Shown piece by piece: positions 1 through 40,633 of a stretch of 40,633 bases of DNA. The number at the start of each line of letters is the position of its first letter. Positions within the stretch are counted from its first letter, which is position 1. A program made the translations under genes and the position numbers. Origin of the DNA: a virus. The notes beneath the pieces are model-generated. The model searched no databases. It was not told where the DNA came from and was given only the letters and a program-made list of their open reading frames with translations. The stretch lies in UHGV virus genome UHGV-0140992. One strand, 5' to 3'.

Positions 1-1427
1 AAGCACCAGTCAACAATGCTGTGCTTCTGAAAAAGATGATTGGCAAGGATAGTAAGGTCGTTCCCCTGATAGCCGTCAACATCGAATGAGTAGGCCAGAT
101 CACGGACAACACTGCCTTTCTCCTGGACGAACAGAGCAATATTCGCCACGGCAATTGGTGGGACATTGCTCGAGCCATTTGATCCCTGAGAGCTGAATGC
201 AAATGATGATGGGGTAAGCACTTTGTTCTGGTCGCCAGTGATGACGTACTCACCTCCGGAAGTCAGCGCCACCAGCGAACCAACATCAATCAGGTGACGG
301 ATCTCATTAACCTGACGCCCGGCATAGGTGTAGATAATTCTGTCGTCATCCTGCGTAGGATTGCTTTTGCCAAAATCCTTATAATCCCCAGTACGGCTGG
401 CCCAGATAGTCTGAGGGAACGCAGTCGATGCGGCGAAGTAAAGACGCTGTTGATAATAAACAACAGTGCCAGGATAACCATTAACACTGTTCCAGGCATA
501 TTTAGCCCATTTATAGCTGGCATTATCCTCGCCAACGACCTGCGAAGGGATATAGGAAATCACCTCGGCAGTTGCAGTAGTGCCATTTGCAGCAGTGATA
601 CGGGCAATGCCAAAACCACTGTGCAGATACTCCCACTCAATGCCAGTATCATCATCACCGGATCCGCCCCAGCCATCCCATGATGTGCCTTCTGTATGCG
701 AAGGGCGCAAAGTACCTGTTTTGCCTGCTGTAACGGCGCGATAGTAGTTACTGTCTGCACGGCGAATATCGCCAATCGACGTACTCTTACTGGTTTCCCA
801 TACAGGTACTGAATCCACTGCAGGCTGTTCCAGATAGAACAATTTGCCTACCTGCTCCGCGCCAAAAATAGAGACGCTTGCCGTTAACGTAATTGTCCCG
901 GTGCTGGCGCTGGCATAAACCGTCACTGACTCATCAATATTGATATCTTCAAATGGCCCGTTCTTCGTTACCACATCAACCAGTTGCCAGTTGTCATGCG
1001 CATAGCGACGCAACTCTTTCGGCGGGTATGCCGGATGAACAAGCGTAAGCACGTCTGCGCTTTGCGTGAATTTAATTCGGAACAGATCGGCTTCAGTATA
1101 TGGCGTGGCAATTTCATAAATAACATTGCTGCTGTTCAGCACCAACGCACCATCTTTGATAACGCGCATGTACTGGTGTCCGAACTCCAGAGCATAGGTC
1201 TGAACCGTCGAGAACTGGAACGGGATCAGGCGGCATTTCCGATTTGGGTATTTGGCGGCACCGACAAAACGCGTACCAGGTCGATTCTCAACGCCGCCAT
1301 ACTGCCGCACGATAAAGTTATCGCACTTGCGCAATGCCACCTGGTACTTCGCCATGTCGATACGTCCGTACAACGACGGTCCAATCTCACCACCAGCAAA
1401 GCTGGGCTGGATCCAACTGATAGCCAT
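1..1427 (-). CDS. tail tubular protein B-like (T7 gp12-like), N-terminal ~475 codons; gene runs off the window start and resumes in frame at the window end
   Basis: ATG at 1427-1425 overlaps the upstream stop (ATGA); manual minus-strand translation 1427->3 is stop-free (MAISWIQPSFAGGEIGPSLYGRIDMAKYQ...); N-terminus resembles T7 gp12; follows a gp11-like gene. Confidence 0.55.
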   Translation of the reverse strand, partial: MAISWIQPSFAGGEIGPSLYGRIDMAKYQVALRKCDNFIVRQYGGVENRPGTRFVGAAKYPNRKCRLIPFQFSTVQTYALEFGHQYMRVIKDGALVLNSSNVIYEIATPYTEADLFRIKFTQSADVLTLVHPAYPPKELRRYAHDNWQLVDVVTKNGPFEDINIDESVTVYASASTGTITLTASVSIFGAEQVGKLFYLEQPAVDSVPVWETSKSTSIGDIRRADSNYYRAVTAGKTGTLRPSHTEGTSWDGWGGSGDDDTGIEWEYLHSGFGIARITAANGTTATAEVISYIPSQVVGEDNASYKWAKYAWNSVNGYPGTVVYYQQRLYFAASTAFPQTIWASRTGDYKDFGKSNPTQDDDRIIYTYAGRQVNEIRHLIDVGSLVALTSGGEYVITGDQNKVLTPSSFAFSSQGSNGSSNVPPIAVANIALFVQEKGSVVRDLAYSFDVDGYQGNDLTILANHLFQKHSIVDWC

Positions 1428-2035
1428 CAGGACAACCTCGCAATGGTAAACTCGTCAACCGGTGGCTGTGGTTCCTGTGATTCATTCTGGCTATGCGAGC
1501 CAGCACTAAGAATCACGCGATTGTACATATTGAGAGCAAATGTACCGAGATCCGCATTCCCAGTCAGCGCCATGTTAATGGCTGCCGCAAGACGCCAGGC
1601 CAGCGCCTCCATAAAAATGGCATCAAACATGTTTACATCTGAAACGCGAGAGACATACTTGAGCCATGCCTGAGGCTGGTCTGTGTAGATCAACTTTCCT
1701 GTTCCGTTGGTGTCTGCACCAACTTCGTACTGAACGCGCATTGCTGCTGTTGGATTGCGTACACCAGGAAGCATAATTTCAGTAATGCGCAGACAATCTG
1801 ACGGGTACTGGTACGCATATTCCCAGTCAGGCGGTGGATTGCTCGTATCTGCAAGCGCCACGCGTTTGGTAGCAAAGTTCCAGTCAAAATCAGAAAGCAC
1901 AGCATCACGGCAGGCCTCAAAGTGCAGCGAACATTCCCCCGCTTCCTTGCTGGCTTCCGTCAGGCTGTTAATGCTGCGGCTGTTGCCAATATTGGACAGC
2001 GCACGATTACAGATCTCTACTACAGAGGCCATCAC
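1427..2035 (-). CDS. tail tubular protein A-like (T7 gp11-like), 202 aa
   Basis: ORF track; size and position as T7 gp11, immediately before the gp12-like gene; N-terminal similarity by recall only. Confidence 0.45.
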   Translation of the reverse strand: MMASVVEICNRALSNIGNSRSINSLTEASKEAGECSLHFEACRDAVLSDFDWNFATKRVALADTSNPPPDWEYAYQYPSDCLRITEIMLPGVRNPTAAMRVQYEVGADTNGTGKLIYTDQPQAWLKYVSRVSDVNMFDAIFMEALAWRLAAAINMALTGNADLGTFALNMYNRVILSAGSHSQNESQEPQPPVDEFTIARLS

Positions 2036-2361
2036 TCACCTCCGTTACCGTACAGAGTTTCAGCCGCTGATTTTTCTACATCCCCGGAAACAGGAGCGAT
2101 CGCCATATCAGTGATCTGCAGATCGGCGCTGCGATTAACACCATCGTCAGTTTCTTTGGCAGACAGGCCTCGAATAACAGCCTTTGCAGTTATCATCACT
2201 TCTGTTCCGACGCCCTGAGGTTGCGCCTTCAGCTTATTCAATGTGTCGTTATTAAGAGTGATGCACAGCCCCCACGGGTATTCATCGCGAGTTCTGGTTT
2301 CTCCGCTCTCATCCTGGTAGCTGTCAGTGCCGGTTTTGAGGTTTACGAGTTCCATATACAC
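2032..2361 (-). CDS. hypothetical virion-module protein, 109 aa
   Basis: ORF track; co-oriented and tightly packed within the structural operon. Confidence 0.4.
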   Translation of the reverse strand: MYMELVNLKTGTDSYQDESGETRTRDEYPWGLCITLNNDTLNKLKAQPQGVGTEVMITAKAVIRGLSAKETDDGVNRSADLQITDMAIAPVSGDVEKSAAETLYGNGGE

Positions 2362-2371
2362 TCCTGCAATA

Positions 2372-2389
2372 AAGGGGCCGAAGCCCCTT
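2372..2389 (-). other. GC-rich RNA hairpin between structural genes
   Basis: aaggggc-cgaa-gcccctt inverted repeat between the 114-aa and 109-aa ORFs. Confidence 0.3.
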
Positions 2390-2405
2390 GTCTGATCCGC
2401 GAGGC

Positions 2406-2750
2406 TTACACGCCCAGTTCTTTACGCTTATCTGCGATCTTCTCGCGGAGCGTTTCGGCTTTGGCGTTATGGTGTGGCTTCTCGTTAAAGAGCAATTCGT
2501 ACTCTTCACGGAGCTTATCCAGTTCACCATCATCTGACACGTCGTTGATGATTTTGGTGCTGGTTGCTGCCATTGACACCTTTCCTGCAACTTTTGCTTT
2601 TGCCTGTCTGGCTGCATCGTTAACAGGTTCCAGTGCGCTACCAGGCTCACCTTCGTATTCGATTTCTGCCCCCTCCGGCCACAGAGTGTTATGGATATGA
2701 GAGAGGCGCAGAACGCGGTATCTTGGTTTCTCACCTGACATCGATATCAC
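2406..2750 (-). CDS. hypothetical virion-module protein, 114 aa
   Basis: ORF track; co-oriented with the structural operon. Confidence 0.4.
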   Translation of the reverse strand: MISMSGEKPRYRVLRLSHIHNTLWPEGAEIEYEGEPGSALEPVNDAARQAKAKVAGKVSMAATSTKIINDVSDDGELDKLREEYELLFNEKPHHNAKAETLREKIADKRKELGV

Positions 2751-2751
2751 C

Positions 2752-3189
2752 TTAACCAGTTACTTTTGAGCGGATCGGATACGGCGTATTGGCATCAACA
2801 TCAAGACTGATACCAGCAGTGAATTCGCCAGCCGTTAGTGGGCCAGTTGCGACGGAGTAGTTAACACGCAGATATCGCTGAACACCGGCAGGCACCTTTG
2901 CAGAAACAACTCGTTTACCTGCTGTCAGGGCGGTCTTTGCCAGTGCGCCACTATCATAAATAGTGGTCCATGATCTGTTATTCTCACTCGTCTGCAACTG
3001 GATGTTTACAGTTGCATCACCGCTTGCTGCGGCGGCTGTGTTAACCAGCGCCCAAAACTCAAGCGGGTAACCCACGCCGATATCACGACGTTTTCCGTCA
3101 ATTGGACCGAGATCGATTACGTCAGTAGAAGCCGCGGTATTCGTAACCGCCTGAGCTTCGGAGAACATCAACAGTTTGTCGGTGATCAT
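2752..3189 (-). CDS. hypothetical capsid-associated protein, 145 aa
   Basis: ORF track; immediately downstream of the major capsid gene. Confidence 0.4.
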   Translation of the reverse strand: MITDKLLMFSEAQAVTNTAASTDVIDLGPIDGKRRDIGVGYPLEFWALVNTAAAASGDATVNIQLQTSENNRSWTTIYDSGALAKTALTAGKRVVSAKVPAGVQRYLRVNYSVATGPLTAGEFTAGISLDVDANTPYPIRSKVTG

Positions 3190-3204
3190 CTTCTTTCTCC
3201 ATTA

Positions 3205-3224
3205 GTGGGTCTGTTACGACCCAC
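3205..3224 (-). other. stem-loop directly downstream of the capsid gene
   Basis: gtgggtc-tgttac-gacccac, 7-bp stem, about 17 nt after the capsid stop; no U-run. Confidence 0.3.
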
Positions 3225-3240
3225 AGGTTAATAACAGGCG

Positions 3241-4233
3241 TTACACCACGCGGGCTTCTGTTTCCAGAAGCGCATCAGTTTCACGGATTGGTACACCACG
3301 GAATGAAGTCCACCACTCGCCTTCTGTCTCTTTTACGCTGATAGCCAGAGATGTTTTCTCCAGAGACTGCAGATCAAGAGCCTGGCCTACAGTGCGGTTC
3401 ATGTAGAACACCGGGCGGCCCATGCCACGGTTTGGAATGCGATGTAGTGCTTTAACCATCAACTTCGCAATATTTGCGGCAGAGGATGGTTCTGAAAGAT
3501 TGCTGACATCGATGTTTGCAATGCGAACAACATAACGCCAGTCACGCAGAGCAAGTCCGTTATCCCATTTGTAATGGGTGCGATAGCCTTCGTACTTGCC
3601 GCCATTAGCATCTTCCAGTGTCACCTGGCCTTTATCTTCCATCTGGATGCCAGCCTTCTGCCCTTTCGGGAAGATGCCATGCACGGTGTTTTCGCCCCAC
3701 ACCACTAACCAGATTGAGGTGTTATCTGTACCCGTGCCACCAGCATCAATGATGTTCTGAGCATTACCCGCAGACAGGCTGGAATAGCGGGAGGACAGTC
3801 CCATAAACTGCTGAGGGTTAACGCTGGAATCACCATAAAACAGCGTCTGCGCCATCTGCTGATTCATCGCTTCAATAAATGCGCGGTCTTCAGACAGGCG
3901 GAATTCGGCGGTATTGCCGTTCAGATCAGCCAGTGACTTATCGACTTCCGCATAGGTTTCCAGCATGCCAACGGAATCGGTTACCTGCACTGTGGTTGAT
4001 TTGCTTGGCTGTACGCCATAGTTCAGCAAACGCCAGGTAGCTGAAGGTAAACCAGAACGAATGGTGGTTCGGTGTCCGGTAGGAAGGTTCCCTTCGACAA
4101 AAGGCATATCCTGAAGGATCGGGTTAGTTTGACCGAGAAGCTCGATAATCTTATCGACTTTCCCGTTTGGATCGACGCGCTTACCCCAGTCAGCCAGCGT
4201 TAGCGCAGTTAAGCCTTTAACAGCCATTGTCAT
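3241..4233 (-). CDS. major capsid protein, 330 aa
   Basis: ORF track; follows the scaffold gene, typical size; assignment by gene order and composition. Confidence 0.65.
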   Translation of the reverse strand: MTMAVKGLTALTLADWGKRVDPNGKVDKIIELLGQTNPILQDMPFVEGNLPTGHRTTIRSGLPSATWRLLNYGVQPSKSTTVQVTDSVGMLETYAEVDKSLADLNGNTAEFRLSEDRAFIEAMNQQMAQTLFYGDSSVNPQQFMGLSSRYSSLSAGNAQNIIDAGGTGTDNTSIWLVVWGENTVHGIFPKGQKAGIQMEDKGQVTLEDANGGKYEGYRTHYKWDNGLALRDWRYVVRIANIDVSNLSEPSSAANIAKLMVKALHRIPNRGMGRPVFYMNRTVGQALDLQSLEKTSLAISVKETEGEWWTSFRGVPIRETDALLETEARVV

Positions 4234-4241
4234 TTCCTCTC

Positions 4242-4943
4242 TTATTTGCCATAGAGCACTTCGGCCGCACTACGCTGGCCTTCATTACCACCGGTGACCA
4301 TGCCATCTTCAGACATCGCCTTTCCGATTTTCACGAACGTTTTGACCAGATCAGGGTGATTACCCAGCCCGGTGGTGTTCAGATATTCTTTGAGTTCAGG
4401 TGTCCCGAACTGGTCAAGCGCACGCTGTGCGGCGCTAAGGTTAGAAATCAACTTGTCGCCACCGATTTCTTTGTCGGCTTTTACATCCGCAGCCCACTGC
4501 TCGGTTGTTTTCTGCCAGGCTTCTGCCTGGCGCTGCTGAACACCTGCCAGAATCTTCGGATAAGCATCAACCAGCTTTTGCGCTTGCTCGTTGGTCAGGT
4601 TTAGTTCTCGCGCCACCGGCTCGAATTCCTTCAACGCTTCTGTATCCAGCTCTACGCCTTCGGCAGCCTGAAACTCGTACTTTTCAGGCGCACCCTCTGG
4701 TTTATCGCCGTCCTTTTTTTCATCCTGCTTATCGTTTTCAGGCTTTTTGTCATCAGCAGGTTTATCGCCATCAGCAACAGGTTGTGGCTTATCACCTTCC
4801 TGTTGTGATGGATCACCAACTGGAGCAGGGTTATCACCTGCAGGCGCTGACGGTTCTGACGCAGCCGGAGCTGCTCCACCATCGACTGGTTGCTCATTGC
4901 AAAGACGGCGATACAGCAAACGCTCAAATAAATTCATGATCAC
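4242..4943 (-). CDS. scaffolding protein, 233 aa
   Basis: acidic, Pro/Ala/Asp/Lys-rich low-complexity N-terminus; located between portal and capsid. Confidence 0.6.
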   Translation of the reverse strand: MIMNLFERLLYRRLCNEQPVDGGAAPAASEPSAPAGDNPAPVGDPSQQEGDKPQPVADGDKPADDKKPENDKQDEKKDGDKPEGAPEKYEFQAAEGVELDTEALKEFEPVARELNLTNEQAQKLVDAYPKILAGVQQRQAEAWQKTTEQWAADVKADKEIGGDKLISNLSAAQRALDQFGTPELKEYLNTTGLGNHPDLVKTFVKIGKAMSEDGMVTGGNEGQRSAAEVLYGK

Positions 4944-5236
4944 TCCTGTTCACTGGCCTCTTTGGCCATCTTCAAATACTGTTCAGGGCAATGCGCCATA
5001 ACGCGCTGAAACAGTTCCAGCGCCAGATTGCGTTGCCCCTCATTAAATGCCATTGCCATAGCATCCATCGGAGAGATAGCGGAAAACACCCGGCCTTTCT
5101 CCAGCACCGACCAGACAACGCGACGCCCCTGTTCACTGCTCATGACAAAGCGAATGTCATCAATTTCACGCTGTGCCATGTCACGTTGCTTACGGGCGTT
5201 TTCTTCTTTCAGTTGATCGTCTTCGAAATCTGTCAT
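4940..5236 (-). CDS. hypothetical small protein, 98 aa
   Basis: ORF track; overlaps portal stop and scaffold start (translational coupling). Confidence 0.4.
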   Translation of the reverse strand: MTDFEDDQLKEENARKQRDMAQREIDDIRFVMSSEQGRRVVWSVLEKGRVFSAISPMDAMAMAFNEGQRNLALELFQRVMAHCPEQYLKMAKEASEQE

Positions 5237-6912
5237 TGTGATTGCCCACCCTGACCACTAACTGCATTCGCCATAGCTGACAAAACACTCGGATCCGAAG
5301 TTTTAGCTTCGCTTAGCGTCTTGGCACCCTGTGCCGCCGCCATCCCCATCGCCATCATTTGTTGCTGCTGTTGTTGCTGTGCCCGTTGCTGGCGAGCCTG
5401 CTCAACCTGTTCCTGCGGAACAATGACGGTTGGAGACACTCCGGACATATCAGCGAATGCATCGATCGCCTGATCAACGTTGAGTTTGTCGAGAGCTTCT
5501 GGTTTCGCTTGCGCAAGTTGACCAATGAAGTTAACCGTGGACGCCAGACTGGACAGGCCGATAGACTTCTGCGCCTGAGCCATGACGGAAATGTATTCGA
5601 CCTTCAGGGGCATGCCTTCCATCGCGTCAGGCGGTGTCGGCAGCATGTTTTTACGCACCATCATCGAGAAAGCGCGGTCAATGAGAGGATTAAGACATTC
5701 GTCGTTCAGACGCTCCAGAACCGGCCCCAACATCAGAAGTTTTTCTTCTTTCATTTCGATCACCGCTTCAACAGGCATCGAGCGGGTATTGATGTTCTGC
5801 AACATCATGAACAGATCGACAAAGTAGGCGCTGTTAATGATTTGACGGGTGTCCTGAATGTCTGCCACCAAATCTGCTGTACTGGGGTTAACCAGATAAG
5901 CAGGCCTGAAACCATCCTGACCAGTAATCTGATCGATATACGTGATGTCGCCAGGAAGAAGGGAGGCACGCTGATTCTTGAGGGAAGTCGGAGCAACCAT
6001 CGGCGGATTGGTGGCTTTATCAATCAACTGCGACTTGCGCTTCTGGAGAAGCTGCAATGCCTTAACAGGTCCAAGCGCCAGCATACCCGGGCATGATGAT
6101 CCATAAACATCTTCGCCGTTAACTTCCCAGCGCGGAGCCATAATTGGAAACTCATCGAATCCGGACTCACGCAACAACTTGTCGTTATCGCCACCAACCT
6201 CGTAATAAACCGATTTGAATGGCTTGTTCTTGCTATCCAGCTTCGATGTATCGCGGTCAATGTTCGGGTAAACCGAATGCATCACTTCAATCCACTTCTC
6301 GTAGGTGCCGCTTTCCCACATGCTTTTTACGGATTCGCTGACGTTATTTAGCCCGAACTCCTGAACAAGCTGACGAACAGTCATAGAGAACTTGCGAAAA
6401 CAGGTGTCCACACTGCCACGAGGTGAGTTAGCCAGGTAGTAACTGCCTATCGGGAATGGCATTGTGCGAATGATGTCCTCGTCATCCTCCAGCACCGCCA
6501 TTGCACCAGTGCTGTATGTGCCGAGGCTTCCGTATAACTGCGGAAGAGACTGGTAGAGATTCGACTTATTGAACATATCGTTCATGCGGTTCTGAACTGC
6601 CTCAAGCCACAACTTAACAGGGCCATAGTCCATCATTTCAGGATCTGGCGTAGCCAGGCGAAACCACGGACGGGCGGGGCTTGTTATGCCTGACATCATG
6701 CCGCTGGCAAGAGTGCGCGCCGCCATAGTCCCGGTCGAATCAATAATGCGTGTATTGCGTCGATCGTTACGGTTAACCTCAGAAGTCAGAAAGCGGGAAC
6801 CACGCGGGTTGATGTAATCACTCAACTCGCGCCAGTGCGGCTCGAACGACTGACGCTCGCTTTCAAGTTGTGCGAACTGTTTGTTCAATCGCTCTTTAGT
6901 TGTTTCCGCCAT
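5233..6912 (-). CDS. portal (head-to-tail connector) protein, 559 aa
   Basis: downstream of terminase; Gln/Ala/Met-rich C-terminal tail resembles the T7 gp8 C-terminus; GGAG RBS upstream. Confidence 0.8.
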   Translation of the reverse strand: MAETTKERLNKQFAQLESERQSFEPHWRELSDYINPRGSRFLTSEVNRNDRRNTRIIDSTGTMAARTLASGMMSGITSPARPWFRLATPDPEMMDYGPVKLWLEAVQNRMNDMFNKSNLYQSLPQLYGSLGTYSTGAMAVLEDDEDIIRTMPFPIGSYYLANSPRGSVDTCFRKFSMTVRQLVQEFGLNNVSESVKSMWESGTYEKWIEVMHSVYPNIDRDTSKLDSKNKPFKSVYYEVGGDNDKLLRESGFDEFPIMAPRWEVNGEDVYGSSCPGMLALGPVKALQLLQKRKSQLIDKATNPPMVAPTSLKNQRASLLPGDITYIDQITGQDGFRPAYLVNPSTADLVADIQDTRQIINSAYFVDLFMMLQNINTRSMPVEAVIEMKEEKLLMLGPVLERLNDECLNPLIDRAFSMMVRKNMLPTPPDAMEGMPLKVEYISVMAQAQKSIGLSSLASTVNFIGQLAQAKPEALDKLNVDQAIDAFADMSGVSPTVIVPQEQVEQARQQRAQQQQQQQMMAMGMAAAQGAKTLSEAKTSDPSVLSAMANAVSGQGGQSQ

Positions 6913-6926
6913 TTCAATGACTCCGG

Positions 6927-7133
6927 TTACTGACCAAGCAGCGTTTTACCGCTGGTATTAGCGGTTGATGTGTCGCCCTGAGAACCGGTAAGCAGCGTAG
7001 AACTACGACCAGCAGCAGCGCGACGGCGACGAGTTTCTTCGTCGCGGGCATCAACAACGGCGGCATCCTGCTCCTGTGGTGCTGCCTGAACTTCTGGTGT
7101 TGCAGGCACTGATGGTGAGCTACCCATGCACAT
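6927..7133 (-). CDS. possible small protein upstream of portal, 68 aa
   Basis: ORF track; GGAGTCATTGA-ATG context nearly identical to the portal start context. Confidence 0.25.
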   Translation of the reverse strand: MCMGSSPSVPATPEVQAAPQEQDAAVVDARDEETRRRRAAAGRSSTLLTGSQGDTSTANTSGKTLLGQ

Positions 7134-7223
7134 ATCAATGACTCCGTACGCAATTAAATTATTACCAATTTAACCACATATGATTTATTTATCGTAGGTA
7201 GTTGACATTTAACGCACAAATTA

Positions 7224-7238
7224 TTACCTTTCAGGTAA
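7224..7238. promoter_or_regulatory. TTACCTTTCAGGTAA, operator-type inverted repeat (TTACC-N5-GGTAA family)
   Basis: perfect 5-bp half-sites; same 15-mer recurs at 28399; TTGACA hexamer about 20 bp upstream. Confidence 0.45.
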
Positions 7239-7560
7239 CCAAAGAGTTCATTCCGGTTACTAACCTGACTGGCTTGTCGTTAAATTGAACAGGTGGAGTG
7301 AGCTTTTATTTTGAGCAGTACGGCGTATGGCACATGCGCCGATAGCGGTCTGGATACGTTTAAGGGGCACCCTCCCTTGCTCGGGCAAACGAACCAGGTA
7401 GCCGGAATGTGCAAGTCGAGCGGTTTTATTCCGCGCACGGGGATTCACCATCCCGGCGATTCGGTGTGACGCCTCGGAAGAGACGAGGGTACAACGATGA
7501 GAGCATTTATGGAGCCGCGACAAAGTGTGGCGCCTTAACAGGCTAAGTGCTCTCAGCGTT

Positions 7561-7637
7561 GTGGCATTAGCTCAGTTGGACAGAGCAACCGCCTTCTAAG
7601 CGGTTGGTCGCAGGTTCGAATCCTGCATGCCACGCCA
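7561..7637 (+). tRNA. tRNA-Arg (anticodon TCT)
   Basis: cloverleaf folded by hand: acceptor GTGGCAT/ATGCCAC, D-arm GCTC..GAGC, anticodon stem ACCGC/GCGGT with loop CTTCTAA, T-arm GCAGG-TTCGAAT-CCTGC, discriminator G plus CCA; close to E. coli argU. Confidence 0.85.
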
Positions 7638-7680
7638 GAATCACGCCTAAGGACCGTGATGCCAGAAGTTCCAGGTGCTT

Positions 7681-7722
7681 GGCGGTGATGGTTTCCCTTG
7701 AAGGACTATCACCGCCCTTTTT
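7681..7722 (+). terminator. intrinsic terminator downstream of the tRNA
   Basis: GGCGGTGAT ... ATCACCGCC 9-bp stem followed by CTTTTT. Confidence 0.55.
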
Positions 7723-7750
7723 ACAGCAGGACGCCATTGCGATGACTTCA

Positions 7751-7770
7751 TGCTGTAAACCAGTACAGCC
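7751..7770 (+). promoter_or_regulatory. weak LexA-box-like site (CTGT-N8-ACAG)
   Basis: TGCTGTAAACCAGTACAGCC about 70 bp upstream of the 7838 ORF; spacer not AT-rich. Confidence 0.25.
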
Positions 7771-7800
7771 ACGGAAGGCATAACTCATTGCTTCCAGTTC

Positions 7801-7825
7801 GCCCGGTTCGTCCGGGCATTTTTTT
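7801..7825 (+). terminator. intrinsic terminator
   Basis: GCCCGG-ttcgt-CCGGGC followed by ATTTTTTT. Confidence 0.5.
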
Positions 7826-7837
7826 AAGGTGAAAATC

Positions 7838-8170
7838 ATGAAAGAGAAGACTGCAGCTGAGCGCTATGCCGCAGCTATCAATGCCGCGATGGCGATTGTA
7901 AACCTGCGTGAAGAGATTAAAGATCTCCTTGCAATTATCCATAACAACCTGACATGTACAGAGTTGCTTGGCGGTCAGTACAACGGTGAGGCGGTGAAGG
8001 AGGCATTTAAAAATGCCGAGGTAGGAATAATTCCAGCAAACTATGTCAAGGCTGAATGTGTGCTCCTAAAGGCACGAGTGAGTCTGCATGAAGATCCTGG
8101 TAATCTCGGTCGAACTGCAATGCGTTACGTGATAGACGAGTCGAATGCCAAACACAATCTACCGAAATAA
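7838..8170 (+). CDS. hypothetical moron protein, 111 aa (track start 7829 is GTG; ATG at 7838)
   Basis: ORF track; opposite strand to flanking terminase and portal; GGTG RBS. Confidence 0.45.
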   Translation: MKEKTAAERYAAAINAAMAIVNLREEIKDLLAIIHNNLTCTELLGGQYNGEAVKEAFKNAEVGIIPANYVKAECVLLKARVSLHEDPGNLGRTAMRYVIDESNAKHNLPK

Positions 8171-8174
8171 CACC

Positions 8175-8186
8175 GTGACATGTCAC
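8175..8186. repeat. perfect palindrome GTGACATGTCAC, copy 1 of 3
   Basis: exact 12-mer shared with 10440 and 31612; intergenic. Confidence 0.6.
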
Positions 8187-8260
8187 AAACAGACAGCCTA
8201 TGAGCTGGCTTTGTTTTATCCTCACCAGAGGATATCAACGACATTATCCCCACCAGCGGA

Positions 8261-9736
8261 TTAAGCATAGGGATCGTAATCTGTGATGGCCTTGCCTTGC
8301 TGGTTCTGCTGACCGGGAATTCGCAGACGCTTCGACACAGGGAACGCAAACGTCAGCAGTAGCGCATCGCCTTTACCAGGAGAACGCCCAAGTCGCTCTT
8401 TGATATCTTCCTTCGGTTCGATAACGATTTTACCGTCCACTCGAACTTTGTACTCTGCTGCCGACAGGTCGTCCGCTGTTTCCTGGTCATCCAGCATGCC
8501 GCCCAGCCTCAGCCATGTCTTGCATGAATTGAACATCTCCCCACGCTTGTTGAGCATCTGCGGGTCAGTAGACGCGCCACCGAACGGAACAAGTTGCCAT
8601 GTACGACCCCATCCGTCACCGATTGACTTCAGACCGGTTCCGTAACCGAAGTCGATGAACACCGCGTCAGCCTGATACTGGTCTTCAAAGTCAGCGATAC
8701 GCTTCGCCATAATCAGATCGTCGGTAGTCTTGTTGCCAGTCCACAGCACCTTACTGTGTAGCCCCTGCCGCAGGTATATCACCGCGTCATCAACGCCTGA
8801 ATATGCCGGGTCAACACCGATTATCACCGGAGCATGCGCCACCTGCGCAGCGGTTACCACCCGTTTCATTGCCTCATCAGTAAGACCGGTAGGGATAAAC
8901 TGCAATTCAGATGCATCAGGGAATATGCCGCGCACACGGATTTTAACGAAGTCGCTGTCTTCCCCGTAGTCATCAACCCATTTCTGCAACTGCTGTTTGT
9001 TAGTGCCTTCCACCGTTCGGCTGTCAATCTGCGCAGTTTTCCAGCGGTGTTTATATTTGCGGAAACATTCGCGGAAACGTCCGGTATTACGCGTCGGGTT
9101 TCCGAACGCCACCCAGATAATCTCAGTGTCTTCGTCCGTTAGTGCACCCTCGGCAACTTCCCACACCAGATCCGCAATGTTCGACGCTTCATCGAATACC
9201 ACGATGATGCGTTTGCGCTCGTTGTGTAGTCCGGCGAATGCCTCAGTGTTGTGCTCAGACCAGGGGATTGCGTCAGCTCGCCACCGCTTGTCGTGTCCAG
9301 GATCATTGCTGTACATCGCGGTAGCGGTACAGGTAAACCAGTCTTTCGTGATAGCAAGGTTCGACCACTTGATAATTTCCGGCCAGGTCTTCGTTCGTAG
9401 CTGGTTGTCGGTGTTGGCGGTCACCACGACCTTACAATCCTCGCAAGTGGACATGCCCCAGTTGATCAGCATTGAGATGAATGCGGATTTACCAATACCG
9501 TGACCCGAAGCACGTGCCAGCATAAGCGGCTGATAGCGCGTCTCTGGATTCTGCAGGTGATCACGTATCTCTCGGAACGCATCAGCCTGCCACTGACGTG
9601 GGCCGGTAGCATGTGCCAGTTCAGTCCCCTCTTCCCCCCACGGGAACGCATAGAGGGCATAGCCAAGCGGATCGTGAGTGAACCCTGCAATATCCTCGAT
9701 CAACTGCTCTTCAGGAGATAACGCTGTATCTGTCAC
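8261..9736 (-). CDS. terminase large subunit, 491 aa
   Basis: Walker-A-like GHGIGKS; size; GTG start overlapping the small-subunit stop. Confidence 0.85.
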   Translation of the reverse strand: MTDTALSPEEQLIEDIAGFTHDPLGYALYAFPWGEEGTELAHATGPRQWQADAFREIRDHLQNPETRYQPLMLARASGHGIGKSAFISMLINWGMSTCEDCKVVVTANTDNQLRTKTWPEIIKWSNLAITKDWFTCTATAMYSNDPGHDKRWRADAIPWSEHNTEAFAGLHNERKRIIVVFDEASNIADLVWEVAEGALTDEDTEIIWVAFGNPTRNTGRFRECFRKYKHRWKTAQIDSRTVEGTNKQQLQKWVDDYGEDSDFVKIRVRGIFPDASELQFIPTGLTDEAMKRVVTAAQVAHAPVIIGVDPAYSGVDDAVIYLRQGLHSKVLWTGNKTTDDLIMAKRIADFEDQYQADAVFIDFGYGTGLKSIGDGWGRTWQLVPFGGASTDPQMLNKRGEMFNSCKTWLRLGGMLDDQETADDLSAAEYKVRVDGKIVIEPKEDIKERLGRSPGKGDALLLTFAFPVSKRLRIPGQQNQQGKAITDYDPYA

Positions 9737-10329
9737 TGATTACCATCCTGACGTTCTTTGAGTCGCTTCCTGGCTGCTGCTATGCGATCAGCAATTGTCA
9801 CATTCACATTAACATCCAGACGTTCTTTGAACGCGTTGACATCAACATGCTTACCAATCAGCTCAAGGTTCTTCACCTTGTCAGGCCATTTAATTTTTTT
9901 GAGGATTGTCTCTATCGAATCCTCGTTCATGTTCATGATGGTCGATGACAGATCAAAGCCACTAAGCGTAGTGCGCCAGATTTTCGGCCACTCACGGATT
10001 GGTTTAAGGCTCCCATCGTCGTTGAGGATGTCGATCACGTCCATCTGGTCGATCTCCACCAGGCGCATGAGAACGTAATCAGCACTGACGCGCATTCGTT
10101 TGTTGCGCTCCTCCATCAACTCGGCAATCCGTTTTTGAATGCGTTCATCGCGCATCATGACACTGGCTTTAACTGCCGCTGTATTTGGGGAGAATCCTGC
10201 GTTAATCGCTGCCTGAGTCTGGTTTTCAGGCGTTTTGATGTATGACTGGCAATAAGCCTCCTGCATTGCTGTTAGTGGCTTAAATTGCGTTGATTTGCGT
10301 TTATAGGTTTTAGGTTCAGCAGGCATCAT
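9733..10329 (-). CDS. terminase small subunit (track ORF to 10407; likely start MMPAEPK near 10329)
   Basis: basic/helical protein immediately upstream of TerL; the N-terminal extension in the track is encoded by a DNA tandem repeat. Confidence 0.65.
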   Translation of the reverse strand: MMPAEPKTYKRKSTQFKPLTAMQEAYCQSYIKTPENQTQAAINAGFSPNTAAVKASVMMRDERIQKRIAELMEERNKRMRVSADYVLMRLVEIDQMDVIDILNDDGSLKPIREWPKIWRTTLSGFDLSSTIMNMNEDSIETILKKIKWPDKVKNLELIGKHVDVNAFKERLDVNVNVTIADRIAAARKRLKERQDGNQ

Positions 10330-10336
10330 AACCACC

Positions 10337-10365
10337 GTGGTAATAGTTACCGTTGTGGTAATAGT
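10337..10365. promoter_or_regulatory. tandem GTGGTAATAGT repeat containing operator-type site TTACCGTTGTGGTAA (10347..10361)
   Basis: two 11-bp direct repeats 18 bp apart just upstream of the terminase operon; perfect TTACC-N5-GGTAA. Confidence 0.45.
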
Positions 10366-10372
10366 ACCATGC

Positions 10373-10398
10373 AAAATAAAGCCGCCATAGTTGGCGGC
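10373..10398 (-). terminator. intrinsic terminator
   Basis: gccgcca-tag-ttggcggc hairpin with a T-run on the minus strand. Confidence 0.45.
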
Positions 10399-10439
10399 AG
10401 TATTCAAAACCCATCAAATTCATCATGCATAATCTACTC

Positions 10440-10451
10440 GTGACATGTCAC
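10440..10451. repeat. perfect palindrome GTGACATGTCAC, copy 2 of 3
   Basis: exact 12-mer; overlaps the stop of the 115-aa ORF, upstream of the terminase operon. Confidence 0.6.
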
Positions 10452-10795
10452 ACTATTAATTTCGTTTCATGCCAGCCTTTAGTCACCCAGCATTGCGAGT
10501 CACCATTACACGGGCATGAATTAACTGGAACTCTCTCGCCGCACTTACCGCAACATTTTCTGCTGATCGATTTTATACGCCCGCGCACGCGTGCATCATC
10601 CTGGCGGATCAGTAACGCGATGTACTCGGCCATTTCATAGGGATCGCGACCAGGGCGCCGGGCGGCGCAGTTCCGCGCCAGCATTTCCTGCTCCTGCTTA
10701 TCCAGCACCAGTTCAATTTTGCGCTCACCGGCGGCGGACTGCCGAGCGCGCTGCGCGGCTTTGCGTTCTGCGGGGGATTTAGCCACGAATCGCAC
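10448..10795 (-). CDS. hypothetical protein with C-terminal Cys cluster, 115 aa
   Basis: ORF track; CCGKCGERVPVNSCPC motif; last gene before the late operon. Confidence 0.45.
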   Translation of the reverse strand: MRFVAKSPAERKAAQRARQSAAGERKIELVLDKQEQEMLARNCAARRPGRDPYEMAEYIALLIRQDDARVRGRIKSISRKCCGKCGERVPVNSCPCNGDSQCWVTKGWHETKLIV

Positions 10796-10901
10796 TCCAC
10801 GCCAGATTGATTAATGACTCCCAGGTAATATAAACCCGGATACCAGCAGCCAGGCCGAAACCAATCACCATGGCATAAAGCAGAGCGTTGCACTTGTTCA
10901 T
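10779..10901 (-). CDS. possible small hydrophobic protein, 40 aa (MNKCNALLYAMVIGFGLAAG...)
   Basis: AGGAGGT RBS; start overlaps the stop of the DUF551 gene (TGATG); inner part of track ORF 10779..11048. Confidence 0.3.
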   Translation of the reverse strand: MNKCNALLYAMVIGFGLAAGIRVYITWESLINLAWSAIRG

Positions 10902-11908
10902 CACTTCACCTCCTGCGGCGGTTCTGGTAGCGGCATCCAGAACAAGGCGTTCCCTAACCACGATAAAGTGCCGTCGCTCAACTCCACGTATTCCCCTTGT
11001 ACCTGTCCTGCCATATACTCGCCGTGCTTTGAATAAATTAAAATCCAATCATCTTGAGGGGGCATTCGCTCACTACAGCTTATCCAACCATCCGGAGTCA
11101 CCGGAAGCGAGAACGGCAGCACATCTCTGTGAACAAGTTTTTGCTGTGACAGGTTATCCAGAACTTTCTGTACTGCTGCATCACCGAATACACCAAGCGC
11201 ATCTGCCATAACTCCTACAACCTGATAAGCCTCAGCGCATACCGTGGATAAACCATCCGGAATATCCGGATAGTTGCCTGCCAGTCTACGCAAAACAGCC
11301 TTAACAGCCTCAATACGGTCATCATCGTAACTTTCCGCCGTATCTATGCGGTCGAGCATGATGATTGCGTTATCAATATCAGGATTGCCGGTCCACTCAT
11401 TACCGCGATTGGATTCGGCAGCCTGGTTGCCGCGTACTGGTTGATTGTCGGCTTTACCCAGTCTGTCGTCGCTGCATGAATGCCCTTCCAGCCAGGCCAA
11501 TGCTTGTCGCATGAAATACGCAATATGTTTGCCGTGGTAATCGTCTTCATCGATGTGAAAAGCGATACTACGAATGTATTCAATTGCGTTTTCAATGGCC
11601 TCTAACGCTATCGGCGCTGGCGGAGTGGTATATAGTTTTCGACATTTGTATATCCAACCGGCATGGTCAGGCGTGTCTGTAAAACGCAAATCGTCTTCGT
11701 AGCACTCACGACTACGTTCTTTCCATTCCGTCCACGGAACACCGCTATTCCAGGTGGGGCGAGTGCAGGACTGATACAGAACAGGCTCTGCTTCCAGCGA
11801 TGCCAGAGCAATTTCATAAGCCAGGCGCTCAATATTGTCTCGCACGTCCAGGCTGCCGATTCGCTCTCTGATTTCTTTAATCAGTTCTTTGTCGGTAAAA
11901 GTTGTCAT
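10901..11908 (-). CDS. DUF551-type prophage protein, 335 aa
   Basis: C-terminal region resembles the DUF551 family common in enterobacterial prophages (recall). Confidence 0.5.
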   Translation of the reverse strand: MTTFTDKELIKEIRERIGSLDVRDNIERLAYEIALASLEAEPVLYQSCTRPTWNSGVPWTEWKERSRECYEDDLRFTDTPDHAGWIYKCRKLYTTPPAPIALEAIENAIEYIRSIAFHIDEDDYHGKHIAYFMRQALAWLEGHSCSDDRLGKADNQPVRGNQAAESNRGNEWTGNPDIDNAIIMLDRIDTAESYDDDRIEAVKAVLRRLAGNYPDIPDGLSTVCAEAYQVVGVMADALGVFGDAAVQKVLDNLSQQKLVHRDVLPFSLPVTPDGWISCSERMPPQDDWILIYSKHGEYMAGQVQGEYVELSDGTLSWLGNALFWMPLPEPPQEVK

Positions 11909-11918
11909 GTGTTAGTCC

Positions 11919-12182
11919 TTATCCTGCTGTGCTTTCAACTGATGAGGGGAACAAAATCTTTTCATCAAACCCTGCATTCATATCATGAACAGCAACACAC
12001 CAATCCATTGACGAACGATTATCAAGAGCCTCCATGATTTCATCCATGCGGCGCAGGTCATACAGGTAAATGCTTTTATCGCCAATGGTGTAAAAACCAA
12101 TTTTTTTCGGTGATGGGCAGCGATCAAGAACGTCCTGTAATTCATTCAACCATGCCCGTTCTTTTTTTGTTAAAGTTGCCAT
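11919..12182 (-). CDS. hypothetical protein, 87 aa
   Basis: ORF track; co-oriented. Confidence 0.4.
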   Translation of the reverse strand: MATLTKKERAWLNELQDVLDRCPSPKKIGFYTIGDKSIYLYDLRRMDEIMEALDNRSSMDWCVAVHDMNAGFDEKILFPSSVESTAG

Positions 12183-12183
12183 A

Positions 12184-12714
12184 TCACTCTCCTTTGATGC
12201 GAATGCCAGTGGTACTCATTCTCCTGATTTCCCAGAGCACACGAGGAACACCACCGTTTCCGACCGGATCGCGTTTACTCCGCAGGGCGACGCTTGATTC
12301 CGCCCAGCTTTTTCTTGGAGGAAGCTCTTTCACACGAACAAAACCAGCTGCGCGAAGAGATGCTCCTGATTCATCTGCCCGGGTGTACGTAATACAACGT
12401 TGATAACCCATAGCTTTTGCTGCCCGCCAGACAGCACCATAAAGCGCGCTGTTAGCGTTGCGTTCTCCTGTGGTACATGTGCGATTTACTTCAAGCGTTA
12501 ATCCATCGTCCAAATGTCGTGCAACAGGTCGACCGGCTGTCGCCACACCTATCAATTCTCCGGCATCATTTCTCAGACCAATGCTGAATTTATGCCCCAC
12601 CGGGGGTTTATTGTGTCGGTGATGTCTGGATATAAATGCCTTCGCAACACGAAGAGTAACCGGTGAAATCTGCACTCTCACTCTCCTTTGATACCAATGT
12701 TTACAGTCTGGCAA
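12184..12714 (-). CDS. hypothetical protein, 176 aa (possible acetyltransferase-like fold)
   Basis: ORF track; weak GNAT-like motif; C-terminus IRIKGE matches the neighbouring Ea22-like gene. Confidence 0.4.
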   Translation of the reverse strand: MPDCKHWYQRRVRVQISPVTLRVAKAFISRHHRHNKPPVGHKFSIGLRNDAGELIGVATAGRPVARHLDDGLTLEVNRTCTTGERNANSALYGAVWRAAKAMGYQRCITYTRADESGASLRAAGFVRVKELPPRKSWAESSVALRSKRDPVGNGGVPRVLWEIRRMSTTGIRIKGE

Positions 12715-13406
12715 GCTTCTCTGAGCACCCAGTCAATAGCGTCTTTCCATGCTCCGGTTTCGACTGACGGATTTTCACGCTTAACCTGTTCATAGAAGCG
12801 CACTGCTTTAACCAGTCCTTCCGGTACTACTGGCGATGGCTGTTTAGCTTCTAAATCAGCAATTCTGTCAACCACGGCATCGACAGCATCTGAAAAGCCG
12901 AACCAGTTACTCCACTCCGGTCTGTCCCCGGTTGCTGCAAAGTACATATCAGCTAAAGCAGACTCAGCATGGTCACGCTCATTGATGAGTTGCTCTTCGC
13001 TTTTCTCCAGTTCAGCAATACGATTACTTCCATCCGAGATAACACCTTCGTAATACTCACGCTGCTCGTTGAGTTTTGATTTTGTCTCCTCAAGCTCAAC
13101 ACGCAGCTTCCCTACCGTTAGCGCAATATCCTCGTTCTCCTGGTCGCGGCGTTTGATGTATTGCTGGTTTCTTTCCCGTTCATCCAGCAGTGCAAGCACG
13201 GTAGCCGGATTAGCCTTGGCAACAAAATCCCGGACTGGCTTACAATCAATCTCCGCAATGGGTTGATACGATGTGTAGCCATGCTGTCTTGTATAACTAC
13301 CGTGACGAATAACGAAAAAATCACCATTTATTTTTTTAGCCTGCCACTTATCTTCACCGGCTTTCTCTGCCGCTTCACGCAGTGCATGATAGTTAATTTT
13401 GTTCAC
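12678..13406 (-). CDS. Ea22-like protein, 242 aa
   Basis: coiled-coil-rich protein in the nin/ea region; family assigned by recall. Confidence 0.5.
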   Translation of the reverse strand: MNKINYHALREAAEKAGEDKWQAKKINGDFFVIRHGSYTRQHGYTSYQPIAEIDCKPVRDFVAKANPATVLALLDERERNQQYIKRRDQENEDIALTVGKLRVELEETKSKLNEQREYYEGVISDGSNRIAELEKSEEQLINERDHAESALADMYFAATGDRPEWSNWFGFSDAVDAVVDRIADLEAKQPSPVVPEGLVKAVRFYEQVKRENPSVETGAWKDAIDWVLREACQTVNIGIKGE

Positions 13407-14008
13407 TGGTTGCCTCCTTTGCGAAGCTCTGCGGCAAAGTCAACTAACCACTCGGTCATTTCAACCTTCCCTACCAGGTCTGAACCAGGAAACATACAGC
13501 AATCACTCTGCGCCGCTTTGAAATCCTTATACTCATATTCCTGAGCCACCAGATTTTTTGCAGCTTCTATAACAGCATCCACCCCCTGCGCCCGTACTTC
13601 AGCCAGGAAAGCGTCGGTGGCTTGGGTTTCGATATCGTTAATTTCAGGAAGAATCTCTTCCCATGTAGCGATATCGCCATTCAAATGCCATCCGGCAATT
13701 CCACTGGAGTTATCCGCAACACTGCGAACGGCTTCAATAGTTTCATGCATTGCCGCATTCTCCGCTGCCAGCGCCGAAAACTTCTCGTGTGCCAACTTAA
13801 CAGCCGCATCAGCCTGCTTAATTGACTCAATCGCTTTCTGCTGGTCTTCGGCCAGCGCATTAGCACGCACCAGTTGCACTTCCAGTTGCGTTGCCAAATC
13901 GCTGATCAGCTTTGCCACACTGCGCATATCAACGGCACCACATTCTGCTTTCAGTTCCGAAGCCATCTCATGCCCGGCGGCAACTAACCCTTTGATATTA
14001 CTTTCCAT
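13403..14008 (-). CDS. Ea22-like protein, 201 aa
   Basis: ORF track; acidic coiled-coil composition. Confidence 0.45.
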   Translation of the reverse strand: MESNIKGLVAAGHEMASELKAECGAVDMRSVAKLISDLATQLEVQLVRANALAEDQQKAIESIKQADAAVKLAHEKFSALAAENAAMHETIEAVRSVADNSSGIAGWHLNGDIATWEEILPEINDIETQATDAFLAEVRAQGVDAVIEAAKNLVAQEYEYKDFKAAQSDCCMFPGSDLVGKVEMTEWLVDFAAELRKGGNQ

Positions 14009-14069
14009 CTTTACCCTCGCTTATCCACATAACTTATTGATTACATTGATAACTAAAAAGATCGTCGAT

Positions 14070-14414
14070 TCAGAACTCTTCGATGTTCCAGCCACCACCT
14101 GCTTTCTTTGGTTTAACCGTTACCCCGATGATTCGGAACGGATACTGATCTGCGGCGACTTTGGTTTTCACCCTGGCGTCGTCGGTCCAGAAACCTTTCA
14201 CTTCGTGCAGTTCCATCTCTCCGGTGGCGAGCATCACAGCGAAATCGGGCGTATAGAACGTGTTGTCAGCTAACCGCAGCTTGATACCCTCGAATCGATA
14301 CCAGGCGATTTCCCCTGCACGTTTACGCTGCTCAAGGTGCTGGCAATACGCAGATTCTGTTTTGTTCATCTGGCCTGTTTTGAGTCGACCAAGAGCCTGT
14401 ATCTGTTTTCTCAT
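14070..14414 (-). CDS. DUF1064-type phage protein, 114 aa
   Basis: resembles DUF1064 family (recall). Confidence 0.5.
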   Translation of the reverse strand: MRKQIQALGRLKTGQMNKTESAYCQHLEQRKRAGEIAWYRFEGIKLRLADNTFYTPDFAVMLATGEMELHEVKGFWTDDARVKTKVAADQYPFRIIGVTVKPKKAGGGWNIEEF

Positions 14415-14417
14415 GAT

Positions 14418-14494
14418 TTACCTCTAAGGTAATTGAAAACCATATAAGACACGAAATCAATAGAGTTTAGAATATTTTGTTACCTTGTAGGTAA
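14418..14494. promoter_or_regulatory. two operator-type sites TTACCTCTAAGGTAA (14418..14432) and TTACCTTGTAGGTAA (14480..14494)
   Basis: perfect half-sites, 62 bp apart, between the P-like gene end and the DUF1064 gene start. Confidence 0.45.
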
Positions 14495-14503
14495 TTGTTG
14501 AGG

Positions 14504-14528
14504 CGTAAAAAAATGCGCTATCGCGCTG
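14504..14528 (-). terminator. weak intrinsic terminator after the P-like gene
   Basis: short GCGC hairpin with a 7-T run on the minus strand. Confidence 0.3.
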
Positions 14529-14531
14529 GTA

Positions 14532-15308
14532 TTACTTGATAAATCCTGCCGCCTTTCCCCGCCTGTATTCCTCCATCAGCCACTGCGCCGGTGTTATTCC
14601 CCCAAGGGTGGCGGCGTTAGGCATGCACCCGAAACTTCGCCCTGGTGGATGGTAAACGTCTCTCCCTGTGTCCGGAGGTGTACTCATGGGCTCTGGCTTT
14701 GCCTGTATGCTGATCACCGGATCGGGTATCTGCTGTCCGGAAGCCACCTTTTTCGCCCAATCATCGAGCAGCCTGCGCGCGTGTTTCTCAACCTCACTCT
14801 CGCTAAGCTGGCGCTGATACATTGCACGACGGGTATCACATACGACCCAGTACATAACCGGATGCCGCCACGGGAATCTTTCGGGACCACCAGGATATAA
14901 ACTTTTTTCCTTGCTGTACCGGTGAAACTCCGCCATCACATCGTCAATGGTGACGCCAAGAACCATCTTGCTGTCTTTGCACCACTTGATGAATTGCCCT
15001 GGCGACGGCCAGAACGGAGATTCACTGGCGCGGGCGTGGCGCATACCAGCGTTAACCTGTTCCATTGTAGTGATCCCATTCTCCAGAAACGCAAGCATCC
15101 ATTGCTTACGGAATTCATTAAGTTTGTTCTGCTCCCTTATGGTCGAAACGCTTGCAGGAAATGCAGCCTGTAACTGGACAAATAGTTCATTGAAAATTCT
15201 AGCAACCTGCTCCTTTTTGCCATTGCTGTCACGCCGCTCTTCATGCACAGCAACACCATGCTCACGTAAGCGATCGTACTCATTGAGAAGTTCTGGAGTT
15301 GATTTCAT
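14532..15308 (-). CDS. replication protein P-like (helicase loader), 258 aa
   Basis: clear similarity to lambda P, e.g. FPAS...EQN...RKQWMLAFLENGITTMEQVNAGMR. Confidence 0.8.
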   Translation of the reverse strand: MKSTPELLNEYDRLREHGVAVHEERRDSNGKKEQVARIFNELFVQLQAAFPASVSTIREQNKLNEFRKQWMLAFLENGITTMEQVNAGMRHARASESPFWPSPGQFIKWCKDSKMVLGVTIDDVMAEFHRYSKEKSLYPGGPERFPWRHPVMYWVVCDTRRAMYQRQLSESEVEKHARRLLDDWAKKVASGQQIPDPVISIQAKPEPMSTPPDTGRDVYHPPGRSFGCMPNAATLGGITPAQWLMEEYRRGKAAGFIK

Positions 15309-16110
15309 CCCACACCCCTTCTATCCAGTCAGTGTTATTCCAGTCAAGCTCATCGCTTTTCCCGGCATTTTTTGATTTTCCCCTGATATGATTTACGTGC
15401 CTGGCGAATTTTTGTTCCCACTGAACCTGCGTGAACACTTTGCCCTCAGCCATCCAGTAATCCCGGAATGCAGCAAGTTCAGCAGGTGTAAATTCCGGTT
15501 CCGGCAGGGCCGTTCCCCACAGCGCAGCACGCCGCCGAAAATCTGGCGACGGTAGCCAGCCATCTGTCATCGGAAATTTCCCGATGGGTTCACTCAGGCC
15601 ATCCAGAAATTCAGGTTCTGCCACCTGCAACGGCGTACTGTTCGCTTCACTGGTCGGAGCACCCTCGCGCACGTGCGCTATGTGTGGGGTTTTATATATA
15701 TCTTCCTCTTCCTCTTCCTCTGGTAACTCCTTTTGTAACGCTGTTGGCGTTACTTTTTGCGTTACTCGTTTTCTATGCTCTGCCACTCTTCTATTCGTAA
15801 GTGCACGTTTTTTCGATGATTCTCCATTATGTCGCTCAAAGTTTGGAAGAATTAGTTTGCCGTCATGATAAGCAAGCCATCCGACGCTAATGAGGGCGTC
15901 AGCAAATCCTGTAATAAAAGCGAGTCTATCAAGTACTCCTTTTGTAACGCTGCCAGCGTTACCGTCTATTGTTTGCTGGTCAGCCCATGCCCATATACGA
16001 ACCAGCTTTCCAAGAACAGCATCTGGATCAATACCCAGAATTTCTGCTATCTGAAAAATTTCAGGTTTATCAGGAGTGATAACTTCAACCTTAATCCAGC
16101 TGCTTGCCAT
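15280..16110 (-). CDS. replication initiation protein (O-like position), about 276 aa
   Basis: directly upstream of and overlapping the P-like gene; contains iteron-like DNA repeats; start set at MASSWIKV. Confidence 0.6.
   Translation of the reverse strand: MASSWIKVEVITPDKPEIFQIAEILGIDPDAVLGKLVRIWAWADQQTIDGNAGSVTKGVLDRLAFITGFADALISVGWLAYHDGKLILPNFERHNGESSKKRALTNRRVAEHRKRVTQKVTPTALQKELPEEEEEEDIYKTPHIAHVREGAPTSEANSTPLQVAEPEFLDGLSEPIGKFPMTDGWLPSPDFRRRAALWGTALPEPEFTPAELAAFRDYWMAEGKVFTQVQWEQKFARHVNHIRGKSKNAGKSDELDWNNTDWIEGVWDEINSRTSQ
15728..15965. repeat. iteron-like repeats (candidate origin) inside the O-like gene
   Basis: CTCCTTTTGTAACGCTG at about 15728 and 15946, each followed by inverted GCGTTAC; five GTAACGC/GCGTTAC copies; the two long copies are read in different frames. 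Confidence 0.4.
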
Positions 16111-16303
16111 AGGTTTCCCCTCTTGCACTCTTTAGTGCACAAGCAAATTCATTACGATGGCGGTTGGCGCTATTCATTGCACATTCAACACATGTTCCGT
16201 TCAGAACATACCTTTCAGAGAGATGGCCGTGACGGCACCGCTTTCCTGTGAAATAGCGATTTAACCCGGCTTTTGCGGCCTCCATTCTGGTTACTATCTT
16301 CAA
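16091..16303 (-). CDS. hypothetical small Cys/His-rich protein, 70 aa (cII position)
   Basis: ORF track; between the Cro-like and O-like genes. Confidence 0.4.
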   Translation of the reverse strand: MKIVTRMEAAKAGLNRYFTGKRCRHGHLSERYVLNGTCVECAMNSANRHRNEFACALKSARGETYGKQLD

Positions 16304-16403
16304 TTTTTCCGCCCCTTTTTGTTATTGATATTGACTATTTTGCACAATTGGAAAATTTGATCAACCAGATTTGGTTTTTTATTACCCTTAAGGTGCGAAT
16401 AGA

Positions 16404-16430
16404 TATGAAAAGACCGCCGGATGGCGGTCT
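16404..16430 (-). terminator. intrinsic terminator after the Cro-like gene (tR1-like position)
   Basis: agaccgcc-ggat-ggcggtct 8-bp stem with TTTT on the minus strand. Confidence 0.5.
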
Positions 16431-16451
16431 ACAGAGGGTTGTGGCTGGATA

Positions 16452-16682
16452 TCATGAGTAGAAGAAGTATGCCAGTTCTGCTTTTGAGCGCAGCCATTGT
16501 CTTGTTTTACAGGCTTTAAAAAGCCCATTCATCAATACTTTACCTGGCATTTTGCGCTTGCCTGTTAAGTGAGTCTGGATATAGTGACTCGTCGTTCCGG
16601 CTTCCTGTGCGAAGGCTTCACGCTCATCCGGAGTAAGTGCAAGCCAGTGCTTTTTGAAATCGAAATGTCCGTTATCGCTCAT
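16452..16682 (-). CDS. Cro-like regulator, 76 aa
   Basis: small protein transcribed divergently from the repressor across the operator cluster. Confidence 0.55.
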   Translation of the reverse strand: MSDNGHFDFKKHWLALTPDEREAFAQEAGTTSHYIQTHLTGKRKMPGKVLMNGLFKACKTRQWLRSKAELAYFFYS

Positions 16683-16718
16683 AGCTATTGCCTGATATTT
16701 ATTTCAGATAATAAATAT

Positions 16719-16781
16719 TCACCCATAAGGTAACAAAAATCAAGGATAGTTACCTATGAGGTGCATTTACCTGTTGGGTAA
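16719..16781. promoter_or_regulatory. OR-like operator cluster: TCACCCATAAGGTAA (16719), TTACCTATGAGGTGC (16750), TTACCTGTTGGGTAA (16767)
   Basis: three 15-bp inverted repeats at 31- and 17-bp spacing between divergent Cro-like and CI-like genes. Confidence 0.6.
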
Positions 16782-16836
16782 TATTGCTTTAAATTGAATC
16801 ATCTACTGATTCATATATGAGGCGATTTTCCAGAAA

Positions 16837-17421
16837 ATGAAAAGTATCCAGGACGTCCGCAGGCAAAATCTCAACGACTTGATCGACCGTGAATTCAATG
16901 GTGTTCAGACGCGGATGGCAGAAAAACTTGGAACTCAGGCAAATCTGGTAAACCGCTGGGCTCTTGGCAAGAAGGTTATCGGCGACCAGGTTGCACGAAA
17001 AATTGAAGCTGCCGCCAATAAACCCCGTAACTGGCTTGATATTGATCGTTCGCTTTCTCAGGAGGGTTTTCAGCCTGTCGGCCCGAGCGATATAGGTCAG
17101 CTGGCGGCTCACAACCTGGAACGCTGGATGAGCGAAAGCCGCGACCTTTCAACACAGGGAAAACTTCACCGCGCATCCGGCGTCGCCCAGGTGACAATCA
17201 GCCGCCTGTTAAACAATGAGGTCAGCGTTTCCATTTCCACCCTGGAGAATGTTGCATCCGCATTCGGGCGTCACGGATATGAACTACTGATTCACCCGCA
17301 CGACCCTGCGACTATCAACTATGACCGCTCACGCTACGCATTGTTACCCGAAACCGAGAAAGCAAAGATCGAAAGTTACATTGAATTTGTCATCAACCAG
17401 AACGAAAAAAGCAAACAATAA
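16837..17421 (+). CDS. CI-like immunity repressor, 194 aa, two HTH-like segments, no S24 peptidase domain
   Basis: divergent from the Cro-like gene across the operators; HTH-type N-terminus; no Ala-Gly / GDSM / Lys autocleavage motifs seen. Confidence 0.7.
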   Translation: MKSIQDVRRQNLNDLIDREFNGVQTRMAEKLGTQANLVNRWALGKKVIGDQVARKIEAAANKPRNWLDIDRSLSQEGFQPVGPSDIGQLAAHNLERWMSESRDLSTQGKLHRASGVAQVTISRLLNNEVSVSISTLENVASAFGRHGYELLIHPHDPATINYDRSRYALLPETEKAKIESYIEFVINQNEKSKQ

Positions 17422-17442
17422 AACTATAGTTTTCAGTAAGTA

Positions 17443-17467
17443 AGCCGCCTCATGGCGGCTTTTTTAT
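17443..17467 (+). terminator. intrinsic terminator of the repressor gene
   Basis: agccgcc-tcat-ggcggct followed by TTTTTTATT. Confidence 0.6.
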
Positions 17468-17478
17468 TGCCAGATAGA

Positions 17479-17555
17479 TTACCTTACGGGTAATTTTTTT
17501 AACTCATATCTATTGACACCAAACCAAATAAGCATAATTATTACCCCAACGGTAA
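17479..17555. promoter_or_regulatory. OL-like operators TTACCTTACGGGTAA (17479) and TTACCCCAACGGTAA (17541) around a TTGACA hexamer
   Basis: two perfect sites flanking TTGACA at 17513, upstream of the plus-strand operon. Confidence 0.55.
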
Positions 17556-17574
17556 CAGACCGAGGTAACAAGTT

Positions 17575-17727
17575 ATGCAGTGGAAAATCATCAACGGTTG
17601 GTACTGCGTTACTGCATGCGGATTCATGAGCTGGAAGTTCCGCACCTTACAGGAAGGCATTAAGTGGGCTTTCGTCAGCAAAGAAGCTCGCGATGTAGCC
17701 AACGATAACGAGATATGGGAGGGCTGA
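17575..17727 (+). CDS. possible small protein, 50 aa (MQWKIINGWYCVTACGF...)
   Basis: GAGGT RBS; stop overlaps the next start (TGATAATG); below the ORF-track length cutoff. Confidence 0.3.
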   Translation: MQWKIINGWYCVTACGFMSWKFRTLQEGIKWAFVSKEARDVANDNEIWEG

Positions 17728-17729
17728 TA

Positions 17730-18029
17730 ATGAACGTTAATCAGCAGAAAAATCTTCAAAAAATCATGCTGGCATTCGACAAGGACTACCGCCTGTCAGA
17801 ACAGCTATATGACCGACAAGTTGAACTGATTGAGAGCATCCGACTTCATCAACTGTCCTCAACTTTCGACGTTGTAACAGGCAAAGGCGTTCGTCAGGAA
17901 GTGCTGGAGGCTGCTAAAGACAGCCCTGAGTTCGAAGAACTGATGGATGCCTACCGGCGCGAGGCAATGGCAATTATAGCGCGCTGGGATCTGGCGGATC
18001 AGCTTGATGGGCAGAGGGACGCGGCATGA
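17730..18029 (+). CDS. hypothetical early protein, 99 aa (ATG at 17730)
   Basis: GGGAGG RBS 8 nt upstream; stop overlaps the exonuclease start. Confidence 0.5.
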   Translation: MNVNQQKNLQKIMLAFDKDYRLSEQLYDRQVELIESIRLHQLSSTFDVVTGKGVRQEVLEAAKDSPEFEELMDAYRREAMAIIARWDLADQLDGQRDAA

Positions 18030-18925
18030 TGCGGAACGCTGGAATCATGGATAGAACAAAATACATCGGAGGAAGCGATGTTGCAGGGATTCTTGGAATT
18101 AGCCCATGGCGCACCCCGCTTGAGGTTTATCTGGATAAGGTCCAGCCACGTGTCAAACCAGTAGACCCAAGCAAGCAGAAAGTTTTCACGCGTGGCCAGC
18201 GTATGGAGCCATACGTAATAGACCTGCTTTCTGAGGAAACAGGGATGGAAATCGTTCATCGCGGAAACCGCTATATCCACCGTGATTACGATTTTATTGC
18301 AGCTGAGATCGATGCAGAAGCAGCGTCAGGCGAGAACATTGAGATCAAAACAGTTAGTCCGTTCAAAGCCAAAGAATGGGGAGAAATCCAGACAGATGCA
18401 ATTCCTGTGCATTACACGGCCCAGGCCATGCACGGGTTGATGGTTACAAACAAACAGGTATGCGTTTTCGGTGTGCTTATCGGTGGCGACGACTTCCGAA
18501 TCTATCGGGTTGAGCGTGATGAAGAAACTATCCAGGCGATCTTAGAAAAAGAAATCGCTTTCTGGGACCGAGTGAAAAATCTTAACCCGCCGGAAGCTAC
18601 CAGCGTAAGCGATGTATCGCTGATGTTTGAGAAAGATGCCGGGACAAGTATCGAGGCTGACGGAAAGGCACTCGCACTATTCAACGATCTACGAGACATG
18701 AAATCACGCAGAAAATCACTGGAAGAAGAAATAGCTATATCAGAAGAGAAGCTGAAGATGTACATGCAAGAGCACTCAGTCCTGACCCTGGACGGAAAGC
18801 CGCTCTGCACATGGAAATCTCAGATCAGCAACAGATTCGACCAGAAGCTATTCCAGTCAGTACACCCTGAGTTATTCGAAAAATTCAAAACAACAACGAC
18901 ACAACGCGTCTTCAGAATGAAGTAA
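18026..18925 (+). CDS. YqaJ-like recombination exonuclease, 299 aa
   Basis: YIGGSDVAGILGISPWRTPLEVY motif typical of the YqaJ family; paired with RecT. Confidence 0.8.
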   Translation: MMRNAGIMDRTKYIGGSDVAGILGISPWRTPLEVYLDKVQPRVKPVDPSKQKVFTRGQRMEPYVIDLLSEETGMEIVHRGNRYIHRDYDFIAAEIDAEAASGENIEIKTVSPFKAKEWGEIQTDAIPVHYTAQAMHGLMVTNKQVCVFGVLIGGDDFRIYRVERDEETIQAILEKEIAFWDRVKNLNPPEATSVSDVSLMFEKDAGTSIEADGKALALFNDLRDMKSRRKSLEEEIAISEEKLKMYMQEHSVLTLDGKPLCTWKSQISNRFDQKLFQSVHPELFEKFKTTTTQRVFRMK

Positions 18926-18934
18926 GGAGAAAAA

Positions 18935-19957
18935 ATGTCTATCAATGCACTTAAGGCAGCGGCTACCGGTAACCAAGTTGCACATCATAATGAGAAACCA
19001 ACAACTCTGGCCGGACTTCTGGCAGACCCAAAAATTAAAGCTCAGATGGCTTTGGCACTTCCAAAGCACATGACAGCAGACCGTCTGGCGCGCATAGCAA
19101 CCACAGAGATCAGAAAGGTTCCAAAACTTGCATCATGCGACCAAGCCAGCTTCCTGGGGGCAATTATGCAATGTGCCCAATTGGGTCTTGAACCAGGCGG
19201 AGCTCTTGGACACGCTTACCTGATACCGTTCGACAAACGCCAGAAAGTAAATGGAAGATGGGAAACCGTATCTACAGAAGCACAGCTGATTATCGGCTAT
19301 CGCGGAATGATTGACCTTGCCCGCCGCTCTGGGCAGATCCTGAGTATCTCGGCTCGTACCGTACATACAAACGACAAATTCAGCTACTCATACGGCCTGG
19401 AAGAAACGCTCGAGCATTTACCTTGCGAAACAGGTGACCGCGGAGAATTAACGCACGTTTACGCCGTTGCACGACTGAAAGATGGCGGAGTCCAATTTGA
19501 AGTTATGAGCCGGGCAGACGTTGAGAAAGTTCGTGCACTGAGCAAAGCCGGTAGCAGTGGCCCATGGGTTGATCACTTCGATGAGATGGCTAAAAAAACA
19601 GTAATTCGCCGACTGTTCAAATATCTTCCTGTTTCTATTGAAATGCAGAAGGCTGTTGTTATGGATGAGCGCGCTGAAGCTGGACTTAGCCAAGATAACG
19701 CAGCTGTTATCACTGGTGAATATTCCGTAGTTGACGATGAGCGTCAACACCTGTCGCCAATTTCAGATTCAGAACGAGAAGAAGCTCGAGAATATATCAT
19801 CGCGATACTTAATAGCCTGGATCCATCTGCTGAAGATGCAAAAACGATGTTCAAGCGCGCTGAAAATGAAATTAACACCATGGCTGAAAAGCTCGGTGAT
19901 GAATATCACCAAAAATTCATGATGACGCTTAACGATATGCGTCCAGAATTCGAGTAA
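18935..19957 (+). CDS. recT: RecT-family single-strand annealing protein, 340 aa
   Basis: RecT-like motifs (GLEPGGALGHAYLIPF); classic exonuclease-RecT pair. Confidence 0.85.
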   Translation: MSINALKAAATGNQVAHHNEKPTTLAGLLADPKIKAQMALALPKHMTADRLARIATTEIRKVPKLASCDQASFLGAIMQCAQLGLEPGGALGHAYLIPFDKRQKVNGRWETVSTEAQLIIGYRGMIDLARRSGQILSISARTVHTNDKFSYSYGLEETLEHLPCETGDRGELTHVYAVARLKDGGVQFEVMSRADVEKVRALSKAGSSGPWVDHFDEMAKKTVIRRLFKYLPVSIEMQKAVVMDERAEAGLSQDNAAVITGEYSVVDDERQHLSPISDSEREEAREYIIAILNSLDPSAEDAKTMFKRAENEINTMAEKLGDEYHQKFMMTLNDMRPEFE

Positions 19958-20006
19958 CCACCACCGCGGCGCCACGTGCGCCGCACTGCAACCAAGAGAG
20001 GTATTC

Positions 20007-20255
20007 ATGAAAGGTGCATTAGGTAAGAAAGAACTCCTGGCGGTGGTGCCACTGTCATGGAGCACTATCGACCGTATGGAGCGCGCAGGGGAATTTCCTA
20101 AACGCTGGTATATCACCGATAAACGCTGCGCATGGAACCGTGATGAAGTTGAGCGTTGGCTTGATGAACGTCAGGCAGCAAGCCCGGCAGAGTTCCAGGG
20201 TAAAAAGCCTCCTGTTCAGCAACGTGTATATCGTCCCGTGAGCAACGCTGCATGA
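20007..20255 (+). CDS. AlpA/excisionase-like small DNA-binding protein, 82 aa
   Basis: AlpA-type HTH (WSTIDRMERAGEFPKRWYI). Confidence 0.5.
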   Translation: MKGALGKKELLAVVPLSWSTIDRMERAGEFPKRWYITDKRCAWNRDEVERWLDERQAASPAEFQGKKPPVQQRVYRPVSNAA

Positions 20256-20364
20256 GTGCGCTGCTAAGGCACTGGAGCAAATGGTCAGGATGGTACTTAT
20301 TCCTGGCCTCTGTTTCAGCATGGCTTTATCTGCTGGCATTAATTTTCAGAGAGGGTTGGATTAA

Positions 20365-20664
20365 GTGAGAAAGTTAAGCCGACTTGAAAAATATCACATG
20401 AATAAGGTTTCAATGCGCAGTCCGTCAAAGATTGTCGCCGTTACTCCTGCGGCGATAGAGATCGAAAAACGCGCGATTGAAAGAGAGAAAAAAGGGCAAT
20501 TCCGCATTGCCGCTCACCTTTGGCTTCAGTGTATGGATGTTGCTTCTGGTGATGTTGAACGTGCAAGGATCGCGGTTCGCAGGGACCAATGTATCACAAA
20601 AGGTAACGGCCTTCGCCGTGGCGACTATAGCGGCATAGGATGTTGTGGGGTGGTTTATGACTAA
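20365..20664 (+). CDS. hypothetical protein, 99 aa (GTG start; internal ATG possible)
   Basis: ORF track. Confidence 0.35.
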   Translation: MRKLSRLEKYHMNKVSMRSPSKIVAVTPAAIEIEKRAIEREKKGQFRIAAHLWLQCMDVASGDVERARIAVRRDQCITKGNGLRRGDYSGIGCCGVVYD

Positions 20665-21307
20665 GAAATACACACTAATCTATGCAGATCCACCCTGGGT
20701 ATACCGGGACAAAGCCGCAGATGGTAATCGCGGTGCCGGTTTTAAATATCCGGTTATGAGTGTGCTGGATATCTGCCGCCTTCCTGTGTGGGATTTGGCC
20801 GATGAAAACTGTCTGTTGGCCATGTGGTGGGTGCCAACACAACCACTCGAAGCACTAAAAGTTGTTGAAGCCTGGGGATTCCGTCTGATGACGATGAAGG
20901 GCTTCACGTGGATAAAATGTGGTAGTCGACAACCAGATAAACTGGTTATGGGTATGGGACACATGACTCGCGCCAATAGTGAAGATTGCCTGTTTGCGGT
21001 AAAGGGAAAACTACCTACGCGCATTAATGCAGGGATCGTTCAGTCATTTACCGCACCGCGGCTTGAGCATTCAAGAAAGCCAGATATCGTTCGTGAAAAA
21101 CTTGTGCAATTATTAGGCGATATTTCTCGCATTGAACTGTTCGCCCGCCAGACGTCTCATGGCTTTGATGTTTGGGGTAATCAGTGCGAAGACCCGGCAG
21201 TGCAACTACACCCTGGATACGCGTTGGATATTGGCGGATTAACAAATGCATTCAGCAATGCTCCGCTGTCACCAACAGACATCCAGGGGCGGGAGCGTGC
21301 TGCATGA
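20645..21307 (+). CDS. MT-A70-family DNA N6-adenine methyltransferase, 220 aa
   Basis: DPPW catalytic motif (IYADPPWVY). Confidence 0.75.
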   Translation: MGWFMTKKYTLIYADPPWVYRDKAADGNRGAGFKYPVMSVLDICRLPVWDLADENCLLAMWWVPTQPLEALKVVEAWGFRLMTMKGFTWIKCGSRQPDKLVMGMGHMTRANSEDCLFAVKGKLPTRINAGIVQSFTAPRLEHSRKPDIVREKLVQLLGDISRIELFARQTSHGFDVWGNQCEDPAVQLHPGYALDIGGLTNAFSNAPLSPTDIQGRERAA

Positions 21308-21502
21308 ACAGGGCATCACCAGCAGATTTAAGAAAATGCCTTGAAACTGCAAGGCATGCTTGCACACAGCGGGATCAGGTTTGTTCCAATTCCCGCTGTC
21401 ACTGATGCTGAATTTGCAACACTGTCAGCAATATTCGAAAACAAAATTGAATCACTGGCAGCAGAAGCAGAGATGGAAGAAAATCAGCAGAACTATTAAA
21501 CG

Positions 21503-22753
21503 TTATTCCCCCGCCATCCACTTCTCAAACTTCGACGGGGAGAACGGAATCAGATCCGTATGCTCCCCGTCAATCCATGAATCAATCATATCGGCCCACT
21601 GCTGCAACATGTAGGCGCGCTGTCTGGCGTATTCCGCTTTGTTATATACGGCGCGCACACCTTTCTGCTCATGTGCCAGAGCCTTTTCAATCCAGTCTGA
21701 AGGATAACCAGCCTCATGCAACAACGTACTGGCTGTACGGCGCATATCATGTACAGTGAAGTCCTGAATATGCTCACCATCTTCATTTATTATTTTCACC
21801 GTTCTGTCGATCAGAGAGTTCAGCGCGGCATTAGATAATGGCTTCCGGAAATTGTAACGACCAGGAACCAGATATTCACTTCCACCAGCGCACATCTGCA
21901 ACCCGACCAATATATCCTGTGCCTGTTTAGGCAGGTAAATAACGTGCGCCCGGCTTCCCTTCATGCGGTCTGGAGGAATTGTCCATGTCCATTTTTTAAA
22001 ATCTATTTCATCCCACGTTGCATTGGTGAATTCGCCCTTACGAACCATAGTGATAAGCACCAGTTTTAAAGCCATTTTCATAGTGCCCATAGCACCAATG
22101 GCATCCAGCGTGCGGAAGAACAGGCCAATTTCTTCTGGTGCCAGTGTTCGCTCTCGTGGTTTAAATATGGCGATAGACGAAGGTTTAATGTCAGCCGCAG
22201 GATTAAACAAACCATGACCACGGTCATTGGCGTGACGGTATACGCTACTGATGATCTCCCTGGCCTGCACTGCTGTTGCCCGGCCACCGCGTTCGACAAT
22301 CCGGTCACACAAATCACGAACCATCGATGTGGTAATTTCAGCCATCATTTTATTGCCAAGAACCGGAAGTATGTCACGGTCGATCACCGCCTGTTTCATT
22401 GCGCGGGTACTGTCAGCCAGGATGACGTGTTTCATATAACTGTCGGTATGTACCGCAAACGTCTCGGCACCACGAATCTTTTTGATACCGTCACGTTTAG
22501 CCGCAGCCGGTGACTGGCCTGCTTTAAGCAGCTTCTTTGCAGCAATCAGTTCTTCTCGCGCTTCTGCCAGGCTGATACCGTCACGCCCATACTGCCCGAT
22601 TACCAGTGTTTCGCGGCGACCGTTGATACGGTAGTCATAGCGAAACGAGACCGTGCCTGACGTAAGCACAGCTACATACAGCCCGTCACGATCGGAGACC
22701 TTGTACAGTTTGTCCTGCGGCTTGAGGTTTTTTAATTTTGTATCGGTAAGCAC
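21503..22753 (-). CDS. int: tyrosine integrase, P4-like, 416 aa
   Basis: N-terminal arm-binding-type domain and C-terminal catalytic region (HDMRRTASTLL ... Y); GTG start. Confidence 0.9.
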   Translation of the reverse strand: MLTDTKLKNLKPQDKLYKVSDRDGLYVAVLTSGTVSFRYDYRINGRRETLVIGQYGRDGISLAEAREELIAAKKLLKAGQSPAAAKRDGIKKIRGAETFAVHTDSYMKHVILADSTRAMKQAVIDRDILPVLGNKMMAEITTSMVRDLCDRIVERGGRATAVQAREIISSVYRHANDRGHGLFNPAADIKPSSIAIFKPRERTLAPEEIGLFFRTLDAIGAMGTMKMALKLVLITMVRKGEFTNATWDEIDFKKWTWTIPPDRMKGSRAHVIYLPKQAQDILVGLQMCAGGSEYLVPGRYNFRKPLSNAALNSLIDRTVKIINEDGEHIQDFTVHDMRRTASTLLHEAGYPSDWIEKALAHEQKGVRAVYNKAEYARQRAYMLQQWADMIDSWIDGEHTDLIPFSPSKFEKWMAGE

Positions 22754-22795
22754 AATTCACCCGTATAGAAACCATTTTCATGACGGTATGAGAGT

Positions 22796-22810
22796 ATACC
22801 TTTAAGGTAA
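22796..22810. promoter_or_regulatory. operator-type site ATACCTTTAAGGTAA (one mismatch)
   Basis: about 45 bp upstream of the integrase start. Confidence 0.4.
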
Positions 22811-23043
22811 TACCGTCACCTGTACCGACGAAAAATATGGTGTATAGTGAATAGAAATGAATACATAAAAACAAAAACCCTCTGTTTTTACAGAGGGTTA
22901 AATTAGTATCTGAATAGGAATGAGTTGCTATGAGTTAGCTGTTAATCATTCCCACTCAATTATTTACGATAACCATAACCAATTGAGTGATAACATTTTT
23001 CCAAATCTCAATTTTTCCCGTACCGTTTTATATACCGTCACCG
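22811..23043. other. candidate attP region with direct repeats TACCGTCACC (about 22811 and 23034) and GTACCG
   Basis: non-coding region next to int; repeated 10-mers about 220 bp apart; 9-bp inverted repeat cactcaatt ... aattgagtg around 22950-22990. Confidence 0.3.
22866..22899 (-). terminator. intrinsic terminator at the end of the late/lysis operon
   Basis: aaccctctg-ttttta-cagagggtt 9-bp stem followed by TTTTTGTTTTT on the minus strand. Confidence 0.6.
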
Positions 23044-23070
23044 GAAATCAGTACCATGAAAAATGCCATG

Positions 23071-23553
23071 CTATCTGGTCAAAGTGTCGTACTGTTTTTC
23101 GCAGACTCTTCCGGCTTCGGCTGCCCGGTCAGCATACTCTGCCAGTTGTCTGTTTCTCTCGAGAGATTTGCTGAGCACGTCGGCAAGCAAAACTCCGGTG
23201 TCTGCGGCTGACGACCCAGCGCCGACAATGGCGTTATACTGCCTGAGCTGCTCACGGATGGCAAAGAGTTGTTGCTGCAACCGGCCAGCGCTAGCGGCAG
23301 CATCAAGAGCATCATTGCGCGCCTGGTCGATCCTCTGCTGAGCTTCACGTTCATTGGTCACTTTCTCCTGTTCGTAGTACTGACGAACTTTGTCTTCTTC
23401 GGCTTTGCGGTCTTCTTCCGCCTGAGCATACCCGGCATCGTACTGGCGACTGCCGTGTATATTCCAGGCAACCACTCCTGATATGACCAGAACAGCAAGC
23501 ACTGCCACGATAAGAAACTGTTTCCAGTATGCTTTTACGAATGCCCAGATCAT
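23071..23553 (-). CDS. Rz-like i-spanin, 160 aa
   Basis: N-terminal TM helix then charged coiled-coil; follows the endolysin with ATGA overlap. Confidence 0.7.
23079..23315 (-). CDS. Rz1-like o-spanin lipoprotein embedded in Rz (+1 frame)
   Basis: lipobox LALAGC after a short signal sequence; Pro/Ser-rich; fully embedded in Rz. Confidence 0.5.
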   Translation of the reverse strand: MMLLMLPLALAGCSNNSLPSVSSSGSITPLSALGRQPQTPEFCLPTCSANLSRETDNWQSMLTGQPKPEESAKNSTTL

Positions 23554-24179
23554 ACCGCCAGCACCTTACTGGCAGTGATGTACCGCGCTCGCCGGTCGTC
23601 GATGCCGTTCCGGCCACCATTGATAATCAGAGTTACACGTGCAATATCGCCGGTATACTTCATGCATCCTTTGCTGGCGAAGAACCACGCCGCGCTACGA
23701 GCCGCATATTCGTCCTGCGCCAGCAGTTCAGGGCTCTCCAGCAGGTTAACCTTCAGACCGTTTCCGCAATCACGATAGTTATTCAAACCGGTAATCTGGA
23801 TAAGTCCGCGCCCTCGGTAATTCCAGCCATCACCAGGGGCATTGTTCCCCATGCGTTTGCTGTATACCAGATTTGCGATCGCGCGCTGGCGCTCAAGTGG
23901 CAATGGTGGTTCACCAGCACGGCGCCCCAGTGCATTAGCCTGCCCCTGAGTGAGACGCCCAGCCCGAACGAAGTTAGCCAGTCCGCTGACACTGTAGTTG
24001 AAATTCTCCTGCAACCTGGTGAAGCCCCCAGACTCATGCCCGACTTGAGCAATAAACATTGCCTGATCTTCTGCTTTGCTGATACCAAACTCTTTCATCG
24101 CAGAAGTTATATGCGAGAACCAGCGTGCGGCCAGTGCCTCGCTGATACCAGCAGCTCGCTGGAATTGTTTAATCTCCAT
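23550..24179 (-). CDS. endolysin, glycoside hydrolase family 19 type, 209 aa (start [11 protein letters not shown])
   Basis: [24 protein letters not shown] and [18 protein letters not shown] motifs as in GH19 phage endolysins (recall); track ORF extends upstream of the likely start. Confidence 0.8.
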
Positions 24180-24477
24180 GTTTAGACCTCGATACTTTAA
24201 AAATTTGAACGACGTTACCGCGCGTTTTAATAACCGCAGCCAGCATGACAGCGTTGATAATGACCTCAGATAAATCCACAGCCATTGGCGTACGTAACCA
24301 GATTGCATAGGCGACTCGAACAGGAATACTGGCCGCAGCAACAATCAGGAAATAAGCAAGCCATCCTCCCCACCTTCGATGTTGAGAGCCGTTACGCCGG
24401 AATGTGACAACGCGAATTGCTATGCCAGTGCAAATAACTGCATTGGTGATAAGCAAAAAAAACTCATGCGTTACCAT
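24169..24477 (-). CDS. holin-like membrane protein, 102 aa
   Basis: three predicted TM segments; overlaps the endolysin start. Confidence 0.5.
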
Positions 24478-24868
24478 CGTCTTTTCTCCCCGGAATTAAC
24501 TCGCGTGGATTATCGGAACGGTGATAGAGCCATATACCAATACGCACAGCGACAATTGCTGACACGAATGCGCCTGCAGAGAAAACAATCCCTTTTTCAA
24601 AAGAGTCCTGCGTGATGGTAGGGATCAGGCTGGCTATGCCGATAAGAATTGATGCTGCTGGTTTGTAAAAGAGAAGGCCGCAAAGAAAGCTGAGCATCGA
24701 CAGGAGCACCCGGCGACGGATGGGGTACTCTACTGCAGAGGTAACAAAAATTACCGCCCCAGCCAAAGCCCCTAAAGCAACCTCCGGAGGGGCACCTGCA
24801 ATAACCGCAGCAAGAGAACTAAAACTAAGCAACTGATTTAATTGCTCACTTGTTACTTGAGCAGACAT
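24464..24868 (-). CDS. holin-like membrane protein, 134 aa
   Basis: multiple hydrophobic helices; first gene of the lysis cassette. Confidence 0.45.
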   Translation of the reverse strand: MSAQVTSEQLNQLLSFSSLAAVIAGAPPEVALGALAGAVIFVTSAVEYPIRRRVLLSMLSFLCGLLFYKPAASILIGIASLIPTITQDSFEKGIVFSAGAFVSAIVAVRIGIWLYHRSDNPRELIPGRKDDGNA

Positions 24869-25149
24869 ACTTTCTCCTGTTTACTATCTATAAGCCAGTC
24901 AATTATTGATGACTAAACCCGCATAGTAAACCATATATGAATCATTATTGTTCCATATCATATATCTCAATAAAAGTACTAATGATTTTACAGAACGAGC
25001 CAGCAGAGTGGGGGCAGTTGTACAGGAACCATAGACTTAATTTTGTATTTAATAATGCTATGGTGTAATAAACCTGAACATGTATTTAAAATACGTACTG
25101 ATTCATGATAGAATTCAAAGATAACTTTTCACAAACTCCGTTTTTGATA

Positions 25150-25178
25150 CCCGCAAAATATTGCGGGCTTTTTTTTAA
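25150..25178 (+). terminator. plus-strand intrinsic terminator abutting the tailspike stop
   Basis: cccgcaa-aata-ttgcggg followed by CTTTTTTTTAA; U-run only on the plus strand. Confidence 0.45.
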
Positions 25179-28100
25179 CGTTCTTCCAGAGACTGAATCC
25201 GCTCTTTTATCTTATCCATTTCTCTGCGCTGCCATGCTGCCTCGATATAGAATAAGAGATCAGGTCTGACCCCCCATCTAGATCCTGCTGGCGTTATTTC
25301 AACGCGCTCAATGATGTCTTCCATTACCATCACTGGATTATCATCCTCATCAACAATGATGCTCCCGTCATTATCAGTCAGCGGCATTTCCCTTTGGCCA
25401 GTAATGACGTCATCATATACTGCGGGATAATCGTCATAGCAAAGAAAGGCATAGCGGCATGTTGTGCTTTCTTCTTCCATGAGTCCGTGAGAAATAAGAA
25501 CATCACGAAGTTGCTGCGCGATTACACCATGATGTATCCTCGCCCCTTCTTCCCCCTTTATAGCGACAGCGTTCAGCCATTTATAAGCGATATACCTGAC
25601 GTCACCCCAGGCATCCAGCAATGCTTCGTCAGGAGAGACCGGCTCTGTCTTTAATGTTCCGTCACTGGTAACCACAGGATTGGAGCCAAGATAAACTGTC
25701 GAGAACCTGTTTCCCGGACCACCAAGAGCATTTACATTATCAAGATAAGGTTTAACATCTCCGTTCTCAAAAAGATGTTCGAGTGCGTTATATACCGCGC
25801 GACGTGGAGTACTGCTTCCGGAACCATGCAACGTTATCATTGCACCATCTGCTGAAGACGTTATTTCACCGCCGCTAACGATTAATCTCTGAGCGGTAAC
25901 ATCATCAGACGGTACTTTCTTCGCAATAATGGCGTAATTACCCTCAAGTTTGACTTCCGCGCGAACTTGTCCTGATGTACCTGCATGGACAGTCAGTGAC
26001 TGGACGGCAACATCATCTGTGAAATCAACGGGTACAGGAACCGTCCTCACGCCTGACGTCGACATAAAAGTAGGAAGCGTTCTGTTAGGAGTGGCTCCGT
26101 AGACAAAATCCCTTGAAACAAATTCTTCCTGTTTAATTTTCACCCTGAAACAATACAAATCAGCCGGGTGACCATCGTGAACATAAGGATATTTTCTGTT
26201 GTTATCCCCTATGCTCCATGGGTTTAGAAAGTCTTCCCCACCGAAAATGTAGTACAGCCAGTTGTCTTTGATACAAACTGAACCAACACCAACTGCAGAG
26301 TTAACTATTCCGCCCTGATAAATCTGATCAGTAACATTAACCCACTCTACATTATCCAGACTCCACTCATTGACGTTAACTCTGGTCATAAATGTTCTTG
26401 GATAATTTCCTGCATAACGGTTATCAGGTTCTCCTCCTTCCCACTCACCAAATGCGCGCTCACTGCCAAAAATAATCAGCTCATCGCCAACTTTGGCAAA
26501 AGGAAGGTTTGAGTGATGAACATTATTTGGGAAGCGAAGAGAATTCCATGATGTACCTAAATCAGAGCTTCTGTGCAATGAACTACCGGGTTGAGTACTT
26601 AATGTCCCCCTGGTCGTCAGATACAGAATGCCATCATAATATTTTACACATGGCTCAGATGCATTCGCCTCATATTCTGCAGGTATGCGTCTGCGAACAA
26701 AGCTACCAGGAGAACCGAAAGCATCAGAGAAATAGAGTATCCCAAGCTCGCGTGGACCAATATCACCATTATGGTAGCCAACAGCAAAACTGTTATCGCT
26801 AATCGTCGCAAAACTGTGAATCTCAGTAACAGGAGTGCTTCCGTCAACAAAAGAAGGAATAGTTCCAAGACTGGTTTTTCTCCATGGTGACGAGTGAAAT
26901 GATGTACCAAAACTCCAGTATCTACCCTCGTTATTCTGATCCACATCCTGGGTATTTTGCGTCGTAACTGTAAAAGTATTTTTATCAATAACAGTAGTCA
27001 CCGTCATATTCCCGGTAACACCTGTAACACCAGAGTTTGAGAAGTTGACAAAATCACCAGCAAATAATCCGTGATCAGTAATGCGAATATAAGCGACTTG
27101 CTGATTTGCTGCTTTCGTTATACCACCATAAGCGCGAAGGCTGCGACTCATTGGGCGATCCCACAACTCTGCAACCTGCAGTTTATTTCCGCTCACGGTC
27201 CGCGTCTCAATTACAGCAAAAAGGCGATTTCTGACAACCCCCATACTCATGCAGTGATAGTTAACTGTGGGATAGTTTTCATGTAAATCTGTAAGCCATT
27301 CCGGCGTTGTCCAGGTCTTCCCGTCATCTCCTGAGCGAACCCATGCAACATGGAGGTTATTTACACCATGGCGGTCTCCAGCCATAAAAGGCGCATAGAT
27401 GACATTGTCATATACAAACGTTTTATCCTGCGTCCAGGCGTTGTACCACGGTGTATCTGTAATTTTAAATAACTCTCCCTGGATAAAATCTTCAGAAGCA
27501 TAAAAAAGAGGCTGGCCCGGTATTCTCTCAAATAAAAAACGAGCATTTTTAAATCGACTGACATCCGGAAGAGTTGATACTTTAAAAGTAAGCCCTAATC
27601 CGTCAATTTTATAACCTGGAGATGAGGCTTCAAGGCACGCGCTTATTGCAGTGGAATCGTCATTTATACCATCACCAACAGCTCCAAAATCTTTGGGGCT
27701 AATAGCATCACGCATTTTATCCTGGAACGTTCGGTACACAGCCCCAGAACCATACTGAATAAACCAACCAAAACCACCAACAACCCCGGCGATTGCAGCA
27801 TCGACATAATTACGCATTGAGCGATTATTTACAGCGTCCTGCTCAAATGATGGATCTGCAAGGTTAGAAATTTTGTTTTGCTTTGCATCGTAATATTTTG
27901 CAAGCAAAGATGGTTTCATCAATGCACGTCTGAACCACCCAAAACATTGCTGGATCAGCATCGTCAGGTAGTCAAAGGCATCTTCATGCACTTCGGGGAA
28001 AAATTTTCCCTGATTGCGAAGGTCTGTCTCCTGCACTACATCAAGCACACGATCTATCGTAATTCGCCATCCAGTAGCAAGCGGAGACGGAAGAACCACA

Positions 28101-28294
28101 GAACCGCCACTATAAGTGCCCGCCCCAGTTACCGTATAACCGGTATCCAGAACCAATTCTGTTACGTTTCCGTTCAGGTCAGACACCTGAACAACCAGGT
28201 CTGATTTTCTGAAAATTCGAAAAGTATACGGAAACGATGTCGTAACGCCGTTACCGGTGTATTCGTTGTGGTCAACTTCGGTTGAGACCGTCAT
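25175..28294 (-). CDS. tailspike endo-N-acetylneuraminidase (K1 endosialidase) with C-terminal intramolecular chaperone domain, 1039 aa
   Basis: long blocks match recalled phage K1F endosialidase (FERIPGQPLFYASEDFIQGELFKITDTPWYNAW ... EWLTDLHENYPTVNYHCMSMGV); chaperone-domain motifs (LGSNPVVTS, TEPV, DAWGDV) near the C-terminus. Confidence 0.85.
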   Translation of the reverse strand: MTVSTEVDHNEYTGNGVTTSFPYTFRIFRKSDLVVQVSDLNGNVTELVLDTGYTVTGAGTYSGGSVVLPSPLATGWRITIDRVLDVVQETDLRNQGKFFPEVHEDAFDYLTMLIQQCFGWFRRALMKPSLLAKYYDAKQNKISNLADPSFEQDAVNNRSMRNYVDAAIAGVVGGFGWFIQYGSGAVYRTFQDKMRDAISPKDFGAVGDGINDDSTAISACLEASSPGYKIDGLGLTFKVSTLPDVSRFKNARFLFERIPGQPLFYASEDFIQGELFKITDTPWYNAWTQDKTFVYDNVIYAPFMAGDRHGVNNLHVAWVRSGDDGKTWTTPEWLTDLHENYPTVNYHCMSMGVVRNRLFAVIETRTVSGNKLQVAELWDRPMSRSLRAYGGITKAANQQVAYIRITDHGLFAGDFVNFSNSGVTGVTGNMTVTTVIDKNTFTVTTQNTQDVDQNNEGRYWSFGTSFHSSPWRKTSLGTIPSFVDGSTPVTEIHSFATISDNSFAVGYHNGDIGPRELGILYFSDAFGSPGSFVRRRIPAEYEANASEPCVKYYDGILYLTTRGTLSTQPGSSLHRSSDLGTSWNSLRFPNNVHHSNLPFAKVGDELIIFGSERAFGEWEGGEPDNRYAGNYPRTFMTRVNVNEWSLDNVEWVNVTDQIYQGGIVNSAVGVGSVCIKDNWLYYIFGGEDFLNPWSIGDNNRKYPYVHDGHPADLYCFRVKIKQEEFVSRDFVYGATPNRTLPTFMSTSGVRTVPVPVDFTDDVAVQSLTVHAGTSGQVRAEVKLEGNYAIIAKKVPSDDVTAQRLIVSGGEITSSADGAMITLHGSGSSTPRRAVYNALEHLFENGDVKPYLDNVNALGGPGNRFSTVYLGSNPVVTSDGTLKTEPVSPDEALLDAWGDVRYIAYKWLNAVAIKGEEGARIHHGVIAQQLRDVLISHGLMEEESTTCRYAFLCYDDYPAVYDDVITGQREMPLTDNDGSIIVDEDDNPVMVMEDIIERVEITPAGSRWGVRPDLLFYIEAAWQRREMDKIKERIQSLEER

Positions 28295-28398
28295 GTTAAA
28301 TCTCCAGATAGTCGCAGCACCCGTTGCGCCGCATATCTGGTTATTCTATTACCTGGAAAACCACATATGGATAGAAAGGATGTAAATACGAATAGATA

Positions 28399-28413
28399 TT
28401 ACCTTTCAGGTAA
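28399..28413. promoter_or_regulatory. operator-type site TTACCTTTCAGGTAA
   Basis: identical 15-mer to 7224; in the divergent region between tailspike and the LexA-box gene. Confidence 0.45.
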
Positions 28414-28450
28414 TTTGCAAAACGTGCTGGATAGCAAACAAATTATTTGA

Positions 28451-28470
28451 TACTGTATAAATATACAGTT
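28451..28470. promoter_or_regulatory. LexA (SOS) box TACTGTATAAATATACAGTT
   Basis: 18 of 20 match to consensus TACTGTATATATATACAGTA, intact CTGT-N8-ACAG, overlaps a TATAAAT -10-like element about 20 bp before the downstream ATG. Confidence 0.65.
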
Positions 28471-28489
28471 ATTGCATGGAGAAGATAAG

Positions 28490-28747
28490 ATGCAGCAGTA
28501 TCACTATCCACTGGAAGACGGATTTACCGAAAGGATTCACACGCCGGGAGGCGTCAGGTCACTGGTGGAGGGATCGCACTTGATGAAATTACTCCGGGAT
28601 CTCGATAAGGATGGATTTAATGTCGATGGCCCACTTGCCGAACTGACTGCACTGATTAACTACGTCACCAGCTCACAGATGTCTATGCAGGATCTGCAAA
28701 CACATCTCGACTATTGTGCCGAACAATTACGAAAACAAACCCGGTAA
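28490..28747 (+). CDS. small antirepressor-like protein, 85 aa (track 28472 is TTG; ATG at 28490)
   Basis: GGAGAAG RBS; LexA box and operator upstream; about 45 percent identical by eye to the C-terminal domain of the Bro-N protein at 29896..30606. Confidence 0.55.
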   Translation: MQQYHYPLEDGFTERIHTPGGVRSLVEGSHLMKLLRDLDKDGFNVDGPLAELTALINYVTSSQMSMQDLQTHLDYCAEQLRKQTR

Positions 28748-28769
28748 ATTTAAAGGCCGCAAGAGCGGC

Positions 28770-29498
28770 CTATCGTTTCGCTTTGTGCTCGTCCCAGCAC
28801 GTTTTGCACCATGCCATTAAGCCGTCCGCATTTTGATTATTAGGGTAAAAGCTGGTCCGTTTTCTGCGGACATTACAAATTGGGCACCACTTCATATGGC
28901 GTGTATTCTTTGGGCCATCGAGACACCTTGCACACCACTTAGTCAATCCATCTGGATTTTTTGACGATTTCCGGAATTTGTCATATGGAAGGTTTATTCT
29001 GCATCGCAAACACTGCTTGCGGCCACTTGAAACTCTGTTAGCTGATTCTTCTTTTGGCGGCGATACAGAAGGTATTCTTGCTGGCTCTGATACTGCCTGA
29101 GGTGCTTTTTTAGATGACTGAGACGATATGTCATCACCAGGGAATCTTCCATGATATGCCGGACGCATTGATACTCCAGGTGGAAGCTCAGCTGTAAACG
29201 GCTTTGGCTGAATCAGTTGCCTCTCTTTTGCTAACTCCTGCTGTTTACAATATGTCTGGATTACCGCACTATCATAAGCAGGAGGTGCGGAAATATTAGG
29301 CGCATTACCTCCAGTTTTTTGAAACTGAGTAGAGGTGTGTTCTATCACCTGTGTACGATTAATCGTTATCTCCCCATCTTCGGTCTTTATCGTTTTGTTA
29401 TGATTAACGACCGTACGATCAGAGATCTTAGTCTTGTTCTGGTTGATAACGTAAATAATCACCGCAACCACACCAACAACTATCCAGAAAACTTCCAT
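28770..29498 (-). CDS. membrane-anchored protein with duplicated CxxC zinc-ribbon module, 242 aa
   Basis: N-terminal TM helix; two copies of CxxC-x(20)-DGL-xx-WC-xx-C; GAGGAA RBS. Confidence 0.5.
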   Translation of the reverse strand: MEVFWIVVGVVAVIIYVINQNKTKISDRTVVNHNKTIKTEDGEITINRTQVIEHTSTQFQKTGGNAPNISAPPAYDSAVIQTYCKQQELAKERQLIQPKPFTAELPPGVSMRPAYHGRFPGDDISSQSSKKAPQAVSEPARIPSVSPPKEESANRVSSGRKQCLRCRINLPYDKFRKSSKNPDGLTKWCARCLDGPKNTRHMKWCPICNVRRKRTSFYPNNQNADGLMAWCKTCWDEHKAKR

Positions 29499-29518
29499 TG
29501 CTTTTCCTCACAATAACA

Positions 29519-29626
29519 TTACCTTAAAGGTAATATCTTGCTTTCAGGTGATCAAGCGTTAAACGCCACCAACCAAATACGGTTGATTTTGATATTTCTC
29601 CGCGTTTATCATTACCTTTGCGGTAA
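29519..29626. promoter_or_regulatory. operator-type sites TTACCTTAAAGGTAA (29519..29533) and TTACCTTTGCGGTAA (29612..29626)
   Basis: perfect half-sites between the divergent 242-aa gene and the Bro-N gene. Confidence 0.45.
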
Positions 29627-29639
29627 ATTTACATCGCAC

Positions 29640-29880
29640 TCCTCTTGTGCCATAGTAATCGGGCACTGGCAAAATCCAGTGCCGGGATTGGCGTCCCGGG
29701 TTACTAAGTGGCGCATACCACGCCAGACGTGGTTTTTTTATGCGTTAAGCACAGCTATATCCGAATTATGGTGGGCTGGGCAGGGGTCCGAAAGGACGCC
29801 GGTACCACTTAGGCCGGTACGCCAACCTTGTCCAGTTCACCACCAGTAATTGGCGTTGCGGTGGTGATTAAAATCACTAA
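29640..29880 (+). other. highly structured non-coding leader upstream of the Bro-N gene
   Basis: nested inverted repeats GGCACTGG-caaaat-CCAGTGCC and CCGGGA-ttggcg-TCCCGG; CCACG-ccaga-CGTGG followed by TTTTTTTA; direct repeat GCCGGTAC. Confidence 0.3.
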
Positions 29881-29895
29881 GTGGAGATAACCACC

Positions 29896-30606
29896 ATGGC
29901 TAATGCTCAAACTTCCATCTTCAAATTTGAATCTGTTAACCCTATCCGTTCCATCATTATCGATGGCCAACCATGGTTTGTAGCCCAAGACGTTTGTAGT
30001 GCGCTGCGTATCCAAAACGTCACCCAAGCACTTGAAAAACTGGATGATGATGAAAGGTCTATGTTCAACATAGGGCATGAACATCGTGCAATTTTTGACA
30101 GCCGAGTAAAAGAGATCAACATCATCTCCGAGTCAGGCCTCTACACACTGATCCTCCGCTGCCGCGACGCAGTGACACCAGGCACTATCCCCTACCGCTT
30201 TCGTAAATGGGTTACGGGTGAGGTTCTTCCTCAGATCCGCCGCACCGGAAGCTACATTAAAAACTCGCTCCCGCAGGAAGAACGCATAAAGATGGTTGCC
30301 GACCAGGTGGCCAACGCCACGGCGTCAGCAGTAATGCAGGCGATGAAGATAGAGAACAAAACCTACAGCGCCCCACTGAATCCCGGCTACCGCAGCCTGA
30401 TTCATTCGCCGTCTGGTGTTCTCGGCCTGACGGAGAACTCACTGCTGATGAATCTGCTGAACCAGTTACAGGACGACGGGCACGACGTATCGGGCGCGGC
30501 GGCGGAGCTGACCACCATGTTCTGCTACATCGTCGGTGTGAGCAAATGCCTGCGTGATATCCAGACCCACGCGGAATACATCAACGACAAGGCAGGGTTC
30601 TTCTGA
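29896..30606 (+). CDS. Bro-N domain antirepressor-like protein, 236 aa (ATG at 29896)
   Basis: N-terminal Bro-N-type motifs (FKFESVNPIRSIIIDGQPWFVAQDVCSAL); C-terminal domain paralogous to the 28490 gene. Confidence 0.65.
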   Translation: MANAQTSIFKFESVNPIRSIIIDGQPWFVAQDVCSALRIQNVTQALEKLDDDERSMFNIGHEHRAIFDSRVKEINIISESGLYTLILRCRDAVTPGTIPYRFRKWVTGEVLPQIRRTGSYIKNSLPQEERIKMVADQVANATASAVMQAMKIENKTYSAPLNPGYRSLIHSPSGVLGLTENSLLMNLLNQLQDDGHDVSGAAAELTTMFCYIVGVSKCLRDIQTHAEYINDKAGFF

Positions 30607-30613
30607 CGGGCGG

Positions 30614-30640
30614 TGGCACAGGGATGTGCCTTTAAATAAT
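30614..30640 (+). terminator. weak intrinsic terminator after the Bro-N gene
   Basis: ggcaca-ggga-tgtgcc followed by TTTAAATAATT. Confidence 0.3.
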
Positions 30641-30678
30641 TCTGTACAGATTGCAGACTGTGGGTGAATAGCGTACTA

Positions 30679-30693
30679 TTACCTTAAAGGTAA
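30679..30693. promoter_or_regulatory. operator-type site TTACCTTAAAGGTAA
   Basis: identical to 29519; immediately before AGGAGG and the ATG at 30706. Confidence 0.45.
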
Positions 30694-30705
30694 AGGAGGC
30701 GCGAT

Positions 30706-30873
30706 ATGACAGCGTTGAAAAATCGTACTCAGCACAATGAACAAGCCAAGCAATGCTGGGATGTCATTGGAAAAGTTATGCTTGGCCGCGCAAGCAAAGA
30801 GCGCGACAAGGATATGGTTTACCAGACAGGAACATCTTTCAGCGACTTCAAGGCGGCATTTCGCTCCAAATAG
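30706..30873 (+). CDS. possible small protein, 55 aa (MTALKNRTQHNEQAKQCWDVIGKVMLGRASK...)
   Basis: AGGAGG RBS 6 nt upstream; operator directly upstream; below the ORF-track cutoff. Confidence 0.4.
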   Translation: MTALKNRTQHNEQAKQCWDVIGKVMLGRASKERDKDMVYQTGTSFSDFKAAFRSK

Positions 30874-30893
30874 AAGCACATCAGGAGTTTTCC

Positions 30894-31334
30894 TTGAAGT
30901 TTAACATTAGAATATCTAATAGTTTTCTACATGGGGAAAGCAACACCCCTTTCGCTGTAGACGGACCTTTCCTTACTGATGATGAAATAAAAATCATACA
31001 AAGTTTTTTAGAGGATGTTGCCAATGGAAGGGCGCTTGTTGGAAAAAACAAGCCCTCGTGGGTTGATGATAACCATGATAAAATTCCCGGCTCAGACAAT
31101 TATGAGCAAGAGAATTATTGGCATTATCATTGTGGGCCAACATGGTATCCAAACACATTTAAGAATTATACCATTAACTTAAATTTCAACCCTGGCGGAA
31201 GGCATTCTAATGAATGCATTCATTATGCAAAAAATGATAATGAAATTGTCATTGTTGGATTTTCAAGAGAACACATACCTTTCCTTTCATCAGATGGAAA
31301 CAACAATCCGCTTTTTAATGATGAAGAAGAATAG
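30894..31334 (+). CDS. hypothetical AT-rich moron protein, about 146 aa (TTG start; track ORF begins 30753)
   Basis: AGGAG RBS 7 nt before in-frame TTG; markedly AT-rich codons versus flanks; acidic C-terminus. Confidence 0.4.
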   Translation: MKFNIRISNSFLHGESNTPFAVDGPFLTDDEIKIIQSFLEDVANGRALVGKNKPSWVDDNHDKIPGSDNYEQENYWHYHCGPTWYPNTFKNYTINLNFNPGGRHSNECIHYAKNDNEIVIVGFSREHIPFLSSDGNNNPLFNDEEE

Positions 31335-31426
31335 CCCGCGCTGCGGGCTTTTTTGTGGACGAAACAAAAGTCAGTGCTACACTCATTGACGCCACATTGA
31401 GGTGGCTTATAGATGGAAATTTCACA

Positions 31427-31588
31427 ATGAAAAAAGCATTTGCTGCACTGTTCGTTTTGTTGTCTCTGGTAGCTTCAACTCAGGCCTTTGCCGGTCGTTG
31501 TCAGCACGACAGCGACACTGCTGCTGACGGCTCCCGCTGCGGTGGGCGTTCTGCGGACTCCCGTCCGGGCGGCGGTGGCATTCGTTAA
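31427..31588 (+). CDS. small secreted Gly/Cys-containing peptide, 53-aa precursor with signal peptide
   Basis: MKKAFAALFVLLSLVASTQAFA signal-like N-terminus with AFA-G cleavage context; 31-aa Gly/Asp/Arg-rich mature part with two Cys. Confidence 0.35.
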   Translation: MKKAFAALFVLLSLVASTQAFAGRCQHDSDTAADGSRCGGRSADSRPGGGGIR

Positions 31589-31594
31589 AAACAA

Positions 31595-31610
31595 GGCCGC
31601 GAAAGCGGCC
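31595..31610 (-). terminator. hairpin GGCCGC-GAAA-GCGGCC with minus-strand U-run
   Basis: 6-bp GC stem, GAAA loop; TTGTTTTTAA follows on the minus strand. Confidence 0.4.
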
Positions 31611-31611
31611 T

Positions 31612-31623
31612 GTGACATGTCAC
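31612..31623. repeat. perfect palindrome GTGACATGTCAC, copy 3 of 3
   Basis: exact 12-mer between the small hydrophobic ORF stop and the hairpin. Confidence 0.6.
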
Positions 31624-31630
31624 GCTCACG

Positions 31631-31771
31631 TTATGACAAGCCTATGTACCCTGCTACACCAGATAATATCATAATAACTGCAACAGCAAATTCGCCATCG
31701 TCAATGATACATTTACGGTTCATAACGCCAAGTGCAACAAGCGCAAACACAACAAGAATAAAAGCAATCAT
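31631..31771 (-). CDS. possible small hydrophobic protein, 46 aa (MIAFILVVFALVALGVMNRKCIIDDGEFAVAVIMILSGVAGYIGLS)
   Basis: GGATGAGAA RBS-like context 10 nt after the 824-aa gene stop; two hydrophobic segments; below the ORF-track cutoff. Confidence 0.3.
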   Translation of the reverse strand: MIAFILVVFALVALGVMNRKCIIDDGEFAVAVIMILSGVAGYIGLS

Positions 31772-31780
31772 TTCTCATCC

Positions 31781-34255
31781 TTATTGCGGAGTGACATCCT
31801 GTGGTCGCCACCAGTATGTCTGGTTAAACTCTTTCTTCGAACGTTGCTCCATTTTACGCAAATAACCTGGTGAAAAATACTCCTGCATCTGGTTAAAGAT
31901 CATGTGATCGAGAGCCGCCTTCAAGTACCAGAGATTCGCACCTGGCATCAGACCTTTCCCCAGCTTAACCAGATCACCACCAGTCTGCTCACTCTTCCCT
32001 TCCACAGCATTTAACGGTATGCCCTGAGCAATCTTCACTACGTCATCAACCAGACCAGCTACCGGGCCAAGCATCGACGCCAGCGCGCCGCTTCCGTACC
32101 TAGTGTGATCTGACAATAAAAAGTCACCGTAAAGGCCAAGACCACCACCTTTCAGTAGAGCACCAAGCCAAAATTTAGCAGCATCTTCTCCTGTCATCTC
32201 GCGAGGATTACGACCAGACGCAAGGTCGTTAAGTTGCTGCGACAAAGCGCCAAGAATGGTCGTACTGGCAATAAACGTCGCAATATATGCCGCACGCCCA
32301 CCAGCAGACGGCATACCCATAGCGCGTGACCAGTGACGCATAACCACCGAGATAGGGAACGATTTAAACAGGAAAACACTTCTCGTTAATTCACCTTTCC
32401 ATGTTCCACGCTGAATACCAGAACCGGTTATCAGTTGCTCACGTGCTCCCGGTGTAATAACAGCCATATCAACTTCTTCAGTTACGGCACCGAGCAGTTT
32501 ACGCATTGCCTCAAATTTCACGCGTTCAGGCTCACCAAGATGTTTAACTGCTGAATCAGGGATACGCATAATGCTTTCCGGTGTCAGCATCGTATTATTA
32601 CCGTTCCCCCAGTCCTCCTGTTTCGCCAGCTTCCATACGCTCCAGTCTGTGTCAGTAATCCCTTTGCTTTTCAGGATACGAAAATCAGAGTCATCGAGGC
32701 TACGAAGGTCTGGTGTACGTGACACTACTTCTCCCAGGCTTCCCATCATGGTTACGCCATAGGCGCGCTTGTGCGCATCTGACCATGCTGTAAGCCCACT
32801 GGCACGCATTACCGCCGTTGCCGCCCAACGAGACACTGACGGCCCCATATTATCCATCGCCCAGCGGTTAACGCTGCCAAGTAGAGATTCCATCGCCAGA
32901 CCAGCGCGGCGCGCCCGCGCAAGTTCTGTACGGTTCGTTGGGTCCATAGCTTCAAGCTGGTTGCGGAATAACTGGTTCATTGGAAGGTTGGTAACCTTCG
33001 CAGACAGATACATGGTTCCAAGATCAGAGAACGATGACAGCAACGCGGATCCGAGTCTGCTGGCAACCAGCCAGTTGCGGATATTGTCAGACCATCGCGC
33101 GATGTGCGGATTCGCTACAGGCTGTGTCTTTCCGGAAATAAAGTTGTACAGATTCTCTGTGTTGTTCGCCAGCCGCTCGACTTTACCGGTTTTACTCGGG
33201 TTAGCTGTTGCCGTTTCTGCCTTCACCTGATCAAGAAGAGAGCGGAAAACATGATCGGGGTTTGGGCCATATGTTTCCACCAGTGCAATATCTTTACTGA
33301 TACCTTCCAGGTGACCGACCATGATTTCCCATAGAGAGCGATCGCCATAAAGTTGCTGATATTGCAGATAGGAATCTGCATCTTTGAAATGTATCTGTCG
33401 TGATGCATTACCACGGTTAGCACGTGCGCCGGAAATTCGCATTCCGGTATCAGTAAGCTTATTCAGCCCACCAGTAGCGATCGTGTTATAAGCCTCTCCA
33501 AGAAATGAAGACAACTCGGCATCGTTCATCAGTTGTCCATCGGCTCGGATATAATATTTGCGATCCAGCTTACCTATAACATCGCTAACCCACTTATCCT
33601 TTGATACTGCCCCAACCTTTTCCATAGAATGATGTTGAGGGATCCCCCAGTTTTCGAGATAGCCAATGTCCCCACCAGCATCATTAAACCGGCGGCGCAG
33701 CAGCTCTGTAACTTCTCTCCACGCCTTAGCACCGTTTCTTGCTTTAGCATTGCCAGTATTTTGCCCCCGCATTTCATATACCAGGTCACGTACGCCCGCT
33801 TCATCTTCAAACAGACCAAAAAAGCGAGGATCAACTGCTTCGAATGCCTCCTGCAATTGACTCAATGCATAATCACGGGTGGCTTTTGTTCTGGATTCAA
33901 CAGAGAGGAAATTAGATTTACCGTCTGCATTAAAAGCTATAGTACGGTTAAGAGCGCCAAGTTTCCCATCAGCCCCTTGATAGCTATTGATAAATTTATC
34001 CAATCTCTGACGCGCGGCTATAGTGAGAGCCACACGACGTTTCTTTAATGCCGCTTCTCGCTGTAATTCTTCAGATGCCAATTGTGCTGCTCGATATAGC
34101 CGCTCTGATTCGGAAAGTTGTCTCCACGACATCGGGTCATCACGAGCAATGGAGCGCATATTTCGATAAATGCGGTCTTCAATGTTCTGTATTTCTCGCG
34201 CCGTTAACGTGCGCTGCGCCGCCTGCTGGACCGCTTGTATACATTCCTGTCTCAT
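31781..34255 (-). CDS. internal virion / ejection protein, 824 aa
   Basis: large co-oriented protein in the gp14-gp16-equivalent block after the tail tube genes. Confidence 0.55.
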   Translation of the reverse strand: MRQECIQAVQQAAQRTLTAREIQNIEDRIYRNMRSIARDDPMSWRQLSESERLYRAAQLASEELQREAALKKRRVALTIAARQRLDKFINSYQGADGKLGALNRTIAFNADGKSNFLSVESRTKATRDYALSQLQEAFEAVDPRFFGLFEDEAGVRDLVYEMRGQNTGNAKARNGAKAWREVTELLRRRFNDAGGDIGYLENWGIPQHHSMEKVGAVSKDKWVSDVIGKLDRKYYIRADGQLMNDAELSSFLGEAYNTIATGGLNKLTDTGMRISGARANRGNASRQIHFKDADSYLQYQQLYGDRSLWEIMVGHLEGISKDIALVETYGPNPDHVFRSLLDQVKAETATANPSKTGKVERLANNTENLYNFISGKTQPVANPHIARWSDNIRNWLVASRLGSALLSSFSDLGTMYLSAKVTNLPMNQLFRNQLEAMDPTNRTELARARRAGLAMESLLGSVNRWAMDNMGPSVSRWAATAVMRASGLTAWSDAHKRAYGVTMMGSLGEVVSRTPDLRSLDDSDFRILKSKGITDTDWSVWKLAKQEDWGNGNNTMLTPESIMRIPDSAVKHLGEPERVKFEAMRKLLGAVTEEVDMAVITPGAREQLITGSGIQRGTWKGELTRSVFLFKSFPISVVMRHWSRAMGMPSAGGRAAYIATFIASTTILGALSQQLNDLASGRNPREMTGEDAAKFWLGALLKGGGLGLYGDFLLSDHTRYGSGALASMLGPVAGLVDDVVKIAQGIPLNAVEGKSEQTGGDLVKLGKGLMPGANLWYLKAALDHMIFNQMQEYFSPGYLRKMEQRSKKEFNQTYWWRPQDVTPQ

Positions 34256-34260
34256 TTAAT

Positions 34261-36063
34261 TTAACCTCTCAAGAAACACGCCACAGCGACATCAAACAGG
34301 CTGGAATCCTGTATTGCCTGCTCACTTTCCCTGTTCGCTTCATCCAGTACTTCACGCGCGCTGCGCGATTGTGGATTACCATCATCATCCAGCACGGTGA
34401 TTATCATGTCCGGATATTCAAGCAGCGAGTCTTCAGCTATACGCAGATCAATATCTCCTGCCGGATCTGCCATCATTTTTTGTTCTGTCTGTTGCAATAT
34501 CTTACCGGGATCAAAAGGAGCTACTTCGTCTGGCGTCCTGACCTCTGCTGTTTTATAGAATGAAACAGCCTGAGCATTAAGTTCACTTTCTGCCTGCTGT
34601 CTCCGAGCCAGTTCTGCTCGAGCTTCAAAAAACTGACCGCCAGGCTCATGCGGTGCCAACGCGTTACGGGAAAATTCCAGGCGTTCTTGTGCCTGCCGGA
34701 TTCGTTGGTCAATATCCCGAAGTCTGGCCTGTTTATCTGATCGAGCACGAGACAAAGCTTTACCGCTACCGGCTGGATCTTCTGCAAGAATTTGTGCGCG
34801 CTGTTCAGTGAGATTTTCAATAATTCGTTGGCTATTAGCGATTTCAGACTGGTAAACCTGTCTATCGCCACGCGGCAAAAGCTGCGCGGCCTGTTCTTCA
34901 AGCAACCGATTTTCTATAGCGCGCGCCGTTACTCCATCATCTACAGATGACAGAGCCTCATTAACTGCCTGAGACAGCAGACTCTTGCGTCCAGGAATTT
35001 CACTGAAAGATGCAGACTCAACAATGCTGGCAACGTCTACAGGTCTCCCCTGGCTAACATCAGACATGGCTTTTCGCAGAGCCTGAATGTGCGAATTACG
35101 CGAAAGCACGTTGATCGGCACGCCGGGAGCAATATCAATTTCAGCATGATGAGCGGCATTCGCCGCCAGTGCAGCATCGATATCAACTGGTGAAAAATTT
35201 GGTGCGCTTGTAGACTCGCCGCGAGAGTTAATAAATCTGCCGACACCACCAAACGCCACCCCAAGAACAGCATCAATAGCAATTGCCTGTCGATCCAACA
35301 CATCATACTGGTTAGCCATTTCGCTATAGCCACCATCACGAAGCGTTTTTGCAGTAAGCCCACGCTGTGCCATACCGAACGCAATATTTGTACCTGCGGC
35401 ATAGGCAATATCTGGCGTTGCACGTACTGCTGTTGCTGCGGCGCGTCGCACTGAACTTTCACCCGTCCGCGCAAGCTGAGCCGCCACACCTTCCGCCAGC
35501 GCACCACCAGCACGTAACCCGAGGCTCATAGGGATCAGTGTTCCGGCACCAGCAGTAATACCCTGCACTAATCCCGCTTCCTGCGCCGTCCTGAAATCAA
35601 CACCCTGTGCTGTAAGCCGTTCAAACTCAGAAAAACCCTGTAGAGAAGTTACCGCCGCAGCACCTCCGACCGGACCACCGAGCGTTGTACCGACAACAGC
35701 CTGCCCGCCCATATCGAACAACCCATAAAGGACCTGCCCGGCGGTTCCGGTTGTCGCGGCATCAGGCGTCAGCCGCTTAACCTGCTGCTCTGCTAGTTTT
35801 CTCTGCTCAGCAATGTATGAAACTGAAGTGTCATTGATCGAGGTGTTTTCGTTAACAAACTGAGCAATCGGGGATACGATTTTATCCATCCCTGCCCATA
35901 GCAACTGATCTGGCTTTGCCACCAGCCCGGAGTACAAACCAGACAATGCCGCTCCTACAGCATTGTCGAAAAAACCAACATCGCTGTTAAAGCCAGCTGG
36001 ATTTGATGCTGCTTCGTCAAGCTGCTGATTCTGGTTTACTGGATTAAGGCCAAAGTAACTCAT
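34261..36063 (-). CDS. internal virion / ejection protein, 600 aa, Gly/Ala-rich
   Basis: glycine-zipper-like hydrophobic stretches; position in the ejection-protein block. Confidence 0.5.
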   Translation of the reverse strand: MSYFGLNPVNQNQQLDEAASNPAGFNSDVGFFDNAVGAALSGLYSGLVAKPDQLLWAGMDKIVSPIAQFVNENTSINDTSVSYIAEQRKLAEQQVKRLTPDAATTGTAGQVLYGLFDMGGQAVVGTTLGGPVGGAAAVTSLQGFSEFERLTAQGVDFRTAQEAGLVQGITAGAGTLIPMSLGLRAGGALAEGVAAQLARTGESSVRRAAATAVRATPDIAYAAGTNIAFGMAQRGLTAKTLRDGGYSEMANQYDVLDRQAIAIDAVLGVAFGGVGRFINSRGESTSAPNFSPVDIDAALAANAAHHAEIDIAPGVPINVLSRNSHIQALRKAMSDVSQGRPVDVASIVESASFSEIPGRKSLLSQAVNEALSSVDDGVTARAIENRLLEEQAAQLLPRGDRQVYQSEIANSQRIIENLTEQRAQILAEDPAGSGKALSRARSDKQARLRDIDQRIRQAQERLEFSRNALAPHEPGGQFFEARAELARRQQAESELNAQAVSFYKTAEVRTPDEVAPFDPGKILQQTEQKMMADPAGDIDLRIAEDSLLEYPDMIITVLDDDGNPQSRSAREVLDEANRESEQAIQDSSLFDVAVACFLRG

Positions 36064-38573
36064 TGCGGAATATCTCCGGAGAATCTCTGACGCTTCTGTG
36101 TCAGATTAAGAACAACGGGAGAACCATCATCTTTCAGCAGATAACCAGTACCAAGTTTCACCAGGTACTGACTATCGCCGTAACTTTGCAAACCATACTG
36201 ACCAGGCGGTGTTTTTATCCCGGAGCCGACAACTTGTTCATTCCAAGCCTGATTAACCTGCTTATCGAATTGCTCTGCAGACATTCCCCACGGCAAAAGG
36301 ACATTCCCCATTCCGTTATAGTCATGCACGCCACCTGTAGCTACGTTAACAGCCTGTTTCCAGACATCATTGTCAATTTCGCCTGATACCACGCCTTTTT
36401 TCGCCATCACACCAGCGTAATAATCCTTTGCGATCTCGTATGCCATTGATGCGCCCTGAGCGTCACCAGCAAATGCATCCTTCACCATGTCAGAAAACTC
36501 AAGGCGAAGATCAGCATCTTTAGGCATCGGAATACCTTTCGCATCATCAGTACCTTTACGAGCCGCCGCGCCAGCAAGAATTGTCTGCGCAGCGGTTTCA
36601 GGAGACACGGAAACATCCGGATTAAACCAGTTTTTTTCTGCCAAAATACCACCAGGCTTATCCATCAGTATCCCGGCAACGGCAGCAGATGGAGCGTTGG
36701 CACTGATCTGCTGTAGTGCTGACATATACACCTGCCCACCACCAGTGCTCTGCCTGATGGTATCGAGATATGCTGCCTGTTGGGAAACTGGAGCATCACG
36801 AAAGAAAACACCGATCTGATTGGCCTCGTCTTTGGAAAAGAACGTCAGTGGAGTGCCATATGACTTAGCAAGGTCACTGACCTGAGCGGCACGCAAGGCA
36901 ACGCTCTGTCCAAAGTTATCCTTATTGCTCATGTCGATAGGCTTTGCCTGTCGGGAGGCAAGAGAGAACTGCACAGGATCCGACTGCCGCTGCTTTATCA
37001 CCTGATTTGCAGCCGAAACAACGTTGTCATAAAGAGTTGCGCGTGCCGCATACCCCTCCCCTGTATCACCAGTATCCGGGCGTAATTGCTCAACATATGC
37101 TGTAATGCTGCTTGTCGGCATGTTGCGGAAAGAGCCTATATACTGTCCGGCGATCTGCGTATTCTTAAACTCGGTATATCGCAGGTTTCCTTCTCTGACT
37201 CCATAAGCTGCAATAAAATCATCCTCACCAGGTGGGTTAGGAAATTCAATGCCACGCATATACGCAGCCGTCGCATCGCGAACCCGGCTGTCGAGCATCG
37301 TTTTATATTCAGCCTGCTGTTGTCTGGCTAGTGCATCAGTCTGTCGCAACACGCTGGCCTGATCTGATTCACTTAAAGCATCGAACCAGGCTACACCGGT
37401 ATAACGTTTATTTTTTGTCGGTAGCTGAGAAAGCCCCAGCGCAGCACTAACACCTGCAGTTAACTGCTGATCACTGTATGGCTGGCTACCGTTTTCATGA
37501 TGGATAATGGCTGCACAAAGCGCCTTCAGGGTATCAGGATTTGATGCATCGAGAGGCTCATCAGCAGAAACGCCAAGTTGTTCGCACACTGCTTTGATAT
37601 ACGACATAGTGTCATTTTTATCAGTAGGCGGTGCCCAGCGATTAATTATCTCGCTGACGGTATCAATACCCTGCCGCTGATACGACATCAGGTTCCGCCC
37701 TAATGCACGAATACCGTGTTCAGGGGTTTCGAATTTGGCAAAGCGACCATCATCACCAGTCTGCCCAACCCACGGATTAGTTTTGCTGTATTCAAGATTG
37801 CCGGGGTTATTGTTGCGTATACCGCGGGTACGATCGGAAGAGCCACTATCTGCTACAGCACGGCGAGAACCAGCAGCAGTATCGCTTAACTCGCCGTTTT
37901 GCTGTCTTACCTGAAGATAGTTTGCTCCAATAGCATTTTGAGCAGTTGCTTTTGCTGTTGCTTCTTTAAACTCGATTTTCTTGGCCTGGATTTGCTCGTC
38001 ACTCCAGCCATGTGCAATGCCGTAATCCTCAATTTGCTGGAAAGTTTGCTTATTAGCCAATACGTATGCGGCGTTGTCGCCATACAATGCTGCGGCATTT
38101 TTACCATTGTTCAGCAGCGTAGCCTGAAACTGGCCTTCTTCGTAGGCATTTATTTGCCCTATCTCGTGCCGCCCGGCCTGCGTAGTGAACTGAATGCGCT
38201 GCTGCTGCGCCTGCTGCATGAAAGCATTACGAGCCTGTTCATCCGGCAGCGACATAGCCAGTTGTTCGACCTGAGCATCAAACTGCTGCGTATACTCCTG
38301 ACCTTTTCCAATAGCATTTTTCCCTTTCAGGTTAAGCAAACCTGTTTCAGGGTTATTCAGCAGATCGCTGCTTATCTGGCTTAAGCTAAGAGAAGCATCC
38401 TGAGCCATAGCAACATTCGCACGCTGTTTTGCCTGCGCAATAATACCTGCATATTGCTCTGCAACATCGCCAAGTACATCACCGACATTTGGTGTCTGAA
38501 ACGATGAGAATCCCTGCGTCGAAATCCCTCTGCTCTGAACCTGACGGCCCGATGTTGTTGGTACAACTGGCAT
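36060..38573 (-). CDS. internal virion protein, 837 aa, possible cell-wall-degrading domain
   Basis: position; conserved-looking GIRNNNPGNLEYS ... RFAKFETPEHGIRALGRNL block that I associate with virion-borne muralytic domains (recall, uncertain). Confidence 0.5.
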   Translation of the reverse strand: MPVVPTTSGRQVQSRGISTQGFSSFQTPNVGDVLGDVAEQYAGIIAQAKQRANVAMAQDASLSLSQISSDLLNNPETGLLNLKGKNAIGKGQEYTQQFDAQVEQLAMSLPDEQARNAFMQQAQQQRIQFTTQAGRHEIGQINAYEEGQFQATLLNNGKNAAALYGDNAAYVLANKQTFQQIEDYGIAHGWSDEQIQAKKIEFKEATAKATAQNAIGANYLQVRQQNGELSDTAAGSRRAVADSGSSDRTRGIRNNNPGNLEYSKTNPWVGQTGDDGRFAKFETPEHGIRALGRNLMSYQRQGIDTVSEIINRWAPPTDKNDTMSYIKAVCEQLGVSADEPLDASNPDTLKALCAAIIHHENGSQPYSDQQLTAGVSAALGLSQLPTKNKRYTGVAWFDALSESDQASVLRQTDALARQQQAEYKTMLDSRVRDATAAYMRGIEFPNPPGEDDFIAAYGVREGNLRYTEFKNTQIAGQYIGSFRNMPTSSITAYVEQLRPDTGDTGEGYAARATLYDNVVSAANQVIKQRQSDPVQFSLASRQAKPIDMSNKDNFGQSVALRAAQVSDLAKSYGTPLTFFSKDEANQIGVFFRDAPVSQQAAYLDTIRQSTGGGQVYMSALQQISANAPSAAVAGILMDKPGGILAEKNWFNPDVSVSPETAAQTILAGAAARKGTDDAKGIPMPKDADLRLEFSDMVKDAFAGDAQGASMAYEIAKDYYAGVMAKKGVVSGEIDNDVWKQAVNVATGGVHDYNGMGNVLLPWGMSAEQFDKQVNQAWNEQVVGSGIKTPPGQYGLQSYGDSQYLVKLGTGYLLKDDGSPVVLNLTQKRQRFSGDIPQ

Positions 38574-38585
38574 CTTATTATCCCC

Positions 38586-39125
38586 TTATCGACCGGTTGG
38601 AGTGCCAACAGCAGCAGAAATCGGCGCAGCCTTCTGAGAGAACGGGCTCCACGTTCCGCCGCCCATCTGGTATGCACCGTATGCTTTTAGTGGTGCCGTT
38701 AACAAAGTGCTGGTCATCGATGATTTAGCAGCCGACTGAGCAGCAGCCCCCTGTGCCTGAGCATTCATTCCCTGAACCTGATACCCATATGCCTCACGCT
38801 GAGCATTATTCACTGTCGTTAACGCATCAAGAGTGCCGAACTGAGCATTATCCGCAAAAACGTCAAGAGCTGTTCCGCTACTTAATTCCGCACCGGTAGC
38901 CCCCATAGTGGCCGCCGCAGTGCCTGAGCGTTGACGCATTTCACGACGACGCTGATCCGCTTCAATATTCCCACGATTGATTGAATCCTGTGCCTGAGCT
39001 TCAGCAATTTCAGCATTCCGATCAGCTATGGCTGACTGGTATTTTGCCTGCTTGCTCTGGCTGTACATTGACGCGGCTGTGGATGCCACTGTGACGGCAA
39101 CCAAAGCGATGGCTGGGTTACACAT
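38586..39125 (-). CDS. internal virion protein, 179 aa (gp14-like position)
   Basis: N-terminal hydrophobic helix then Ala/Gln-rich region. Confidence 0.4.
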   Translation of the reverse strand: MCNPAIALVAVTVASTAASMYSQSKQAKYQSAIADRNAEIAEAQAQDSINRGNIEADQRRREMRQRSGTAAATMGATGAELSSGTALDVFADNAQFGTLDALTTVNNAQREAYGYQVQGMNAQAQGAAAQSAAKSSMTSTLLTAPLKAYGAYQMGGGTWSPFSQKAAPISAAVGTPTGR

Positions 39126-39589
39126 TATTTTCTCTCCATGTGAAATCTGTGGAAATTAAGACCAAGAGCACCATAAGGCGCGGCTTCTTCAAGCCTGAAT
39201 CCAAGCCAGTGCAGCCATGCTTTGGCAACATGGTTTCGCTCGTCGACGTAGTTTTCCAGGCGCGGATAAACTGCCAGCATCTGCTGCAATACAGGGCGGC
39301 AGTGGCGAAGAAATGTCTTCTGATATTTTTCAATACGGCTGGTTCCTACCAGCCAGGGCGTACCATTGCCACCGATCATTGACGCCGGAGATACGCCAAA
39401 CATGGTTACCAGTTCTCCGTTCGCAAATCCTGACCAGGCCATAGTCGCAGTACGCAGACCAACACGCAGCGCATCTTCGGTAGTCATCAGTGATACCGCA
39501 TACAGTTCGTCAATATCAGCCTGACGAACATCCGGCAAAATCATCTGAAGATGCTCTTCGGTTGCGGGAATAATTTGAACATTGATCAT
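39125..39589 (-). CDS. virion protein, 154 aa (gp13-like position)
   Basis: position between tail tube B and internal virion proteins; stop/start overlaps. Confidence 0.4.
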   Translation of the reverse strand: MINVQIIPATEEHLQMILPDVRQADIDELYAVSLMTTEDALRVGLRTATMAWSGFANGELVTMFGVSPASMIGGNGTPWLVGTSRIEKYQKTFLRHCRPVLQQMLAVYPRLENYVDERNHVAKAWLHWLGFRLEEAAPYGALGLNFHRFHMERK

Positions 39590-40633
39590 CAGAACCCACC
39601 AACAGTAAGGCGAGGAATAACGGCAAGAACAGACAGCGGCAACGGATCAAGCTGACGGATTTTTACACGTCCGTTTTTGCCCCAGTTACTGTCCAGTTTC
39701 ACTTCTACTTTTCCGGTAGCATCATCAACAGGATCATCGTAGAACTCGAATTCACGCTGTGGATATTCGTACCATTTACCGCCGGGCGTAGTCGCCCAGA
39801 TGCCGCGACTGGCATTCACAACCAGAGTAACGGACGGGATCACCTGTTTTTTGTCCAGCAGCGTTTCCTGTCCGTTAATGTTGATATCCAGTGTTTCGAA
39901 TTCAGCAGTTATTGGCAGGCCGATGTGCACTACAGCCCCCGGTGATTCCAGCGTGACGGCACATCCGGAAACCACTTTCTGTGGTTCCACGTTCGCATCA
40001 GAGAGAATGTTTACGGTCTGGCCTTCAAGATGAGACAGGCCTCCAAATGTCCGGCGCGCCATCTGCCAGTTCGTGGTGGCCACATTCCTGAGGGATGGCG
40101 GGACGTTCCTGTTAGCACGAACCACTACAGCGGTATTGCTGGTTACAGAAATAATGTCGCAACGTAATTCTTTTGACACCTCATCGCCAGTATCAGGATC
40201 AGTTCCGGTATAAGGGAACTGTAGTTGCGCGCCGACATCACTACTGGTGAAGTACGCACCACCAGAAACACTGATTGTATATTCCGCGCGGTAATCCCAT
40301 TCGCCAGAACCACCAGTGATGATCATCGTTCTGTCAGACGTATTTCTTCCATCATAGCTAAGGCCAGAATCAACAAAGAAAGCATCTTCATCGCTGGTAA
40401 ATAAACGGCTGGACAGTCGCTCGATGTATCTCACTGTTTGCCCGTTAACGGTTCGGTTAACGACGAAATACACCGCATCTTCATTGCCTTCGCTGATACT
40501 GCATGTGCTTTCATATTTTCCGGTACTGGATTGTGGTGCCCATGCAAAAACCTGCTGATCACGCAAATAGGTCATCACCAGTAATTTACCGTCATCACGG
40601 ATGCAGAAGGCGCTGGAGTAAGGGACTATTGAG
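39589..40633 (-). CDS. tail tubular protein B-like, C-terminal part (continuation of the gene at 1..1427 across the window junction)
   Basis: frame of track ORF 39589..40578 stays open up to 40632 and joins the frame ending at position 1 through junction codon TTC; combined about 823 aa, comparable to T7 gp12 (794 aa). Confidence 0.55.
   Translation of the reverse strand, partial: SIVPYSSAFCIRDDGKLLVMTYLRDQQVFAWAPQSSTGKYESTCSISEGNEDAVYFVVNRTVNGQTVRYIERLSSRLFTSDEDAFFVDSGLSYDGRNTSDRTMIITGGSGEWDYRAEYTISVSGGAYFTSSDVGAQLQFPYTGTDPDTGDEVSKELRCDIISVTSNTAVVVRANRNVPPSLRNVATTNWQMARRTFGGLSHLEGQTVNILSDANVEPQKVVSGCAVTLESPGAVVHIGLPITAEFETLDININGQETLLDKKQVIPSVTLVVNASRGIWATTPGGKWYEYPQREFEFYDDPVDDATGKVEVKLDSNWGKNGRVKIRQLDPLPLSVLAVIPRLTVGGF

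Follow-up and report, generated by a model that had tools for sequence, protein, structure and literature searches.

The origins of lambdoid phages comprise iterons and an AT-rich tract in the middle of gene O; two iterons and the AT-rich stretch are enough for unwinding, and O binds single-stranded DNA (PMC7466680). In the lambda record, four iterons are annotated at nt 349–433 of O and are followed by ACAAAAGAAAAAAGAAAAGATTATT, which includes an 18-nt all-purine run at nt 453–470. SPP1 G38P and oriL represent a replisome-organiser initiator with an origin in its own gene. The Rep gene of Lactococcus phage Tuc2009 is likewise annotated 'contains origin of replication', and mid-gene its CAACCA repeats lead directly into a tract with a 5-nt period, (AGGAT/AGGTT/AGGTA)n. 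In bacterial oriC, a duplex site of the initiator touches a short-period repeat that guides the initiator onto single-stranded DNA, an arrangement of DnaA box and DnaA-trio reportedly described by Richardson et al. in 2016. Plasmid iteron origins combine initiators of the winged-helix type (RK2 TrfA, R6K pi, pPS10 RepA) with repeated sites beside an unwinding element, and plasmid Rep proteins also make contact with its single-stranded DNA (PMC4081077).

The locus analysed here lies in a 40,633-nt stretch of viral DNA (UHGV virus genome UHGV-0140992), which we call the window. An earlier note, made from the sequence alone, had pointed to iteron-like repeats within an O-like gene as a probable replication origin. 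We find that these repeats belong to a larger conserved element, most likely a replication origin housed inside the gene for its initiator, much as gene O houses oriLambda.

Results

The initiator gene and its surroundings

The O-like initiator gene occupies positions 15280–16110 on the minus strand and encodes 276 residues from the start ATG MASSWIKV; its homologues all begin MA(S/G)xWIK. The protein divides into a winged-helix-like N-domain (about residues 1–118), a linker (about 119–178) and a DnaT-like C-domain (179–249; Pfam DnaT PF17948, 1.6e-18), and over its full length it matches PHROG 2509, 'replication initiation protein' (9e-130). Next downstream, and overlapping the end of the initiator gene, lies the gene of a lambda P-like helicase loader (14532–15308, minus strand; Pfam Phage_lambda_P PF06992, 5.1e-56; PHROG 109 'P-like helicase loader'). 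Upstream come a Cro-like gene and, divergently transcribed, a gene for a cI-like repressor. Over the initiator gene, identity is 99.8% to vB_EcoP_ZX5 and HEMP4, podophages of E. coli, and 97% to TL-2011b. GC skew was discarded as an origin marker: its cumulative minimum, at 16–18 kb, falls together with the switch to divergent transcription (about 16.7 kb), which makes it uninformative on the origin.

The N-domain has no family in Pfam or NCBIfam, and a sequence profile search of the PDB returned chance matches only. In the AlphaFold model (mean pLDDT 73, about 90 across most of residues 11–90), its core is a helix-helix-hairpin of the winged-helix type. A Foldseek search with this model, to be read with the same mean pLDDT of 73 in mind, retrieved a 'Replisome organizer' at E 1.7e-5 and a protein of Streptococcus phage Abc2 at 4e-3; the closest viral structures outside the family are 'replisome organizer', DnaD-like and DUF1376 proteins.

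A phased half-site array and a distal palindrome

A repeat finder returned a 28-nt direct repeat with copies at 15726–15753 (ACTCCTTTTGTAACGCTGTTGGCGTTAC) and 15935–15962 (ACTCCTTTTGTAACGCTGCCAGCGTTAC), identical over their first 18 nt and including the 17-mer CTCCTTTTGTAACGCTG at 15727–15743 and 15936–15952. Each copy contains the 7-N5-7 palindrome GTAACGC-N5-GCGTTAC, at 15735–15753 and 15944–15962, and a further GCGTTAC lies at 15759–15765. The repeats described in the earlier note, two 17-mers with inverted heptamers plus further GCGTTAC copies, are thus real. An inverted-repeat search showed the copy at 15944–15962, here termed site A, to be a perfect 9+1+9 palindrome, GTAACGCTG-C-CAGCGTTAC; it spans gene nt 149–167, encodes G50–T56 and falls within the stretch for the lower-confidence residues 41–60 of the model, between helices 29–46 and 57–64. 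About 190 bp separate it from a proximal cluster at 15723–15765. Read in gene sense, this cluster comprises GTAACGC (nt 346–352; 15759–15765), the core site B with half-sites 2 and 3 (GTAACGC-TGTTG-GCGTTAC, nt 358–376; 15735–15753; half-sites starting at nt 358 and 370) and a degenerate GAGTTAC (nt 382–388), which we read directly from the sequence as GTAACTC on the other strand at 15723–15729. The four proximal half-sites are spaced exactly 12 bp apart in the order > > < <, and a single C (15722) lies between the last of them and the purine tract described below. What the earlier note had called iteron-like repeats are therefore better described as a 12-bp-phased array of 6–7-bp half-sites accompanied by the distal palindrome; the two 17-mers are not the functional units.

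The 40.6-kb window holds 12 GTAACGC heptamers in all, against an expectation of about 3.9, and five of them lie within 15735–15962. The full 19-mer pattern occurs without mismatch at these two sites only, and the sole further match at up to three mismatches, at position 6752 with three, is attributable to chance. The start-to-start distance between the copies is 209 nt, not a multiple of three, so that sites A and B are read in different frames, as the earlier note had observed: site A is translated G-N-A-G-S-V-T-K-G and site B V-T-P-T-A-L-Q-K-E.

Conservation at the DNA level

A protein search with the N-terminal 140 residues recovered homologues down to about 40% identity, and scanning one genome for each species gave 80 loci, in Enterobacterales, Pseudomonas, Burkholderiales, Xanthomonadales, Planctomycetota and Verrucomicrobiota/Akkermansia. 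The earlier note had named conservation of the repeats in relatives with the same initiator as a point on which its proposal could fail. They are conserved: 71 of the 80 loci have at least three exact GTAACG/CGTTAC half-sites in gene nt 1–420, and the gene N-termini hold 355 exact half-sites in 33.6 kb (10.6 per kb), compared with 53 in 223 kb of flanking sequence (0.24 per kb). GTAACGC-N5-GCGTTAC is found near nt 149 in nearly all loci, with a second copy at nt 338–394. The palindrome arms are fixed, and the N5 spacers and reading frames vary: site B starts in frame 0 in 19 loci and in frame 1 in 40, and in the Rac-type gene it encodes GNAASVT, in the same frame as site A, compared with VTPTALQ in the window. 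Many loci have an upstream direct half-site 11–12 bp from the core, the counterpart of half-site 1, and at the position of half-site 4 relatives have CGTTACC(T), directly touching the purine tract. The spacing between sites A and B ranges from 189 to 231 bp, with no strict helical phase.

A codon alignment of 78 distinct genes gave third-position conservation of 0.94, 0.95, 0.94 and 0.90 in the site-A arms, the most conserved degenerate positions of the N-domain; other invariant four-fold residues reach 0.3–0.6. The earlier note's argument for selection on the DNA itself gains support from this difference (90–95% against 30–60%). We also aligned five enterobacterial genes, from the window, TL-2011b, Enterobacter phage BUCT554, a Klebsiella phage and a Rac-type prophage. 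Both palindromes, the subsequent AAAA and the GAG/GAA run are invariant and adjacent synonymous sites vary; the C-terminal halves of these genes are unrelated. A Rac record labelled 'ydaU' (E. coli 442/2) has the N-domain and both palindromes. We did not equate the element with the classical Rac oriJ, because YdaU of K-12, of the DUF1376 type, is a different gene from this 'ydaU'.

We also approached the association by starting from the DNA. At least 120 viral contigs contain the junction CGTTACC(N)AGAGAAGAGAAG, and in each of the 112 with enough upstream sequence the N-domain is encoded immediately upstream (112/112; 67–187 bits). A distal palindrome lies 213–283 nt upstream in 93 of the 107 distinct junction sequences, whose commonest proximal patterns are > > < < and > < <. 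The C-terminal domains and neighbouring genes differ among carriers of the N-domain. Across the genes with the same N-domain (80 bacterial species from several phyla, 107 distinct viral contigs and named phages), the layout is a distal palindrome, a proximal array, a purine tract and TA. On this comparative evidence, selection acts on the repeats as DNA, and their link to the N-domain of the initiator is strict.

Co-variation of half-sites with the N-domain

Exact GTAACG/CGTTAC half-sites are absent from six of the 80 loci, and at least five of these have variants at the same positions, as does the epsilon15 clade, which was retrieved apart from the 80. The variant half-sites replace GTAACG at all positions of a locus and leave the layout unchanged. 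Locus L123 has GTTGCGC/GCGCAAC at nt 149 and 338 plus two more copies; GTTGCG-type half-sites recur in two Akkermansia loci (the class comprising L123, L155 and L158), and L160 and L161 have GTCACG and GTGACG, respectively. Phages epsilon15 and phiPSA1, whose N-domains are 34–35% identical to that of the window protein, use GTCCGC/GCGGAC, in a cluster at gene nt 55–107 and in a > > < < array touching the tract. These two phages infect Salmonella and Pseudomonas, respectively, and differ in neighbouring genes and C-domains, and they have this half-site class in common. Many further loci of the GCGGAC and CGTGAC classes emerged from the tract-only scan described below. Sites that switch together and follow the N-domain clade, not the host, are the signature of initiator–site co-evolution. 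When half-site classes were set against the N-domain alignment in a search for specificity-determining residues, few independent variants were available.

The purine tract and the TA element

Beyond the last half-site, the coding strand reads AGAGGAAGAGGAAGAGGAAGA (15701–15721, minus strand; gene nt 390–410), the longest homopurine/homopyrimidine run in the 40.6-kb window. The earlier note had set this stretch, which encodes the EEEEEE run, aside as a plain coding repeat; that view does not hold, since the run corresponds to the element's own conserved purine tract. Every member of the N-domain family has an all-purine coding-strand run right after the last half-site. The tract is of the (GAGGAA)3 type in the window and is invariant at the DNA level across the five enterobacterial genes, save for a 6-nt deletion in TL-2011b. 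In most relatives it is (GAGAA)n; outside the enteric clade it measures 8–39 nt and is translated EKRRE. In 45 of 80 loci, CGTTACC or GTTACCT precedes it, and in most others the tract starts earlier and is interrupted; TA follows in 57 of 80.

Arginine codons within the tracts are AGA in 101 cases, AGG in 2 and CGN in none. Elsewhere in the same genes, AGA accounts for 67 of 1,197 arginine codons, hosts of about 60% GC included. Frame use is uninformative for the tract, because (GAGAA)n, 5 and 3 being coprime, gives the same peptide in all three frames, and we dropped frame independence as an argument. The case for a function of the tract as DNA rests instead on codon choice, the all-purine poly-E form of the enteric genes, the constant contact with the last half-site and one non-coding example in locus L343, where a tract of about 55 nt is intergenic with repeats on its flanks.

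The tract is followed by TATATATAAAA in gene sense (15690–15700; gene nt 411–421), a candidate first-melting site. Among stretches of 15 steps, the one that begins at 15690 has the least stable duplex anywhere in the 40.6 kb, and the 25-step stretch ranks in the top 0.64%. The AT-rich part measures 11 bp and the region as a whole has about 42% GC, which makes it weaker than a classical unwinding element.

A joint between two modules

Past the TA element lies a C-rich/GC block (gene-sense CCCCACACATAGCGCACGTGCGCGAG, 15664–15689) that travels with the DnaT-like C-terminal module. Actinobacillus phage pPE4 matches positions 15381–15699 at 84%, with homology beginning exactly at the TA element; its N-domain is unrelated, its repeats are different, and it reads the common block AAACCCCACACATA in another frame. 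Epsilon15 and Pectobacterium have a similar block. The starting point of the pPE4 homology places the putative origin at a recombination joint between two modules: a recognition module of N-domain, sites and tract, and what appears to be a loading module of TA/C-rich block, DnaT-like domain and P-type tail.

Similar tracts in other initiator families

Scanning viral contigs for the tract alone yielded 95 new usable loci, 60 of them with the N-domain upstream. Among the other 35, about 30 are ORFs whose N-terminus shows a similar W-[FI]-K motif, and every one of them has a repeat array of its own that ends 0–3 nt before the tract (GATAACC x8, TCCCGA x5, AATGCA x5, CAACGCC x5 and others). Pfam assigned two of ten such ORFs to Lin1244_N, one to Phage_rep_org_N and one weakly to DUF1376, and found nothing in the remaining six. 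The tract may be a previously unrecognised, widely conserved origin-opening element across many initiator families of the replisome-organiser type, a generalisation that we put forward tentatively and hold to be less likely than not.

Discussion

Relation to known origins

The element most closely resembles oriLambda of lambda and the Stx phages. In both, the middle of the initiator gene, where the N-domain meets the linker, holds the origin or candidate origin; no more than about 20 bp after the palindromic initiator sites comes a coding-strand all-purine run with an A/T stretch; and the gene of a P-type helicase loader lies downstream. Even the gene coordinates are similar, with the array at nt 346–388 and the tract at 390–410 set against the lambda iterons at 349–433 and purine run at 453–470. 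In BLASTP against lambda O, the last ~55 residues alone align (LDWNNTDWIEGV against LDLTNTDWIYGV, pairwise E 0.003); this C-terminal tail has the similar motif LDxxNTDWIxGV and plausibly contacts the P-type loader. Phage_rep_O, however, does not match the window protein even at E up to 10, and its N-domain is without sequence homology to that of lambda O. Lambda has four or more tandem 18-bp iterons, whereas the window has 6–7-bp half-sites at 12-bp spacing in the order > > < < and an extra distal palindrome about 190 bp upstream; its tract is GA-rich and not A-rich, and its C-domain is DnaT-like. The element is most likely oriLambda-like in its working, and it is not a member of the O family.

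The modelled N-domain has 'replisome organizer' and Phage_rep_org_N proteins as its neighbours in fold. By sequence, Phage_rep_org_N (PF09681) does not match the window protein, and of 29 family members one reaches E 0.11. The tract of Tuc2009 is not all-purine, its repeats differ, its hosts are Gram-positive and its partner is DnaD-like. Unlike plasmid iteron origins, the element has neither 17–22-bp tandem direct iterons nor DnaA boxes; its half-sites are of mixed orientation at 12-bp spacing, and it is coding. A duplex site abutting a short-period repeat recalls the DnaA-trio, by analogy only: the period is 5 or 6 nt instead of 3, and the window initiator is not AAA+. With E. coli DnaT, the protein has the C-terminal domain alone in common; the N-terminal two thirds are unrelated, and the NCBIfam DnaT equivalog NF002770 gives 92.4 bits, short of its cutoff of 201. 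The relationship to DnaT is overstated by database names such as 'primosomal protein I'.

Alternative explanations

The initiator could bind these sites solely for autoregulation, as a roadblock or operator in its own gene, with the real origin elsewhere. Rep dimers of iteron plasmids bind inverted repeats that serve as operators; site A is an isolated perfect palindrome within the coding region, and the first cluster of the epsilon15 clade lies near the 5′ end of the gene. Autoregulation would nevertheless leave unexplained the invariant contact of the last half-site with the purine tract and TA, the match to the layout of oriLambda and the position of the window's least stable DNA, and no second cluster of the motif occurs anywhere in the window. 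We consider autoregulation as the sole function improbable; a regulatory role for site A is possible. The sites might also belong to another DNA-binding protein, be it the repressor, Cro or host DnaA or IHF, given that candidate operators in 16683–16836 have GGTAAC/GTTACC-like arms. The geometry of these operators is different (TTACC-N5-GGTAA), however, and the half-site class tracks the N-domain clade and not the host or the neighbouring genes, as the GTCCGC sites of both epsilon15 and phiPSA1 illustrate. The same GTAACG is found from E. coli to Planctomycetota, and DnaA boxes occur at chance level across the window, with none within 15330–16300 and so none in the element. That another protein is the intended ligand is, in our judgement, extremely improbable.

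Could the palindromes act as nucleic-acid hairpins, either as mRNA stability or translation elements or as an antisense terminator? A promoter/terminator scan does flag both on the plus (antisense) strand, but a T-run tail, TTTTTG, is found at site B (15735–15753) only and not at site A. What is conserved is the sequence of the arms and not their pairing, since uncompensated mismatches (GTAACGC...GCGTTAG, ...CCGTTAC) occur in about half of the loci; direct-repeat half-sites (> >) are unable to pair, and sites A and B have a sequence in common and co-vary, which hairpins would not need. Rfam returned no match over 15200–16400. We rejected the terminator reading on two grounds, that the T-run is missing in relatives and that half-sites are also found as direct repeats, and a hairpin function of any kind seems to us to have next to no chance of being correct. 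It could be argued, finally, that everything is a by-product of coding, the palindromes reflecting a repeated peptide motif and the tract a slippage-made microsatellite that supplies an ER/K or poly-E linker. That (GAGAA)n reads as (EKRRE)n in every frame, and that the tract is polymorphic in length (8–39 nt, with the 6-nt deletion in TL-2011b), would fit this explanation. Against it, the palindromes are read in different frames and are constrained at synonymous positions, and tract arginines are AGA in 101 of 103 cases as opposed to 67 of 1,197 elsewhere, even in hosts of 60% GC. Moreover, the enteric tract encodes a different peptide and is all-purine nonetheless, the tract always touches the last half-site, and in L343 a repeat-flanked tract is non-coding. 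A coding by-product is accordingly very improbable.

A proposed course of origin opening

An origin of replication within the initiator gene is therefore the reading that we regard as likely. It draws on DNA-level conservation, co-variation, linkage to the N-domain (112/112), the predicted fold, the match to oriLambda in position and order, local instability and the context of the P-like loader, and the earlier note's call of a probable origin is upheld to this extent. The shortness of the AT-rich part, the overall GC content of about 42%, the separation of the site clusters by ~190 bp, in place of a tandem arrangement, and the loose helical phasing of that distance in relatives count against an origin.

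From the observed DNA elements, their conservation, co-variation and N-domain linkage, we infer a sequence of binding, opening, helicase loading and origin firing. The winged-helix-like N-domain would bind GTAACG half-sites, with four protomers on the 12-bp-phased proximal array (15723–15765) and a dimer on the distal palindrome (15944–15962), the two perhaps joined via looping or wrapping. The duplex would then open at the 21-nt purine tract and the very unstable TATATATAAAA that adjoin the last half-site, while transcription from the rightward promoter passes through the gene. The DnaT-like domain, putatively binding single strands, and the lambda-O-like tail would pass the opened DNA to the P-like loader with host DnaB. 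For the tract itself, we envisage either a short-period single-strand binding track nucleated from the adjacent duplex site, a 5-nt analogue of the DnaA-trio, or a polypurine-tract-like R-loop or primer site made by the transcript that crosses the gene. The latter, if true, would explain in concrete terms how lambdoid origins undergo 'transcriptional activation', and it would be in keeping with the DnaT-like domain.

Novelty and implications

A literature search, with older subscription literature outside its coverage, returned no description of this type of origin, of the tract or of the peptide, and the vB_EcoP_ZX5 genome paper does not discuss the origin. An origin inside an initiator gene is of a known kind. 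What seems new, within the literature searched, is the architecture: half-sites in a phased array, a palindrome distal to it, a GA tract that abuts the array and a winged-helix-like domain without a family.

These results locate a probable origin for a group of temperate phages and prophages that takes in Uetakevirus (epsilon15, TL-2011b), the Xanthomonas CP2-like phages and Pseudomonas phiPSA1, as well as many prophages from Enterobacterales to Akkermansia and Planctomycetota, whose initiators are currently annotated merely as 'primosomal protein I' or 'hypothetical protein'. They also define a putative DNA-binding domain that Pfam does not cover, along with the half-site it probably recognises and the specificity variants found in nature, which make specificity-swap experiments straightforward. 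The DNA signature of repeat array, (GAGAA)n and TA is searchable and, in the sample of viral contigs, marks initiator genes of several other families. It could improve the prediction of origins in phage genomes, and it points to a conserved, unstudied step of origin opening.

Mosaicism at the probable origin and flanking features

The DnaT-like C-terminal half of the O-like initiator is common to the window and Actinobacillus phage vB_Apl-pPE4, with 84% identity, and the breakpoint of mosaicism falls exactly at the origin (window 15381-15700 versus L289 1201-1545). Homology to the window begins at ATATATAAACCCCACACATA; the N-terminal part of the vB_Apl-pPE4 initiator is unrelated to that of the O-like protein, and its repeats are different (CCTAAGGATAAG in two copies and CAGATAA in 2.5 copies). 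The two phages also read the common block in different frames.

In pairwise comparison, the C-terminal tail of the O-like protein (window 15283-15330), LDWNNTDWIEGV, is similar to the lambda O tail, LDLTNTDWIYGV, with an E value of 0.003. The same comparison gave no convincing similarity between the two proteins elsewhere. The tail may serve as the motif that the P-type helicase loader contacts.

Upstream of the initiator gene, the Cro-like and cI-like genes are separated by an intergenic region (window 16683-16836) with the inverted repeats TTACCTGTTGGGTAA and AGGTAAC-N14-GTTACCT, which are candidate operators; their arms are similar to the origin half-site, with a different geometry. Between the Cro-like gene and a Cys/His-rich ORF of 70 aa (16091-16303, PHROG 1081) that overlaps the initiator gene start lies a strong, terminator-like hairpin (AGACCGCCATCCGGCGGTCT, then TTTCAT; 16411-16430, minus strand), similar to a tR1-type control point upstream of replication genes.

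Recurrence of the probable origin layout

In family members whose C-domain is of a non-DnaT kind (L002, L003, L085, L103, L147, L156 and L162), C5-7 N3-4 C5-7 ... G5-7 motifs come right after the purine tract (30-40 nt after it), for example CCCCCCTAACCCCCCAAGGGGG. Such motifs may represent another type of downstream origin block that goes with the C-domain class. In a separate observation, the chromosome of the planctomycete Stieleria magnilauensis holds the same initiator/origin module twice, ~44 kb apart (L091 and L092), with identical site sequences in both copies.

One locus, L343, has an intergenic purine tract (~55 nt, starting with AGAGAAGAGAAGAGAAGA; 760-900, minus strand) after a terminase-like ORF; no ORF of at least 40 aa runs across it, and the repeats GCGTTTGCT and TTTGCTAC stand on either side. 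This is a non-coding instance of the tract found in initiator genes.

The Rep gene of Lactococcus phage Tuc2009 is annotated 'contains origin of replication' (L392 record). Mid-gene CAACCA repeats (L392 7430-7560) lead directly into a tract with a 5-nt period, AGGAT AGGAT AGGAG AGGTT AGGTT AGGTA AGGAT, which hints that a short-period tract adjoining initiator sites is common to putative window-type origins and this record-annotated one.

Among viral loci L290-L391, initiator-like genes from outside this family (Lin1244_N, Phage_rep_org_N, DUF1376-like and unclassified) also contain a (GAGAA)n tract and then TA, and a family-specific short-repeat array ends 0-3 nt before the tract (for example, L291, L305, L325, L330, L346, L361, L370 and L390). 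This recurrence suggests that array, (GAGAA)n and TA form a general origin layout of replisome-organiser-type phage initiators.

What the first reader, a model, noticed from the sequence alone, without database searches (positions are those of the whole stretch)
16683..17574. Lambda-like immunity switch built from a two-HTH, apparently non-cleavable repressor
Divergent Cro-like (minus) and CI-like (plus) genes flank three TTACC-N5-GGTAA-type sites. The repressor gene has its own terminator and is followed by a second operator pair around a TTGACA hexamer driving the recombination operon, mirroring lambda cI / OL-pL. The repressor has two HTH-like segments and no obvious peptidase or dimerisation domain of the LexA/CI type.
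Basis: partly seen in the sequence, partly recalled or inferred. Interest (0 to 1): 0.6.

Follow-up and report, generated by a model that had tools for sequence, protein, structure and literature searches.

The report
Known Rep–Ant phage immunity switch
This is the ordinary lysis/lysogeny control region of a phiV10/epsilon15-type E. coli phage, whose non-cleavable repressor is switched off by a small SOS-controlled antirepressor encoded 11 kb away; the system has already been solved structurally in a sister phage, so it is real but not new.

Summary
Divergent Cro-like and repressor genes flank three TTACC-N5-GGTAA sites. The repressor gene has its own terminator. A second operator pair brackets a TTGACA-17-AATTAT promoter. 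The 194-aa repressor has two HTH-like segments and no S24 peptidase.

It is a known system. The window is a Uetakevirus (phiV10/epsilon15-like) genome, 97-98% identical here to deposited phages. The repressor is a full-length homologue of Salmonella phage SPC32H Rep (PDB 5D50, E=3.5e-42). The window also encodes SPC32H's small antirepressor Ant (88% identical) behind a LexA box.

In SPC32H Rep only the N-terminal HTH binds DNA. The second "HTH" is a dimerisation domain, and the C-terminal tail tetramerises and binds Ant.

The same palindrome occurs 11 times exactly in the window (0.05 expected), at syntenic intergenic sites in epsilon15, SPC32H and Tyrion. Seven of these are already annotated as repressor sites in the epsilon15 RefSeq record.

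ZX5's near-identical repressor has been tested by overexpression, and the region is in about 10% of complete E. coli genomes.

The less-described parts are the conserved 62-bp operator brackets and a second, Rep-operator-gated isrK/C4-RNA plus Bro-N::Ant-like module.

The parts
16452..16682 (-). Cro-like gene (76 aa), first gene of the early-right operon
   Evidence: ORF. PHROG 35 'transcriptional repressor', E=5.6e-13. The single-sequence AF2 model (pLDDT 81.6) is five-helical; its best PDB fold neighbours are YdaS, the 434 repressor DNA-binding domain and C-proteins, at TM about 0.6 but E about 1. Syntenic with eps15 gp39 and SPC32H_042.
16411..16430 (-). Terminator hairpin after the cro-like gene
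   Evidence: annotated in phiV10.
16708..16736 (-). Candidate P_R: TTGTTA -17- TATTAT
   Evidence: Consensus scan, 9/12; inferred only.
16719..16733 (.). O_R1, TCACCCATAAGGTAA (1 mismatch); lies across the -35 and spacer of candidate P_R
   Evidence: The TCACC half-site is conserved at the same place in eps15, SPC32H and Tyrion.
16750..16764 (.). O_R2, TTACCTATGAGGTGC (2 mismatches)
   Evidence: Exact site at the same offset in eps15 and SPC32H.
16767..16781 (.). O_R3, exact palindrome next to the rep promoter region
16837..17421 (+). rep: 194-aa non-cleavable repressor. N-terminal HTH DNA-binding domain (about 1-73), middle HTH-like dimerisation domain (about 89-150), C-terminal tetramerisation/Ant-binding tail (about 150-190).
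   Evidence: 5D50_A E=3.5e-42 over residues 1-190; 5D4Z_A E=3.6e-20 over 89-190. 44% identity to SPC32H Rep. Pfam. Domain names from PMC9986798.
17442..17469 (+). rep terminator (8-bp GC-rich stem plus T-run)
   Evidence: annotated in phiV10.
17479..17493 (.). O_L distal operator (exact)
17513..17541 (+). P_L-like promoter TTGACA -17- AATTAT for the early-left (recombination/xis/methylase) operon
   Evidence: 10/12. The design is conserved in eps15 and Tyrion.
17541..17555 (.). O_L proximal operator (exact); starts on the last base of the -10 hexamer and covers the expected start site; 62 bp from the distal site
28451..28470 (.). LexA (SOS) box TACTGTATAAATATACAGTT in front of ant
   Evidence: The only match in the window with up to 3 mismatches to the 20-bp consensus; 0 in shuffles. 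CTGT-N8-ACAG is conserved upstream of the ant homologue in eps15, SPC32H, Tyrion, ZX5 and phiV10.
28490..28747 (+). ant: 85-aa small antirepressor
   Evidence: 5D50_E 'Anti-repressor protein', E=4.1e-47. 75/85 identical to SPC32H Ant. Same position as SPC32H ant, between the virion genes and the tailspike.
28399..28413 (.). Rep operator (exact) between the tail-fibre gene and ant
   Evidence: Syntenic site annotated 'repressor' in eps15 at 19895..19911.
14418..14494 (-). Second 62-bp operator bracket (14480-14494 and 14418-14432) around TTGATT-17-TTCAAT, ahead of the post-replication operon
   Evidence: Same spacing and design in eps15, Tyrion and SPC32H.
10329..10361 (.). Operator pair (exact plus 1 mismatch, 18 bp apart) directly upstream of the small terminase gene
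   Evidence: Annotated 'repressor' in eps15 at 12..27.
7224..7238 (.). Single operator upstream of the gp3/portal/head operon
   Evidence: eps15 2931..2947 is annotated 'repressor'.
22796..22810 (.). 1-mismatch site 43 bp upstream of int
   Evidence: The same 1-mismatch site is present in eps15, Tyrion and SPC32H.
16382..16396 (.). Possible weak operator (2 mismatches) just after the cro terminator, ahead of the gp40/replication genes
   Evidence: A syntenic degenerate site is present in eps15 and Tyrion. Weakest of the set.
29519..29626 (.). Two exact operators (29519-29533 and 29612-29626, 93 bp apart) flanking a divergent promoter region. The right one abuts the -10 of TTGATT-18-TATCAT.
29663..30606 (+). 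Second antirepressor module: isrK-like RNA (29663-29739), C4 antisense RNA (29764-29847), Bro-N::Ant-like fusion protein (29881..30606)
   Evidence: Rfam 67.7 and 66 bits. Bro-N E=1e-19. The C-terminal 74 aa are 42% identical to Ant. 81% identical to ZX5 ORF4 anti-repressor.
30679..30693 (.). Exact operator directly upstream of the SD/ATG of a 55-aa ORF (30706..30873)

Best explanation
The region is the primary immunity region of a phiV10/epsilon15-type temperate podovirus (Uetakevirus). It works as the SPC32H-type Rep/Ant antirepression switch.

Repression:
- Rep (194 aa) has an N-terminal HTH DNA-binding domain, a middle HTH-like dimerisation domain and a C-terminal tetramerisation tail.
- As a tetramer it binds ATTACC-N5-GGTAAT palindromes through pairs of N-terminal domains.
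- At O_R, one imperfect site sits across the -35 and spacer of the cro-side promoter, and two sites sit next to the rep promoter.
- At O_L, two sites 62 bp apart bracket the early-left promoter. The proximal one covers the -10/+1 junction.
- The same operator guards further transcription units: the post-replication operon, terS, the head operon, the tailspike/ant region, int and an accessory module. Rep therefore holds the whole prophage silent directly.

Induction:
- Rep is not cut by RecA.
- DNA damage removes LexA from the SOS box in front of ant, 11 kb away.
- The 85-aa Ant binds Rep's C-terminal part, breaks the tetramer and releases it from DNA.
- The Cro-like protein then presumably shuts off rep.

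Basis of each step:
- Shown by sequence here: the genes, sites, LexA box, terminators and homologies.
- Shown experimentally only in relatives: tetramer binding and Ant action (SPC32H); repressor and Bro-N antirepressor overexpression effects (ZX5).
- Inferred: promoter assignments, occupancy of each scattered site, and the Cro role.
For: Identity of the phage:
- 97-98% nucleotide identity to HEMP4, ZX5, TL-2011b and phiV10 across the region and most of the window.

Rep:
- Matches PDB 5D50 chain A ('Repressor', phage SPC32H) end to end, E=3.5e-42, and the C-terminal construct 5D4Z, E=3.6e-20.
- 44% identity overall. The tetramer-interface residues F187 and F190 of SPC32H Rep align to Y181 and F184.
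- No S24 peptidase.
- Domain plan and tetrameric binding to palindromic sites come from secondary accounts of Kim et al. 2016 (PMC9638917; PMC9986798).

Ant:
- E=4.1e-47 to 5D50 chain E and 88% identical.
- A unique LexA box lies 19 bp upstream of its start codon and is conserved in five relatives.
- Its position is syntenic with the named rep and ant genes of SPC32H.
- LexA-controlled Ant as the induction route is cited for Kim and Ryu 2013 in PMC7380047.

Operators:
- 11 exact copies against 0.047 expected, and only at spacing 5.
- Same motif and same layout in eps15, Tyrion and SPC32H.
- Seven eps15 copies are annotated 'protein_bind: repressor' in NC_004775.2.
- The recognition-helix segment NLVNRW of the N-terminal HTH is invariant across Reps that are 43% identical and share this operator. 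The second HTH is only 29% identical in the equivalent segment.

Experiments in relatives:
- Overexpressing ZX5 ORF21, the repressor annotated under the 97.8%-identical DNA match, abolished free phage and cut lysis-gene transcripts by more than 99.9% (PMC9782041).
- phiV10-species prophages are induced 21-47-fold by a DNA-damaging microcin (bioRxiv 10.64898/2026.05.26.727859).
Against: - There are no binding or induction data for this exact phage.
- Rep is only 44% identical to the crystallised homologue (C-terminal part about 40%) while Ant is 88% identical. Whether this Ant fits this Rep allele is assumed, not shown.
- A single-sequence AlphaFold model of Rep failed (pLDDT 45). The three-domain plan therefore rests on sequence alignment.
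- Sigma-70 matches next to several scattered operators are weak. Their role could be promoter occlusion, roadblock or something else.
- The rep promoter could not be placed with confidence.
- The best operator match lies on the rep side and the imperfect one on the cro-side promoter. This is the opposite of lambda and is unexplained.
- I could not read the two primary SPC32H papers or the epsilon15 genome paper.
Confidence: 0.88

Rival explanations
1. Both HTH domains of one Rep chain contact DNA, as in a POU-type or tandem-HTH binder. A monomer, or a simple dimer, would then read the operator with four reading heads. This is the stronger reading of the first reader's 'two-HTH' title.
For: Pfam finds two HTH_3-like stretches, and the second is the better match (E=1.2e-9).
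Against: - The operator is a perfect palindrome with identical 5-6 bp half-sites. That calls for two copies of one reading head.
- The two halves of Rep show no similarity to each other.
- Among Reps that share the operator, the first HTH's recognition segment NLVNRW is invariant. The second HTH's equivalent segment is 29% identical.
- In SPC32H Rep the second domain is described as a dimerisation domain.
Confidence: 0.05
2. The TTACC-N5-GGTAA palindromes, at least the scattered ones outside O_R and O_L, are sites for another phage regulator rather than for Rep. Candidates are the Cro-like protein, the PerC-like activator or the N15 gp46-like regulator.
For: - Several scattered sites lack a convincing sigma-70 promoter nearby and sit before late genes that would be expected to need an activator.
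- No binding data for these sites could be consulted.
- In lambda, Cro shares CI's operators, so shared use is likely anyway.
Against: - The sites have the same sequence as those flanking rep itself.
- The 14418/14480 pair copies the O_L bracket design base for base in spacing.
- The eps15 RefSeq curators annotate them as repressor sites.
- Window-specific accessory genes carry them too, in the same -10-abutting position as at P_L.
Confidence: 0.07
3. Classical lambda-type induction. Rep is inactivated by RecA-stimulated self-cleavage despite lacking a recognisable S24 domain, and Ant is accessory.
For: Uetakevirus prophages are induced by DNA damage. That result does not by itself distinguish the two routes.
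Against: - No S24 hit even at E<=1.
- Full-length homology to a repressor crystallised in complex with its antirepressor.
- A conserved LexA box lies on ant.
- A review attributes induction to LexA-controlled Ant.
Confidence: 0.02

Closest known systems
Rep/Ant antirepression system of Salmonella phage SPC32H (Kim and Ryu 2013, J Virol; Kim et al. 2016, PNAS; PDB 5D4Z, 5D50)
   Same: - Same phage genus and same gene order.
- Rep is homologous end to end.
- Ant is 88% identical.
- A LexA box precedes ant.
- Same operator palindrome in the same layout, including the O_R triple and the 62-bp pairs.
   Different: - This Rep allele is only 44% identical.
- O_L has two sites here against three in SPC32H and eps15.
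- The window and its phiV10, ZX5 and Tyrion relatives add a second antirepressor module (isrK and C4 RNAs plus a Bro-N::Ant-like fusion) that SPC32H and eps15 lack.
Repressors of phiV10 (PhiV10p40), vB_EcoP_ZX5 (ORF21) and epsilon15 (gp38)
   Same: - 97-98% nucleotide identity to phiV10 and ZX5 over the region.
- phiV10's annotation already notes two HTH motifs.
- ZX5 ORF21 and ORF4 were tested by overexpression.
- The eps15 RefSeq record annotates the scattered operators.
   Different: Essentially nothing for phiV10 and ZX5. eps15 gp38 is the SPC32H-type allele, 43% identical.
Phage lambda cI / cro / O_R / O_L switch
   Same: - Divergent repressor and cro-like genes share a tripartite operator.
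- A separate operator-controlled early-left promoter reads in the same direction as the repressor gene.
- A recombination operon lies on the left and replication genes on the right.
   Different: - No S24 autocleavage domain.
- Induction is by antirepressor.
- The repressor acts as a tetramer with a different oligomerisation apparatus.
- Operators also sit in front of late, int and accessory genes.
- The promoter-proximal O_R site is the imperfect one.
LexA-controlled antirepressors of non-cleavable repressors: coliphage 186 Tum and Salmonella Gifsy/Fels-2 antirepressors (Lemire et al. 2011)
   Same: The logic is the same: the SOS signal is read by LexA on a small antirepressor gene, not by the repressor.
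   Different: The proteins are unrelated. I recall Kim and Ryu 2013 describing Ant as structurally distinct from the Sipho- and Myoviridae antirepressors, but the paper could not be read here. No Pfam or NCBIfam family covers Ant.
P1/P7 immI module (c4 antisense RNA controlling ant) and Salmonella IsrK
   Same: Rfam C4 and isrK RNAs lie immediately upstream of a Bro-N antirepressor-type gene.
   Different: Here the module sits behind a Rep operator, and its protein carries a C-terminal domain homologous to the small Ant. This applies to the neighbouring module, not to the finding itself.

Membership tests
SPC32H-type Rep/Ant antirepression system | Repressor homologous over its full length to SPC32H Rep (DNA-binding, middle dimerisation and C-terminal tetramerisation domains) | tested here: met
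   5D50_A E=3.5e-42, query residues 1-190 against chain residues 2-197; 5D4Z_A E=3.6e-20. 85/192 identical.
SPC32H-type Rep/Ant antirepression system | Hydrophobic tetramer interface in the C-terminal helix (Phe187 and Phe190 in SPC32H Rep) | tested here: met
   They align to Tyr181 and Phe184. S180, I182, F184 and V185 are invariant in the four-sequence alignment. This is a sequence-level test only.
SPC32H-type Rep/Ant antirepression system | Small (about 86 aa) Ant protein encoded in the same genome | tested here: met
   28490..28747; 5D50_E E=4.1e-47; 75/85 identical.
SPC32H-type Rep/Ant antirepression system | ant preceded by a LexA box | tested here: met
   TACTGTATAAATATACAGTT at 28451-28470; unique in the window; 0 in shuffles. 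Conserved in relatives.
SPC32H-type Rep/Ant antirepression system | Palindromic operators flanking rep, shared with SPC32H | tested here: met
   Same motif, spacings 17/30-31 and 62, in SPC32H and in the window.
SPC32H-type Rep/Ant antirepression system | Rep binds DNA as a tetramer, is not cleaved on SOS induction, and is released by Ant | not testable with these tools
   Needs EMSA/SEC, a western blot after mitomycin C, and an Ant titration.
SPC32H-type Rep/Ant antirepression system | Predicted fold of this Rep matches 5D50/5D4Z | tested here: inconclusive
   The single-sequence AlphaFold model had pLDDT 44.9 and was unusable.
Lambda CI / LexA-type autocleaving repressors | C-terminal S24 peptidase domain with a Ser-Lys dyad and an Ala-Gly cleavage site | tested here: not met
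   No Peptidase_S24 match at E<=1. The sequence has no Ala-Gly dipeptide. The C-terminal half matches 5D4Z instead.
Lambda CI / LexA-type autocleaving repressors | N-terminal HTH domain binding palindromic operators shared with a divergent cro | tested here: met
   HTH hits on residues 1-76. Operators lie between the divergent genes. Binding itself was not tested.
Tandem-HTH (POU-like) DNA binders | Two different HTH units of one chain each reading a different sub-site | tested here: not met
   The operator half-sites are identical. The second HTH is not conserved among Reps sharing the operator. It is described as a dimerisation domain in the homologue.
Cro-type lytic repressor (for the 76-aa neighbour) | Small HTH protein, first gene of the early-right operon, divergent from the repressor | tested here: inconclusive
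   Position and size fit. PHROG 35, E=5.6e-13. Fold neighbours are YdaS, 434 repressor and C-proteins at TM about 0.6, but all at E about 1 or worse. No PDB, Pfam or NCBIfam sequence hit.

The most novel reading that the evidence does not exclude
In the phiV10-type branch, Rep would not be only a local switch. It would be a genome-wide direct repressor whose tetramer geometry is matched to conserved 62-bp operator brackets around promoters.

It would also repress a second antirepressor of its own. This is a Bro-N::Ant-like fusion sitting behind an exact Rep operator and behind isrK and C4 RNAs.

Induction would then be two-tiered. LexA-gated small Ant triggers it. The Rep- and RNA-gated fusion locks it in as a positive-feedback loop.

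I found no paper among those I could search or read that describes this circuit. Its parts are individually annotated.
Probability: 0.3. Interest if true: 0.4.

Novelty: already known. Interest (0 to 1): 0.15.

Why it matters
The finding adds little on its own. The repressor family, its antirepressor, its SOS control and its structure are published, and near-identical phages are deposited and partly tested.

Its practical value is for annotation:
- About 10% of complete E. coli genomes carry this region labelled only 'helix-turn-helix domain-containing protein'.
- The small Ant is still 'unknown function' in PHROGs (phrog_450).
- Naming them Rep and Ant predicts that these prophages are SOS-inducible without repressor cleavage.

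The operator map may be useful to anyone studying how a tetrameric repressor silences a whole prophage. It has 11 exact and about 5 near copies, with two promoter brackets of identical 62-bp design.

Tried and rejected
- **Papers not held.** The epsilon15 genome paper (Kropinski 2007) and both primary SPC32H papers could not be read. I used secondary accounts in PMC9638917, PMC9986798 and PMC7380047, and say so where I rely on memory.
- **AlphaFold on Rep.** The single-sequence model had pLDDT 44.9 and was useless, so no fold search was run on it.
- **Internal duplication in Rep.** BLASTP of the N-terminal half against the C-terminal half found no alignment. The two HTH-like parts are not recent duplicates.
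- **Cro-like protein.** There is no PDB, Pfam or NCBIfam sequence hit. The fold search gives only non-significant HTH neighbours. 'Cro-like' therefore remains an inference from position, size and a PHROG hit.
- **Promoters at the scattered operators.** My own sigma-70 scan gives only weak matches at 7224, 10347, 22796, 28399 and 30679. I could not place the rep promoter convincingly.
- **Operator before the lysis cassette.** I looked for one, as eps15 has at 24704. None is present in the window.
- **PADLOC on the accessory proteins next to the extra operators.** No hits.
- **Other readings of the palindromes.** I considered N15-like dispersed partition sites and terminator stems. I rejected both: the sites are identical to those flanking rep, abut -10 hexamers, and the 5-bp stems are too weak.
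Full report
**1. Observation**

The finding's coordinates hold.
- A 76-aa ORF lies on the minus strand (16452..16682). A 194-aa ORF lies on the plus strand (16837..17421). They diverge from a 154-bp spacer.
- The spacer contains TCACCCATAAGGTAA (16719, 1 mismatch), TTACCTATGAGGTGC (16750, 2 mismatches) and TTACCTGTTGGGTAA (16767, exact).
- After the 194-aa gene comes an 8-bp GC-rich hairpin with a T-run (17442-17469).
- Next is an exact site (17479), then TTGACA-17-AATTAT (17513-17541, 10/12, the best promoter match in the region), then a second exact site (17541) that starts on the last base of the -10 hexamer.
- The first gene of the recombination operon follows at 17575.

The motif is far beyond chance.
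- There are 11 exact copies in 40.6 kb, against 0.047 expected from 2000 shuffles.
- Copies occur only at spacing 5 among spacings 0-11.

**2. What the window is**

- The region is 97-98% identical to Escherichia phages HEMP4, vB_EcoP_ZX5, TL-2011b and phiV10, and about 77% identical to Enterobacter phage Tyrion.
- The rest of the window matches the same phages. The window is therefore a Uetakevirus (epsilon15/phiV10-like podovirus) genome.
- phiV10's record already calls the gene 'putative transcriptional repressor; two helix-turn-helix motifs' and annotates the same terminators.
- The region occurs at 95% identity or more in 539 of 5426 complete E. coli genomes.

**3. The repressor**

- Pfam gives HTH_3 in two stretches (best 106-147) and a sub-threshold YdaS-type HTH at 21-61. 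There is no S24 peptidase hit at E<=1.
- Against the PDB, the protein matches chain A of 5D50 ('Repressor', Salmonella phage SPC32H) from residue 1 to 190, E=3.5e-42. It also matches the C-terminal construct 5D4Z, E=3.6e-20. Identity is 85/192.
- Secondary accounts of Kim et al. 2016 describe SPC32H Rep as follows (PMC9638917; PMC9986798):
  - It has an N-terminal DNA-binding domain, a middle dimerisation domain and a C-terminal tetramerisation/Ant-binding domain.
  - Phe187 and Phe190 form the tetramer interface.
  - It binds palindromic DNA as a tetramer in which each DNA-binding pair comes from different dimers.
- In the window's Rep these two residues align to Tyr181 and Phe184.
- Three observations made here agree with that:
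  - The two halves of Rep are not similar to each other.
  - The operator half-sites are identical.
  - Among Reps that are only 43% identical yet share the operator, the segment NLVNRW in the first HTH is invariant. The equivalent segment of the second HTH is 29% identical.

**4. The induction route**

- At 28490..28747 the window encodes an 85-aa protein that matches 5D50 chain E ('Anti-repressor protein') at E=4.1e-47 and is 75/85 identical to SPC32H Ant.
- Nineteen bases upstream lies TACTGTATAAATATACAGTT. It is the only match in the window to the LexA-box consensus, with none in shuffles.
- A CTGT-N8-ACAG box sits in front of the ant homologue in epsilon15, SPC32H, Tyrion, ZX5 and phiV10.
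- The SPC32H record names rep and ant at the syntenic positions.
- A review attributes SOS induction by a LexA-controlled antirepressor to Kim and Ryu 2013 (PMC7380047).
- My own recollection of that paper's abstract, which I could not read here, is that SPC32H Rep is not cleaved and that a point mutation in the LexA box makes the phage constitutively lytic.
- A 2026 preprint reports 21-47-fold induction of phiV10-species prophages by a DNA-damaging microcin.
- Overexpressing ZX5 ORF21, the repressor annotated under the 97.8%-identical DNA match, abolished free phage and reduced endolysin and holin transcripts by more than 99.9%. Overexpressing ZX5's ORF4 'anti-repressor' lowered lysogeny (PMC9782041).

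**5. The operators are genome-wide and conserved**

Besides O_R and O_L, exact copies lie at these positions:
- 7224, upstream of the gp3/portal/head operon.
- 10347, with a 1-mismatch partner at 10329, directly before terS.
- 14418 and 14480, after the replication genes.
- 28399, between the tail fibre gene and ant.
- 29519, 29612 and 30679, in an accessory region.

A 1-mismatch copy precedes int (22796). A 2-mismatch copy follows the cro terminator (16382).

Epsilon15, SPC32H and Tyrion carry the same motif at the same places with the same spacings:
- O_R triple at 17 and 30-31 bp.
- O_L pair at 62 bp.
- Post-replication pair at 62 bp.
- terS pair at 18 bp.

The epsilon15 RefSeq record NC_004775.2 already annotates seven of them as 'protein_bind: repressor, lysogeny'.

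The two 62-bp pairs share one design. It runs: distal operator, about 19 bp, a TTGAxx -35, a 17-bp spacer, a -10 whose last T is the first T of the proximal operator, then SD and ATG. This fits a tetramer holding two palindromes on the same face of the helix, since 62 bp is about 5.9 turns. That fit is inference.

At O_R, the imperfect TCACC site lies across the -35 and spacer of the only reasonable cro-side promoter (TTGTTA-17-TATTAT, 9/12). I could not place the rep promoter with confidence.

**6. The Cro-like gene**

- Position, size and a PHROG hit (phrog_35 'transcriptional repressor', E=5.6e-13) fit a Cro-type protein.
- A single-sequence AlphaFold model (pLDDT 81.6) is five-helical.
- Its nearest solved folds are YdaS of prophage CP-933P, the 434 repressor DNA-binding domain and C-proteins, at TM about 0.6. 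All are at E about 1, so this is consistent but not proof.

**7. Comparison and verdict**

- The layout is lambda-like. The mechanism is that of the SPC32H Rep/Ant system, and every sequence-testable defining feature of that system is met.
- The defining feature of lambda CI/LexA-type repressors, the S24 autocleavage domain, is tested and not met.
- The thing is already known: near-identical phages are deposited and annotated, one was tested, and the family has crystal structures.

**8. What might still be new**

- The window, ZX5, phiV10 and Tyrion carry a second module. SPC32H and epsilon15 do not.
- The module runs: exact Rep operator abutting a TTGATT-18-TATCAT promoter, isrK-like RNA, C4 antisense RNA, then a Bro-N protein.
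- The last 74 residues of that protein are 42% identical to Ant. The whole protein is 81% identical to ZX5 ORF4.
- Rep would then repress an antirepressor of its own, giving a possible feed-forward lock on induction.
- Ant is 88% identical to SPC32H Ant while Rep's C-terminal part is about 40% identical. That leaves open which antirepressor is this Rep allele's main partner.
- These points are untested inferences and are scored separately as the novel case.

Noticed in passing
window 29663-30606 (also L002 8778-9757, L003 9168-10033, L005 20417-21407): An isrK-like RNA (29663-29739) and a C4 antisense RNA (29764-29847) lie upstream of a Bro-N protein. That protein's C-terminal 74 aa are 42% identical to the small Ant. 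An exact Rep operator sits about 37 bp before isrK in all four phiV10-type phages. The module is absent from epsilon15 and SPC32H. It could form a Rep-repressed second antirepressor loop.
   Followed up: partly
window 8175-8186, 10440-10451, 31612-31623 (L004 2142, 19517, 39612; L005 2702, 20377; L006 2145, 19634, 38629): A second conserved motif: the 12-bp perfect palindrome GTGACATGTCAC occurs three times per genome at syntenic operon ends. At about half of the sites it abuts a GC-rich terminator hairpin. It is not a Rep operator and its function is unknown.
   Followed up: partly
window 14418-14494 and 17479-17555: Two promoter 'brackets' have identical design, with operators exactly 62 bp apart and the -10 hexamer overlapping the proximal operator by one base. 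The design is conserved in epsilon15, SPC32H and Tyrion. The proximal operator's GAGGTAA half at 14418 doubles as the Shine-Dalgarno of the next gene.
   Followed up: partly
window 28490-28747 versus 16837-17421: Ant is 88% identical to SPC32H Ant, but Rep is only 44% identical (C-terminal, Ant-binding part about 40%). This suggests mosaic exchange of the rep allele. It raises the question of whether the small Ant still fits it.
   Followed up: no
window 7561-7637 (+): tRNA-Arg (anticodon TCT) between the head operon promoter region and the terminase genes. It is also annotated in SPC32H and the O157 typing phages.
   Followed up: no
window 28770-29498 (-): A 242-aa protein (phrog_6762, unknown function) has an N-terminal hydrophobic segment and C-terminal Cys-rich zinc-ribbon-like repeats, with weak hits to endonuclease VII, Lar and Stc1. 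An exact Rep operator lies 6 nt upstream of its Shine-Dalgarno. There is no PADLOC hit.
   Followed up: partly
window 30679-30873: An exact Rep operator lies immediately before the AGGAGG/ATG of a 55-aa ORF (phrog_8607, unknown function). That ORF overlaps the longer 30753..31334 ORF (phrog_5954, unknown function).
   Followed up: no
window 22796-22810: A 1-mismatch operator lies 43 bp upstream of the integrase start codon and is conserved with the same mismatch in epsilon15, SPC32H and Tyrion. In epsilon15 the same bases are annotated as integrase and RNase III sites.
   Followed up: no
window 28490-28747: The Ant family is still labelled 'unknown function' in PHROGs v4 (phrog_450, phrog_15539). 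It has no Pfam or NCBIfam model, although SPC32H Ant is structurally characterised.
   Followed up: yes

What the first reader, a model, noticed from the sequence alone, without database searches (positions are those of the whole stretch)
25175..28294. K1-capsule endosialidase tailspike on a temperate phage with a T7-like tail
Catalytic and C-terminal chaperone regions match recalled endosialidase sequence of the lytic K1 phages closely. The N-terminal 130 residues differ and look like a tail-adapter domain. A polysialic-acid depolymerase in a genome with integrase and repressor implies lysogeny of K1-encapsulated E. coli and capsule-dependent adsorption.
Basis: partly seen in the sequence, partly recalled or inferred. 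Interest (0 to 1): 0.6.

Follow-up and report, generated by a model that had tools for sequence, protein, structure and literature searches.

The report
K1 endosialidase tailspike, temperate epsilon15-like phage

Summary
The ORF at 25175-28294 (minus strand, 1039 aa) is real and is an endosialidase tailspike. Residues 205-876 match the K1F endoNF crystal structure (E=0). All four endosialidase Pfam domains and the C-terminal chaperone domain are present. Fourteen of 14 functionally critical endoNF residues are conserved, including the Ser-Lys self-cleavage dyad.

The gene is a mosaic. Residues 1-195 are the virion anchor shared by phiV10-type (Uetakevirus) spikes. Nucleotides 699-3091 are 99.4% identical to the endosialidase of prophage CUS-3.

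The window is a circularly permuted complete genome of a temperate epsilon15/phiV10-like podovirus, with integrase, repressor, antirepressor and an attP matching the guaA 3' end. "T7-like tail" holds only remotely. The phage has a nozzle, a gp14-family core protein, a gp8-type portal and a gp17-N-like anchor fold, but it is not an autographivirus.

The same gene occurs in 72 of 5426 complete E. coli genomes. These are strongly enriched among K1 (neuS-positive) strains and include IHE3034, APEC O1 and CE10.

Phage vB_EcoP_ZX5 (2022) has a spike differing at 3 residues, infects and lysogenises a K1 host, and its three-domain architecture was described. Verdict: interpretation supported, already known, low interest. 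Capsule dependence and enzyme activity remain inferred for this phage.

The parts
25175..28294 (-). Endosialidase tailspike gene, 1039 codons plus stop
   Evidence: ORF. endoNF/phi92 homology at E=0. Pfam endosialidase domains. phrog_1171 'tail spike protein' over the full length. 99.7% aa identity to ZX5 ORF7 and 99.3% to the IHE3034 prophage gene.
27710..28294 (-). Virion anchor module, aa 1-195: beta-sandwich (aa ~9-82) followed by coiled-coil neck. Shared by phiV10-type spikes that carry many different enzymes.
   Evidence: 98% nt identity to phiv142-3 through gene nt 596, including 400 nt upstream. Homologous to Carin-1 spike Dpo31 D1/D2 at 1.5e-32 (PMC13317679 places D1 at the virion base). 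AF2 pLDDT ~90 for aa 10-80. Foldseek best hit is 8ck1_B, followed by T7 gp17 N-terminal chains. Relatives all diverge after '...FQDKMRD'.
27599..27709 (-). Junction segment, aa 196-232, containing the 'DFGAxGDGxxDD' cap motif. It is the start of the endosialidase N-terminal domain, diverged from CUS-3.
   Evidence: No megablast/blastn match to either parent. 43% aa identity to CUS-3 and 38% to K1F. Pfam End_N_terminal starts at aa 205.
25204..27596 (-). 2.39-kb block (gene nt 699-3091, aa 233-1030) nearly identical to the CUS-3 siaK1 endosialidase
   Evidence: 99.4% nt identity with no gaps. 10 aa differences, only one of them in the beta-propeller/barrel (A388V).
26132..27481 (-). Catalytic six-bladed beta-propeller (aa 272-721) with inserted polySia-binding beta-barrel (aa 383-465, window 26900-27148). 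Active-site residues H309, R515, E547, R562, R613.
   Evidence: Pfam PF12217 at 775 bits and PF12195 at 154 bits. Residue mapping to endoNF H350/R549/E581/R596/R647. The roles of these residues come from PMC12632334.
25667..26131 (-). Stalk / triple-beta-helix domain (aa 722-876), including R863 (= endoNF R897)
   Evidence: Pfam PF12219 at 258 bits. R863 conserved.
25175..25666 (-). C-terminal intramolecular chaperone domain (aa 877-1039, plus stop). Predicted self-cleavage at S877 (codon 25664-25666) with K882.
   Evidence: Pfam Peptidase_S74 at 41.4 bits vs 22 cut-off. 3gw6 match at 2.4e-93. S877/K882 correspond to endoNF S911/K916 (dyad described in PMC8326128).
25150..25167 (.). GC-rich hairpin immediately after the stop codon, inside a 306-nt AT-rich spacer before the holin genes. 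No capsule-modifying gene is present here.
   Evidence: Terminator-like scan and sequence. Contrast with oac after the phiV10 fibre and neuO after CUS-3 siaK1.
39589..40633 (-). Tail nozzle gene, 3' part. The gene wraps round the window ends.
   Evidence: A continuous 823-codon ORF appears when the ends are joined. Carin-1 'Tail Nozzle' 8ck1_A at E=2.5e-216.
1..1427 (-). Tail nozzle gene, 5' part (ATG at 1427)
1427..2035 (-). Gene in the position of the tail adaptor (homologue of phiV10 p14 'tail protein')
   Evidence: Position and phiV10 annotation. No Pfam hit. The adaptor role is inferred from gene order only.
38586..39125 (-). Internal virion / ejection protein, T7 gp14 family
   Evidence: Pfam PF24072 at 32.8 bits vs 27 cut-off. 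PGAP names it 'virion core protein, T7 gp14 family' in IHE3034.
31781..38573 (-). Three large virion/ejection protein genes (837, 600 and 824 aa). The 837-aa protein has a transglycosylase-like region.
   Evidence: PHROG 992/1044/7182, 1145 and 684.
21503..22753 (-). Tyrosine integrase
   Evidence: Pfam Arm-DNA-bind_3, Phage_int_M and Phage_integrase. phrog_1.
22944..22965 (.). attP core region (approximate), containing the guaA 3' end ATTGAGTGGGAATGA
   Evidence: Homology with the IHE3034 prophage stops at window 22944, at the prophage/chromosome junction. [quoted passage not shown] Only one junction was examined, so the extent of the core is approximate.
16837..17421 (+). Repressor (HTH_3)
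   Evidence: Pfam and PHROG hits. It is the homologue of the ZX5 ORF21 repressor, which was tested by overexpression (PMC9782041).
29881..30606 (+). BRO-N antirepressor
   Evidence: Pfam Bro-N at 71 bits. PHROG 130 'anti-repressor Ant'.
23071..24868 (-). Lysis cassette: two holin-family genes, a GH19 endolysin and a DUF2514 Rz-like gene
   Evidence: Pfam hits. Annotations of ZX5, IHE3034 and phiV10.

Best explanation
The gene encodes the receptor-destroying tailspike of a temperate epsilon15/phiV10-like podovirus (genus Uetakevirus) that infects and lysogenises K1-encapsulated E. coli.

Proposed mechanism, with the basis for each step:
- Three chains trimerise with the help of the C-terminal chaperone domain. 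That domain then cuts itself off after folding, at Ser877, using the Ser877/Lys882 dyad (inferred from conserved residues and the endoNF precedent).
- The N-terminal beta-sandwich and coiled coil (aa 1-195) dock the trimer to the adaptor/nozzle tail hub (inferred from homology to the Carin-1 spike, whose position in the virion is known, and from fold similarity to T7 gp17 N-terminus).
- The beta-propeller binds alpha-2,8-polysialic acid and cleaves it internally, so the virion tunnels through the K1 capsule to the outer membrane (inferred from one residue of difference in the propeller to the experimentally active CUS-3 enzyme, and from intact active-site residues).
- After DNA entry the phage can integrate at the 3' end of guaA through its tyrosine integrase and be kept silent by its repressor (shown for ZX5; integrated copies were seen here in K1 genomes).

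The gene is a mosaic. A Uetakevirus anchor is joined to an endosialidase whose central 2.39 kb is 99.4% identical to the gene of the unrelated P22-like prophage CUS-3. The two endosialidase flanks are homologous to CUS-3 but diverged. This pattern fits recent gene conversion between two endosialidase genes, and the two prophage types do co-reside in at least nine K1 genomes.
For: - ORF and coordinates.
- endoNF, phi92 and chaperone-domain homology.
- Five Pfam domains above threshold.
- 14/14 critical residues conserved (H309, R515, E547, R562, R613, Q289, D290, H493, S494, K551, N665, R863, S877, K882). Their roles come from PMC12632334 and PMC8326128.
- 99.4% nt identity to CUS-3 siaK1 over nt 699-3091. 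One aa difference in aa 272-721. The CUS-3 record carries direct-assay evidence for endo-alpha-sialidase activity (annotation, PMID 16689790; listed in PMC5380687).
- Anchor: 98% nt identity to phiv142-3, Carin-1 Dpo31 at 1.5e-32, fold search.
- Genome backbone is a Uetakevirus.
- Nozzle, gp14 family and gp8-type portal.
- Lysogeny genes and attP.
- Prophage copies in 72 complete genomes, including IHE3034, APEC O1, CE10 (O7:K1) and O1:K1:H7 APEC strains.
- Enrichment among neuS-positive genomes, p=1.8e-11. The full K1 neu/kps locus is present in IHE3034.
- ZX5, with 3 aa differences in the spike, plaques on and lysogenises an O87:H52:K1 host: PMC9782041.
- Co-residence with CUS-3-type genes.
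Against: - No enzymatic or adsorption assay exists for this protein or for the ZX5 spike. The ZX5 paper reports no acapsular control.
- K1 status was verified directly only for IHE3034. For the rest it rests on strain names and a statistical overlap of listed rows, not a full enumeration of the 72 genomes.
- The docking partner of the anchor is inferred from homology. The coiled-coil part of the model had low confidence (pLDDT about 50, monomer prediction).
- The direction of transfer, and whether it was conversion or fusion, cannot be settled from the sequences examined. Ten of 14 differing codons in the shared block are non-synonymous, which is unusual but involves very few events.
Confidence: 0.93

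Rival explanations
1. The gene is a relic in a defective prophage. The protein is no longer assembled on virions or is catalytically dead, and the element persists only as chromosomal cargo.
For: Many prophages in ExPEC genomes are cryptic. One allele is interrupted by an IS3 element (H107). No activity assay exists.
Against: The window is a complete, circularly closed genome with all structural, lysis and lysogeny genes intact. The ORF is uninterrupted and all critical residues are conserved. Alleles in 72 genomes are at least 99.1% identical and full length. ZX5, with 3 aa differences, forms plaques and is spontaneously induced to 1e7 PFU/ml.
Confidence: 0.04
2. The spike binds or cleaves a different glycan from plain K1 polysialic acid, for example K92 alternating alpha-2,8/2,9 polymer or only a particular O-acetylation state. 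Host range would then not be simply 'K1'.
For: 14 genomes carry a neuS at 80-90% identity, which I interpret as K92-type. Ten residues differ from CUS-3 in the shared block, several of them in the stalk and chaperone regions. O-acetylation by CUS-3 neuO varies in the same strains (PMC8653822).
Against: The propeller and barrel differ from the characterised CUS-3 enzyme at one residue (A388V). Active-site and second-shell residues are identical to endoNF. Named hosts are K1.
Confidence: 0.03
3. The phage is a T7-like (Autographiviridae) lytic phage that has picked up lysogeny genes. Read literally, this is what the title's 'T7-like tail' would suggest.
For: There is fold similarity of the anchor to T7 gp17 N-terminus. 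A T7_gp14 family hit, a gp8-type portal Pfam hit and nozzle-type tail gene order are also present.
Against: Whole-genome nucleotide similarity is to Uetakevirus members ZX5, phiV10, phiv142-3 and HEMP4 at 96-98%. The capsid is the epsilon15 GP7 type. No ORF is long enough or annotated as a single-subunit RNA polymerase; the largest ORFs are the spike and virion proteins. Pfam Phage_T7_tail is below threshold.
Confidence: 0.01

Closest known systems
Tailspike ORF7 (QTH80017.1) of Escherichia phage vB_EcoP_ZX5 (MW722083; Uetakevirus), Pathogens 2022, PMC9782041
   Same: Same length (1039 aa), 99.7% aa and 99.8% nt identity (3 substitutions: S368R, A388V, I811T). The upstream and downstream sequence is the same. 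It sits on the same phage backbone, with the same integrase, repressor and guaA attachment, and its host is K1. The paper already describes the three-part architecture: T7-like N-terminus, endosialidase, and chaperone.
   Different: The window's genome is about 1 kb longer. It differs from ZX5 in the cargo region between the spike and the virion protein genes (about 28.3-31.5 kb) and in parts of the early region; ZX5 covers 80% of window 1-25000.
Endosialidase tailspike SiaK1 of prophage CUS-3 (CP000711; P22-like Lederbergvirus; Stummeyer et al. 2006)
   Same: aa 233-1030 are 98.7% identical (99.4% nt). It has the same catalytic propeller (one difference), stalk and chaperone domain, is also temperate, and lives in the same K1 host lineages. 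The two are often in the same genome.
   Different: CUS-3 has a P22-type head-binding N-terminal domain instead of the phiV10-type anchor. The first 37 residues of the endosialidase part and the last 9 residues are diverged (43% and 22% identity). CUS-3 has the neuO O-acetyltransferase next to the spike, and this phage has none. The phage backbone is unrelated.
EndoNF, gp17 of lytic phage K1F (PDB 1v0e, 3gvl, 3gw6; GH58)
   Same: Same domain order from the endosialidase N-terminal domain to the chaperone domain. 61.8% identity over aa 196-1039. All 14 critical residues checked are conserved. The N-terminal anchor has a related beta-sandwich fold.
   Different: K1F is a virulent T7-like phage. 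Its 245-residue N-terminus is a bona fide Phage_T7_tail domain with no detectable sequence similarity to this anchor in pairwise alignment.
Tail fibres/spikes of other Uetakevirus prophages (phiV10 p25, phiv142-3 Orf6, EC.W1-9 'eliminase') and the Carin-1 spike Dpo31 (PDB 28lx/8ck1)
   Same: They share the N-terminal anchor: 98% nt identity to phiv142-3, 68.5% aa identity to phiV10, and E=1.5e-32 to Dpo31. The position in the genome is the same. Dpo31 also has a self-cleaved C-terminal domain.
   Different: Their enzymatic modules are unrelated: GH28/pectate-lyase-like, SGNH/GDSL esterase, or beta-helix. They target O antigens or other polysaccharides.

Membership tests
Phage endosialidases (endo-N-acetylneuraminidase, GH58) | Domain architecture: N-terminal extension, six-bladed beta-propeller with inserted beta-barrel, and tailspike stalk | tested here: met
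   Pfam PF12218 (109.6 bits), PF12217 (775 bits), PF12195 (154.4 bits) and PF12219 (258.1 bits), all far above the cut-offs.
Phage endosialidases (endo-N-acetylneuraminidase, GH58) | Significant sequence homology to structurally solved endosialidases | tested here: met
   endoNF 1v0e/3gvl at E=0 and 1046 bits; phi92 4hiz at 6.6e-271.
Phage endosialidases (endo-N-acetylneuraminidase, GH58) | Active-site residues (endoNF H350, R549, E581, R596, R647) and conserved second-shell residues | tested here: met
   H309, R515, E547, R562 and R613, plus Q289, D290, H493, S494, K551 and N665, are all identical. The residue list comes from PMC12632334.
Phage endosialidases (endo-N-acetylneuraminidase, GH58) | [quoted passage not shown] | not testable with these tools
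   Inferred only. The nearly identical CUS-3 enzyme carries direct-assay evidence in its GenBank record.
C-terminal intramolecular chaperone / Peptidase S74 domain | Domain homology, the Ser-Lys catalytic dyad at the cleavage site, and the stalk arginine | tested here: met
   PF13884 at 41.4 bits vs 22. 3gw6 at 2.4e-93. S877, K882 and R863 correspond to endoNF S911, K916 and R897 (PMC8326128).
C-terminal intramolecular chaperone / Peptidase S74 domain | Autoproteolytic release after trimer folding | not testable with these tools
   Needs SDS-PAGE of wild-type and S877A protein.
Uetakevirus (epsilon15/phiV10-like temperate podoviruses) | Genome-wide nucleotide similarity and synteny with classified members | tested here: met
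   ZX5 at 98.2% over 80% of window 1-25000. phiV10 at 98% and 95.8% over 40-62%. phiv142-3, HEMP4 and PAS61 at 97-98%. Gene order matches phiV10. The formal ICTV intergenomic distance was not computed.
Uetakevirus (epsilon15/phiV10-like temperate podoviruses) | epsilon15-type major capsid protein and lysogeny module | tested here: met
   Pfam GP7 at 497 bits. Integrase, repressor and antirepressor.
T7-like phages (Autographiviridae) | Phage-encoded single-subunit RNA polymerase | tested here: not met
   No candidate ORF. The largest ORFs are the spike (1039 aa) and virion proteins (837, 824, 823, 600 aa), which are assigned to structural PHROGs or the nozzle. No dedicated RNAP profile search was run.
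T7-like phages (Autographiviridae) | Tail fibre N-terminal domain of the Phage_T7_tail family (PF03906) | tested here: not met
   15.9 bits against a cut-off of 25.2, matching only 27 residues. None of 120 relatives carries a precomputed PF03906 hit. At fold level the beta-sandwich resembles gp17 N-terminus, so it works like one without being a sequence-family member.
T7-like phages (Autographiviridae) | Nozzle-type tail with gp14-like ejection protein and gp8-type portal | tested here: met
   Nozzle 8ck1_A at 2.5e-216. PF24072 T7_gp14 at 32.8 bits vs 27. PF12236 at 622 bits.
CUS-3-type endosialidase tailspike (P22-like) | P22-type head-binding N-terminal domain, with neuO adjacent | tested here: not met
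   The N-termini do not align. DNA identity starts only at gene nt 699. There is no gene between the spike and the holin genes.

The most novel reading that the evidence does not exclude
The 2.39-kb block of 99.4% identity may be the footprint of recent gene conversion between two co-resident but unrelated prophages, P22-like CUS-3 and this epsilon15-like phage, inside K1 ExPEC lineages. The block is flanked on both sides by homologous but diverged endosialidase sequence. On this reading K1 lysogens act as mixing vessels that homogenise receptor-binding modules across phage genera, rather than the spike arising from a one-off fusion of an anchor to a catalytic domain. The lack of any capsule-modifying gene in this phage, unlike neuO in CUS-3 and oac in phiV10, may mean it relies on CUS-3 or on immunity alone to limit self-adsorption.
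Probability: 0.45. Interest if true: 0.3.

Novelty: already known. Interest (0 to 1): 0.12.

Why it matters
It adds little. Endosialidase spikes and their transfer onto different anchors (T7-type in K1F, P22-type in CUS-3, adaptor-borne in K1E/K1-5) are textbook examples of modular tailspike evolution (PMC5380687). The epsilon15/phiV10-type anchor version was published with phage ZX5 in 2022, and NCBI's pipeline already names the gene in dozens of K1 genomes.

Its practical value is as a marker. About 1 in 4 to 5 K1 genomes in the complete-genome set carry this second endosialidase prophage, often together with CUS-3. That is relevant to K1 phage therapy, to endosialidase-based reagents, and to studies of capsule turnover in neonatal-meningitis and avian-pathogenic lineages.

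The sharp recombination boundaries give a clean natural example for studying how receptor-binding modules move between temperate phages.

Tried and rejected
- Pfam on the nozzle and the putative adaptor gave no hits. The nozzle was identified only through the PDB sequence search.
- PADLOC on eight cargo and early proteins found nothing, so no defence-system claim is made.
- The AF2 model of the anchor was confident only for the beta-sandwich. The coiled-coil part (monomer prediction) had pLDDT of about 50, and the large rmsd values in Foldseek full-length alignments reflect that. Only the 82-87-column sandwich superpositions are used as evidence.
- I could not enumerate neuS in all 72 spike-bearing genomes because tables are capped at 60 rows. 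I used the overlap of the listed rows as a hypergeometric test instead.
- Two papers could not be retrieved: the epsilon15 tailspike preprint and Schwarzer 2009. Residue roles were taken from PMC12632334 and PMC8326128 instead.
- A simple two-parent fusion model (phiv142-3-type anchor plus the CUS-3 catalytic part) was considered. I set it aside because the 102 nt between the two homology blocks and the last 29 nt match neither parent at DNA level, yet are endosialidase-like at protein level.
- The reading 'lytic T7-like phage' was rejected (see rivals).
- The homologous-protein output for the anchor returned mostly partial proteins, so it was not used to count enzyme types.

Full report
**Observation.**
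The window has one uninterrupted ORF at exactly 25175..28294 on the minus strand (ATG start, 1039 aa).
- A sequence search of the Protein Data Bank aligns residues 205-876 to endosialidase endoNF of phage K1F (1v0e/3gvl; E=0, 1046 bits) and to the phi92 endosialidase (4hiz).
- Residues 757-1038 align to the endoNF C-terminal chaperone construct (3gw6, 2.4e-93).
- Residues 1-209 align to a different protein, the tailspike Dpo31 of the marine podovirus Carin-1.
- Pfam gives End_N_terminal (205-271), End_beta_propel (272-721) with End_beta_barrel inserted (383-465), End_tail_spike (722-876) and Peptidase_S74 (877-937). All are far above the curated thresholds.

The one correction is that the non-endosialidase N-terminus is about 195 residues, not 130.

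**Catalytic competence.**
I fetched K1F gp17 and aligned it to the window protein.
- The active-site residues H350, R549, E581, R596 and R647 correspond to H309, R515, E547, R562 and R613.
- Second-shell residues Q330, D331, H527, S528, K585 and N699 are also identical.
- So are the self-cleavage dyad S911/K916 (S877/K882) and the stalk arginine R897 (R863).

The functional importance of these residues is taken from a deep mutational scan of the K1F spike (PMC12632334) and from structural work on the chaperone domain (PMC8326128). Overall identity to K1F is 61.8% over residues 196-1039.

**Mosaic anatomy.**
Megablast against phage genomes shows three kinds of match:
- full-length matches at 99.8% to phage vB_EcoP_ZX5 and two unannotated induced-phage contigs;
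- nt 699-3091 at 99.4-99.5% to the siaK1 endosialidase of prophage CUS-3 and its relatives;
- nt 1-582 at 98% to the tail fibres of phiv142-3 and EC.W1-9, which carry other enzymes.

A local blastn with 400-nt flanks refines this. The upstream region plus gene nt 1-596 is phiv142-3-like. Gene nt 699-3091 is CUS-3-like without a single gap. The 102 nt in between and the last 29 nt match neither.

At protein level, all relatives of the anchor share sequence up to '...FQDKMRD' (aa 195) and then diverge into different enzymatic modules. Residues 196-232, around the 'DFGAxGDGxxDD' cap motif, are already part of the endosialidase N-terminal domain but are only 43% identical to CUS-3. The last 9 residues are 22% identical. 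The block 233-1030 is 98.7% identical, and the catalytic propeller differs at one residue, A388V.

Homologous-but-diverged flanks around a near-identical core are what gene conversion between two pre-existing endosialidase genes would leave. A simple anchor-plus-catalytic-domain fusion explains the flanks less well. This is an inference.

**What the phage is.**
Both halves of the window match classified Uetakevirus genomes (ZX5, HEMP4, phiv142-3, PAS61, phiV10, TL-2011b) at 96-98% nucleotide identity. The gene order follows phiV10.

The window's two ends split one gene. Joining them gives a continuous 823-codon ORF, starting at 1427 and ending at 39589 on the minus strand. This protein is the tail nozzle (Carin-1 nozzle 8ck1_A, E=2.5e-216). 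The window is therefore a circular permutation of a complete genome of about 40.6 kb.

The lysogeny module consists of:
- a tyrosine integrase (21503-22753);
- an HTH repressor (16837-17421);
- a BRO-N antirepressor (29881-30606);
- RecE/RecT-type genes and an MT-A70 methylase.

Homology with the integrated copy in E. coli IHE3034 stops at window 22944, in the integrase-lysis intergenic region. The sequence there...ATTGAGTGGGAATGA, is the 3' end of guaA. This agrees with the experimentally mapped integration of ZX5 into the guaA 3' end (PMC9782041) and with the IHE3034 prophage lying next to yfgI.

**The 'T7-like tail' claim.**
By sequence, the anchor is not a member of the T7 fibre N-terminal family. 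Pfam Phage_T7_tail scores 15.9 bits against a cut-off of 25.2. None of 120 relatives carries that domain in precomputed annotations.

I predicted the anchor's structure from a 28-sequence alignment. The beta-sandwich (aa ~9-82) is confident (pLDDT about 90). The helices are not, as expected for a monomer model of a trimeric coiled coil. Foldseek against the PDB puts the Carin-1 fibre first (8ck1_B, 6e-11). It is followed by fibre N-termini of T7-like phages (PhiM1, Kp7/Kp9) and T7 itself (7ey9, 7boz, 8dsp). The sandwich-only superpositions give 1.9-2.9 A over 82-87 columns.

Three other features point the same way: a T7_gp14-family core protein (32.8 vs 27 bits), a gp8-type portal (622 bits) and the nozzle. 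The tail is thus of the nozzle type that T7 exemplifies, and the anchor very probably docks as gp17 does.

The phage is nonetheless not T7-like taxonomically. It has an epsilon15-type capsid (Pfam GP7), no candidate RNA polymerase ORF, and a temperate lifestyle.

**Hosts.**
The gene occurs full length, at 99.1% identity or better, in 72 of 5426 complete E. coli genomes. It is always chromosomal, and PGAP names it 'endosialidase catalytic beta-propeller domain-containing protein'. Hosts include IHE3034, APEC O1, CE10 (O7:K1), APEC O18, O1:K1:H7 APEC isolates and cerebrospinal-fluid isolates.

I located the K1 capsule locus in IHE3034 (neuS, neuE, neuC, neuA, neuB, neuD flanked by kps genes) and used neuS as a marker. 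It is present at 99% identity or better in 311 genomes. Ten of the 60 listed neuS-positive genomes are among the 43 spike-bearing genomes I could list. The expectation is 0.48 under independence and 8.3 if all spike carriers are K1 (hypergeometric p=1.8e-11). This is a sampled test, not a full enumeration.

A CUS-3-type spike (P22-type N-terminus) occurs in 154 genomes. At least nine genomes carry both types (IHE3034, CE10, APEC O18, EC69, N1, N21, N54, ST95-32, CUVET21-H2). These genomes provide the setting in which the two genes could recombine.

**Prior knowledge.**
Phage vB_EcoP_ZX5 (Pathogens 2022, PMC9782041) has a spike differing from this one at three residues.
- The paper classifies the phage as a temperate Uetakevirus.
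- It identifies the host as O87:H52:K1.
- It shows integration at guaA, stable lysogeny and spontaneous induction.
- It describes ORF7 as a T7-like N-terminal domain, plus an endosialidase, plus the endosialidase chaperone.
- It does not test capsule dependence or enzyme activity.

The CUS-3 endosialidase was characterised in 2006 (record note; PMC5380687). The transfer of the endosialidase module onto different anchors is a standard example of tailspike modularity. The finding is therefore correct but already known.

**Mechanism and confidence.**
The most likely mechanism (confidence 0.93) runs as follows:
1. The chaperone domain assists trimerisation, then cleaves itself off at Ser877.
2. 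The trimer attaches through the N-terminal sandwich and coiled coil to the adaptor/nozzle hub.
3. The propeller binds and endo-cleaves alpha-2,8-polysialic acid, allowing passage through the K1 capsule.
4. The phage then either grows lytically or integrates at guaA.

Shown here: the sequence, domain and residue conservation, the mosaic boundaries, the integrated copies and the association with K1 genomes. Shown by others: infection and lysogeny of a K1 host by ZX5, and enzymatic activity of the CUS-3 and K1F enzymes. Still inferred: activity and capsule dependence of this particular protein, and the docking geometry.

**Rivals.**
Three alternatives are each contradicted by the evidence summarised in the rivals section and together receive under 0.1:
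- a defective relic;
- an altered glycan specificity;
- a true T7-like phage.

**Side observations.**
- The region between the spike and the virion-protein genes (about 28.3-31.5 kb) is a variable cargo slot. This window has a 242-aa membrane-anchored, cysteine-rich protein (phrog_6762, with weak Zn-ribbon similarities) and a 193-aa protein of unknown function. ZX5 has other small genes there, and IHE3034 has a YafO toxin pair. PADLOC finds nothing.
- No capsule- or O-antigen-modifying gene follows the spike, unlike phiV10 (oac) and CUS-3 (neuO).
- A Kluyvera cryocrescens protein combines the same anchor with an endosialidase N-terminal domain.
- One E. coli allele is interrupted by IS3.
- The chaperone-domain DNA alone occurs at 99.2% identity on another tail fibre gene.

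Noticed in passing
window 39589-40633 joined to 1-1427 (minus strand): The window ends cut through an 823-codon tail-nozzle gene (Carin-1 nozzle homologue, E=2.5e-216). The window is therefore a circular permutation of a complete ~40.6-kb phage genome, not a fragment with natural ends.
   Followed up: yes
window 28300-31500: Variable cargo slot between the spike and the virion-protein genes. It holds a 242-aa protein (28770-29498, minus) with an N-terminal membrane helix and repeated Cys-pair Zn-ribbon motifs (phrog_6762; weak endonuclease VII/Lar/Stc1-like hits), and a 193-aa unknown protein (30753-31334, plus; phrog_5954). ZX5 and the IHE3034 prophage carry different genes here (a YafO toxin pair in IHE3034). 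No PADLOC defence hits.
   Followed up: partly
window 28472-28747 (+) and 29881-30606 (+): The 91-aa ORF just upstream of the spike and the C-terminal 85 residues of the BRO-N antirepressor hit the same PHROG families (450 and 15539). This suggests a duplicated small module of unknown role.
   Followed up: no
window 24869-25174: Only a 306-nt AT-rich spacer with a GC hairpin (25150-25167) lies between the spike and the holin genes. There is no receptor-modifying gene, whereas phiV10 has the O-acetyltransferase oac and CUS-3 has neuO at the equivalent place.
   Followed up: partly
window 22944-22965: The attP core contains the last codons of guaA (ATTGAGTGGGAATGA). Homology with the integrated IHE3034 copy ends exactly here, matching the published guaA integration of ZX5.
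   Followed up: yes
E. coli genomes: IHE3034 NC_017628.1 2,717,133 (CUS-3-type) and 2,884,245 (this type); also CE10, APEC O18, EC69, N1, N21, N54, ST95-32, CUVET21-H2: At least nine complete K1 genomes carry two endosialidase prophages of unrelated backbones, P22-like and epsilon15-like, whose catalytic regions are about 99.4% identical.
   Followed up: partly
protein P0010 (Kluyvera cryocrescens, 277 aa): A Kluyvera protein has the same anchor (80% identity) followed by an endosialidase N-terminal extension (PF12218). It is either truncated or the start of an endosialidase-like spike outside E. coli.
   Followed up: no
NZ_AP045810.1 (strain 23CRST038) 3,431,589-3,436,021; NZ_CP082067.1 (MS20673) 2,481,279-2,481,763: One allele of the spike gene is interrupted by an IS3-family element. 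In another genome only the chaperone-domain DNA (gene nt 2607-3091, 99.2%) is present, on a different tail fibre gene, which shows that this module also moves independently.
   Followed up: no
window 36060-38573 (minus): The 837-aa internal virion protein has a region matching 'tail injection transglycosylase'/endolysin PHROGs (aa ~157-546). This is analogous to the lytic transglycosylase of T7 gp16.
   Followed up: no

What the first reader, a model, noticed from the sequence alone, without database searches (positions are those of the whole stretch)
28399..28747. SOS-controlled antirepressor: near-consensus LexA box in front of a small gene paralogous to the Bro-N antirepressor C-terminus
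TACTGTATAAATATACAGTT (28451..28470) matches the E. coli LexA consensus at 18 of 20 positions and overlaps a -10-like TATAAAT just upstream of an 85-aa ORF with a good RBS. An operator-type site (28399) lies 38 bp further upstream. The CI-like repressor (16837..17421) shows no RecA-assisted autocleavage domain. Together this predicts induction by a LexA-derepressed antirepressor, as in phage 186 Tum, N15 AntC and the Gifsy phages, rather than by repressor cleavage. A weaker CTGT-N8-ACAG site sits at 7753..7768.
Basis: partly seen in the sequence, partly recalled or inferred. Interest (0 to 1): 0.8.

Follow-up and report, generated by a model that had tools for sequence, protein, structure and literature searches.

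The report
LexA-controlled phage antirepressor, already characterised

Summary
TACTGTATAAATATACAGTT (28451..28470) matches the LexA consensus at 18 of 20 positions. It is the only such site in the window, it scores above every shuffled or random control, and it lies 8 bp upstream of the GGAG ribosome-binding site of an 85-aa gene (28490..28747).

The interpretation also holds, but it is not new. The window is a complete, circularly permuted genome of a phiV10/epsilon15-type (Uetakevirus) temperate phage.
- The 85-aa protein is 88% identical to SPC32H Ant (PDB 5D50 chain E, E=4e-47).
- The 194-aa repressor is homologous to SPC32H Rep (5D50 chain A, E=3.5e-42). It has two HTH domains and no S24 domain.
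- The LexA box and the upstream ATTACC-N5-GGTAAT operator are conserved across 11 related phages. SPC32N differs from SPC32H by a C-to-A change inside the box.
- Tum and N15 Ant are analogues, not homologues.

The site at 7753..7768 is at chance level.

New detail found here:
- The Bro-N paralogue (29896..30606) carries a whole Ant domain. It sits behind Rep-type operators and a P1-type C4 antisense RNA, forming a second antirepressor module that SPC32H lacks.
- Ant is far better conserved than Rep between the E. coli and Salmonella phages (88% against 43%).
- The locus is in about 10% of complete E. coli genomes, annotated as hypothetical.

The parts
28451..28470 (.). LexA (SOS) box TACTGTATAAATATACAGTT, 18/20 to consensus; covers both candidate -10 hexamers of the ant promoter
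   Evidence: conserved in 8 of 11 Uetakevirus ant promoters, degenerate left half in the three Klebsiella phages; SPC32N carries a C->A change in the ACAG half
28428..28461 (+). Candidate ant promoter. Either -35 TGGATA (28428..28433), 17-nt spacer, extended TG (28448..28449), -10 TACTGT (28451..28456); or TAGCAA (28432..28437), 18-nt spacer, TATAAA (28456..28461)
   Evidence: Relaxed scan. TGCTGGATAG and TG-n-TAC-TGT are invariant in alignment A2. Phage 186 p95 is annotated with -10 = TACTGT, the first hexamer of its LexA box. The strict scan finds nothing. Inferred, not mapped.
28478..28481 (+). Shine-Dalgarno GGAG, 8 nt before the ATG
   Evidence: TGCATGGAGAAGA block conserved
28490..28747 (+). 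ant: 85-aa antirepressor, orthologue of SPC32H Ant
   Evidence: 88% identity to SPC32H_020 'ant: anti-repressor protein'; PDB 5D50_E E=4e-47; phrog_450 E=9e-48
28754..28771 (.). GC-rich hairpin AGGCCGC-aaga-GCGGCCT between the convergent ant gene and the 242-aa ORF; probable bidirectional terminator
   Evidence: epsilon15 annotates a terminator at the same place
28398..28414 (.). Rep-type operator ATTACCTTTCAGGTAAT between the divergent ant and tailspike genes
   Evidence: same site in SPC32H; annotated 'protein_bind: repressor' in the epsilon15 record
28343..28371 (-). Candidate leftward tailspike promoter: -35 TCCATA (28371..28366), 17-nt spacer, -10 TAGAAT (28348..28343), with half-operator ATTACC (28349..28354) abutting the -10
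   Evidence: falls in the invariant blocks ATTCTATTACC and ATATG.AT of alignment A2. Inferred.
16837..17421 (+). rep: 194-aa repressor with two HTH domains, no S24 domain; homologue of SPC32H Rep
   Evidence: PDB 5D50_A E=3.5e-42, 5D4Z_A E=3.6e-20; Pfam HTH_3 and YdaS-like HTH only; 42% identity by BLASTP to SPC32H Rep
16766..16782 (.). Rep-type operator upstream of rep
17478..17556 (.). Pair of Rep-type operators (17478..17494 and 17540..17556, centres 62 bp apart) flanking a TTGACA promoter for the rightward early operon
   Evidence: a second pair with the same 62-bp spacing lies at 14417/14479
29896..30606 (+). Second antirepressor: Bro-N domain fused to a complete Ant domain. The mechanical ORF starts at GTG 29881; the likelier start is ATG 29896, with GGAG at 29883..29886
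   Evidence: Pfam Bro-N E=1e-19; residues 155-231 match 5D50_E residues 3-79, E=3e-13; 42% identity to the small Ant; phrog_130 'anti-repressor Ant' and phrog_450
29518..29847 (+). Control region of the second antirepressor. Operators at 29518..29534 and 29611..29627; promoter-like TTGATT-18-TATCAT (29583..29612); c4-a1b1/isrK-like RNA 29650..29739 ending in a terminator; C4 antisense RNA 29764..29847
   Evidence: C4 segments CCACTTAG (29805) and CGCCAA (29820) are complementary to CTAAGTGG (29704; 29877, over the SD) and TTGGCG (29688; 29850)

Best explanation
The region is the ant locus of a phiV10/epsilon15-type (Uetakevirus) temperate phage of E. coli. It is an SOS-gated antirepression switch orthologous to the one characterised in Salmonella phage SPC32H.

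Proposed mechanism:
1. In the lysogen, host LexA sits on the 20-bp box at 28451..28470. The box covers the -10 region and probable start site of the ant promoter, so ant is silent.
2. Rep is the 194-aa repressor at 16837..17421, with two HTH domains and no autocleavage domain. It holds the lytic promoters shut through ATTACC-N5-GGTAAT operators.
3. DNA damage activates RecA, and LexA cleaves itself. Ant (85 aa) is then made.
4. An Ant tetramer binds the C-terminal domains of Rep dimers, takes the Rep tetramer apart and releases it from DNA. The lytic programme follows.

Shown here:
- the box and its statistical significance;
- its conservation, and its position over the candidate -10 hexamers;
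- orthology of Ant and Rep to the crystallised pair;
- absence of an S24 domain;
- the shared operator motif.

Taken from the orthologue's literature, not tested in this phage:
- LexA binding;
- SOS-dependent ant transcription;
- Rep not being cleaved;
- the Ant-Rep stoichiometry and disassembly mechanism.

Inferred:
- that this phage's Ant binds its own Rep, which is only about 43% identical to SPC32H Rep;
- the exact promoter hexamers.
For: - Box present, unique and top-scoring.
- Ant is 88% identical to SPC32H Ant, which is annotated 'ant: anti-repressor protein' and crystallised with Rep in 5D50.
- Rep is homologous over its full length to 5D50_A and 5D4Z_A, and Pfam finds only HTH domains.
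- Synteny is the same in phiV10, SPC32H and epsilon15: ant lies divergent from the tailspike gene.
- In an 11-phage alignment the box, the operator, a -35-like block and the RBS are conserved islands in an otherwise diverged spacer.
- SPC32H and SPC32N differ at two positions in the 3.2 kb compared. One is C->A in the ACAG half of the box, which drops the PWM score from 25.1 to 18.4 bits. This agrees with my recollection of Kim & Ryu 2013 that a LexA-box point mutation makes Ant constitutive.
- ATTACC-N5-GGTAAT is enriched 13- to 17-fold in both the window and SPC32H, and it clusters around rep.
- Literature: PMC7380047 cites Kim & Ryu 2013 for LexA-derepressed antirepressors. PMC9638917 and PMC9986798 describe Rep tetramers and an Ant tetramer binding two Rep dimers.
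- Uetakevirus phiV10-species prophages of E. coli were induced 21- to 47-fold by a DNA-damaging microcin (bioRxiv 10.64898/2026.05.26.727859).
Against: - Nothing has been tested in this phage.
- Rep here is only 42-43% identical to the crystallised SPC32H Rep, so the Ant-Rep contact is extrapolated.
- The strict sigma-70 scan finds no promoter in 28250..28850, and the promoter hexamers are unmapped.
- The phage has a second Ant-domain protein under different control. It could share or take over the induction role.
- The two primary papers (J Virol 2013;87:11775 and PNAS 2016;113:E2480) are not in the held library. Their details rest on secondary citations, database records and my memory.
Confidence: 0.9

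Rival explanations
1. Dual control. ant is repressed by Rep, through the operator at 28398..28414, as well as by LexA. Ant and Rep would then form a double-negative loop gated by LexA.
For: A perfect operator sits 36 bp upstream of the box and is conserved in all 11 phages aligned. Epsilon15 annotates it as a repressor site.
Against: Its centre is about 55-60 bp upstream of the likely ant start, outside the -35/-10 region. It lies equally close to a conserved leftward promoter candidate for the tailspike gene, whose -10 abuts a half-operator. The SPC32N box mutation alone changes the phage's behaviour while the operator is unchanged (and my recollection of the paper).
Confidence: 0.3
2. The real induction trigger in this phage is the Bro-N::Ant-domain protein (29896..30606). 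The small LexA-controlled Ant is auxiliary or redundant.
For: The Bro-N protein contains the entire Ant fold. It has its own promoter, Rep-type operators and C4 RNA control.
Against: It has no LexA box. SPC32H induces with the small Ant alone and lacks the Bro-N module. The small ant gene with its box is the element conserved across the genus.
Confidence: 0.08
3. The LexA box controls the divergent tailspike gene, or is a chance palindrome with no regulatory role.
For: The box is palindromic and lies in a shared 195-bp intergenic region.
Against: No match occurs in 100 shuffles, and the PWM score is above all random windows. The box is 19 bp from the ant ATG and 157 bp from the tailspike ATG. 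It is conserved across genera. A natural point mutant exists in SPC32N.
Confidence: 0.03
4. Induction proceeds by RecA-stimulated self-cleavage of the repressor, as in lambda, and the 85-aa protein does something else.
For: None found.
Against: Pfam and NCBIfam detect no Peptidase_S24 domain. Rep aligns end to end with the crystallised SPC32H Rep, which consists of HTH domains plus a tetramerisation/Ant-binding domain.
Confidence: 0.02

Closest known systems
Salmonella phage SPC32H Ant-Rep-LexA antirepression system (Kim & Ryu, J Virol 2013; Kim et al., PNAS 2016; PDB 5D50, 5D4Z)
   Same: - Same genus (Uetakevirus) and same gene order.
- Ant is 88% identical.
- Rep is homologous over its full length.
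- The LexA box is in the same place relative to the RBS.
- The same ATTACC-N5-GGTAAT operator lies upstream, and the same operator motif recurs genome-wide.
   Different: - Rep is only 42-43% identical.
- The box is closer to consensus (18/20 against 17/20).
- Ant is one residue shorter.
- The E. coli phage carries an extra block of about 2.9 kb after ant: a 242-aa ORF, a C4 RNA, the Bro-N::Ant fusion and a 193-aa ORF. SPC32H lacks this block.
Coliphage 186 Tum and its p95 promoter
   Same: - A LexA-repressed promoter drives a small antirepressor that inactivates a non-cleavable CI.
- The 186 box TACTGTATGTTTATACAGTA is identical to the epsilon15 ant box.
- The annotated -10 of p95 is the TACTGT of the box, preceded by TG-n, as in the window.
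   Different: No significant sequence similarity between Ant and Tum (E=0.061 in a single comparison). Tum is annotated as DinI-like. Different phage family (Peduoviridae) and a different repressor type.
N15 antirepressor operon (gene 30 Ant) and Gifsy/Fels-2 antirepressors (Lemire et al. 2011)
   Same: SOS-dependent antirepressors acting on non-cleavable repressors (PMC7380047).
   Different: No alignment at all between Ant and N15 gp30. The Gifsy proteins were not compared here.
P1/P7 immI (c4-icd-ant) and Gifsy-1 isrK-orf45-anrP, for the neighbouring Bro-N::Ant module only
   Same: - Rfam C4 (66 bits, gathering score 45) and isrK (67.7 bits, gathering score 50) lie upstream of an antirepressor gene.
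- There are two pairs of short complementary segments, one pair lying just upstream of the antirepressor gene with one of its segments over the SD.
- The promoter is overlapped by the main repressor's operator, as P1 ant expression is regulated by C1 (PMC8201110; PMC4825925).
   Different: - There is no icd/orf45-like coupled ORF reaching the antirepressor start; the ATG at 29768 stops after 14 codons.
- The antirepressor is a Bro-N/Ant-domain fusion, not P1 Ant1/2.

Membership tests
SPC32H-type Ant/Rep/LexA antirepression system | Small (about 86 aa) Ant protein homologous to 5D50 chain E | tested here: met
   E=4e-47 over residues 2-84; 88% identity by tblastn
SPC32H-type Ant/Rep/LexA antirepression system | Rep with an N-terminal DNA-binding domain plus a C-terminal domain (tetramerisation/Ant-binding), homologous to 5D50_A and 5D4Z_A, without a Peptidase_S24 domain | tested here: met
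   E=3.5e-42 over residues 1-190; C-terminal residues 89-190 match 5D4Z_A at E=3.6e-20; Pfam finds HTH hits only
SPC32H-type Ant/Rep/LexA antirepression system | LexA box overlapping the ant promoter | tested here: met
   The box at 28451..28470 aligns column for column with the SPC32H box and contains both candidate -10 hexamers. The promoter itself is not mapped.
SPC32H-type Ant/Rep/LexA antirepression system | ant located between the late structural operon and the tailspike gene, divergent from the tailspike gene | tested here: met
SPC32H-type Ant/Rep/LexA antirepression system | LexA binds the box; ant is induced by the SOS response | not testable with these tools
   Indirect only: Uetakevirus phiV10-species prophages are induced by a DNA-damaging microcin.
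SPC32H-type Ant/Rep/LexA antirepression system | Ant binds Rep and releases it from the operator; Rep is not cleaved | not testable with these tools
   Rep is about 43% identical to the crystallised partner. The C-terminal 30 residues are better conserved.
Phage 186 Tum family | Sequence homology to Tum (DinI-like C-terminus) | tested here: not met
   BLASTP E=0.061, 14 of 46 identities, not significant
N15 Ant (gene 30) family | Sequence homology to N15 gp30 | tested here: not met
   No alignment with E<=100
Lambda CI / LexA-type self-cleaving repressors | Peptidase_S24 domain in the repressor | tested here: not met
   No S24 hit in Pfam or NCBIfam
P1 immI-type C4 antisense control (neighbouring Bro-N::Ant gene) | C4 RNA upstream of the antirepressor gene, with complementary target segments on both sides of it, one of the downstream segments over the antirepressor's RBS | tested here: met
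   Rfam C4 66 bits (gathering score 45) and c4-a1b1 44.1 bits (gathering score 46.7, just below). Exact complements at 29805/29704/29877 and 29820/29688/29850.

The most novel reading that the evidence does not exclude
The phage runs a two-tier antirepression circuit built from one portable Rep-binding fold. The first tier is a stand-alone Ant released by LexA cleavage. The second is a Bro-N::Ant-domain fusion whose promoter is shut by Rep and whose translation is masked by a C4 antisense RNA. Once the first Ant removes Rep, the second would be expressed. It could lock in commitment through positive feedback, or act in trans on other Uetakevirus prophages. Trans action is plausible because Ant is 84-88% conserved across phages whose Reps are only about 43% identical. 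No such coupling of an SPC32H-type Ant with a P1-immI-type module was found described in the held literature.
Probability: 0.25. Interest if true: 0.45.

Novelty: already known. Interest (0 to 1): 0.2.

Why it matters
As a discovery it matters little. LexA-gated antirepression of a non-cleavable repressor in epsilon15-like podophages was established in 2013, and the Rep-Ant complex was solved in 2016.

The practical value is in annotation.
- The gene is called "hypothetical protein" in every listed RefSeq E. coli hit, and the locus is in 529 of 5426 complete genomes, many of them K1 ExPEC/APEC strains.
- PHROGs lists its family (phrog_450) as function unknown.
- NCBIfam and Pfam have no model.

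Transferring the SPC32H annotation would explain how a common E. coli prophage family senses DNA damage. The second, C4-controlled Ant-domain protein and the Ant/Rep conservation asymmetry are modest leads on prophage cross-talk.

Tried and rejected
- Primary papers. I tried to read J Virol 2013 (DOI, PMC3807360, PubMed id), PNAS 2016 (PMC4983836, DOI) and the epsilon15 genome paper (PMC2698709). None is held. I relied on citing papers, GenBank and PDB records, and memory, and have marked which is which.
- Strict sigma-70 scan of 28250..28850: no hit. I replaced it with a relaxed scan and an analogy to 186 p95.
- Second LexA site at 7753..7768: rejected as chance. It scores 9.5 bits, has a GC-rich spacer, lies in the spacer between the tRNA-Arg gene and the next ORF, and is not conserved in SPC32H or epsilon15.
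- A third LexA-like site at 788..807 (14.7 bits) lies inside a structural gene and within the range of random windows (95th percentile 15.4). Rejected.
- CTGT-N8-ACAG at 3211..3226: -1.3 bits. Rejected.
- Homology of Ant to Tum or to N15 Ant: none.
- Pfam DUF724 hit on Ant (17.6 bits against a cut-off of 38.4): ignored as spurious.
- An orf45-like ORF translationally coupled to the Bro-N gene, as in Gifsy-1: not present.
- Structure prediction was not run. At 88% identity to a crystal structure it would add nothing.

Full report
**What the window is.** The region around the finding is 95-99% identical to Escherichia phages phiV10, TL-2011b, vB_EcoP_ZX5, PAS61 and others. These belong to the genus Uetakevirus, the epsilon15-like temperate podophages. 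Joining the two ends of the window gives one uninterrupted 824-codon ORF for a gp12-like structural protein. The 40,633 bases are therefore a circularly permuted complete genome.

**Checking the observation.**
- TACTGTATAAATATACAGTT is at 28451..28470 and differs from the E. coli LexA consensus at two positions.
- The consensus with up to three mismatches hits only this site; none appeared in 100 dinucleotide shuffles.
- A position weight matrix built from 27 E. coli SOS boxes that I recalled from the literature (approximate) gives it 27.5 bits. That is higher than any training site and higher than the best site in any of 100 random windows.
- The gene starts at ATG 28490 and ends at 28747 (85 aa), with GGAG 8 nt upstream.
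- The inverted repeat ATTACCTTTCAGGTAAT is at 28398..28414.
- The 85-aa protein is 42% identical over 74 residues to the C-terminus of the Bro-N protein encoded at 29881..30606 (E=3e-15).
- The 194-aa repressor has HTH domains only.
Two need qualifying: the -10 assignment is uncertain, and the "weaker site" at 7753..7768 is at chance level (9.5 bits, not conserved).

**What it is.**
- The 85-aa protein is 88% identical to the product of SPC32H_020, annotated "ant: anti-repressor protein" in GenBank KC911856. It matches PDB 5D50 chain E, "Anti-repressor protein", at E=4e-47.
- The 194-aa repressor matches 5D50 chain A, "Repressor", over its full length (E=3.5e-42). Its C-terminal half matches 5D4Z.
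- The locus is therefore the E. coli-phage orthologue of the SPC32H Ant/Rep pair.
- According to papers I could read, SOS induction and LexA self-cleavage lead to synthesis of an antirepressor that inactivates the lytic repressor by protein-protein contact (PMC7380047, citing Kim & Ryu 2013).
- SPC32H Rep binds DNA as a tetramer, and the Ant tetramer binds two Rep dimers and breaks the tetramer (PMC9638917). The Rep C-terminal domain mediates both tetramerisation and Ant binding (PMC9986798).
- I could not obtain the two primary papers. From memory, Kim & Ryu reported three things: Rep is not cleaved during the SOS response; LexA represses ant; and SPC32N, which differs from SPC32H by two nucleotides, makes Ant constitutively because of a point mutation in the LexA box.
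- The sequences bear this out. In the 3.2 kb compared, SPC32H and SPC32N differ at two positions, and one is C->A in the ACAG half of the box. That change costs 6.7 bits in my matrix.

**Anatomy of the control region.** I aligned the ant-tailspike spacer from eleven phages of E. coli, Salmonella, Enterobacter and Klebsiella. It shows conserved islands in otherwise diverged sequence:
- ATTCTATTACC and ATATG.AT;
- the operator ATTACC-N5-GGTAA;
- TGCTGGATAG;
- the LexA box with an invariant TG two bases before it;
- the RBS.

A relaxed promoter scan gives two rightward candidates: TGGATA-17-(TG)-n-TACTGT and TAGCAA-18-TATAAA. Both place the -10 inside the box. The first matches the layout annotated for the phage 186 p95 promoter, where the -10 is the TACTGT of the LexA box and is preceded by TG-n. 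The 186 box is identical to the epsilon15 ant box.

The leftward candidate TCCATA-17-TAGAAT (28371..28343) coincides with the first two conserved islands. It would be the tailspike promoter, with a half-operator touching its -10.

The full operator at 28398..28414 lies between the two divergent promoters. Whether it serves ant, the tailspike gene or both cannot be decided from sequence.

**The operator motif.**
- ATTACC-N5-GGTAAT (up to 2 mismatches) occurs 14 times in the window against 1.06 expected, and 18 times in SPC32H against 1.04 expected.
- In both phages it clusters around rep.
- The epsilon15 record annotates these sites as "protein_bind: repressor".
- Two pairs, 14417/14479 and 17478/17540, have centres 62 bp apart. 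The second pair brackets a TTGACA promoter.
- The motif is shared although the Reps are only 43% identical. The segment NLVNRW in the first HTH is conserved.

**Family relations.**
- Ant has no significant similarity to 186 Tum and none to N15 gp30 Ant.
- Rep has no S24 domain.
- The Ant family is spread through Enterobacteriaceae: 136 clusters, almost all "hypothetical", with a few UniRef entries named "Anti-repressor protein".
- The ant locus is present in 529 of 5426 complete E. coli genomes, annotated "hypothetical protein" in every listed hit.
- PHROGs lists the family as function unknown, and NCBIfam has no model.

**Beyond the finding: a second antirepressor module.**
- Relative to SPC32H, the E. 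coli phage has an extra block after ant.
- The Bro-N protein (likely start ATG 29896) contains a complete Ant domain: residues 155-231 match 5D50_E residues 3-79, E=3e-13.
- Upstream lie two Rep-type operators (29518, 29611), the second overlapping the -10 of a TTGATT-18-TATCAT promoter.
- Next comes an isrK/c4-a1b1-like RNA ending in a terminator (29650..29739), then a C4 antisense RNA (29764..29847). Both the isrK and C4 hits are above Rfam gathering scores.
- C4 segments CCACTTAG and CGCCAA have exact complements on both sides of it: a TTGGCG/CTAAGTGG pair upstream (29688, 29704) and another downstream (29850, 29877). CTAAGTGG at 29877 overlaps the Bro-N gene's Shine-Dalgarno.
- This is the logic of P1 immI, where Ant is controlled by C1 and C4 RNA (PMC8201110). 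It is also related to Gifsy-1 isrK-orf45-anrP (PMC4825925).
- The module has no LexA box.

**Conservation asymmetry.** Between the E. coli and Salmonella phages, Ant is 84-88% identical while Rep is 43%. Ant and Rep occur in almost the same set of phage records, 35 and 37 of them. This means the Ant-Rep contact in this phage is inferred rather than shown. It also leaves room for cross-reaction between prophages, which was not tested.

**Verdict.**
- The system is already known through its SPC32H orthologue.
- Confidence in the mechanism is about 0.9. The residual doubt concerns the untested Ant-Rep pairing in this allele, the unmapped promoter, and the contribution of the second antirepressor.
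- Interest is low (0.2) as a discovery. The annotation gap and the two-module arrangement are the only points worth carrying forward.

Noticed in passing
window 29518..30606: There is a second antirepressor module. Rep-type operators and a promoter are followed by an isrK/c4-a1b1-like RNA, a C4 antisense RNA (29764..29847), and a Bro-N protein whose C-terminal 80 residues are a complete SPC32H-type Ant domain. C4 has exact complements over the gene's Shine-Dalgarno. SPC32H lacks this module.
   Followed up: partly
window 16837..17421 versus 28490..28747, compared with L012 (SPC32H): Ant is 84-88% identical between the E. coli and Salmonella Uetakeviruses, while their Reps are only about 43% identical. 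Both groups use the same ATTACC-N5-GGTAAT operator. This suggests a conserved Ant-contact surface or possible cross-induction.
   Followed up: partly
window 14417..14495, 16766..16782, 17478..17556, 7223..7239, 22795..22811, 30678..30694: There is a genome-wide set of 17-bp Rep-type operators: 14 matches against about 1 expected. Two pairs are spaced exactly 62 bp centre to centre. This would fit a tetrameric Rep bridging two sites.
   Followed up: partly
window 25175..28294 (- strand): The tailspike is a 1039-aa endosialidase with all four endosialidase Pfam domains plus the S74 chaperone. It is 99.5% identical in DNA over 77% of its length to the CUS-3 siaK1 gene, and it is joined to an epsilon15-type N-terminus. 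This is a K1-capsule-specific Uetakevirus, and the module is mosaic with a P22-like phage.
   Followed up: partly
window 7561..7637 (+): A phage-encoded tRNA-Arg (anticodon UCU) is found by both ARAGORN and Rfam. SPC32H has one at the equivalent place.
   Followed up: no
window 1..1427 and 39589..40633 (- strand): The window ends join into one 824-codon gp12-like ORF. The window is therefore a circularly permuted complete phage genome.
   Followed up: yes
window 28770..29498 (- strand): A 242-aa ORF converges on ant. It has an N-terminal hydrophobic segment and a C-terminal pair of Cys-rich zinc-ribbon-like repeats (weak Stc1, endonuclease VII-like and Lar-like hits). It belongs to phrog_6762 (function unknown) and is absent from SPC32H.
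   Followed up: no
window 28390..28750; E. coli genomes: There is an annotation gap. The ant locus is in 529 of 5426 complete E. coli genomes, including IHE3034, APEC O18 and O2:K1 strains. It is annotated "hypothetical protein" in every listed hit. PHROGs lists the family as function unknown, and Pfam and NCBIfam have no model.
   Followed up: yes
L013 9045..9064 (phage 186 p95) versus L004 (epsilon15 ant promoter): The LexA box of phage 186 p95 (TACTGTATGTTTATACAGTA) is identical to the box before epsilon15 ant and one base from the SPC32H box, although Tum and Ant are unrelated proteins.
   Followed up: no
window 788..807: TACTGGTTTCCCATACAGGT is the second-best LexA-matrix hit (14.7 bits). 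It lies inside the gp12-like structural gene and within the range reached by random sequence, so it is probably chance.
   Followed up: partly

What the first reader, a model, noticed from the sequence alone, without database searches (positions are those of the whole stretch)
28490..30606. Same roughly 75-aa domain occurs free-standing (LexA-controlled) and fused to a Bro-N domain
Residues around LMKLLRDLDKDGFNVDGPLAELTALINYV...DLQTHLDY in the 85-aa protein align with LMNLLNQLQDDGHDVSGAAAELTTMFCYI...DIQTHAEY at the C-terminus of the Bro-N protein (about 45 percent identity by eye). This suggests a shared repressor-binding or effector module deployed under two different controls.
Basis: seen in the sequence. 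Interest (0 to 1): 0.55.

Follow-up and report, generated by a model that had tools for sequence, protein, structure and literature searches.

The report
One antirepressor domain, two control circuits
A temperate E. coli phage carries the same small repressor-inactivating domain twice, once as a free DNA-damage-controlled protein and once fused to a Bro-N domain behind a small-RNA switch; every component is a known type, so this is a tidy but not surprising piece of phage regulation.

Summary
The 85-aa protein (28490-28747) and the C-terminal ~80 residues of the Bro-N protein (29896-30606) align at 42% identity over 74 residues (E 3e-15). The Smith-Waterman score is 158, against 27±4.5 for 5000 shuffles.

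The window is an epsilon15/phiV10-like (Uetakevirus) temperate phage. The 85-aa protein is the SPC32H-type antirepressor Ant (88% identical; PDB 5D50, solved bound to its repressor Rep). It has an 18/20 SOS box 22 bp upstream. The 194-aa repressor is the Rep homologue.

The Bro-N protein's C-terminus hits the same PDB chain (E 3e-13). Its gene sits behind an isrK + C4 antisense-RNA cassette of the P1/N15 immI and Gifsy-1 isrK-anrP type. The two C4 loop elements are complementary to sites in isrK and over the gene's ribosome-binding site, and they co-vary across eight phages. A repressor-operator-like palindrome abuts each promoter.

A nearly identical fusion, ZX5 ORF4, lowers lysogeny when overexpressed. 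Sibling phage TL-2011b has a third copy, fused to a P22-Ant N-domain beside Arc and sar RNA.

The finding is a new member of a known kind, of moderate interest. Binding of the fused domain to Rep is inferred, not shown.

The parts
28399..28413 (.). TTACCTTTCAGGTAA palindrome, putative Rep operator, 77 bp upstream of the ant ATG
   Evidence: TTACC-N5-GGTAA (at most 1 mismatch) occurs 14 times in the window against 0.76 expected. It flanks rep on both sides here and in SPC32H, and lies 77 bp upstream of ant in SPC32H too. It is invariant in a 6-phage alignment of the ant upstream region. Its role as an operator is inferred.
28451..28470 (+). SOS (LexA) box TACTGTATAAATATACAGTT, 18/20 to consensus, in front of ant
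   Evidence: The core CTGT-N8-ACAG lies at 28453-28468. It is conserved in relatives including SPC32H. LexA control of SPC32H ant is reported in Kim & Ryu 2013, as cited in PMC7380047.
28490..28747 (+). ant: free-standing 85-aa antirepressor (SPC32H Ant orthologue)
   Evidence: phmmer against PDB 5D50_E gives E 4e-47 and 88% identity. It matches phrog_450 at 9e-48. There is no Pfam or NCBIfam family for it.
28754..28771 (.). G+C-rich hairpin that ends ant (and the convergent 242-aa gene)
   Evidence: Terminator-like hit on the minus strand; the sequence AGGCCGCTCTTGCGGCCT is visible.
29612..29626 (.). TTACCTTTGCGGTAA palindrome abutting the -35 of the isrK promoter (putative Rep operator); a second copy lies at 29519-29533
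   Evidence: A copy sits about 48-51 nt upstream of isrK in five of the six genome loci that have the cassette, the same distance as here; the sixth has no exact match near isrK.
29628..29656 (+). Promoter-like site TTTACA-17-CATAGT (with TG) that would start transcription at isrK
   Evidence: isrK begins at 29663. This is a consensus match only.
29663..29739 (+). isrK-type sRNA with target elements a1 TTGGCGT (29688-29694) and b1 CTAAGTGG (29704-29711) and its own terminator (29717-29739)
   Evidence: Rfam RF01394, 67.7 bits (gathering 50). Element positions; terminator.
29764..29847 (+). C4-type antisense RNA with loop elements b' CCACTTAG (29805-29812) and a' ACGCCAA (29819-29825)
   Evidence: Rfam RF01695, 66 bits (gathering 45). 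Complementarity.
29850..29886 (+). Leader of the fused gene: a2 TTGGCGT (29850-29856) and b2 CTAAGTGG (29877-29884), the latter overlapping the Shine-Dalgarno GGAG (29883-29886)
   Evidence: a'/a1/a2 and b'/b1/b2 co-vary together in 8 phages.
29896..30606 (+). Bro-N::Ant fusion, 236 aa. Bro-N domain at about nt 29944-30231, linker, Ant-like C-terminal domain at about nt 30358-30591
   Evidence: Pfam Bro-N, 71.4 bits. The C-terminus hits 5D50_E at E 3e-13 and phrog_450 at 5e-36 for the whole protein, 5.5e-37 for the C-terminal domain alone. ZX5 ORF4 is 81% identical overall and nearly identical from residue ~72 to the end.
16837..17421 (+). rep: 194-aa prophage repressor, the presumed common target
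   Evidence: 5D50_A Rep, E 3.5e-42. It is 99-100% identical in phiV10, ZX5 and TL-2011b. It is flanked by TTACC-N5-GGTAA pairs at 16719/16767 and 17479/17541.

Best explanation
The window is a phiV10/epsilon15-like temperate phage whose non-cleavable repressor Rep is switched off by antirepressors. It encodes the Rep-binding Ant domain twice.

Copy 1 is the free 85-aa Ant. Its promoter carries an SOS box. DNA damage leads to LexA cleavage, Ant synthesis, Rep inactivation and induction, as shown experimentally for SPC32H.

Copy 2 is the C-terminal domain of a Bro-N protein. Its gene lies behind an immI-type RNA switch. Transcripts from the isrK promoter mostly stop at the isrK terminator. Read-through produces the C4 RNA followed by the fusion mRNA. 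The two C4 loop elements (a', b') pair with a2 and b2, and b2 covers the ribosome-binding site, so translation is blocked. isrK carries decoy copies a1 and b1, so it can titrate C4 and open translation, as IsrK does for anrP in Gifsy-1.

A Rep-operator-like palindrome abuts the -35 of the isrK promoter. The cassette is therefore probably also silenced by Rep and reinforced once Rep falls.

What is shown: the homology, the SOS box, both RNAs, the complementarity and its co-variation, and antirepressor activity of a near-identical fusion. What is inferred: that the fused domain binds this Rep, that the palindrome is the Rep operator, the direction of the isrK effect, and any role of Bro-N.
For: - **Homology.** (E 3e-15, z 29; 5D50 Ant and Rep; same helix pattern; 15 invariant columns, many of them polar: Y, H, D, E, T, H).
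- **SOS control.**. The literature is cited.
- **RNA control.** Rfam isrK and C4 above gathering score. The same pair lies directly upstream of the fusion gene in 6 phages and 6 bacterial genomes, and upstream of N15 immA. It is absent from SPC32H, which lacks the fusion. Three-way co-variation of a'/a1/a2 and b'/b1/b2 across 8 phages, with b2 next to or over the SD each time. The IsrK mechanism in Gifsy-1 is described in PMC4825925.
- **Function.** ZX5 ORF4 differs from this protein by 2 residues over the last ~165. Its Rep is 99.5% identical. Its overexpression drops lysogens from 1e9 to 1e6 and rep mRNA by 75%.
- **The C-terminal domain follows Rep and the N-domain does not.** In TL-2011b, with Rep 99% identical, the linker is 100% and the C-terminal domain 97.7% identical, while Bro-N is only 65% identical and the RNA b allele is different.
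- **Domain shuffling.** The domain is also found fused to AntA, Phage_pRha, ORF6N and P22_AR_N N-domains. In the phage collection it occurs only in genomes that also encode a Rep homologue.
Against: - No binding data exist for the fused domain. It is only 42% identical to the cognate Ant, so it could have a different partner or keep only the oligomerisation function.
- I could not obtain the Rep-contact residues of 5D50, so conservation of the interface is untested.
- A Foldseek search of the AF2 model against the PDB did not recover 5D50_E. The model is a low-confidence monomer and the result is inconclusive.
- Identity of Ant and of the C-terminal domain does not track identity of the Rep N-terminal domain cleanly: SPC32H has Rep-NTD 52% but Ant 88%.
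- The fusion is dispensable. It is absent from Salmonella relatives and is frameshifted in phiV10.
- The ant promoter itself did not reach the consensus-scan threshold.
- The ZX5 experiment used overexpression only.
Confidence: 0.7

Rival explanations
1. The fused domain is a true Ant paralogue but acts on another partner. It might inactivate Rep-type repressors of related co-resident or resident prophages (cross-talk or an anti-immunity weapon). Alternatively it might serve only as the tetramerisation scaffold that brings four Bro-N domains together, with Bro-N doing the real work on DNA.
For: The fused domain is only 42% identical to the cognate Ant. Free Ant is almost invariant (98-100%) among E. 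coli relatives, and the two subfamilies form separate clades. Antirepressors acting on non-cognate repressors are documented in Salmonella (PMC3121763). SPC32H Ant is a tetramer. About 10% of complete E. coli genomes carry such prophages, so encounters are likely.
Against: ZX5 ORF4, with the same C-terminal domain, acts on ZX5 itself, whose Rep is 99.5% identical to this one. The C-terminal domain stays 94-100% identical wherever Rep is the same, while the Bro-N half is exchanged. Polar residues conserved across both subfamilies argue for more than a hydrophobic scaffold. Five unrelated N-domains carry the same C-domain, which fits the C-domain being the specific business end.
Confidence: 0.2
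2. The Bro-N::Ant cassette is an inert or decaying hitch-hiker in this phage (a moron-like insertion with no role in its switch). The duplication is then only a trace of recombination.
For: The cassette is absent from SPC32H, epsilon15 and SPN1S. The gene is split by a frameshift in phiV10 and appears in two pieces in Phi05 records. The region between the tailspike and injection genes is a hot spot of accessory genes.
Against: The ORF is intact here and in most relatives. The RNA elements are maintained and co-vary. The order ant-isrK-C4-fusion is conserved across six genera. Overexpression in ZX5 has a phenotype.
Confidence: 0.08
3. The similarity is chance or compositional.
For: None beyond the short length of the domain.
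Against: z is about 29 against shuffles and E is 3e-15. Both independently hit the same PDB chain and the same PHROG.
Confidence: 0.01

Closest known systems
Salmonella phage SPC32H Ant-Rep antirepression system (Kim & Ryu 2013; Kim et al. 2016; PDB 5D50, 5D4Z)
   Same: It has the same genus-level genome layout. Free Ant is 88% identical. A Rep homologue is present. The SOS box and the TTACC-N5-GGTAA site sit at the same distances upstream of ant.
   Different: SPC32H has only the free Ant. It has no isrK/C4 cassette and no Bro-N fusion. Rep here is only 43% identical overall and 52% in the N-terminal domain.
Phage-plasmid N15: immA operon (icd-antA-antB behind a processed C4/CI-like RNA) plus the LexA-controlled antC
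   Same: It has two antirepressor circuits, one SOS-driven and one RNA-gated. isrK and C4 lie upstream of immA with matching a/b elements. AntB (gp30) is a Bro-N protein 43-52% identical to the Bro-N half here. AntC is a paralogue of AntA (SW 70 against 24±4.5, 0 of 5000 shuffles reach it). So N15 too has the same small module under both controls.
   Different: In N15 the small antirepressor and the Bro-N protein are separate adjacent genes, and an icd gene precedes them. Here they are one polypeptide in the order Bro-N then Ant, and there is no icd. The N15 modules are unrelated in sequence to SPC32H Ant, and the repressor CB is LexA/CI-like.
Gifsy-1 isrK-orf45-anrP locus plus the LexA-controlled GfoA (Hershko-Shalev 2016; Lemire 2011)
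   Same: It has an isrK sRNA followed by a C4-like region and an antirepressor gene with a KilA-N-like N-domain. A separate small SOS antirepressor sits elsewhere in the prophage.
   Different: The AnrP N-domain is ORF6N, not Bro-N. AnrP shows no similarity to the GfoA candidate (z 1.9), so Gifsy-1 has no shared module. Translation there is coupled through orf45, whereas here b2 sits directly on the SD of the antirepressor gene and I found no convincing leader ORF.
P1/P7 immI (c4-icd-ant1/2) and P4 CI RNA
   Same: The logic is a C4-family antisense RNA with two loop elements that pair with repeated targets flanking it, one of them over a ribosome-binding site. Allelic a/b specificities occur, and the repressor has an operator at the immI promoter. 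The P1 details are from my own knowledge of the literature.
   Different: The repressor family and the antirepressor C-terminal domain are different, and there is no icd.
Escherichia phage vB_EcoP_ZX5 ORF4 'anti-repressor' (Li et al. 2022, PMC9782041)
   Same: It is the orthologous gene, 81% identical overall and nearly identical from residue ~72 on. The Rep is the same. It has been tested experimentally by overexpression.
   Different: The first ~70 residues of Bro-N differ. The paper does not mention SPC32H (0 text occurrences) and names only ORF4 as antirepressor; the passages I read say nothing about the C-terminal domain's identity, and the small ant gene is 'hypothetical protein' in the record.
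P22 immI Ant, and TL-2011b gp42
   Same: TL-2011b, a sibling phage, has a P22_AR_N-domain protein ending in the same Ant-like domain (90.7% identical). It lies next to an Arc-like gene and a sar RNA.
   Different: That third copy is not present in this window. P22 Ant itself ends in a different C-terminal domain (own knowledge).

Membership tests
SPC32H-type Ant antirepressor family (PDB 5D50 chain E; phrog_450) | Significant sequence homology to SPC32H Ant over the whole ~85-residue domain | tested here: met
   The free protein scores E 4e-47 over residues 2-84. The fused domain scores E 3e-13 over residues 160-236 against chain residues 3-79. Both hit phrog_450.
SPC32H-type Ant antirepressor family (PDB 5D50 chain E; phrog_450) | A cognate Rep-type (two-HTH, non-cleavable) repressor in the same genome | tested here: met
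   Rep at 16837-17421 hits 5D50_A at E 3.5e-42. Phage records with the domain (35) are matched by those with Rep (37), and the host genera coincide.
SPC32H-type Ant antirepressor family (PDB 5D50 chain E; phrog_450) | A free-standing small protein expressed from a LexA-controlled promoter | tested here: met
   This is met for the 85-aa gene (SOS box 18/20). It is not met for the fused copy, which has no SOS box and carries an N-terminal Bro-N domain.
SPC32H-type Ant antirepressor family (PDB 5D50 chain E; phrog_450) | Direct binding to Rep and disassembly of the Rep tetramer | not testable with these tools
   Only indirect evidence is available: the ZX5 ORF4 overexpression phenotype. The Foldseek search of the monomer model was uninformative.
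Bro-N domain proteins (Pfam PF02498) | Score above the Pfam gathering threshold | tested here: met
   71.4 bits against a cut-off of 25.6, residues 22-117 of the 241-aa ORF.
immI-type RNA-gated antirepressor cassette (P1 c4-icd-ant, N15 immA, Gifsy-1 isrK-anrP) | A C4-family antisense RNA and an isrK/seqA-like RNA directly upstream of the antirepressor gene | tested here: met
   RF01695 at 66 bits and RF01394 at 67.7 bits, both above gathering score. The same arrangement occurs in 12 related loci and in N15.
immI-type RNA-gated antirepressor cassette (P1 c4-icd-ant, N15 immA, Gifsy-1 isrK-anrP) | Two C4 loop elements complementary to repeated targets, one set covering a ribosome-binding site, with co-variation | tested here: met
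   a' ACGCCAA pairs with TTGGCGT twice. b' CCACTTAG pairs with CTAAGTGG twice, and b2 overlaps the SD. Four b alleles and three a alleles among the Uetakevirus-like phages, plus distinct N15 alleles, co-vary in all three positions, with two single mismatches.
immI-type RNA-gated antirepressor cassette (P1 c4-icd-ant, N15 immA, Gifsy-1 isrK-anrP) | A leader ORF (icd / orf45) translationally coupled to the antirepressor gene | tested here: not met
   Only mechanical GTG/TTG ORFs of 20-34 aa overlap the RNAs, and there is no icd homologue. The 'ash family' ORF annotated over C4 in ZX5 has no Pfam support. Here the target b2 lies on the SD of the antirepressor gene itself.
SOS regulon genes | A LexA box close to consensus overlapping the promoter | tested here: met
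   TACTGTATAAATATACAGTT matches 18/20 and is conserved in relatives. LexA binding itself was not tested. No promoter reached the consensus-scan threshold.

The most novel reading that the evidence does not exclude
Phages with non-cleavable repressors may build a multi-input OR gate for induction. They would copy one repressor-binding module and wire each copy to a different sensor: LexA for DNA damage, an isrK/C4 RNA switch (itself under repressor control) for physiological or superinfection signals, and Arc/sar in some siblings. The interchangeable KilA-N-like N-domains (Bro-N, AntA, Rha, ORF6N, P22_AR_N) would add a second, still unknown activity. The independent AntA/AntC paralogy in N15 would make this a convergent design rule rather than a one-off. 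The free and fused copies in one phage are a natural experiment for what Bro-N contributes.
Probability: 0.35. Interest if true: 0.55.

Novelty: new member of a known kind. Interest (0 to 1): 0.35.

Why it matters
- **Annotation.** The result links three bodies of work that annotation keeps apart: the structurally solved SPC32H Ant-Rep pair, the Bro-N 'antirepressors' of unknown mechanism, and the isrK/C4 RNA switches. About 10% of complete E. coli genomes carry this ant gene labelled 'hypothetical protein', and a similar number have at least part of the isrK-C4-fusion cassette, whose gene is labelled only 'BRO-N domain-containing protein'. Both could be named.
- **Mechanism.** The C-terminal domain of these Bro-N proteins now has a concrete, testable job: binding Rep. 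The phage provides a matched pair, the same domain with and without Bro-N against the same repressor. This allows the long-open question of what Bro-N domains do in antirepressors to be tested directly.
- **Host biology.** A second, SOS-independent route to induction matters for K1-capsule ExPEC/APEC prophages, since the tailspike here is an endosialidase.

Tried and rejected
- **Foldseek search of the AF2 model of the C-terminal domain against the PDB.** There was no hit with E <= 0.001 and 5D50_E was not recovered. The model is an extended helical monomer (pLDDT 74), whereas Ant is a tetramer in the crystal. I treat this as inconclusive, not negative.
- **Co-variation of Ant and the C-terminal domain with the Rep N-terminal domain across phages.** There were too few lineages and the trend was not clean: SPC32H has Rep-NTD 52% but Ant 88%, and Klebsiella has 52% but 58%.
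- **Generalising to Gifsy-1.** AnrP against the GfoA candidate shows no similarity (z 1.9). N15 does generalise.
- **The search for related loci with the full family alignment.** A sub-alignment gave 7 genome loci.
- **Primary papers on SPC32H and on N15 AntC.** Kim & Ryu 2013, Kim et al. 2016 and Mardanov & Ravin 2007 are not held. The Rep-contact residues, the published operator sequence, and whether the AntA/AntC paralogy was already noted could therefore not be checked.
- **Family libraries.** Pfam and NCBIfam have no family for the Ant domain. The weak DUF724 hit (E 0.004, below cut-off) was dismissed.
- **A leader ORF like icd or orf45.** None was convincing.
- **A third copy in the window.** None was found.
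Full report
**1. What the window is**

Megablast of 28300-31400 finds phiV10, TL-2011b, ZX5, HEMP4 and other E. coli podophages of the genus Uetakevirus (epsilon15-like). The 40.6-kb window is about one such genome.

The finding lies in the variable region between the tailspike (25175-28294, minus strand) and the large virion/injection protein (31781-34255, minus strand). The tailspike is an endosialidase by Pfam. In Salmonella phage SPC32H this same interval holds only the gene ant.

**2. The observation**

- The 85-aa ORF (28490-28747) and the Bro-N ORF align without gaps over 74 residues at 42% identity, E 3e-15.
- The Smith-Waterman score is 158. Shuffles give 27±4.5 with a maximum of 61 in 5000, so z is about 29.
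- A six-frame search of the window finds only these two copies.
- Independent AlphaFold2 models show the same four helices at aligned positions.
- A 16-sequence alignment of both subfamilies has 15 invariant columns: Y4, H17, P19, G21, L25, S29, L35, D41, G42, V45, A50, E51, Y58, T71, H72.

The fused gene most likely starts at ATG 29896, giving 236 aa. GGAG lies 9 nt upstream, and relatives align on the same ATG.

**3. What the domain is**

The 85-aa protein is 88% identical to the 'Anti-repressor protein' chain of PDB 5D50 (E 4e-47). That chain is Ant of SPC32H, crystallised with its repressor Rep. The Bro-N protein's residues 160-236 hit the same chain at E 3e-13. The window's 194-aa repressor (16837-17421) hits the Rep chain at E 3.5e-42.

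The literature I could read says the following:
- Induction of SPC32H-type prophages works through a LexA-controlled Ant that inhibits the repressor by protein-protein contact (review PMC7380047).

Pfam and NCBIfam have no model for this domain. PHROGs puts both copies in phrog_450, labelled 'unknown function'.

**4. Control of the free copy**

TACTGTATAAATATACAGTT (28451-28470) matches the E. coli SOS-box consensus at 18 of 20 positions. It lies 22 bp before the ATG. The box is conserved in phiV10, Tyrion and SPC32H, with a one-base variant (ATGT core) in two Klebsiella phages. An upstream palindrome TTACC-N5-GGTAA is also conserved in all of them.

**5. Control of the fused copy**

Rfam finds isrK (29663-29739, 67.7 bits) and a C4 antisense RNA (29764-29847, 66 bits) immediately upstream.

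C4 carries two elements: b' CCACTTAG (29805-29812) and a' ACGCCAA (29819-29825). Their complements occur twice each:
- a1 at 29688-29694 and b1 at 29704-29711, both inside isrK.
- a2 at 29850-29856 and b2 at 29877-29884, in the leader. b2 overlaps the Shine-Dalgarno sequence.

The isrK-C4 pair precedes the fusion gene in TL-2011b, phiV10, Tyrion and three Klebsiella phages. It also does so in six bacterial genomes from other genera (Erwinia, Citrobacter, Scandinavium, Superficieibacter, Klebsiella, Kluyvera). It precedes the N15 immA operon. It is absent from SPC32H.

The recognition elements co-vary in all three places:

| Phage | b' | a' |
|---|---|---|
| window | CCACTTAG | ACGCCAA |
| TL-2011b, phiV10 | CCTTTTAG | ACGCCAA |
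| Tyrion, ST512 | CCTTTGTAG | AGACCAA |
| Kp4865-1 | CCTTTGTAG | GTCTCAA |
| ST11 | CCGTTTAG | ACGCCAA |
| N15 | CTTCTTGT | GTTGAGA |

Each element has exact complements in isrK and in the leader. Two single mismatches are the only exceptions. This is the P1/P7 c4 logic (own knowledge). It is also the arrangement dissected in Gifsy-1. There, most transcripts end at the isrK terminator. Read-through mRNA is translationally silent, and IsrK in trans opens it (PMC4825925).

A promoter-like site TTTACA-17-CATAGT ends 7 nt before isrK.

**6. The palindrome**

TTACC-N5-GGTAA (allowing one mismatch) occurs 14 times in the window against 0.76 expected, and 18 times in SPC32H.
- In both phages it brackets rep on both sides.
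- In both it lies 77 bp upstream of the ant ATG.
- A copy abuts the -35 of the isrK promoter, starting 51 nt before isrK here and at about the same distance in five of the six genome loci that have the cassette.
- The Rep helix NLVNRW is conserved among Reps that are otherwise 52% identical in the N-terminal domain.

I infer that this is the Rep operator and that both antirepressor promoters are also under Rep. This is not shown.

**7. Does the fused domain act on this Rep?**

Evidence for:
- ZX5 ORF4 is the orthologue. It differs from the window's protein by two conservative substitutions over the last ~165 residues, and ZX5 Rep is 99.5% identical. Overexpressing ORF4 reduced lysogens about 1000-fold and rep mRNA by 75% (PMC9782041). 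That paper names only ORF4 as antirepressor and never mentions SPC32H, and the small ant gene is 'hypothetical protein' in the ZX5 record.
- Where Rep is the same (TL-2011b, phiV10), the linker and C-terminal domain are 94-100% identical. The Bro-N half is only 65% identical and the RNA b allele differs. The C-terminal domain therefore travels with Rep, while the N-domain and RNA specificity are exchangeable.
- A HMMER profile search of 1.84 billion cluster representatives finds only 64 at E <= 0.001. They are either free (~85 aa) or C-terminal to Bro-N, AntA, Phage_pRha or ORF6N domains.
- TL-2011b gp42 adds a P22_AR_N fusion (90.7% identical C-terminal domain) beside an Arc-like gene and a sar RNA. 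That is a third control regime in a sibling phage.
- One database protein (P0017) is a chimera of the Ant N-half and the fused-type C-half.

Evidence against or missing:
- There is no binding experiment.
- I could not examine the interface residues.
- Foldseek was uninformative.
- Co-variation with Rep was not clean.
- The fusion is absent or broken in some relatives.

**8. A parallel in N15**

N15 is known to have an RNA-gated immA operon (icd, antA, antB) and a separate SOS-controlled antC (PMC4488713). I found the following:
- The SOS box lies at 39564, followed by a 75-aa ORF (AntC).
- That ORF is a paralogue of gp31/AntA. The SW score is 70 against 24±4.5, and none of 5000 shuffles reaches it.
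- gp30/AntB is a Bro-N protein 43-52% identical to the Bro-N half here.

N15 therefore also places one small module under both controls. In N15 the module and the Bro-N protein are neighbouring genes; here they are fused. This is a Rosetta-stone hint that the two work together. Gifsy-1 does not follow the rule. I could not check whether the AntA/AntC paralogy has been published.

**9. Verdict**

All components belong to known kinds:
- the SPC32H Ant/Rep pair;
- Bro-N-type modular antirepressors;
- C4/isrK immI switches;
- SOS boxes.

An orthologue has been tested experimentally. What I did not find in the literature I could read is the link between them. The 'Bro-N antirepressor' of phiV10-like phages ends in the structurally solved Ant domain. 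The phage therefore holds the same repressor-binding module under an SOS input and under an RNA-gated input that is probably also Rep-controlled.

About 529 of 5426 complete E. coli genomes carry this ant, and 475 carry at least part of the cassette. They are annotated 'hypothetical protein' and 'BRO-N domain-containing protein'.

I file the finding as a new member of a known kind, of moderate interest. It is mainly useful for annotation and as a clean system for asking what Bro-N adds.

Noticed in passing
window 7224, 10329, 10347, 14418, 14480, 16719, 16767, 17479, 17541, 22796, 28399, 29519, 29612, 30679 (each 15 bp): The palindrome TTACC-N5-GGTAA occurs 14 times against 0.76 expected. Copies sit in pairs around rep and in front of many transcription units, and the same motif and geometry occur in SPC32H. 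It is probably the Rep operator. If so, Rep silences much more than the early operons, including both antirepressor promoters.
   Followed up: partly
window 28770-29498 (-): A 242-aa protein with an N-terminal membrane helix and two C-terminal Zn-ribbon motifs (Stc1 / endonuclease VII-like, phrog_6762) is inserted between ant and isrK. In most relatives ant is followed directly by isrK.
   Followed up: no
window 30679-31334 (+): This is a two-gene cassette. The first gene is a 55-aa ORF (30706-30873, strong SD overlapped by a TTACCTTAAAGGTAA palindrome). The second is a 146-aa ORF most likely starting at TTG 30894. The TL-2011b homologue is annotated as a YafO-family toxin, but Pfam and NCBIfam give no hit here. 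It is a possible toxin-antitoxin or defence moron.
   Followed up: partly
window 31355-31588 (+): A 77-aa ORF has a signal-peptide-like start (MKKAFAALFVLLSLVASTQAFAG) and a Gly/Arg-rich tail. It matches a PHROG labelled 'membrane associated protein' (moron) and is bracketed by hairpin terminators.
   Followed up: no
window 25175-28294 (-): The tailspike is a complete endosialidase (End_N_terminal, beta-propeller, beta-barrel, tail-spike and S74 chaperone domains). The phage should therefore target K1-capsulated E. coli. The closest chromosomal copies are in ExPEC/APEC strains such as IHE3034 and APEC O18.
   Followed up: partly
L001 (TL-2011b) 4967-6151 (-) and 5913-5980: The sibling phage TL-2011b has a third copy of the Ant-like domain (90.7% identical). 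It is fused to a P22_AR_N domain (gp42) and lies next to an Arc-like repressor and an Rfam sar RNA. This is a P22-type immI with its C-terminal domain replaced. HEMP4 also shows three places.
   Followed up: yes
L006 (N15) 3565-3830 and L002 3856-4086: The SOS-controlled antirepressor AntC of N15 (a 75-aa ORF after the LexA box at N15 39564) is a significant paralogue of AntA/gp31 in the RNA-gated immA operon (z 10, 0/5000 shuffles). I could not check whether this has been published.
   Followed up: partly
L005 (phiV10) 19551-20230: In phiV10 the Bro-N::Ant gene is split by a frameshift inside the Ant-like domain (p23 + p22). In the Phi05 records the match is in two pieces. The fusion is evidently dispensable in some lineages.
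   Followed up: partly
window 29837-29844 / 29860-29867 and 29768-29774 / 29891-29897: There are two further complementarities. The 3' arm of the long C4 stem (TCACCACC) can pair with GGTGGTGA in the leader. The 5' arm (ATGGTGG) can pair with CCACCAT, which spans the start codon of the fused gene. These suggest alternative cis structures like structures A and B described for Gifsy-1.
   Followed up: no
window 28343-28372: A block, ATTCTATTACC...AACC..ATATG.AT, between the tailspike start and the ant operator is invariant in six phages from three host genera. It may be a promoter or activator site for the divergent tailspike gene.
   Followed up: no
protein P0017 (84 aa, metagenome): This free-standing protein has an N-half of Ant type and a C-half of the fused type (DGHDVSGAAAELTTM...SKCLREIETH). 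It is evidence of recombination between the two paralogues.
   Followed up: no
window 7561-7634 (+): A tRNA gene (Rfam 73 bits) lies at the position where SPC32H and phiV10 also carry one (annotated tRNA-Arg in SPC32H).
   Followed up: no

Follow-up and report, generated by a model that had tools for sequence, protein, structure and literature searches.

Only a few phage exclusion proteins of the inner membrane have been described (SieA, Imm, HK97 gp15), and the mechanisms by which they act are poorly understood. For many exclusion proteins the site of action is the periplasm. On the map of phage P22, sieA shares with ant an island that separates the tailspike gene from the ejection-protein genes. 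With regard to proteins that work from a membrane anchor, E. coli ZipA has a long Pro/Gln-rich tether and binds FtsZ, and the phi29 protein p16.7 combines a coiled coil with a helical DNA-binding domain. The p16.7 protein, which the phage makes early, binds DNA at the membrane (PMC4974454). Stc1, the sole studied homologue of the zinc module considered here, uses its domain for protein-protein contact with Ago1 (PMC2875855).

The gene described here lies in an epsilon15-like (Uetakevirus) E. coli prophage, which constitutes the whole 40,633-nt stretch of DNA that was analysed (the window). The coding sequence occupies positions 28770-29498 of the minus strand, stop codon included, and specifies 242 amino acids from an ATG start. 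An initial sequence-only reading had described the gene as antisense to its neighbours, and indeed both flanking genes (28472-28747 and 29881-30606) are on the plus strand. The open reading frame is matched over its full length by the PHROG profile phrog_6762 (residues 1-242 against positions 1-242 of 242, E = 1.9e-149) and has 33 homologous clusters. The gene is real, intact and under purifying selection, with dN/dS values against E. coli variants below 1 in the zinc module (0.05-0.17), the N-terminus (0.13-0.32) and the linker (0.36-0.79). A longer or broken version of the gene in TL-2011b, where it is recorded as a 1089-nt "misc_feature", was considered and dismissed, as the reading frame there is intact and encodes 242 residues; a 244-aa gene in the same slot of a Pectobacterium prophage is unrelated.

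The phrog_6762 family is annotated as function unknown, and all records describe its members as hypothetical. No Pfam, NCBIfam or PADLOC family scored above threshold for the 242-aa protein (the best PADLOC model reached E = 4.1, and none was accepted), and searches of Pfam, NCBIfam, PHROG and PADLOC revealed no sequence similarity to described exclusion or defence families (Sie, Imm, Sp, Rex and the PADLOC models). In the literature, nothing was found on phrog_6762, on the Stc1 domain in phage, or on zinc-ribbon transmembrane proteins of prophages in superinfection exclusion. The earlier remark that the family could not be recognised is thus a fair one for the protein as a whole, yet its zinc module is itself recognisable.

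Hydropathy, AlphaFold2 (AF2) models and sequence inspection agree with the anatomy first proposed, namely a single transmembrane helix, a Pro/Ser-rich linker and two copies of a cysteine motif. The N-terminal anchor corresponds to amino acids 3-21 (VFWIVVGVVAVIIYVINQN; positions 29436-29492, minus strand, checked against the translation), which form the hydropathy maximum and the only hydrophobic segment of the whole protein; AF2 places a helix at residues 3-23 with a pLDDT of ~90. The anchor is preceded by just Met-Glu, and its C-terminal flank carries a net charge of +2 to +4 in nearly all members, being the more positive side in 49 of 54 family members. The hydropathy profile, the modelled helix and this positive-inside pattern together predict a bitopic inner-membrane protein with an N-out/C-in topology, the remainder of which would be cytoplasmic. 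A role as a signalling factor, which had been raised as a candidate, finds no support here, as only about two residues would project beyond the membrane.

The opposite topology would make the N-terminus a signal anchor and place a disulfide-bonded, cysteine-rich domain in the periplasm, where it could block a receptor or the ejection apparatus. The eight cysteines of the C-terminal domain and the periplasmic site of action of many exclusion proteins are compatible with such an arrangement, but the charges flanking the anchor point the other way, the transfer of a domain with a net charge of +16 across the membrane would be unfavourable, and the paired CxxC knuckles are of a kind that usually binds zinc, with homology to cytoplasmic and nuclear zinc fingers. 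The periplasmic arrangement was rejected on these grounds, and we regard it as most improbable.

The anchor is followed by a conserved juxtamembrane segment (residues 25-55, SDRTVV..KTIKTEDGEI.I.RTQV; 29334-29426, minus strand) in which T39 and G42 are invariant and E43 is almost so in the family alignment. This segment is retained by distant homologues and is predicted to form a beta-hairpin, with AF2 strands at residues 29-39 and 42-52 modelled at a low pLDDT of ~50. Residues 56-158 (29025-29333, minus strand) make up a Ser/Pro/Ala/Gln-rich tether (13.6% Ser and 13.6% Pro) that is predicted to be disordered, with pLDDT mostly below 50. The tether differs in length among homologues and accumulates many indels in the alignment, and it is the linker region with the dN/dS of 0.36-0.79 given above.

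The C-terminal part of the protein comprises two predicted zinc ribbons, both encoded on the minus strand and both modelled with a pLDDT above 90. The first spans residues 159-198 (28905-29024), with a Cys4 core at residues 163-192 (28923-29012; CLRCRINLPYDKFRKSSKNPDGLTKWCARC), and the second, together with a C-terminal helix, spans residues 201-242 (28773-28898), with its core at residues 205-234 (28797-28886; CPICNVRRKRTSFYPNNQNADGLMAWCKTC). The duplicated CxxC, DGL and WC-xx-C elements of the motif first reported are present, but not the 20-residue spacing assigned to them: the actual form is CxxC-x16-DGL-xx-WC-xx-C. Profile-profile comparison aligned repeat 1 with repeat 2 over 38 columns without gaps (96.7% probability, E = 4.7e-10) and, judged from this alignment, the internal duplication is not due to chance. 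The positions invariant across the superfamily are all eight cysteines, F175, G184, W188 and W230, with no His or Asn among them in either repeat. The module is strongly basic, with 22 Lys/Arg against six Asp/Glu (net charge +16, pI 10.1), and a basic module with a net charge of +7 to +17 was found in all 54 members checked.

Several lines of comparison bear on the kinship of these ribbons. Pfam Stc1 (PF12898) matched in two stretches with 21.6 bits and E = 3.2e-4, which is below its gathering threshold of 24.8, and wider relatives that carry the same module exceed the Stc1 threshold with 34-61 bits; roughly 1,800 proteins contain the module. In PHROG, matches to the endonuclease VII, HNH and primase families are located in their zinc-ribbon portions, and elsewhere the same module is fused to helicases. 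The best sequence match in the PDB is the N-terminus of PacI (E = 0.07, spanning the first 41 PacI residues), and the top PDB match in Foldseek is Stc1 (2LUY). Fold matches in BFVD are to HNH, EndoVII and beta-beta-alpha-Me endonucleases (E ~1e-6), and Hpy99I holds one non-catalytic and one catalytic repeat. By these profile and fold matches, the predicted ribbons appear to be related, without being catalytic, both to the tandem zinc finger of Stc1 and to the beta4-alpha zinc repeats found with HNH/EndoVII enzymes.

The prevalence of HNH, EndoVII and restriction endonucleases among the fold and profile neighbours could be taken to mean that the protein is itself a working HNH/beta-beta-alpha-Me nuclease, bound to the membrane and degrading either incoming or host DNA. 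However, the superfamily alignment revealed neither a conserved His general base nor conserved Asn/Asp/His metal ligands in either repeat, the matches lie in zinc-ribbon regions of the nucleases (for PacI, its first 41 residues), Hpy99I has a non-catalytic as well as a catalytic repeat, and a Cys-Cys spacing of 22 residues cannot accommodate a complete HNH motif. Nuclease activity was rejected for these reasons and is, in our estimation, scarcely credible.

The gene is carried on a small cassette at 28748-29605 that comprises the terminator, the gene and the promoter/operator region and is absent from phiV10-type relatives. Blastn homology to phiV10 ends at 28747 and restarts at ~29606-29622, so that the right edge of the cassette is approximate (29605-29621), and phage matches span the flanks alone. 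The accessory-island placement originally assigned to the gene therefore holds, with clean boundaries. The gene is absent from phiV10 and ZX5, both of which are viable phages, and is present in 129 of the ~531 E. coli genomes with a flanking gene of this prophage type, so that it is missing from approximately three quarters of such prophages in E. coli; it is found in ~2% of complete E. coli genomes. Given its predicted promoter and terminator, its presence/absence polymorphism and its clean boundaries, the gene is a self-contained moron. Family members are found in phages of Enterobacterales, Aeromonas, Acinetobacter, Pasteurellaceae and marine Gammaproteobacteria. A genome scan with a narrow search pattern returned at least 10 related loci, and scans of viral contigs returned mostly near-identical E. 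coli copies.

Sequences upstream of the gene suggest that its transcription is under repressor control. A Shine-Dalgarno sequence, GAGGAA (29504-29509, minus strand), lies 5 nt upstream of the ATG, and a perfect 17-bp palindromic operator, ATTACCTTAAAGGTAAT (29518-29534), lies 19 nt upstream of the ATG. The window holds 14 copies of the palindrome, ATTACC-N5-GGTAAT, where 1.06 would be expected, and no shuffle out of 100 reached that count; the palindrome has reportedly been proposed earlier as the epsilon15 operator. The operator noticed in the promoter region by the sequence-only reading is thus one of these 14 sites. It overlaps the -10 element and the likely transcription start of a predicted sigma-70 promoter (29527-29555, minus strand) with a -35 of TTGATC (29555-29550), a 17-nt spacer and a -10 of TACCTT (29532-29527). 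A consensus promoter scanner made no call at TTGATC-17-TACCTT, and the promoter was deduced from the alignment of homologues: the -35 TTGAnn lines up in five divergent homologues, and an operator-free copy in Buttiauxella has TTGACG-18-TATTAT at the equivalent place. An alternative extended -10 (TGtTATTGT) was rejected on inspection, as the Shine-Dalgarno sequence would then have no space. Downstream, a GC-rich hairpin terminator (28754-28771, minus strand; 7-bp stem with six GC pairs in a terminator scan) lies between the convergent genes.

The operator-over-core-promoter geometry, as read from the sequences, is conserved in five other genera and points to a putative repressor regulon, for which the candidate repressor is a 194-aa HTH protein encoded at 16837-17421. 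In the Enterobacter, Citrobacter-like, Serratia, Pectobacterium and Providencia homologues the palindrome starts 33-45 nt upstream of the ATG, with variant half-sites in Pectobacterium (TTTACC..GGTAAA) and Providencia (TTAACC..GGTTAA). In the window, the operator covers the -10 just as it does at the early promoter near 17540, and the gene is therefore probably off in a lysogen of this phage; it may be early-lytic in this phage rather than lysogen-expressed. Such regulation would be a poor fit to a classical exclusion gene that is expressed by the lysogen. The regulatory contexts of homologues vary, being operator-controlled, cI-linked or apparently constitutive.

In other phages the gene keeps close company with immunity genes. 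It lies directly downstream of CI (HTH_3 plus Peptidase_S24), on the same strand, in Aeromonas phiARM81mr, in three Acinetobacter loci and in one Marinobacterium locus; these five phages are independent, and the position is that of lambda rexAB. Two further loci have the gene convergent with cI, and three have it beside Arc, KilA-N, Bro-N or Rha regulators. Among the epsilon15-like prophages examined, the gene is next to such regulators in all but the Providencia prophage, whose island contains no antirepressor (ant). In gammaproteobacterial phages the family almost always adjoins immunity genes, cI or ant/arc. Distant homologues at the rexAB position, and others beside ant/arc, provide indirect support for superinfection exclusion, in that placement in the immunity region is guilt by association.

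The same neighbourhoods could be read as those of a membrane-tethered adaptor, in which the twin fingers would hold a protein at the membrane. The protein held might be a host factor of defence or regulation, or part of the phage's own repressor/antirepressor switch, and holding it would adjust the choice between lysis and lysogeny or counteract a host system. Among solved tandem fingers the closest, that of Stc1, contacts a protein, Ago1; the gene repeatedly adjoins cI, ant, arc and Rha regulators; its predicted repressor-controlled, early-type expression would suit a takeover or anti-defence role; and a J-domain fusion is present (P0104). However, no conserved partner gene was found, the small transmembrane protein adjoining the gene in Acinetobacter phages having no homologue in the window, and the Providencia island is wholly without ant. 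A polyanion is the likelier ligand in view of the extreme positive charge, which is conserved, and of the relationship to the accessory ribbons of nucleases and helicases. Protein sequestration of this kind is possible, and we consider it somewhat doubtful.

A polyanion ligand could also be the phage's own DNA, with the protein anchoring replicating or packaging DNA in the manner of phi29 p16.7 and thereby aiding lytic growth. The layout, with an N-terminal transmembrane segment and a C-terminal DNA-binding domain, is that of the early protein p16.7 (PMC4974454), the zinc module is basic, and the predicted operator-controlled, early-type expression would be suitable. Yet the gene is dispensable, as its absence from phiV10, ZX5 and approximately three quarters of such E. 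coli prophages indicates, and lambda-like relatives carry it where it would be transcribed with cI, in a unit that is active in lysogens, where the phage does not replicate. An anchor for the phage's own DNA is accordingly an unlikely function.

The explanation that we tentatively favour, while granting it less than even confidence, is that the gene encodes an accessory protein of the immunity region, tethered to the membrane, that would bind nucleic acid or else a partner protein and so exclude or defend against other phages. Anchor, flexible tether and zinc pair would together form a membrane-anchored "fishing line", with nucleic acid the most likely ligand of the basic zinc module on the cytoplasmic side of the membrane, and incoming phage DNA would be captured or blocked while crossing the inner membrane. 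Like T4 Imm, the protein would be made in this phage once repressor is lacking, either soon after infection or upon induction; in lambda-like relatives, expression together with cI would place it in the lysogen, as with Rex. Acidic phospholipid or RNA would be equally conceivable ligands for so basic a domain. A broader and more speculative proposal, to which we attach rather little confidence, is that these proteins constitute a new and widespread class of immunity-region defence or exclusion factors, in which a membrane-tethered, catalytically dead twin ribbon of HNH type would seize foreign DNA emerging from the inner membrane, cotranscribed with cI in lambda-like phages and gated by repressor in epsilon15-like ones.

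The architecture of the family, an anchor, a tether and a DNA-type zinc module, is clean and testable. Should incoming DNA be blocked or captured, this would represent a new mechanism in phage-phage competition and, if true, would bear on phage therapy directed at pathogenic E. coli, K1 among them, in which these prophages reside. Should a protein be bound instead, the family would represent a new type of regulator that governs the lysis-lysogeny switch by sequestration at the membrane. In both cases, the nameless family phrog_6762 gains a predicted domain structure, topology and regulation.

Among known systems, the module can be set beside the LIM-like tandem zinc finger of S. pombe Stc1 (PF12898, 2LUY), with the Pfam score falling short of threshold as noted above; Stc1 is soluble and acts in the nucleus as an adaptor for Ago1, whereas the phage protein is membrane-anchored and far more basic. 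The first repeat of Hpy99I and the N-terminus of PacI, non-catalytic Cys4 beta4-alpha2 repeats of beta-beta-alpha-Me nucleases, are among the closest known relatives. In phage HNH/EndoVII endonucleases, arrays of zinc ribbons precede the nuclease, whereas here there is no nuclease domain and a membrane anchor is found instead. The overall plan of a single N-terminal transmembrane segment, a spacer and a C-terminal ligand-binding domain, with everything beyond the anchor predicted to be cytoplasmic, is that of phi29 p16.7 and E. coli ZipA, with no kinship in sequence or fold. Five lambda-like relatives share with lambda rexAB the position directly downstream of cI, and elsewhere the gene lies in an ant-bearing island between tailspike and ejection-protein genes, as P22 sieA does. 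Like rexAB, sieA and T4 imm, the gene described here specifies a membrane protein and is dispensable and patchily distributed; it has no homology to them, and in contrast to them its product is mostly cytoplasmic, predicted to bind zinc and, in this phage, apparently controlled by repressor.

The gene at 28770-29498 (minus strand; 242 codons with an ATG start in the ORF list) is real, selected and mobile. It lies in an epsilon15-like (Uetakevirus) prophage that adjoins yfgI in E. coli chromosomes. Phage TL-2011b matches the region throughout; phiV10, ZX5, phiv142-3 and others match it in the flanks only. In a pairwise comparison, phiV10 homology ends at 28747, the end of an epsilon15 gp19-like gene, and restarts at ~29606-29622. 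The ~860 bp that are extra relative to phiV10 comprise a terminator (a GC-rich hairpin at 28754-28771 in the terminator scan), the ORF and a promoter region, and read as a classic moron cassette. The flanking gene is present in 531 of 5,426 complete E. coli genomes and the ORF in 129 of these 531, all copies being full-length, chromosomal and annotated "hypothetical protein". In TL-2011b (L001, 5470-6558) the intact 242-aa ORF is listed merely as a 1089-nt misc_feature "similar to hypothetical protein". The tailspike encoded at 25175-28294 (minus strand) is an endosialidase, a K1 polysialic-acid depolymerase on an epsilon15-type N-terminal adaptor, so the prophage would target K1-encapsulated E. 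coli; unrelated receptor-binding parts occupy the tailspike position in related prophages.

A sequence-only reading had proposed a single N-terminal transmembrane (TM) helix, which is borne out by hydropathy (aa 3-21, with only Met-Glu before it) and by the AF2 model (helix 3-23, pLDDT about 90). The conserved juxtamembrane stretch seen in the alignment (aa 25-55) is predicted by AF2, at low confidence, to form a beta-hairpin. The linker of ~100 residues is predicted to be disordered, differs in length among homologues, and is as Pro/Ser-rich as had been described (13.6% each of Ser and Pro). The two zinc motifs of that reading are found at aa 163-192 and 205-234 with the pattern intact, but 16 residues rather than 20 precede DGL (C-x2-C-x16-DGL-x2-WC-x2-C), and a short helix ends the protein. 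The internal duplication is genuine: in profile-profile alignment, the family profiles of repeats 1 and 2 match without a gap across 38 columns (96.7% probability, E = 4.7e-10). Purifying selection acts on the gene, dN/dS against E. coli variants being below 1 in the zinc module (0.05-0.17), the N-terminal module (0.13-0.32) and the linker (0.36-0.79).

The TM helix is flanked by Met-Glu on its N-side and by NQNKTKISDR... (net charge +2) on its C-side; in 49 of 54 family members the flank behind the helix is more positive than the one before it. Lys/Arg number 22 and Asp/Glu 6 within the C-terminal 88 residues (pI 10.1), and the net charge of the last 85 residues is +7 to +17 in every family member examined. 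The positive C-flank, the basic C-terminus and the zinc-knuckle pattern would place the ribbons in the cytoplasm, in an N-out/C-in topology, hung from the membrane on the ~100-residue tether; a periplasmic, disulfide-bonded domain is highly improbable. This layout parallels those of ZipA and phage phi29 p16.7, with homology to neither.

The fold of the zinc module is of a known family. AF2, a check suggested with the sequence-only reading, models it at pLDDT above 90 in the full-length protein and at a mean of 88 as an isolated domain, each repeat as four short strands and a helix. The top PDB match in Foldseek is the Stc1 tandem finger 2LUY (E = 6.7e-3), and BFVD yields 35 matches at E <= 1e-3, mostly HNH/EndoVII/beta-beta-alpha-Me endonucleases, giant-virus "Zn-finger proteins" and phage "Stc1 domain" proteins. 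By sequence, the top PDB match is the PacI N-terminal CxxC...CxxC (E = 0.07), and Pfam Stc1 scores 21.6 bits, just below its cut-off of 24.8, with wider relatives reaching 34-61 bits. PHROG profiles for endonuclease VII, HNH endonuclease, "Lar-like" and primase proteins are also matched (E down to 8e-12), always on the ribbon part of those proteins. Gut Caudoviricetes relatives are auto-labelled "Meiotic chromosome segregation protein", the title of the Stc1 structure.

Hpy99I is built from a pair of beta4-alpha2 repeats with a Cys4 zinc in each, of which repeat 2 is the catalytic beta-beta-alpha-Me unit and the non-catalytic repeat 1 reads the major groove (PMC2699513). In the family alignments, a conserved His or Asn at the HNH-required places is absent from both repeats, so the protein is not classed as a nuclease; that identity was rejected, and an active enzyme akin to the HNH and endonuclease VII proteins is scarcely credible. 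The computed product is predicted to be anchored at its N-terminus and to hold in the cytoplasm a twin Cys4 module that is strongly basic and non-catalytic. Stc1 fingers mediate Ago1 binding, a protein-protein contact (PMC2875855), so the fold alone cannot choose between a nucleic-acid and a protein ligand. An adaptor that sequesters a protein, tuning the phage switch or countering a host factor, is possible, if on balance unlikely. Because of the kinship with accessory ribbons of nucleases and helicases, and of the positive charge, the module would probably bind a polyanion, most plausibly DNA.

Over its full length the protein fits the profile of phrog_6762, a family of unknown function (E = 1.9e-149), and Pfam, NCBIfam and PADLOC gave no family above threshold. 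A word-indexed search returned 33 homologous clusters, all from Enterobacterales, and an exhaustive profile search 1,847 proteins at E <= 1e-3; among the representatives listed from the latter, ~50 combine TM helix, hairpin, variable linker and twin ribbon. The eight Cys, F175, G184, W188 and W230 are invariant across the superfamily, and the module appears to be a widely reused adaptor. Elsewhere it occurs in arrays of up to 10 copies, and fused to SF1 (AAA_11/AAA_12) and SF2 (ResIII/DEAD) helicases, HEAT repeats and one J-domain (proteins P0046, P0103 and P0104). The CDS of Yersinia phage YeP5 (L017, 1900-2634) has an annotated start about 29 codons too early, and its protein carries a (KT)8 repeat right behind the TM helix.

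The putative operator noticed earlier in the promoter region is one of 14 copies in the window of a 17-bp palindrome, ATTACC-N5-GGTAAT with up to 2 mismatches allowed, against 1.06 expected (7223, 10328, 10346, 14417, 14479, 16766, 17478, 17540, 22795, 24509, 28398, 29518, 29611 and 30678); none of 100 shuffles reached 14. The copy at 29518-29534, 19 nt upstream of the ATG, is a perfect palindrome. The 12 matches with at most one mismatch fall outside the long ORFs, 10328 and 10346 counting as such only without the long TTG-started reading of 9733-10407; of the two sites with 2 mismatches, the one at 24509 falls inside an ORF and the one at 22795 between genes, upstream of the integrase gene. 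Operators stand on both sides of the HTH repressor gene (16837-17421, HTH_3), and the accessory-island genes are each preceded by one (28398, 29518, 29611, 30678). Such dispersed sites, nearly all intergenic before transcription units, suggest a genome-wide repressor regulon and resemble the scattered C1 operators of P1. The epsilon15 genome paper reportedly proposed the ATTACC..GGTAAT palindrome as the operator. Degenerate copies at ~16718-16734 and ~16749-16765 would make a tripartite operator beside the repressor gene.

In aligned upstream regions of five divergent homologues the -35 is conserved. The predicted -35 here is TTGATC (29555-29550, minus strand), and the predicted -10, TACCTT (29532-29527, minus strand), lies 17 nt downstream within the left operator half-site. 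In other homologues the operator starts 33 to 45 nt upstream of the ATG and reads ATTACCTTATGGGTAAT (Enterobacter and Citrobacter-like), GTTACCTTAATGGTGAT (Serratia), TTTACCTTTGAGGTAAA (Pectobacterium) or TTAACCTACTGGGTTAA (Providencia); the half-site therefore varies by phage and the position is kept. An operator is absent from the Buttiauxella copy, where TTGACG-18-TATTAT occupies the corresponding position. A strong early-type promoter at ~17510-17556 (TTGACA-17-AATTAT, then an operator) has the same geometry as that of the twin-ribbon gene. Computation thus puts a predicted operator over the gene's promoter in this phage lineage, and we infer that in this phage repression would keep the gene off in the lysogen, with expression following infection or induction.

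A P1-type immI control module (29650-29894, plus strand) lies directly upstream of the Bro-N antirepressor gene, ant (29881-30606, plus strand), with Rfam matches to isrK (67.7 bits, 29663-29739), c4-a1b1 (44 bits) and C4 antisense RNA (66 bits, 29764-29847). Its direct repeats, 29687-29699/29849-29861 and 29703-29721/29876-29894, resemble the a1b1 and a2b2 target pairs, and the second covers the ant Shine-Dalgarno and likely true start (ATG 29896). The 91-aa epsilon15 gp19-like protein (28472-28747, plus strand; phrog_450; own operator at 28398) shares 42% identity over 74 aa (E = 4e-15) with the C-terminal domain of the Bro-N antirepressor; it appears to be a stand-alone paralogue of that domain and could act as a decoy or modulator of Ant. 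The gene at 30753-31334 (plus strand; own operator at 30678; phrog_5954, function unknown) has no Pfam match and no evident antitoxin gene alongside; PGAP calls its counterpart in EC67 and TL-2011b a YafO-family toxin.

The twin-ribbon gene of epsilon15-like prophages in Serratia, Pectobacterium, Enterobacter and Providencia always occupies the variable tailspike-to-ejection/virion-protein island; its place and orientation there vary, and antirepressors (Bro-N, KilA-N or Rha) and toxin genes usually accompany it. In Yersinia phages YeP4, YeP5 and YeP6 it adjoins virion-protein genes near the record end. In distant lambda-like phages it lies directly 3' of the CI gene (HTH_3 + Peptidase_S24), on the same strand, with divergent cro. 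The gap is 18 nt in Aeromonas phiARM81mr and a Marinobacterium locus (L185); Acinetobacter L183 also has the gene directly behind cI, and in Acinetobacter L175 and L178 a small TM protein gene intervenes. The gene abuts cI convergently in Pseudoalteromonas (L182) and Oceanobacter (L184), accompanies Arc, KilA-N, Bro-N/P22_AR_C or Rha genes in Acinetobacter L179, Haemophilus L180 and Edwardsiella L177, and in Buttiauxella is part of a small element that also encodes resolvases and a CI-like repressor. Computationally, then, its relatives cluster with immunity genes. The place downstream of cI is that of lambda rexAB, and P22 sieA and immI are located in the tailspike-ejection-protein island; the family thus counts as an accessory gene of the immunity region, a place where morons are already known.

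No conserved partner gene was found across the family. In Acinetobacter-type lambda-like phages, a conserved ~100-aa multi-TM protein gene (L175 3039-3335, L178 1046-1342, L173 3776-4087) lies between cI and the twin-ribbon gene or right after the latter, and its product may be a clade-specific partner; the window holds no homologue of it. In Marinobacterium L185, the cI-linked twin-ribbon gene is followed by one for a secreted staphylococcal-nuclease homologue with an Excalibur domain (3713-4366), a further candidate, within that operon, for a conflict gene expressed in lysogens.

The most economical mechanism, put forward tentatively and at less than even confidence, is that the basic ribbons would work at the membrane's inner face in conflicts between phages, intercepting DNA as it enters. 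A p16.7-like anchor for the phage's own DNA would share the layout; it is weakened because the gene is dispensable and cI-linked, and is doubtful. A literature search found no description of the anchor, hairpin, tether and twin-ribbon architecture, its distribution or its consistent cI/ant linkage, and the gene stands as a well-defined candidate open to experiment, not as proof of a new mechanism. Regulation is the main internal tension in the interception proposal: the cI-linked copies imply expression in lysogens, whereas the operator-covered promoter here implies expression only without repressor. An early host-takeover or anti-defence function would fit the latter, and such repressor-absent expression would resemble the type of T4 imm, an early exclusion gene.
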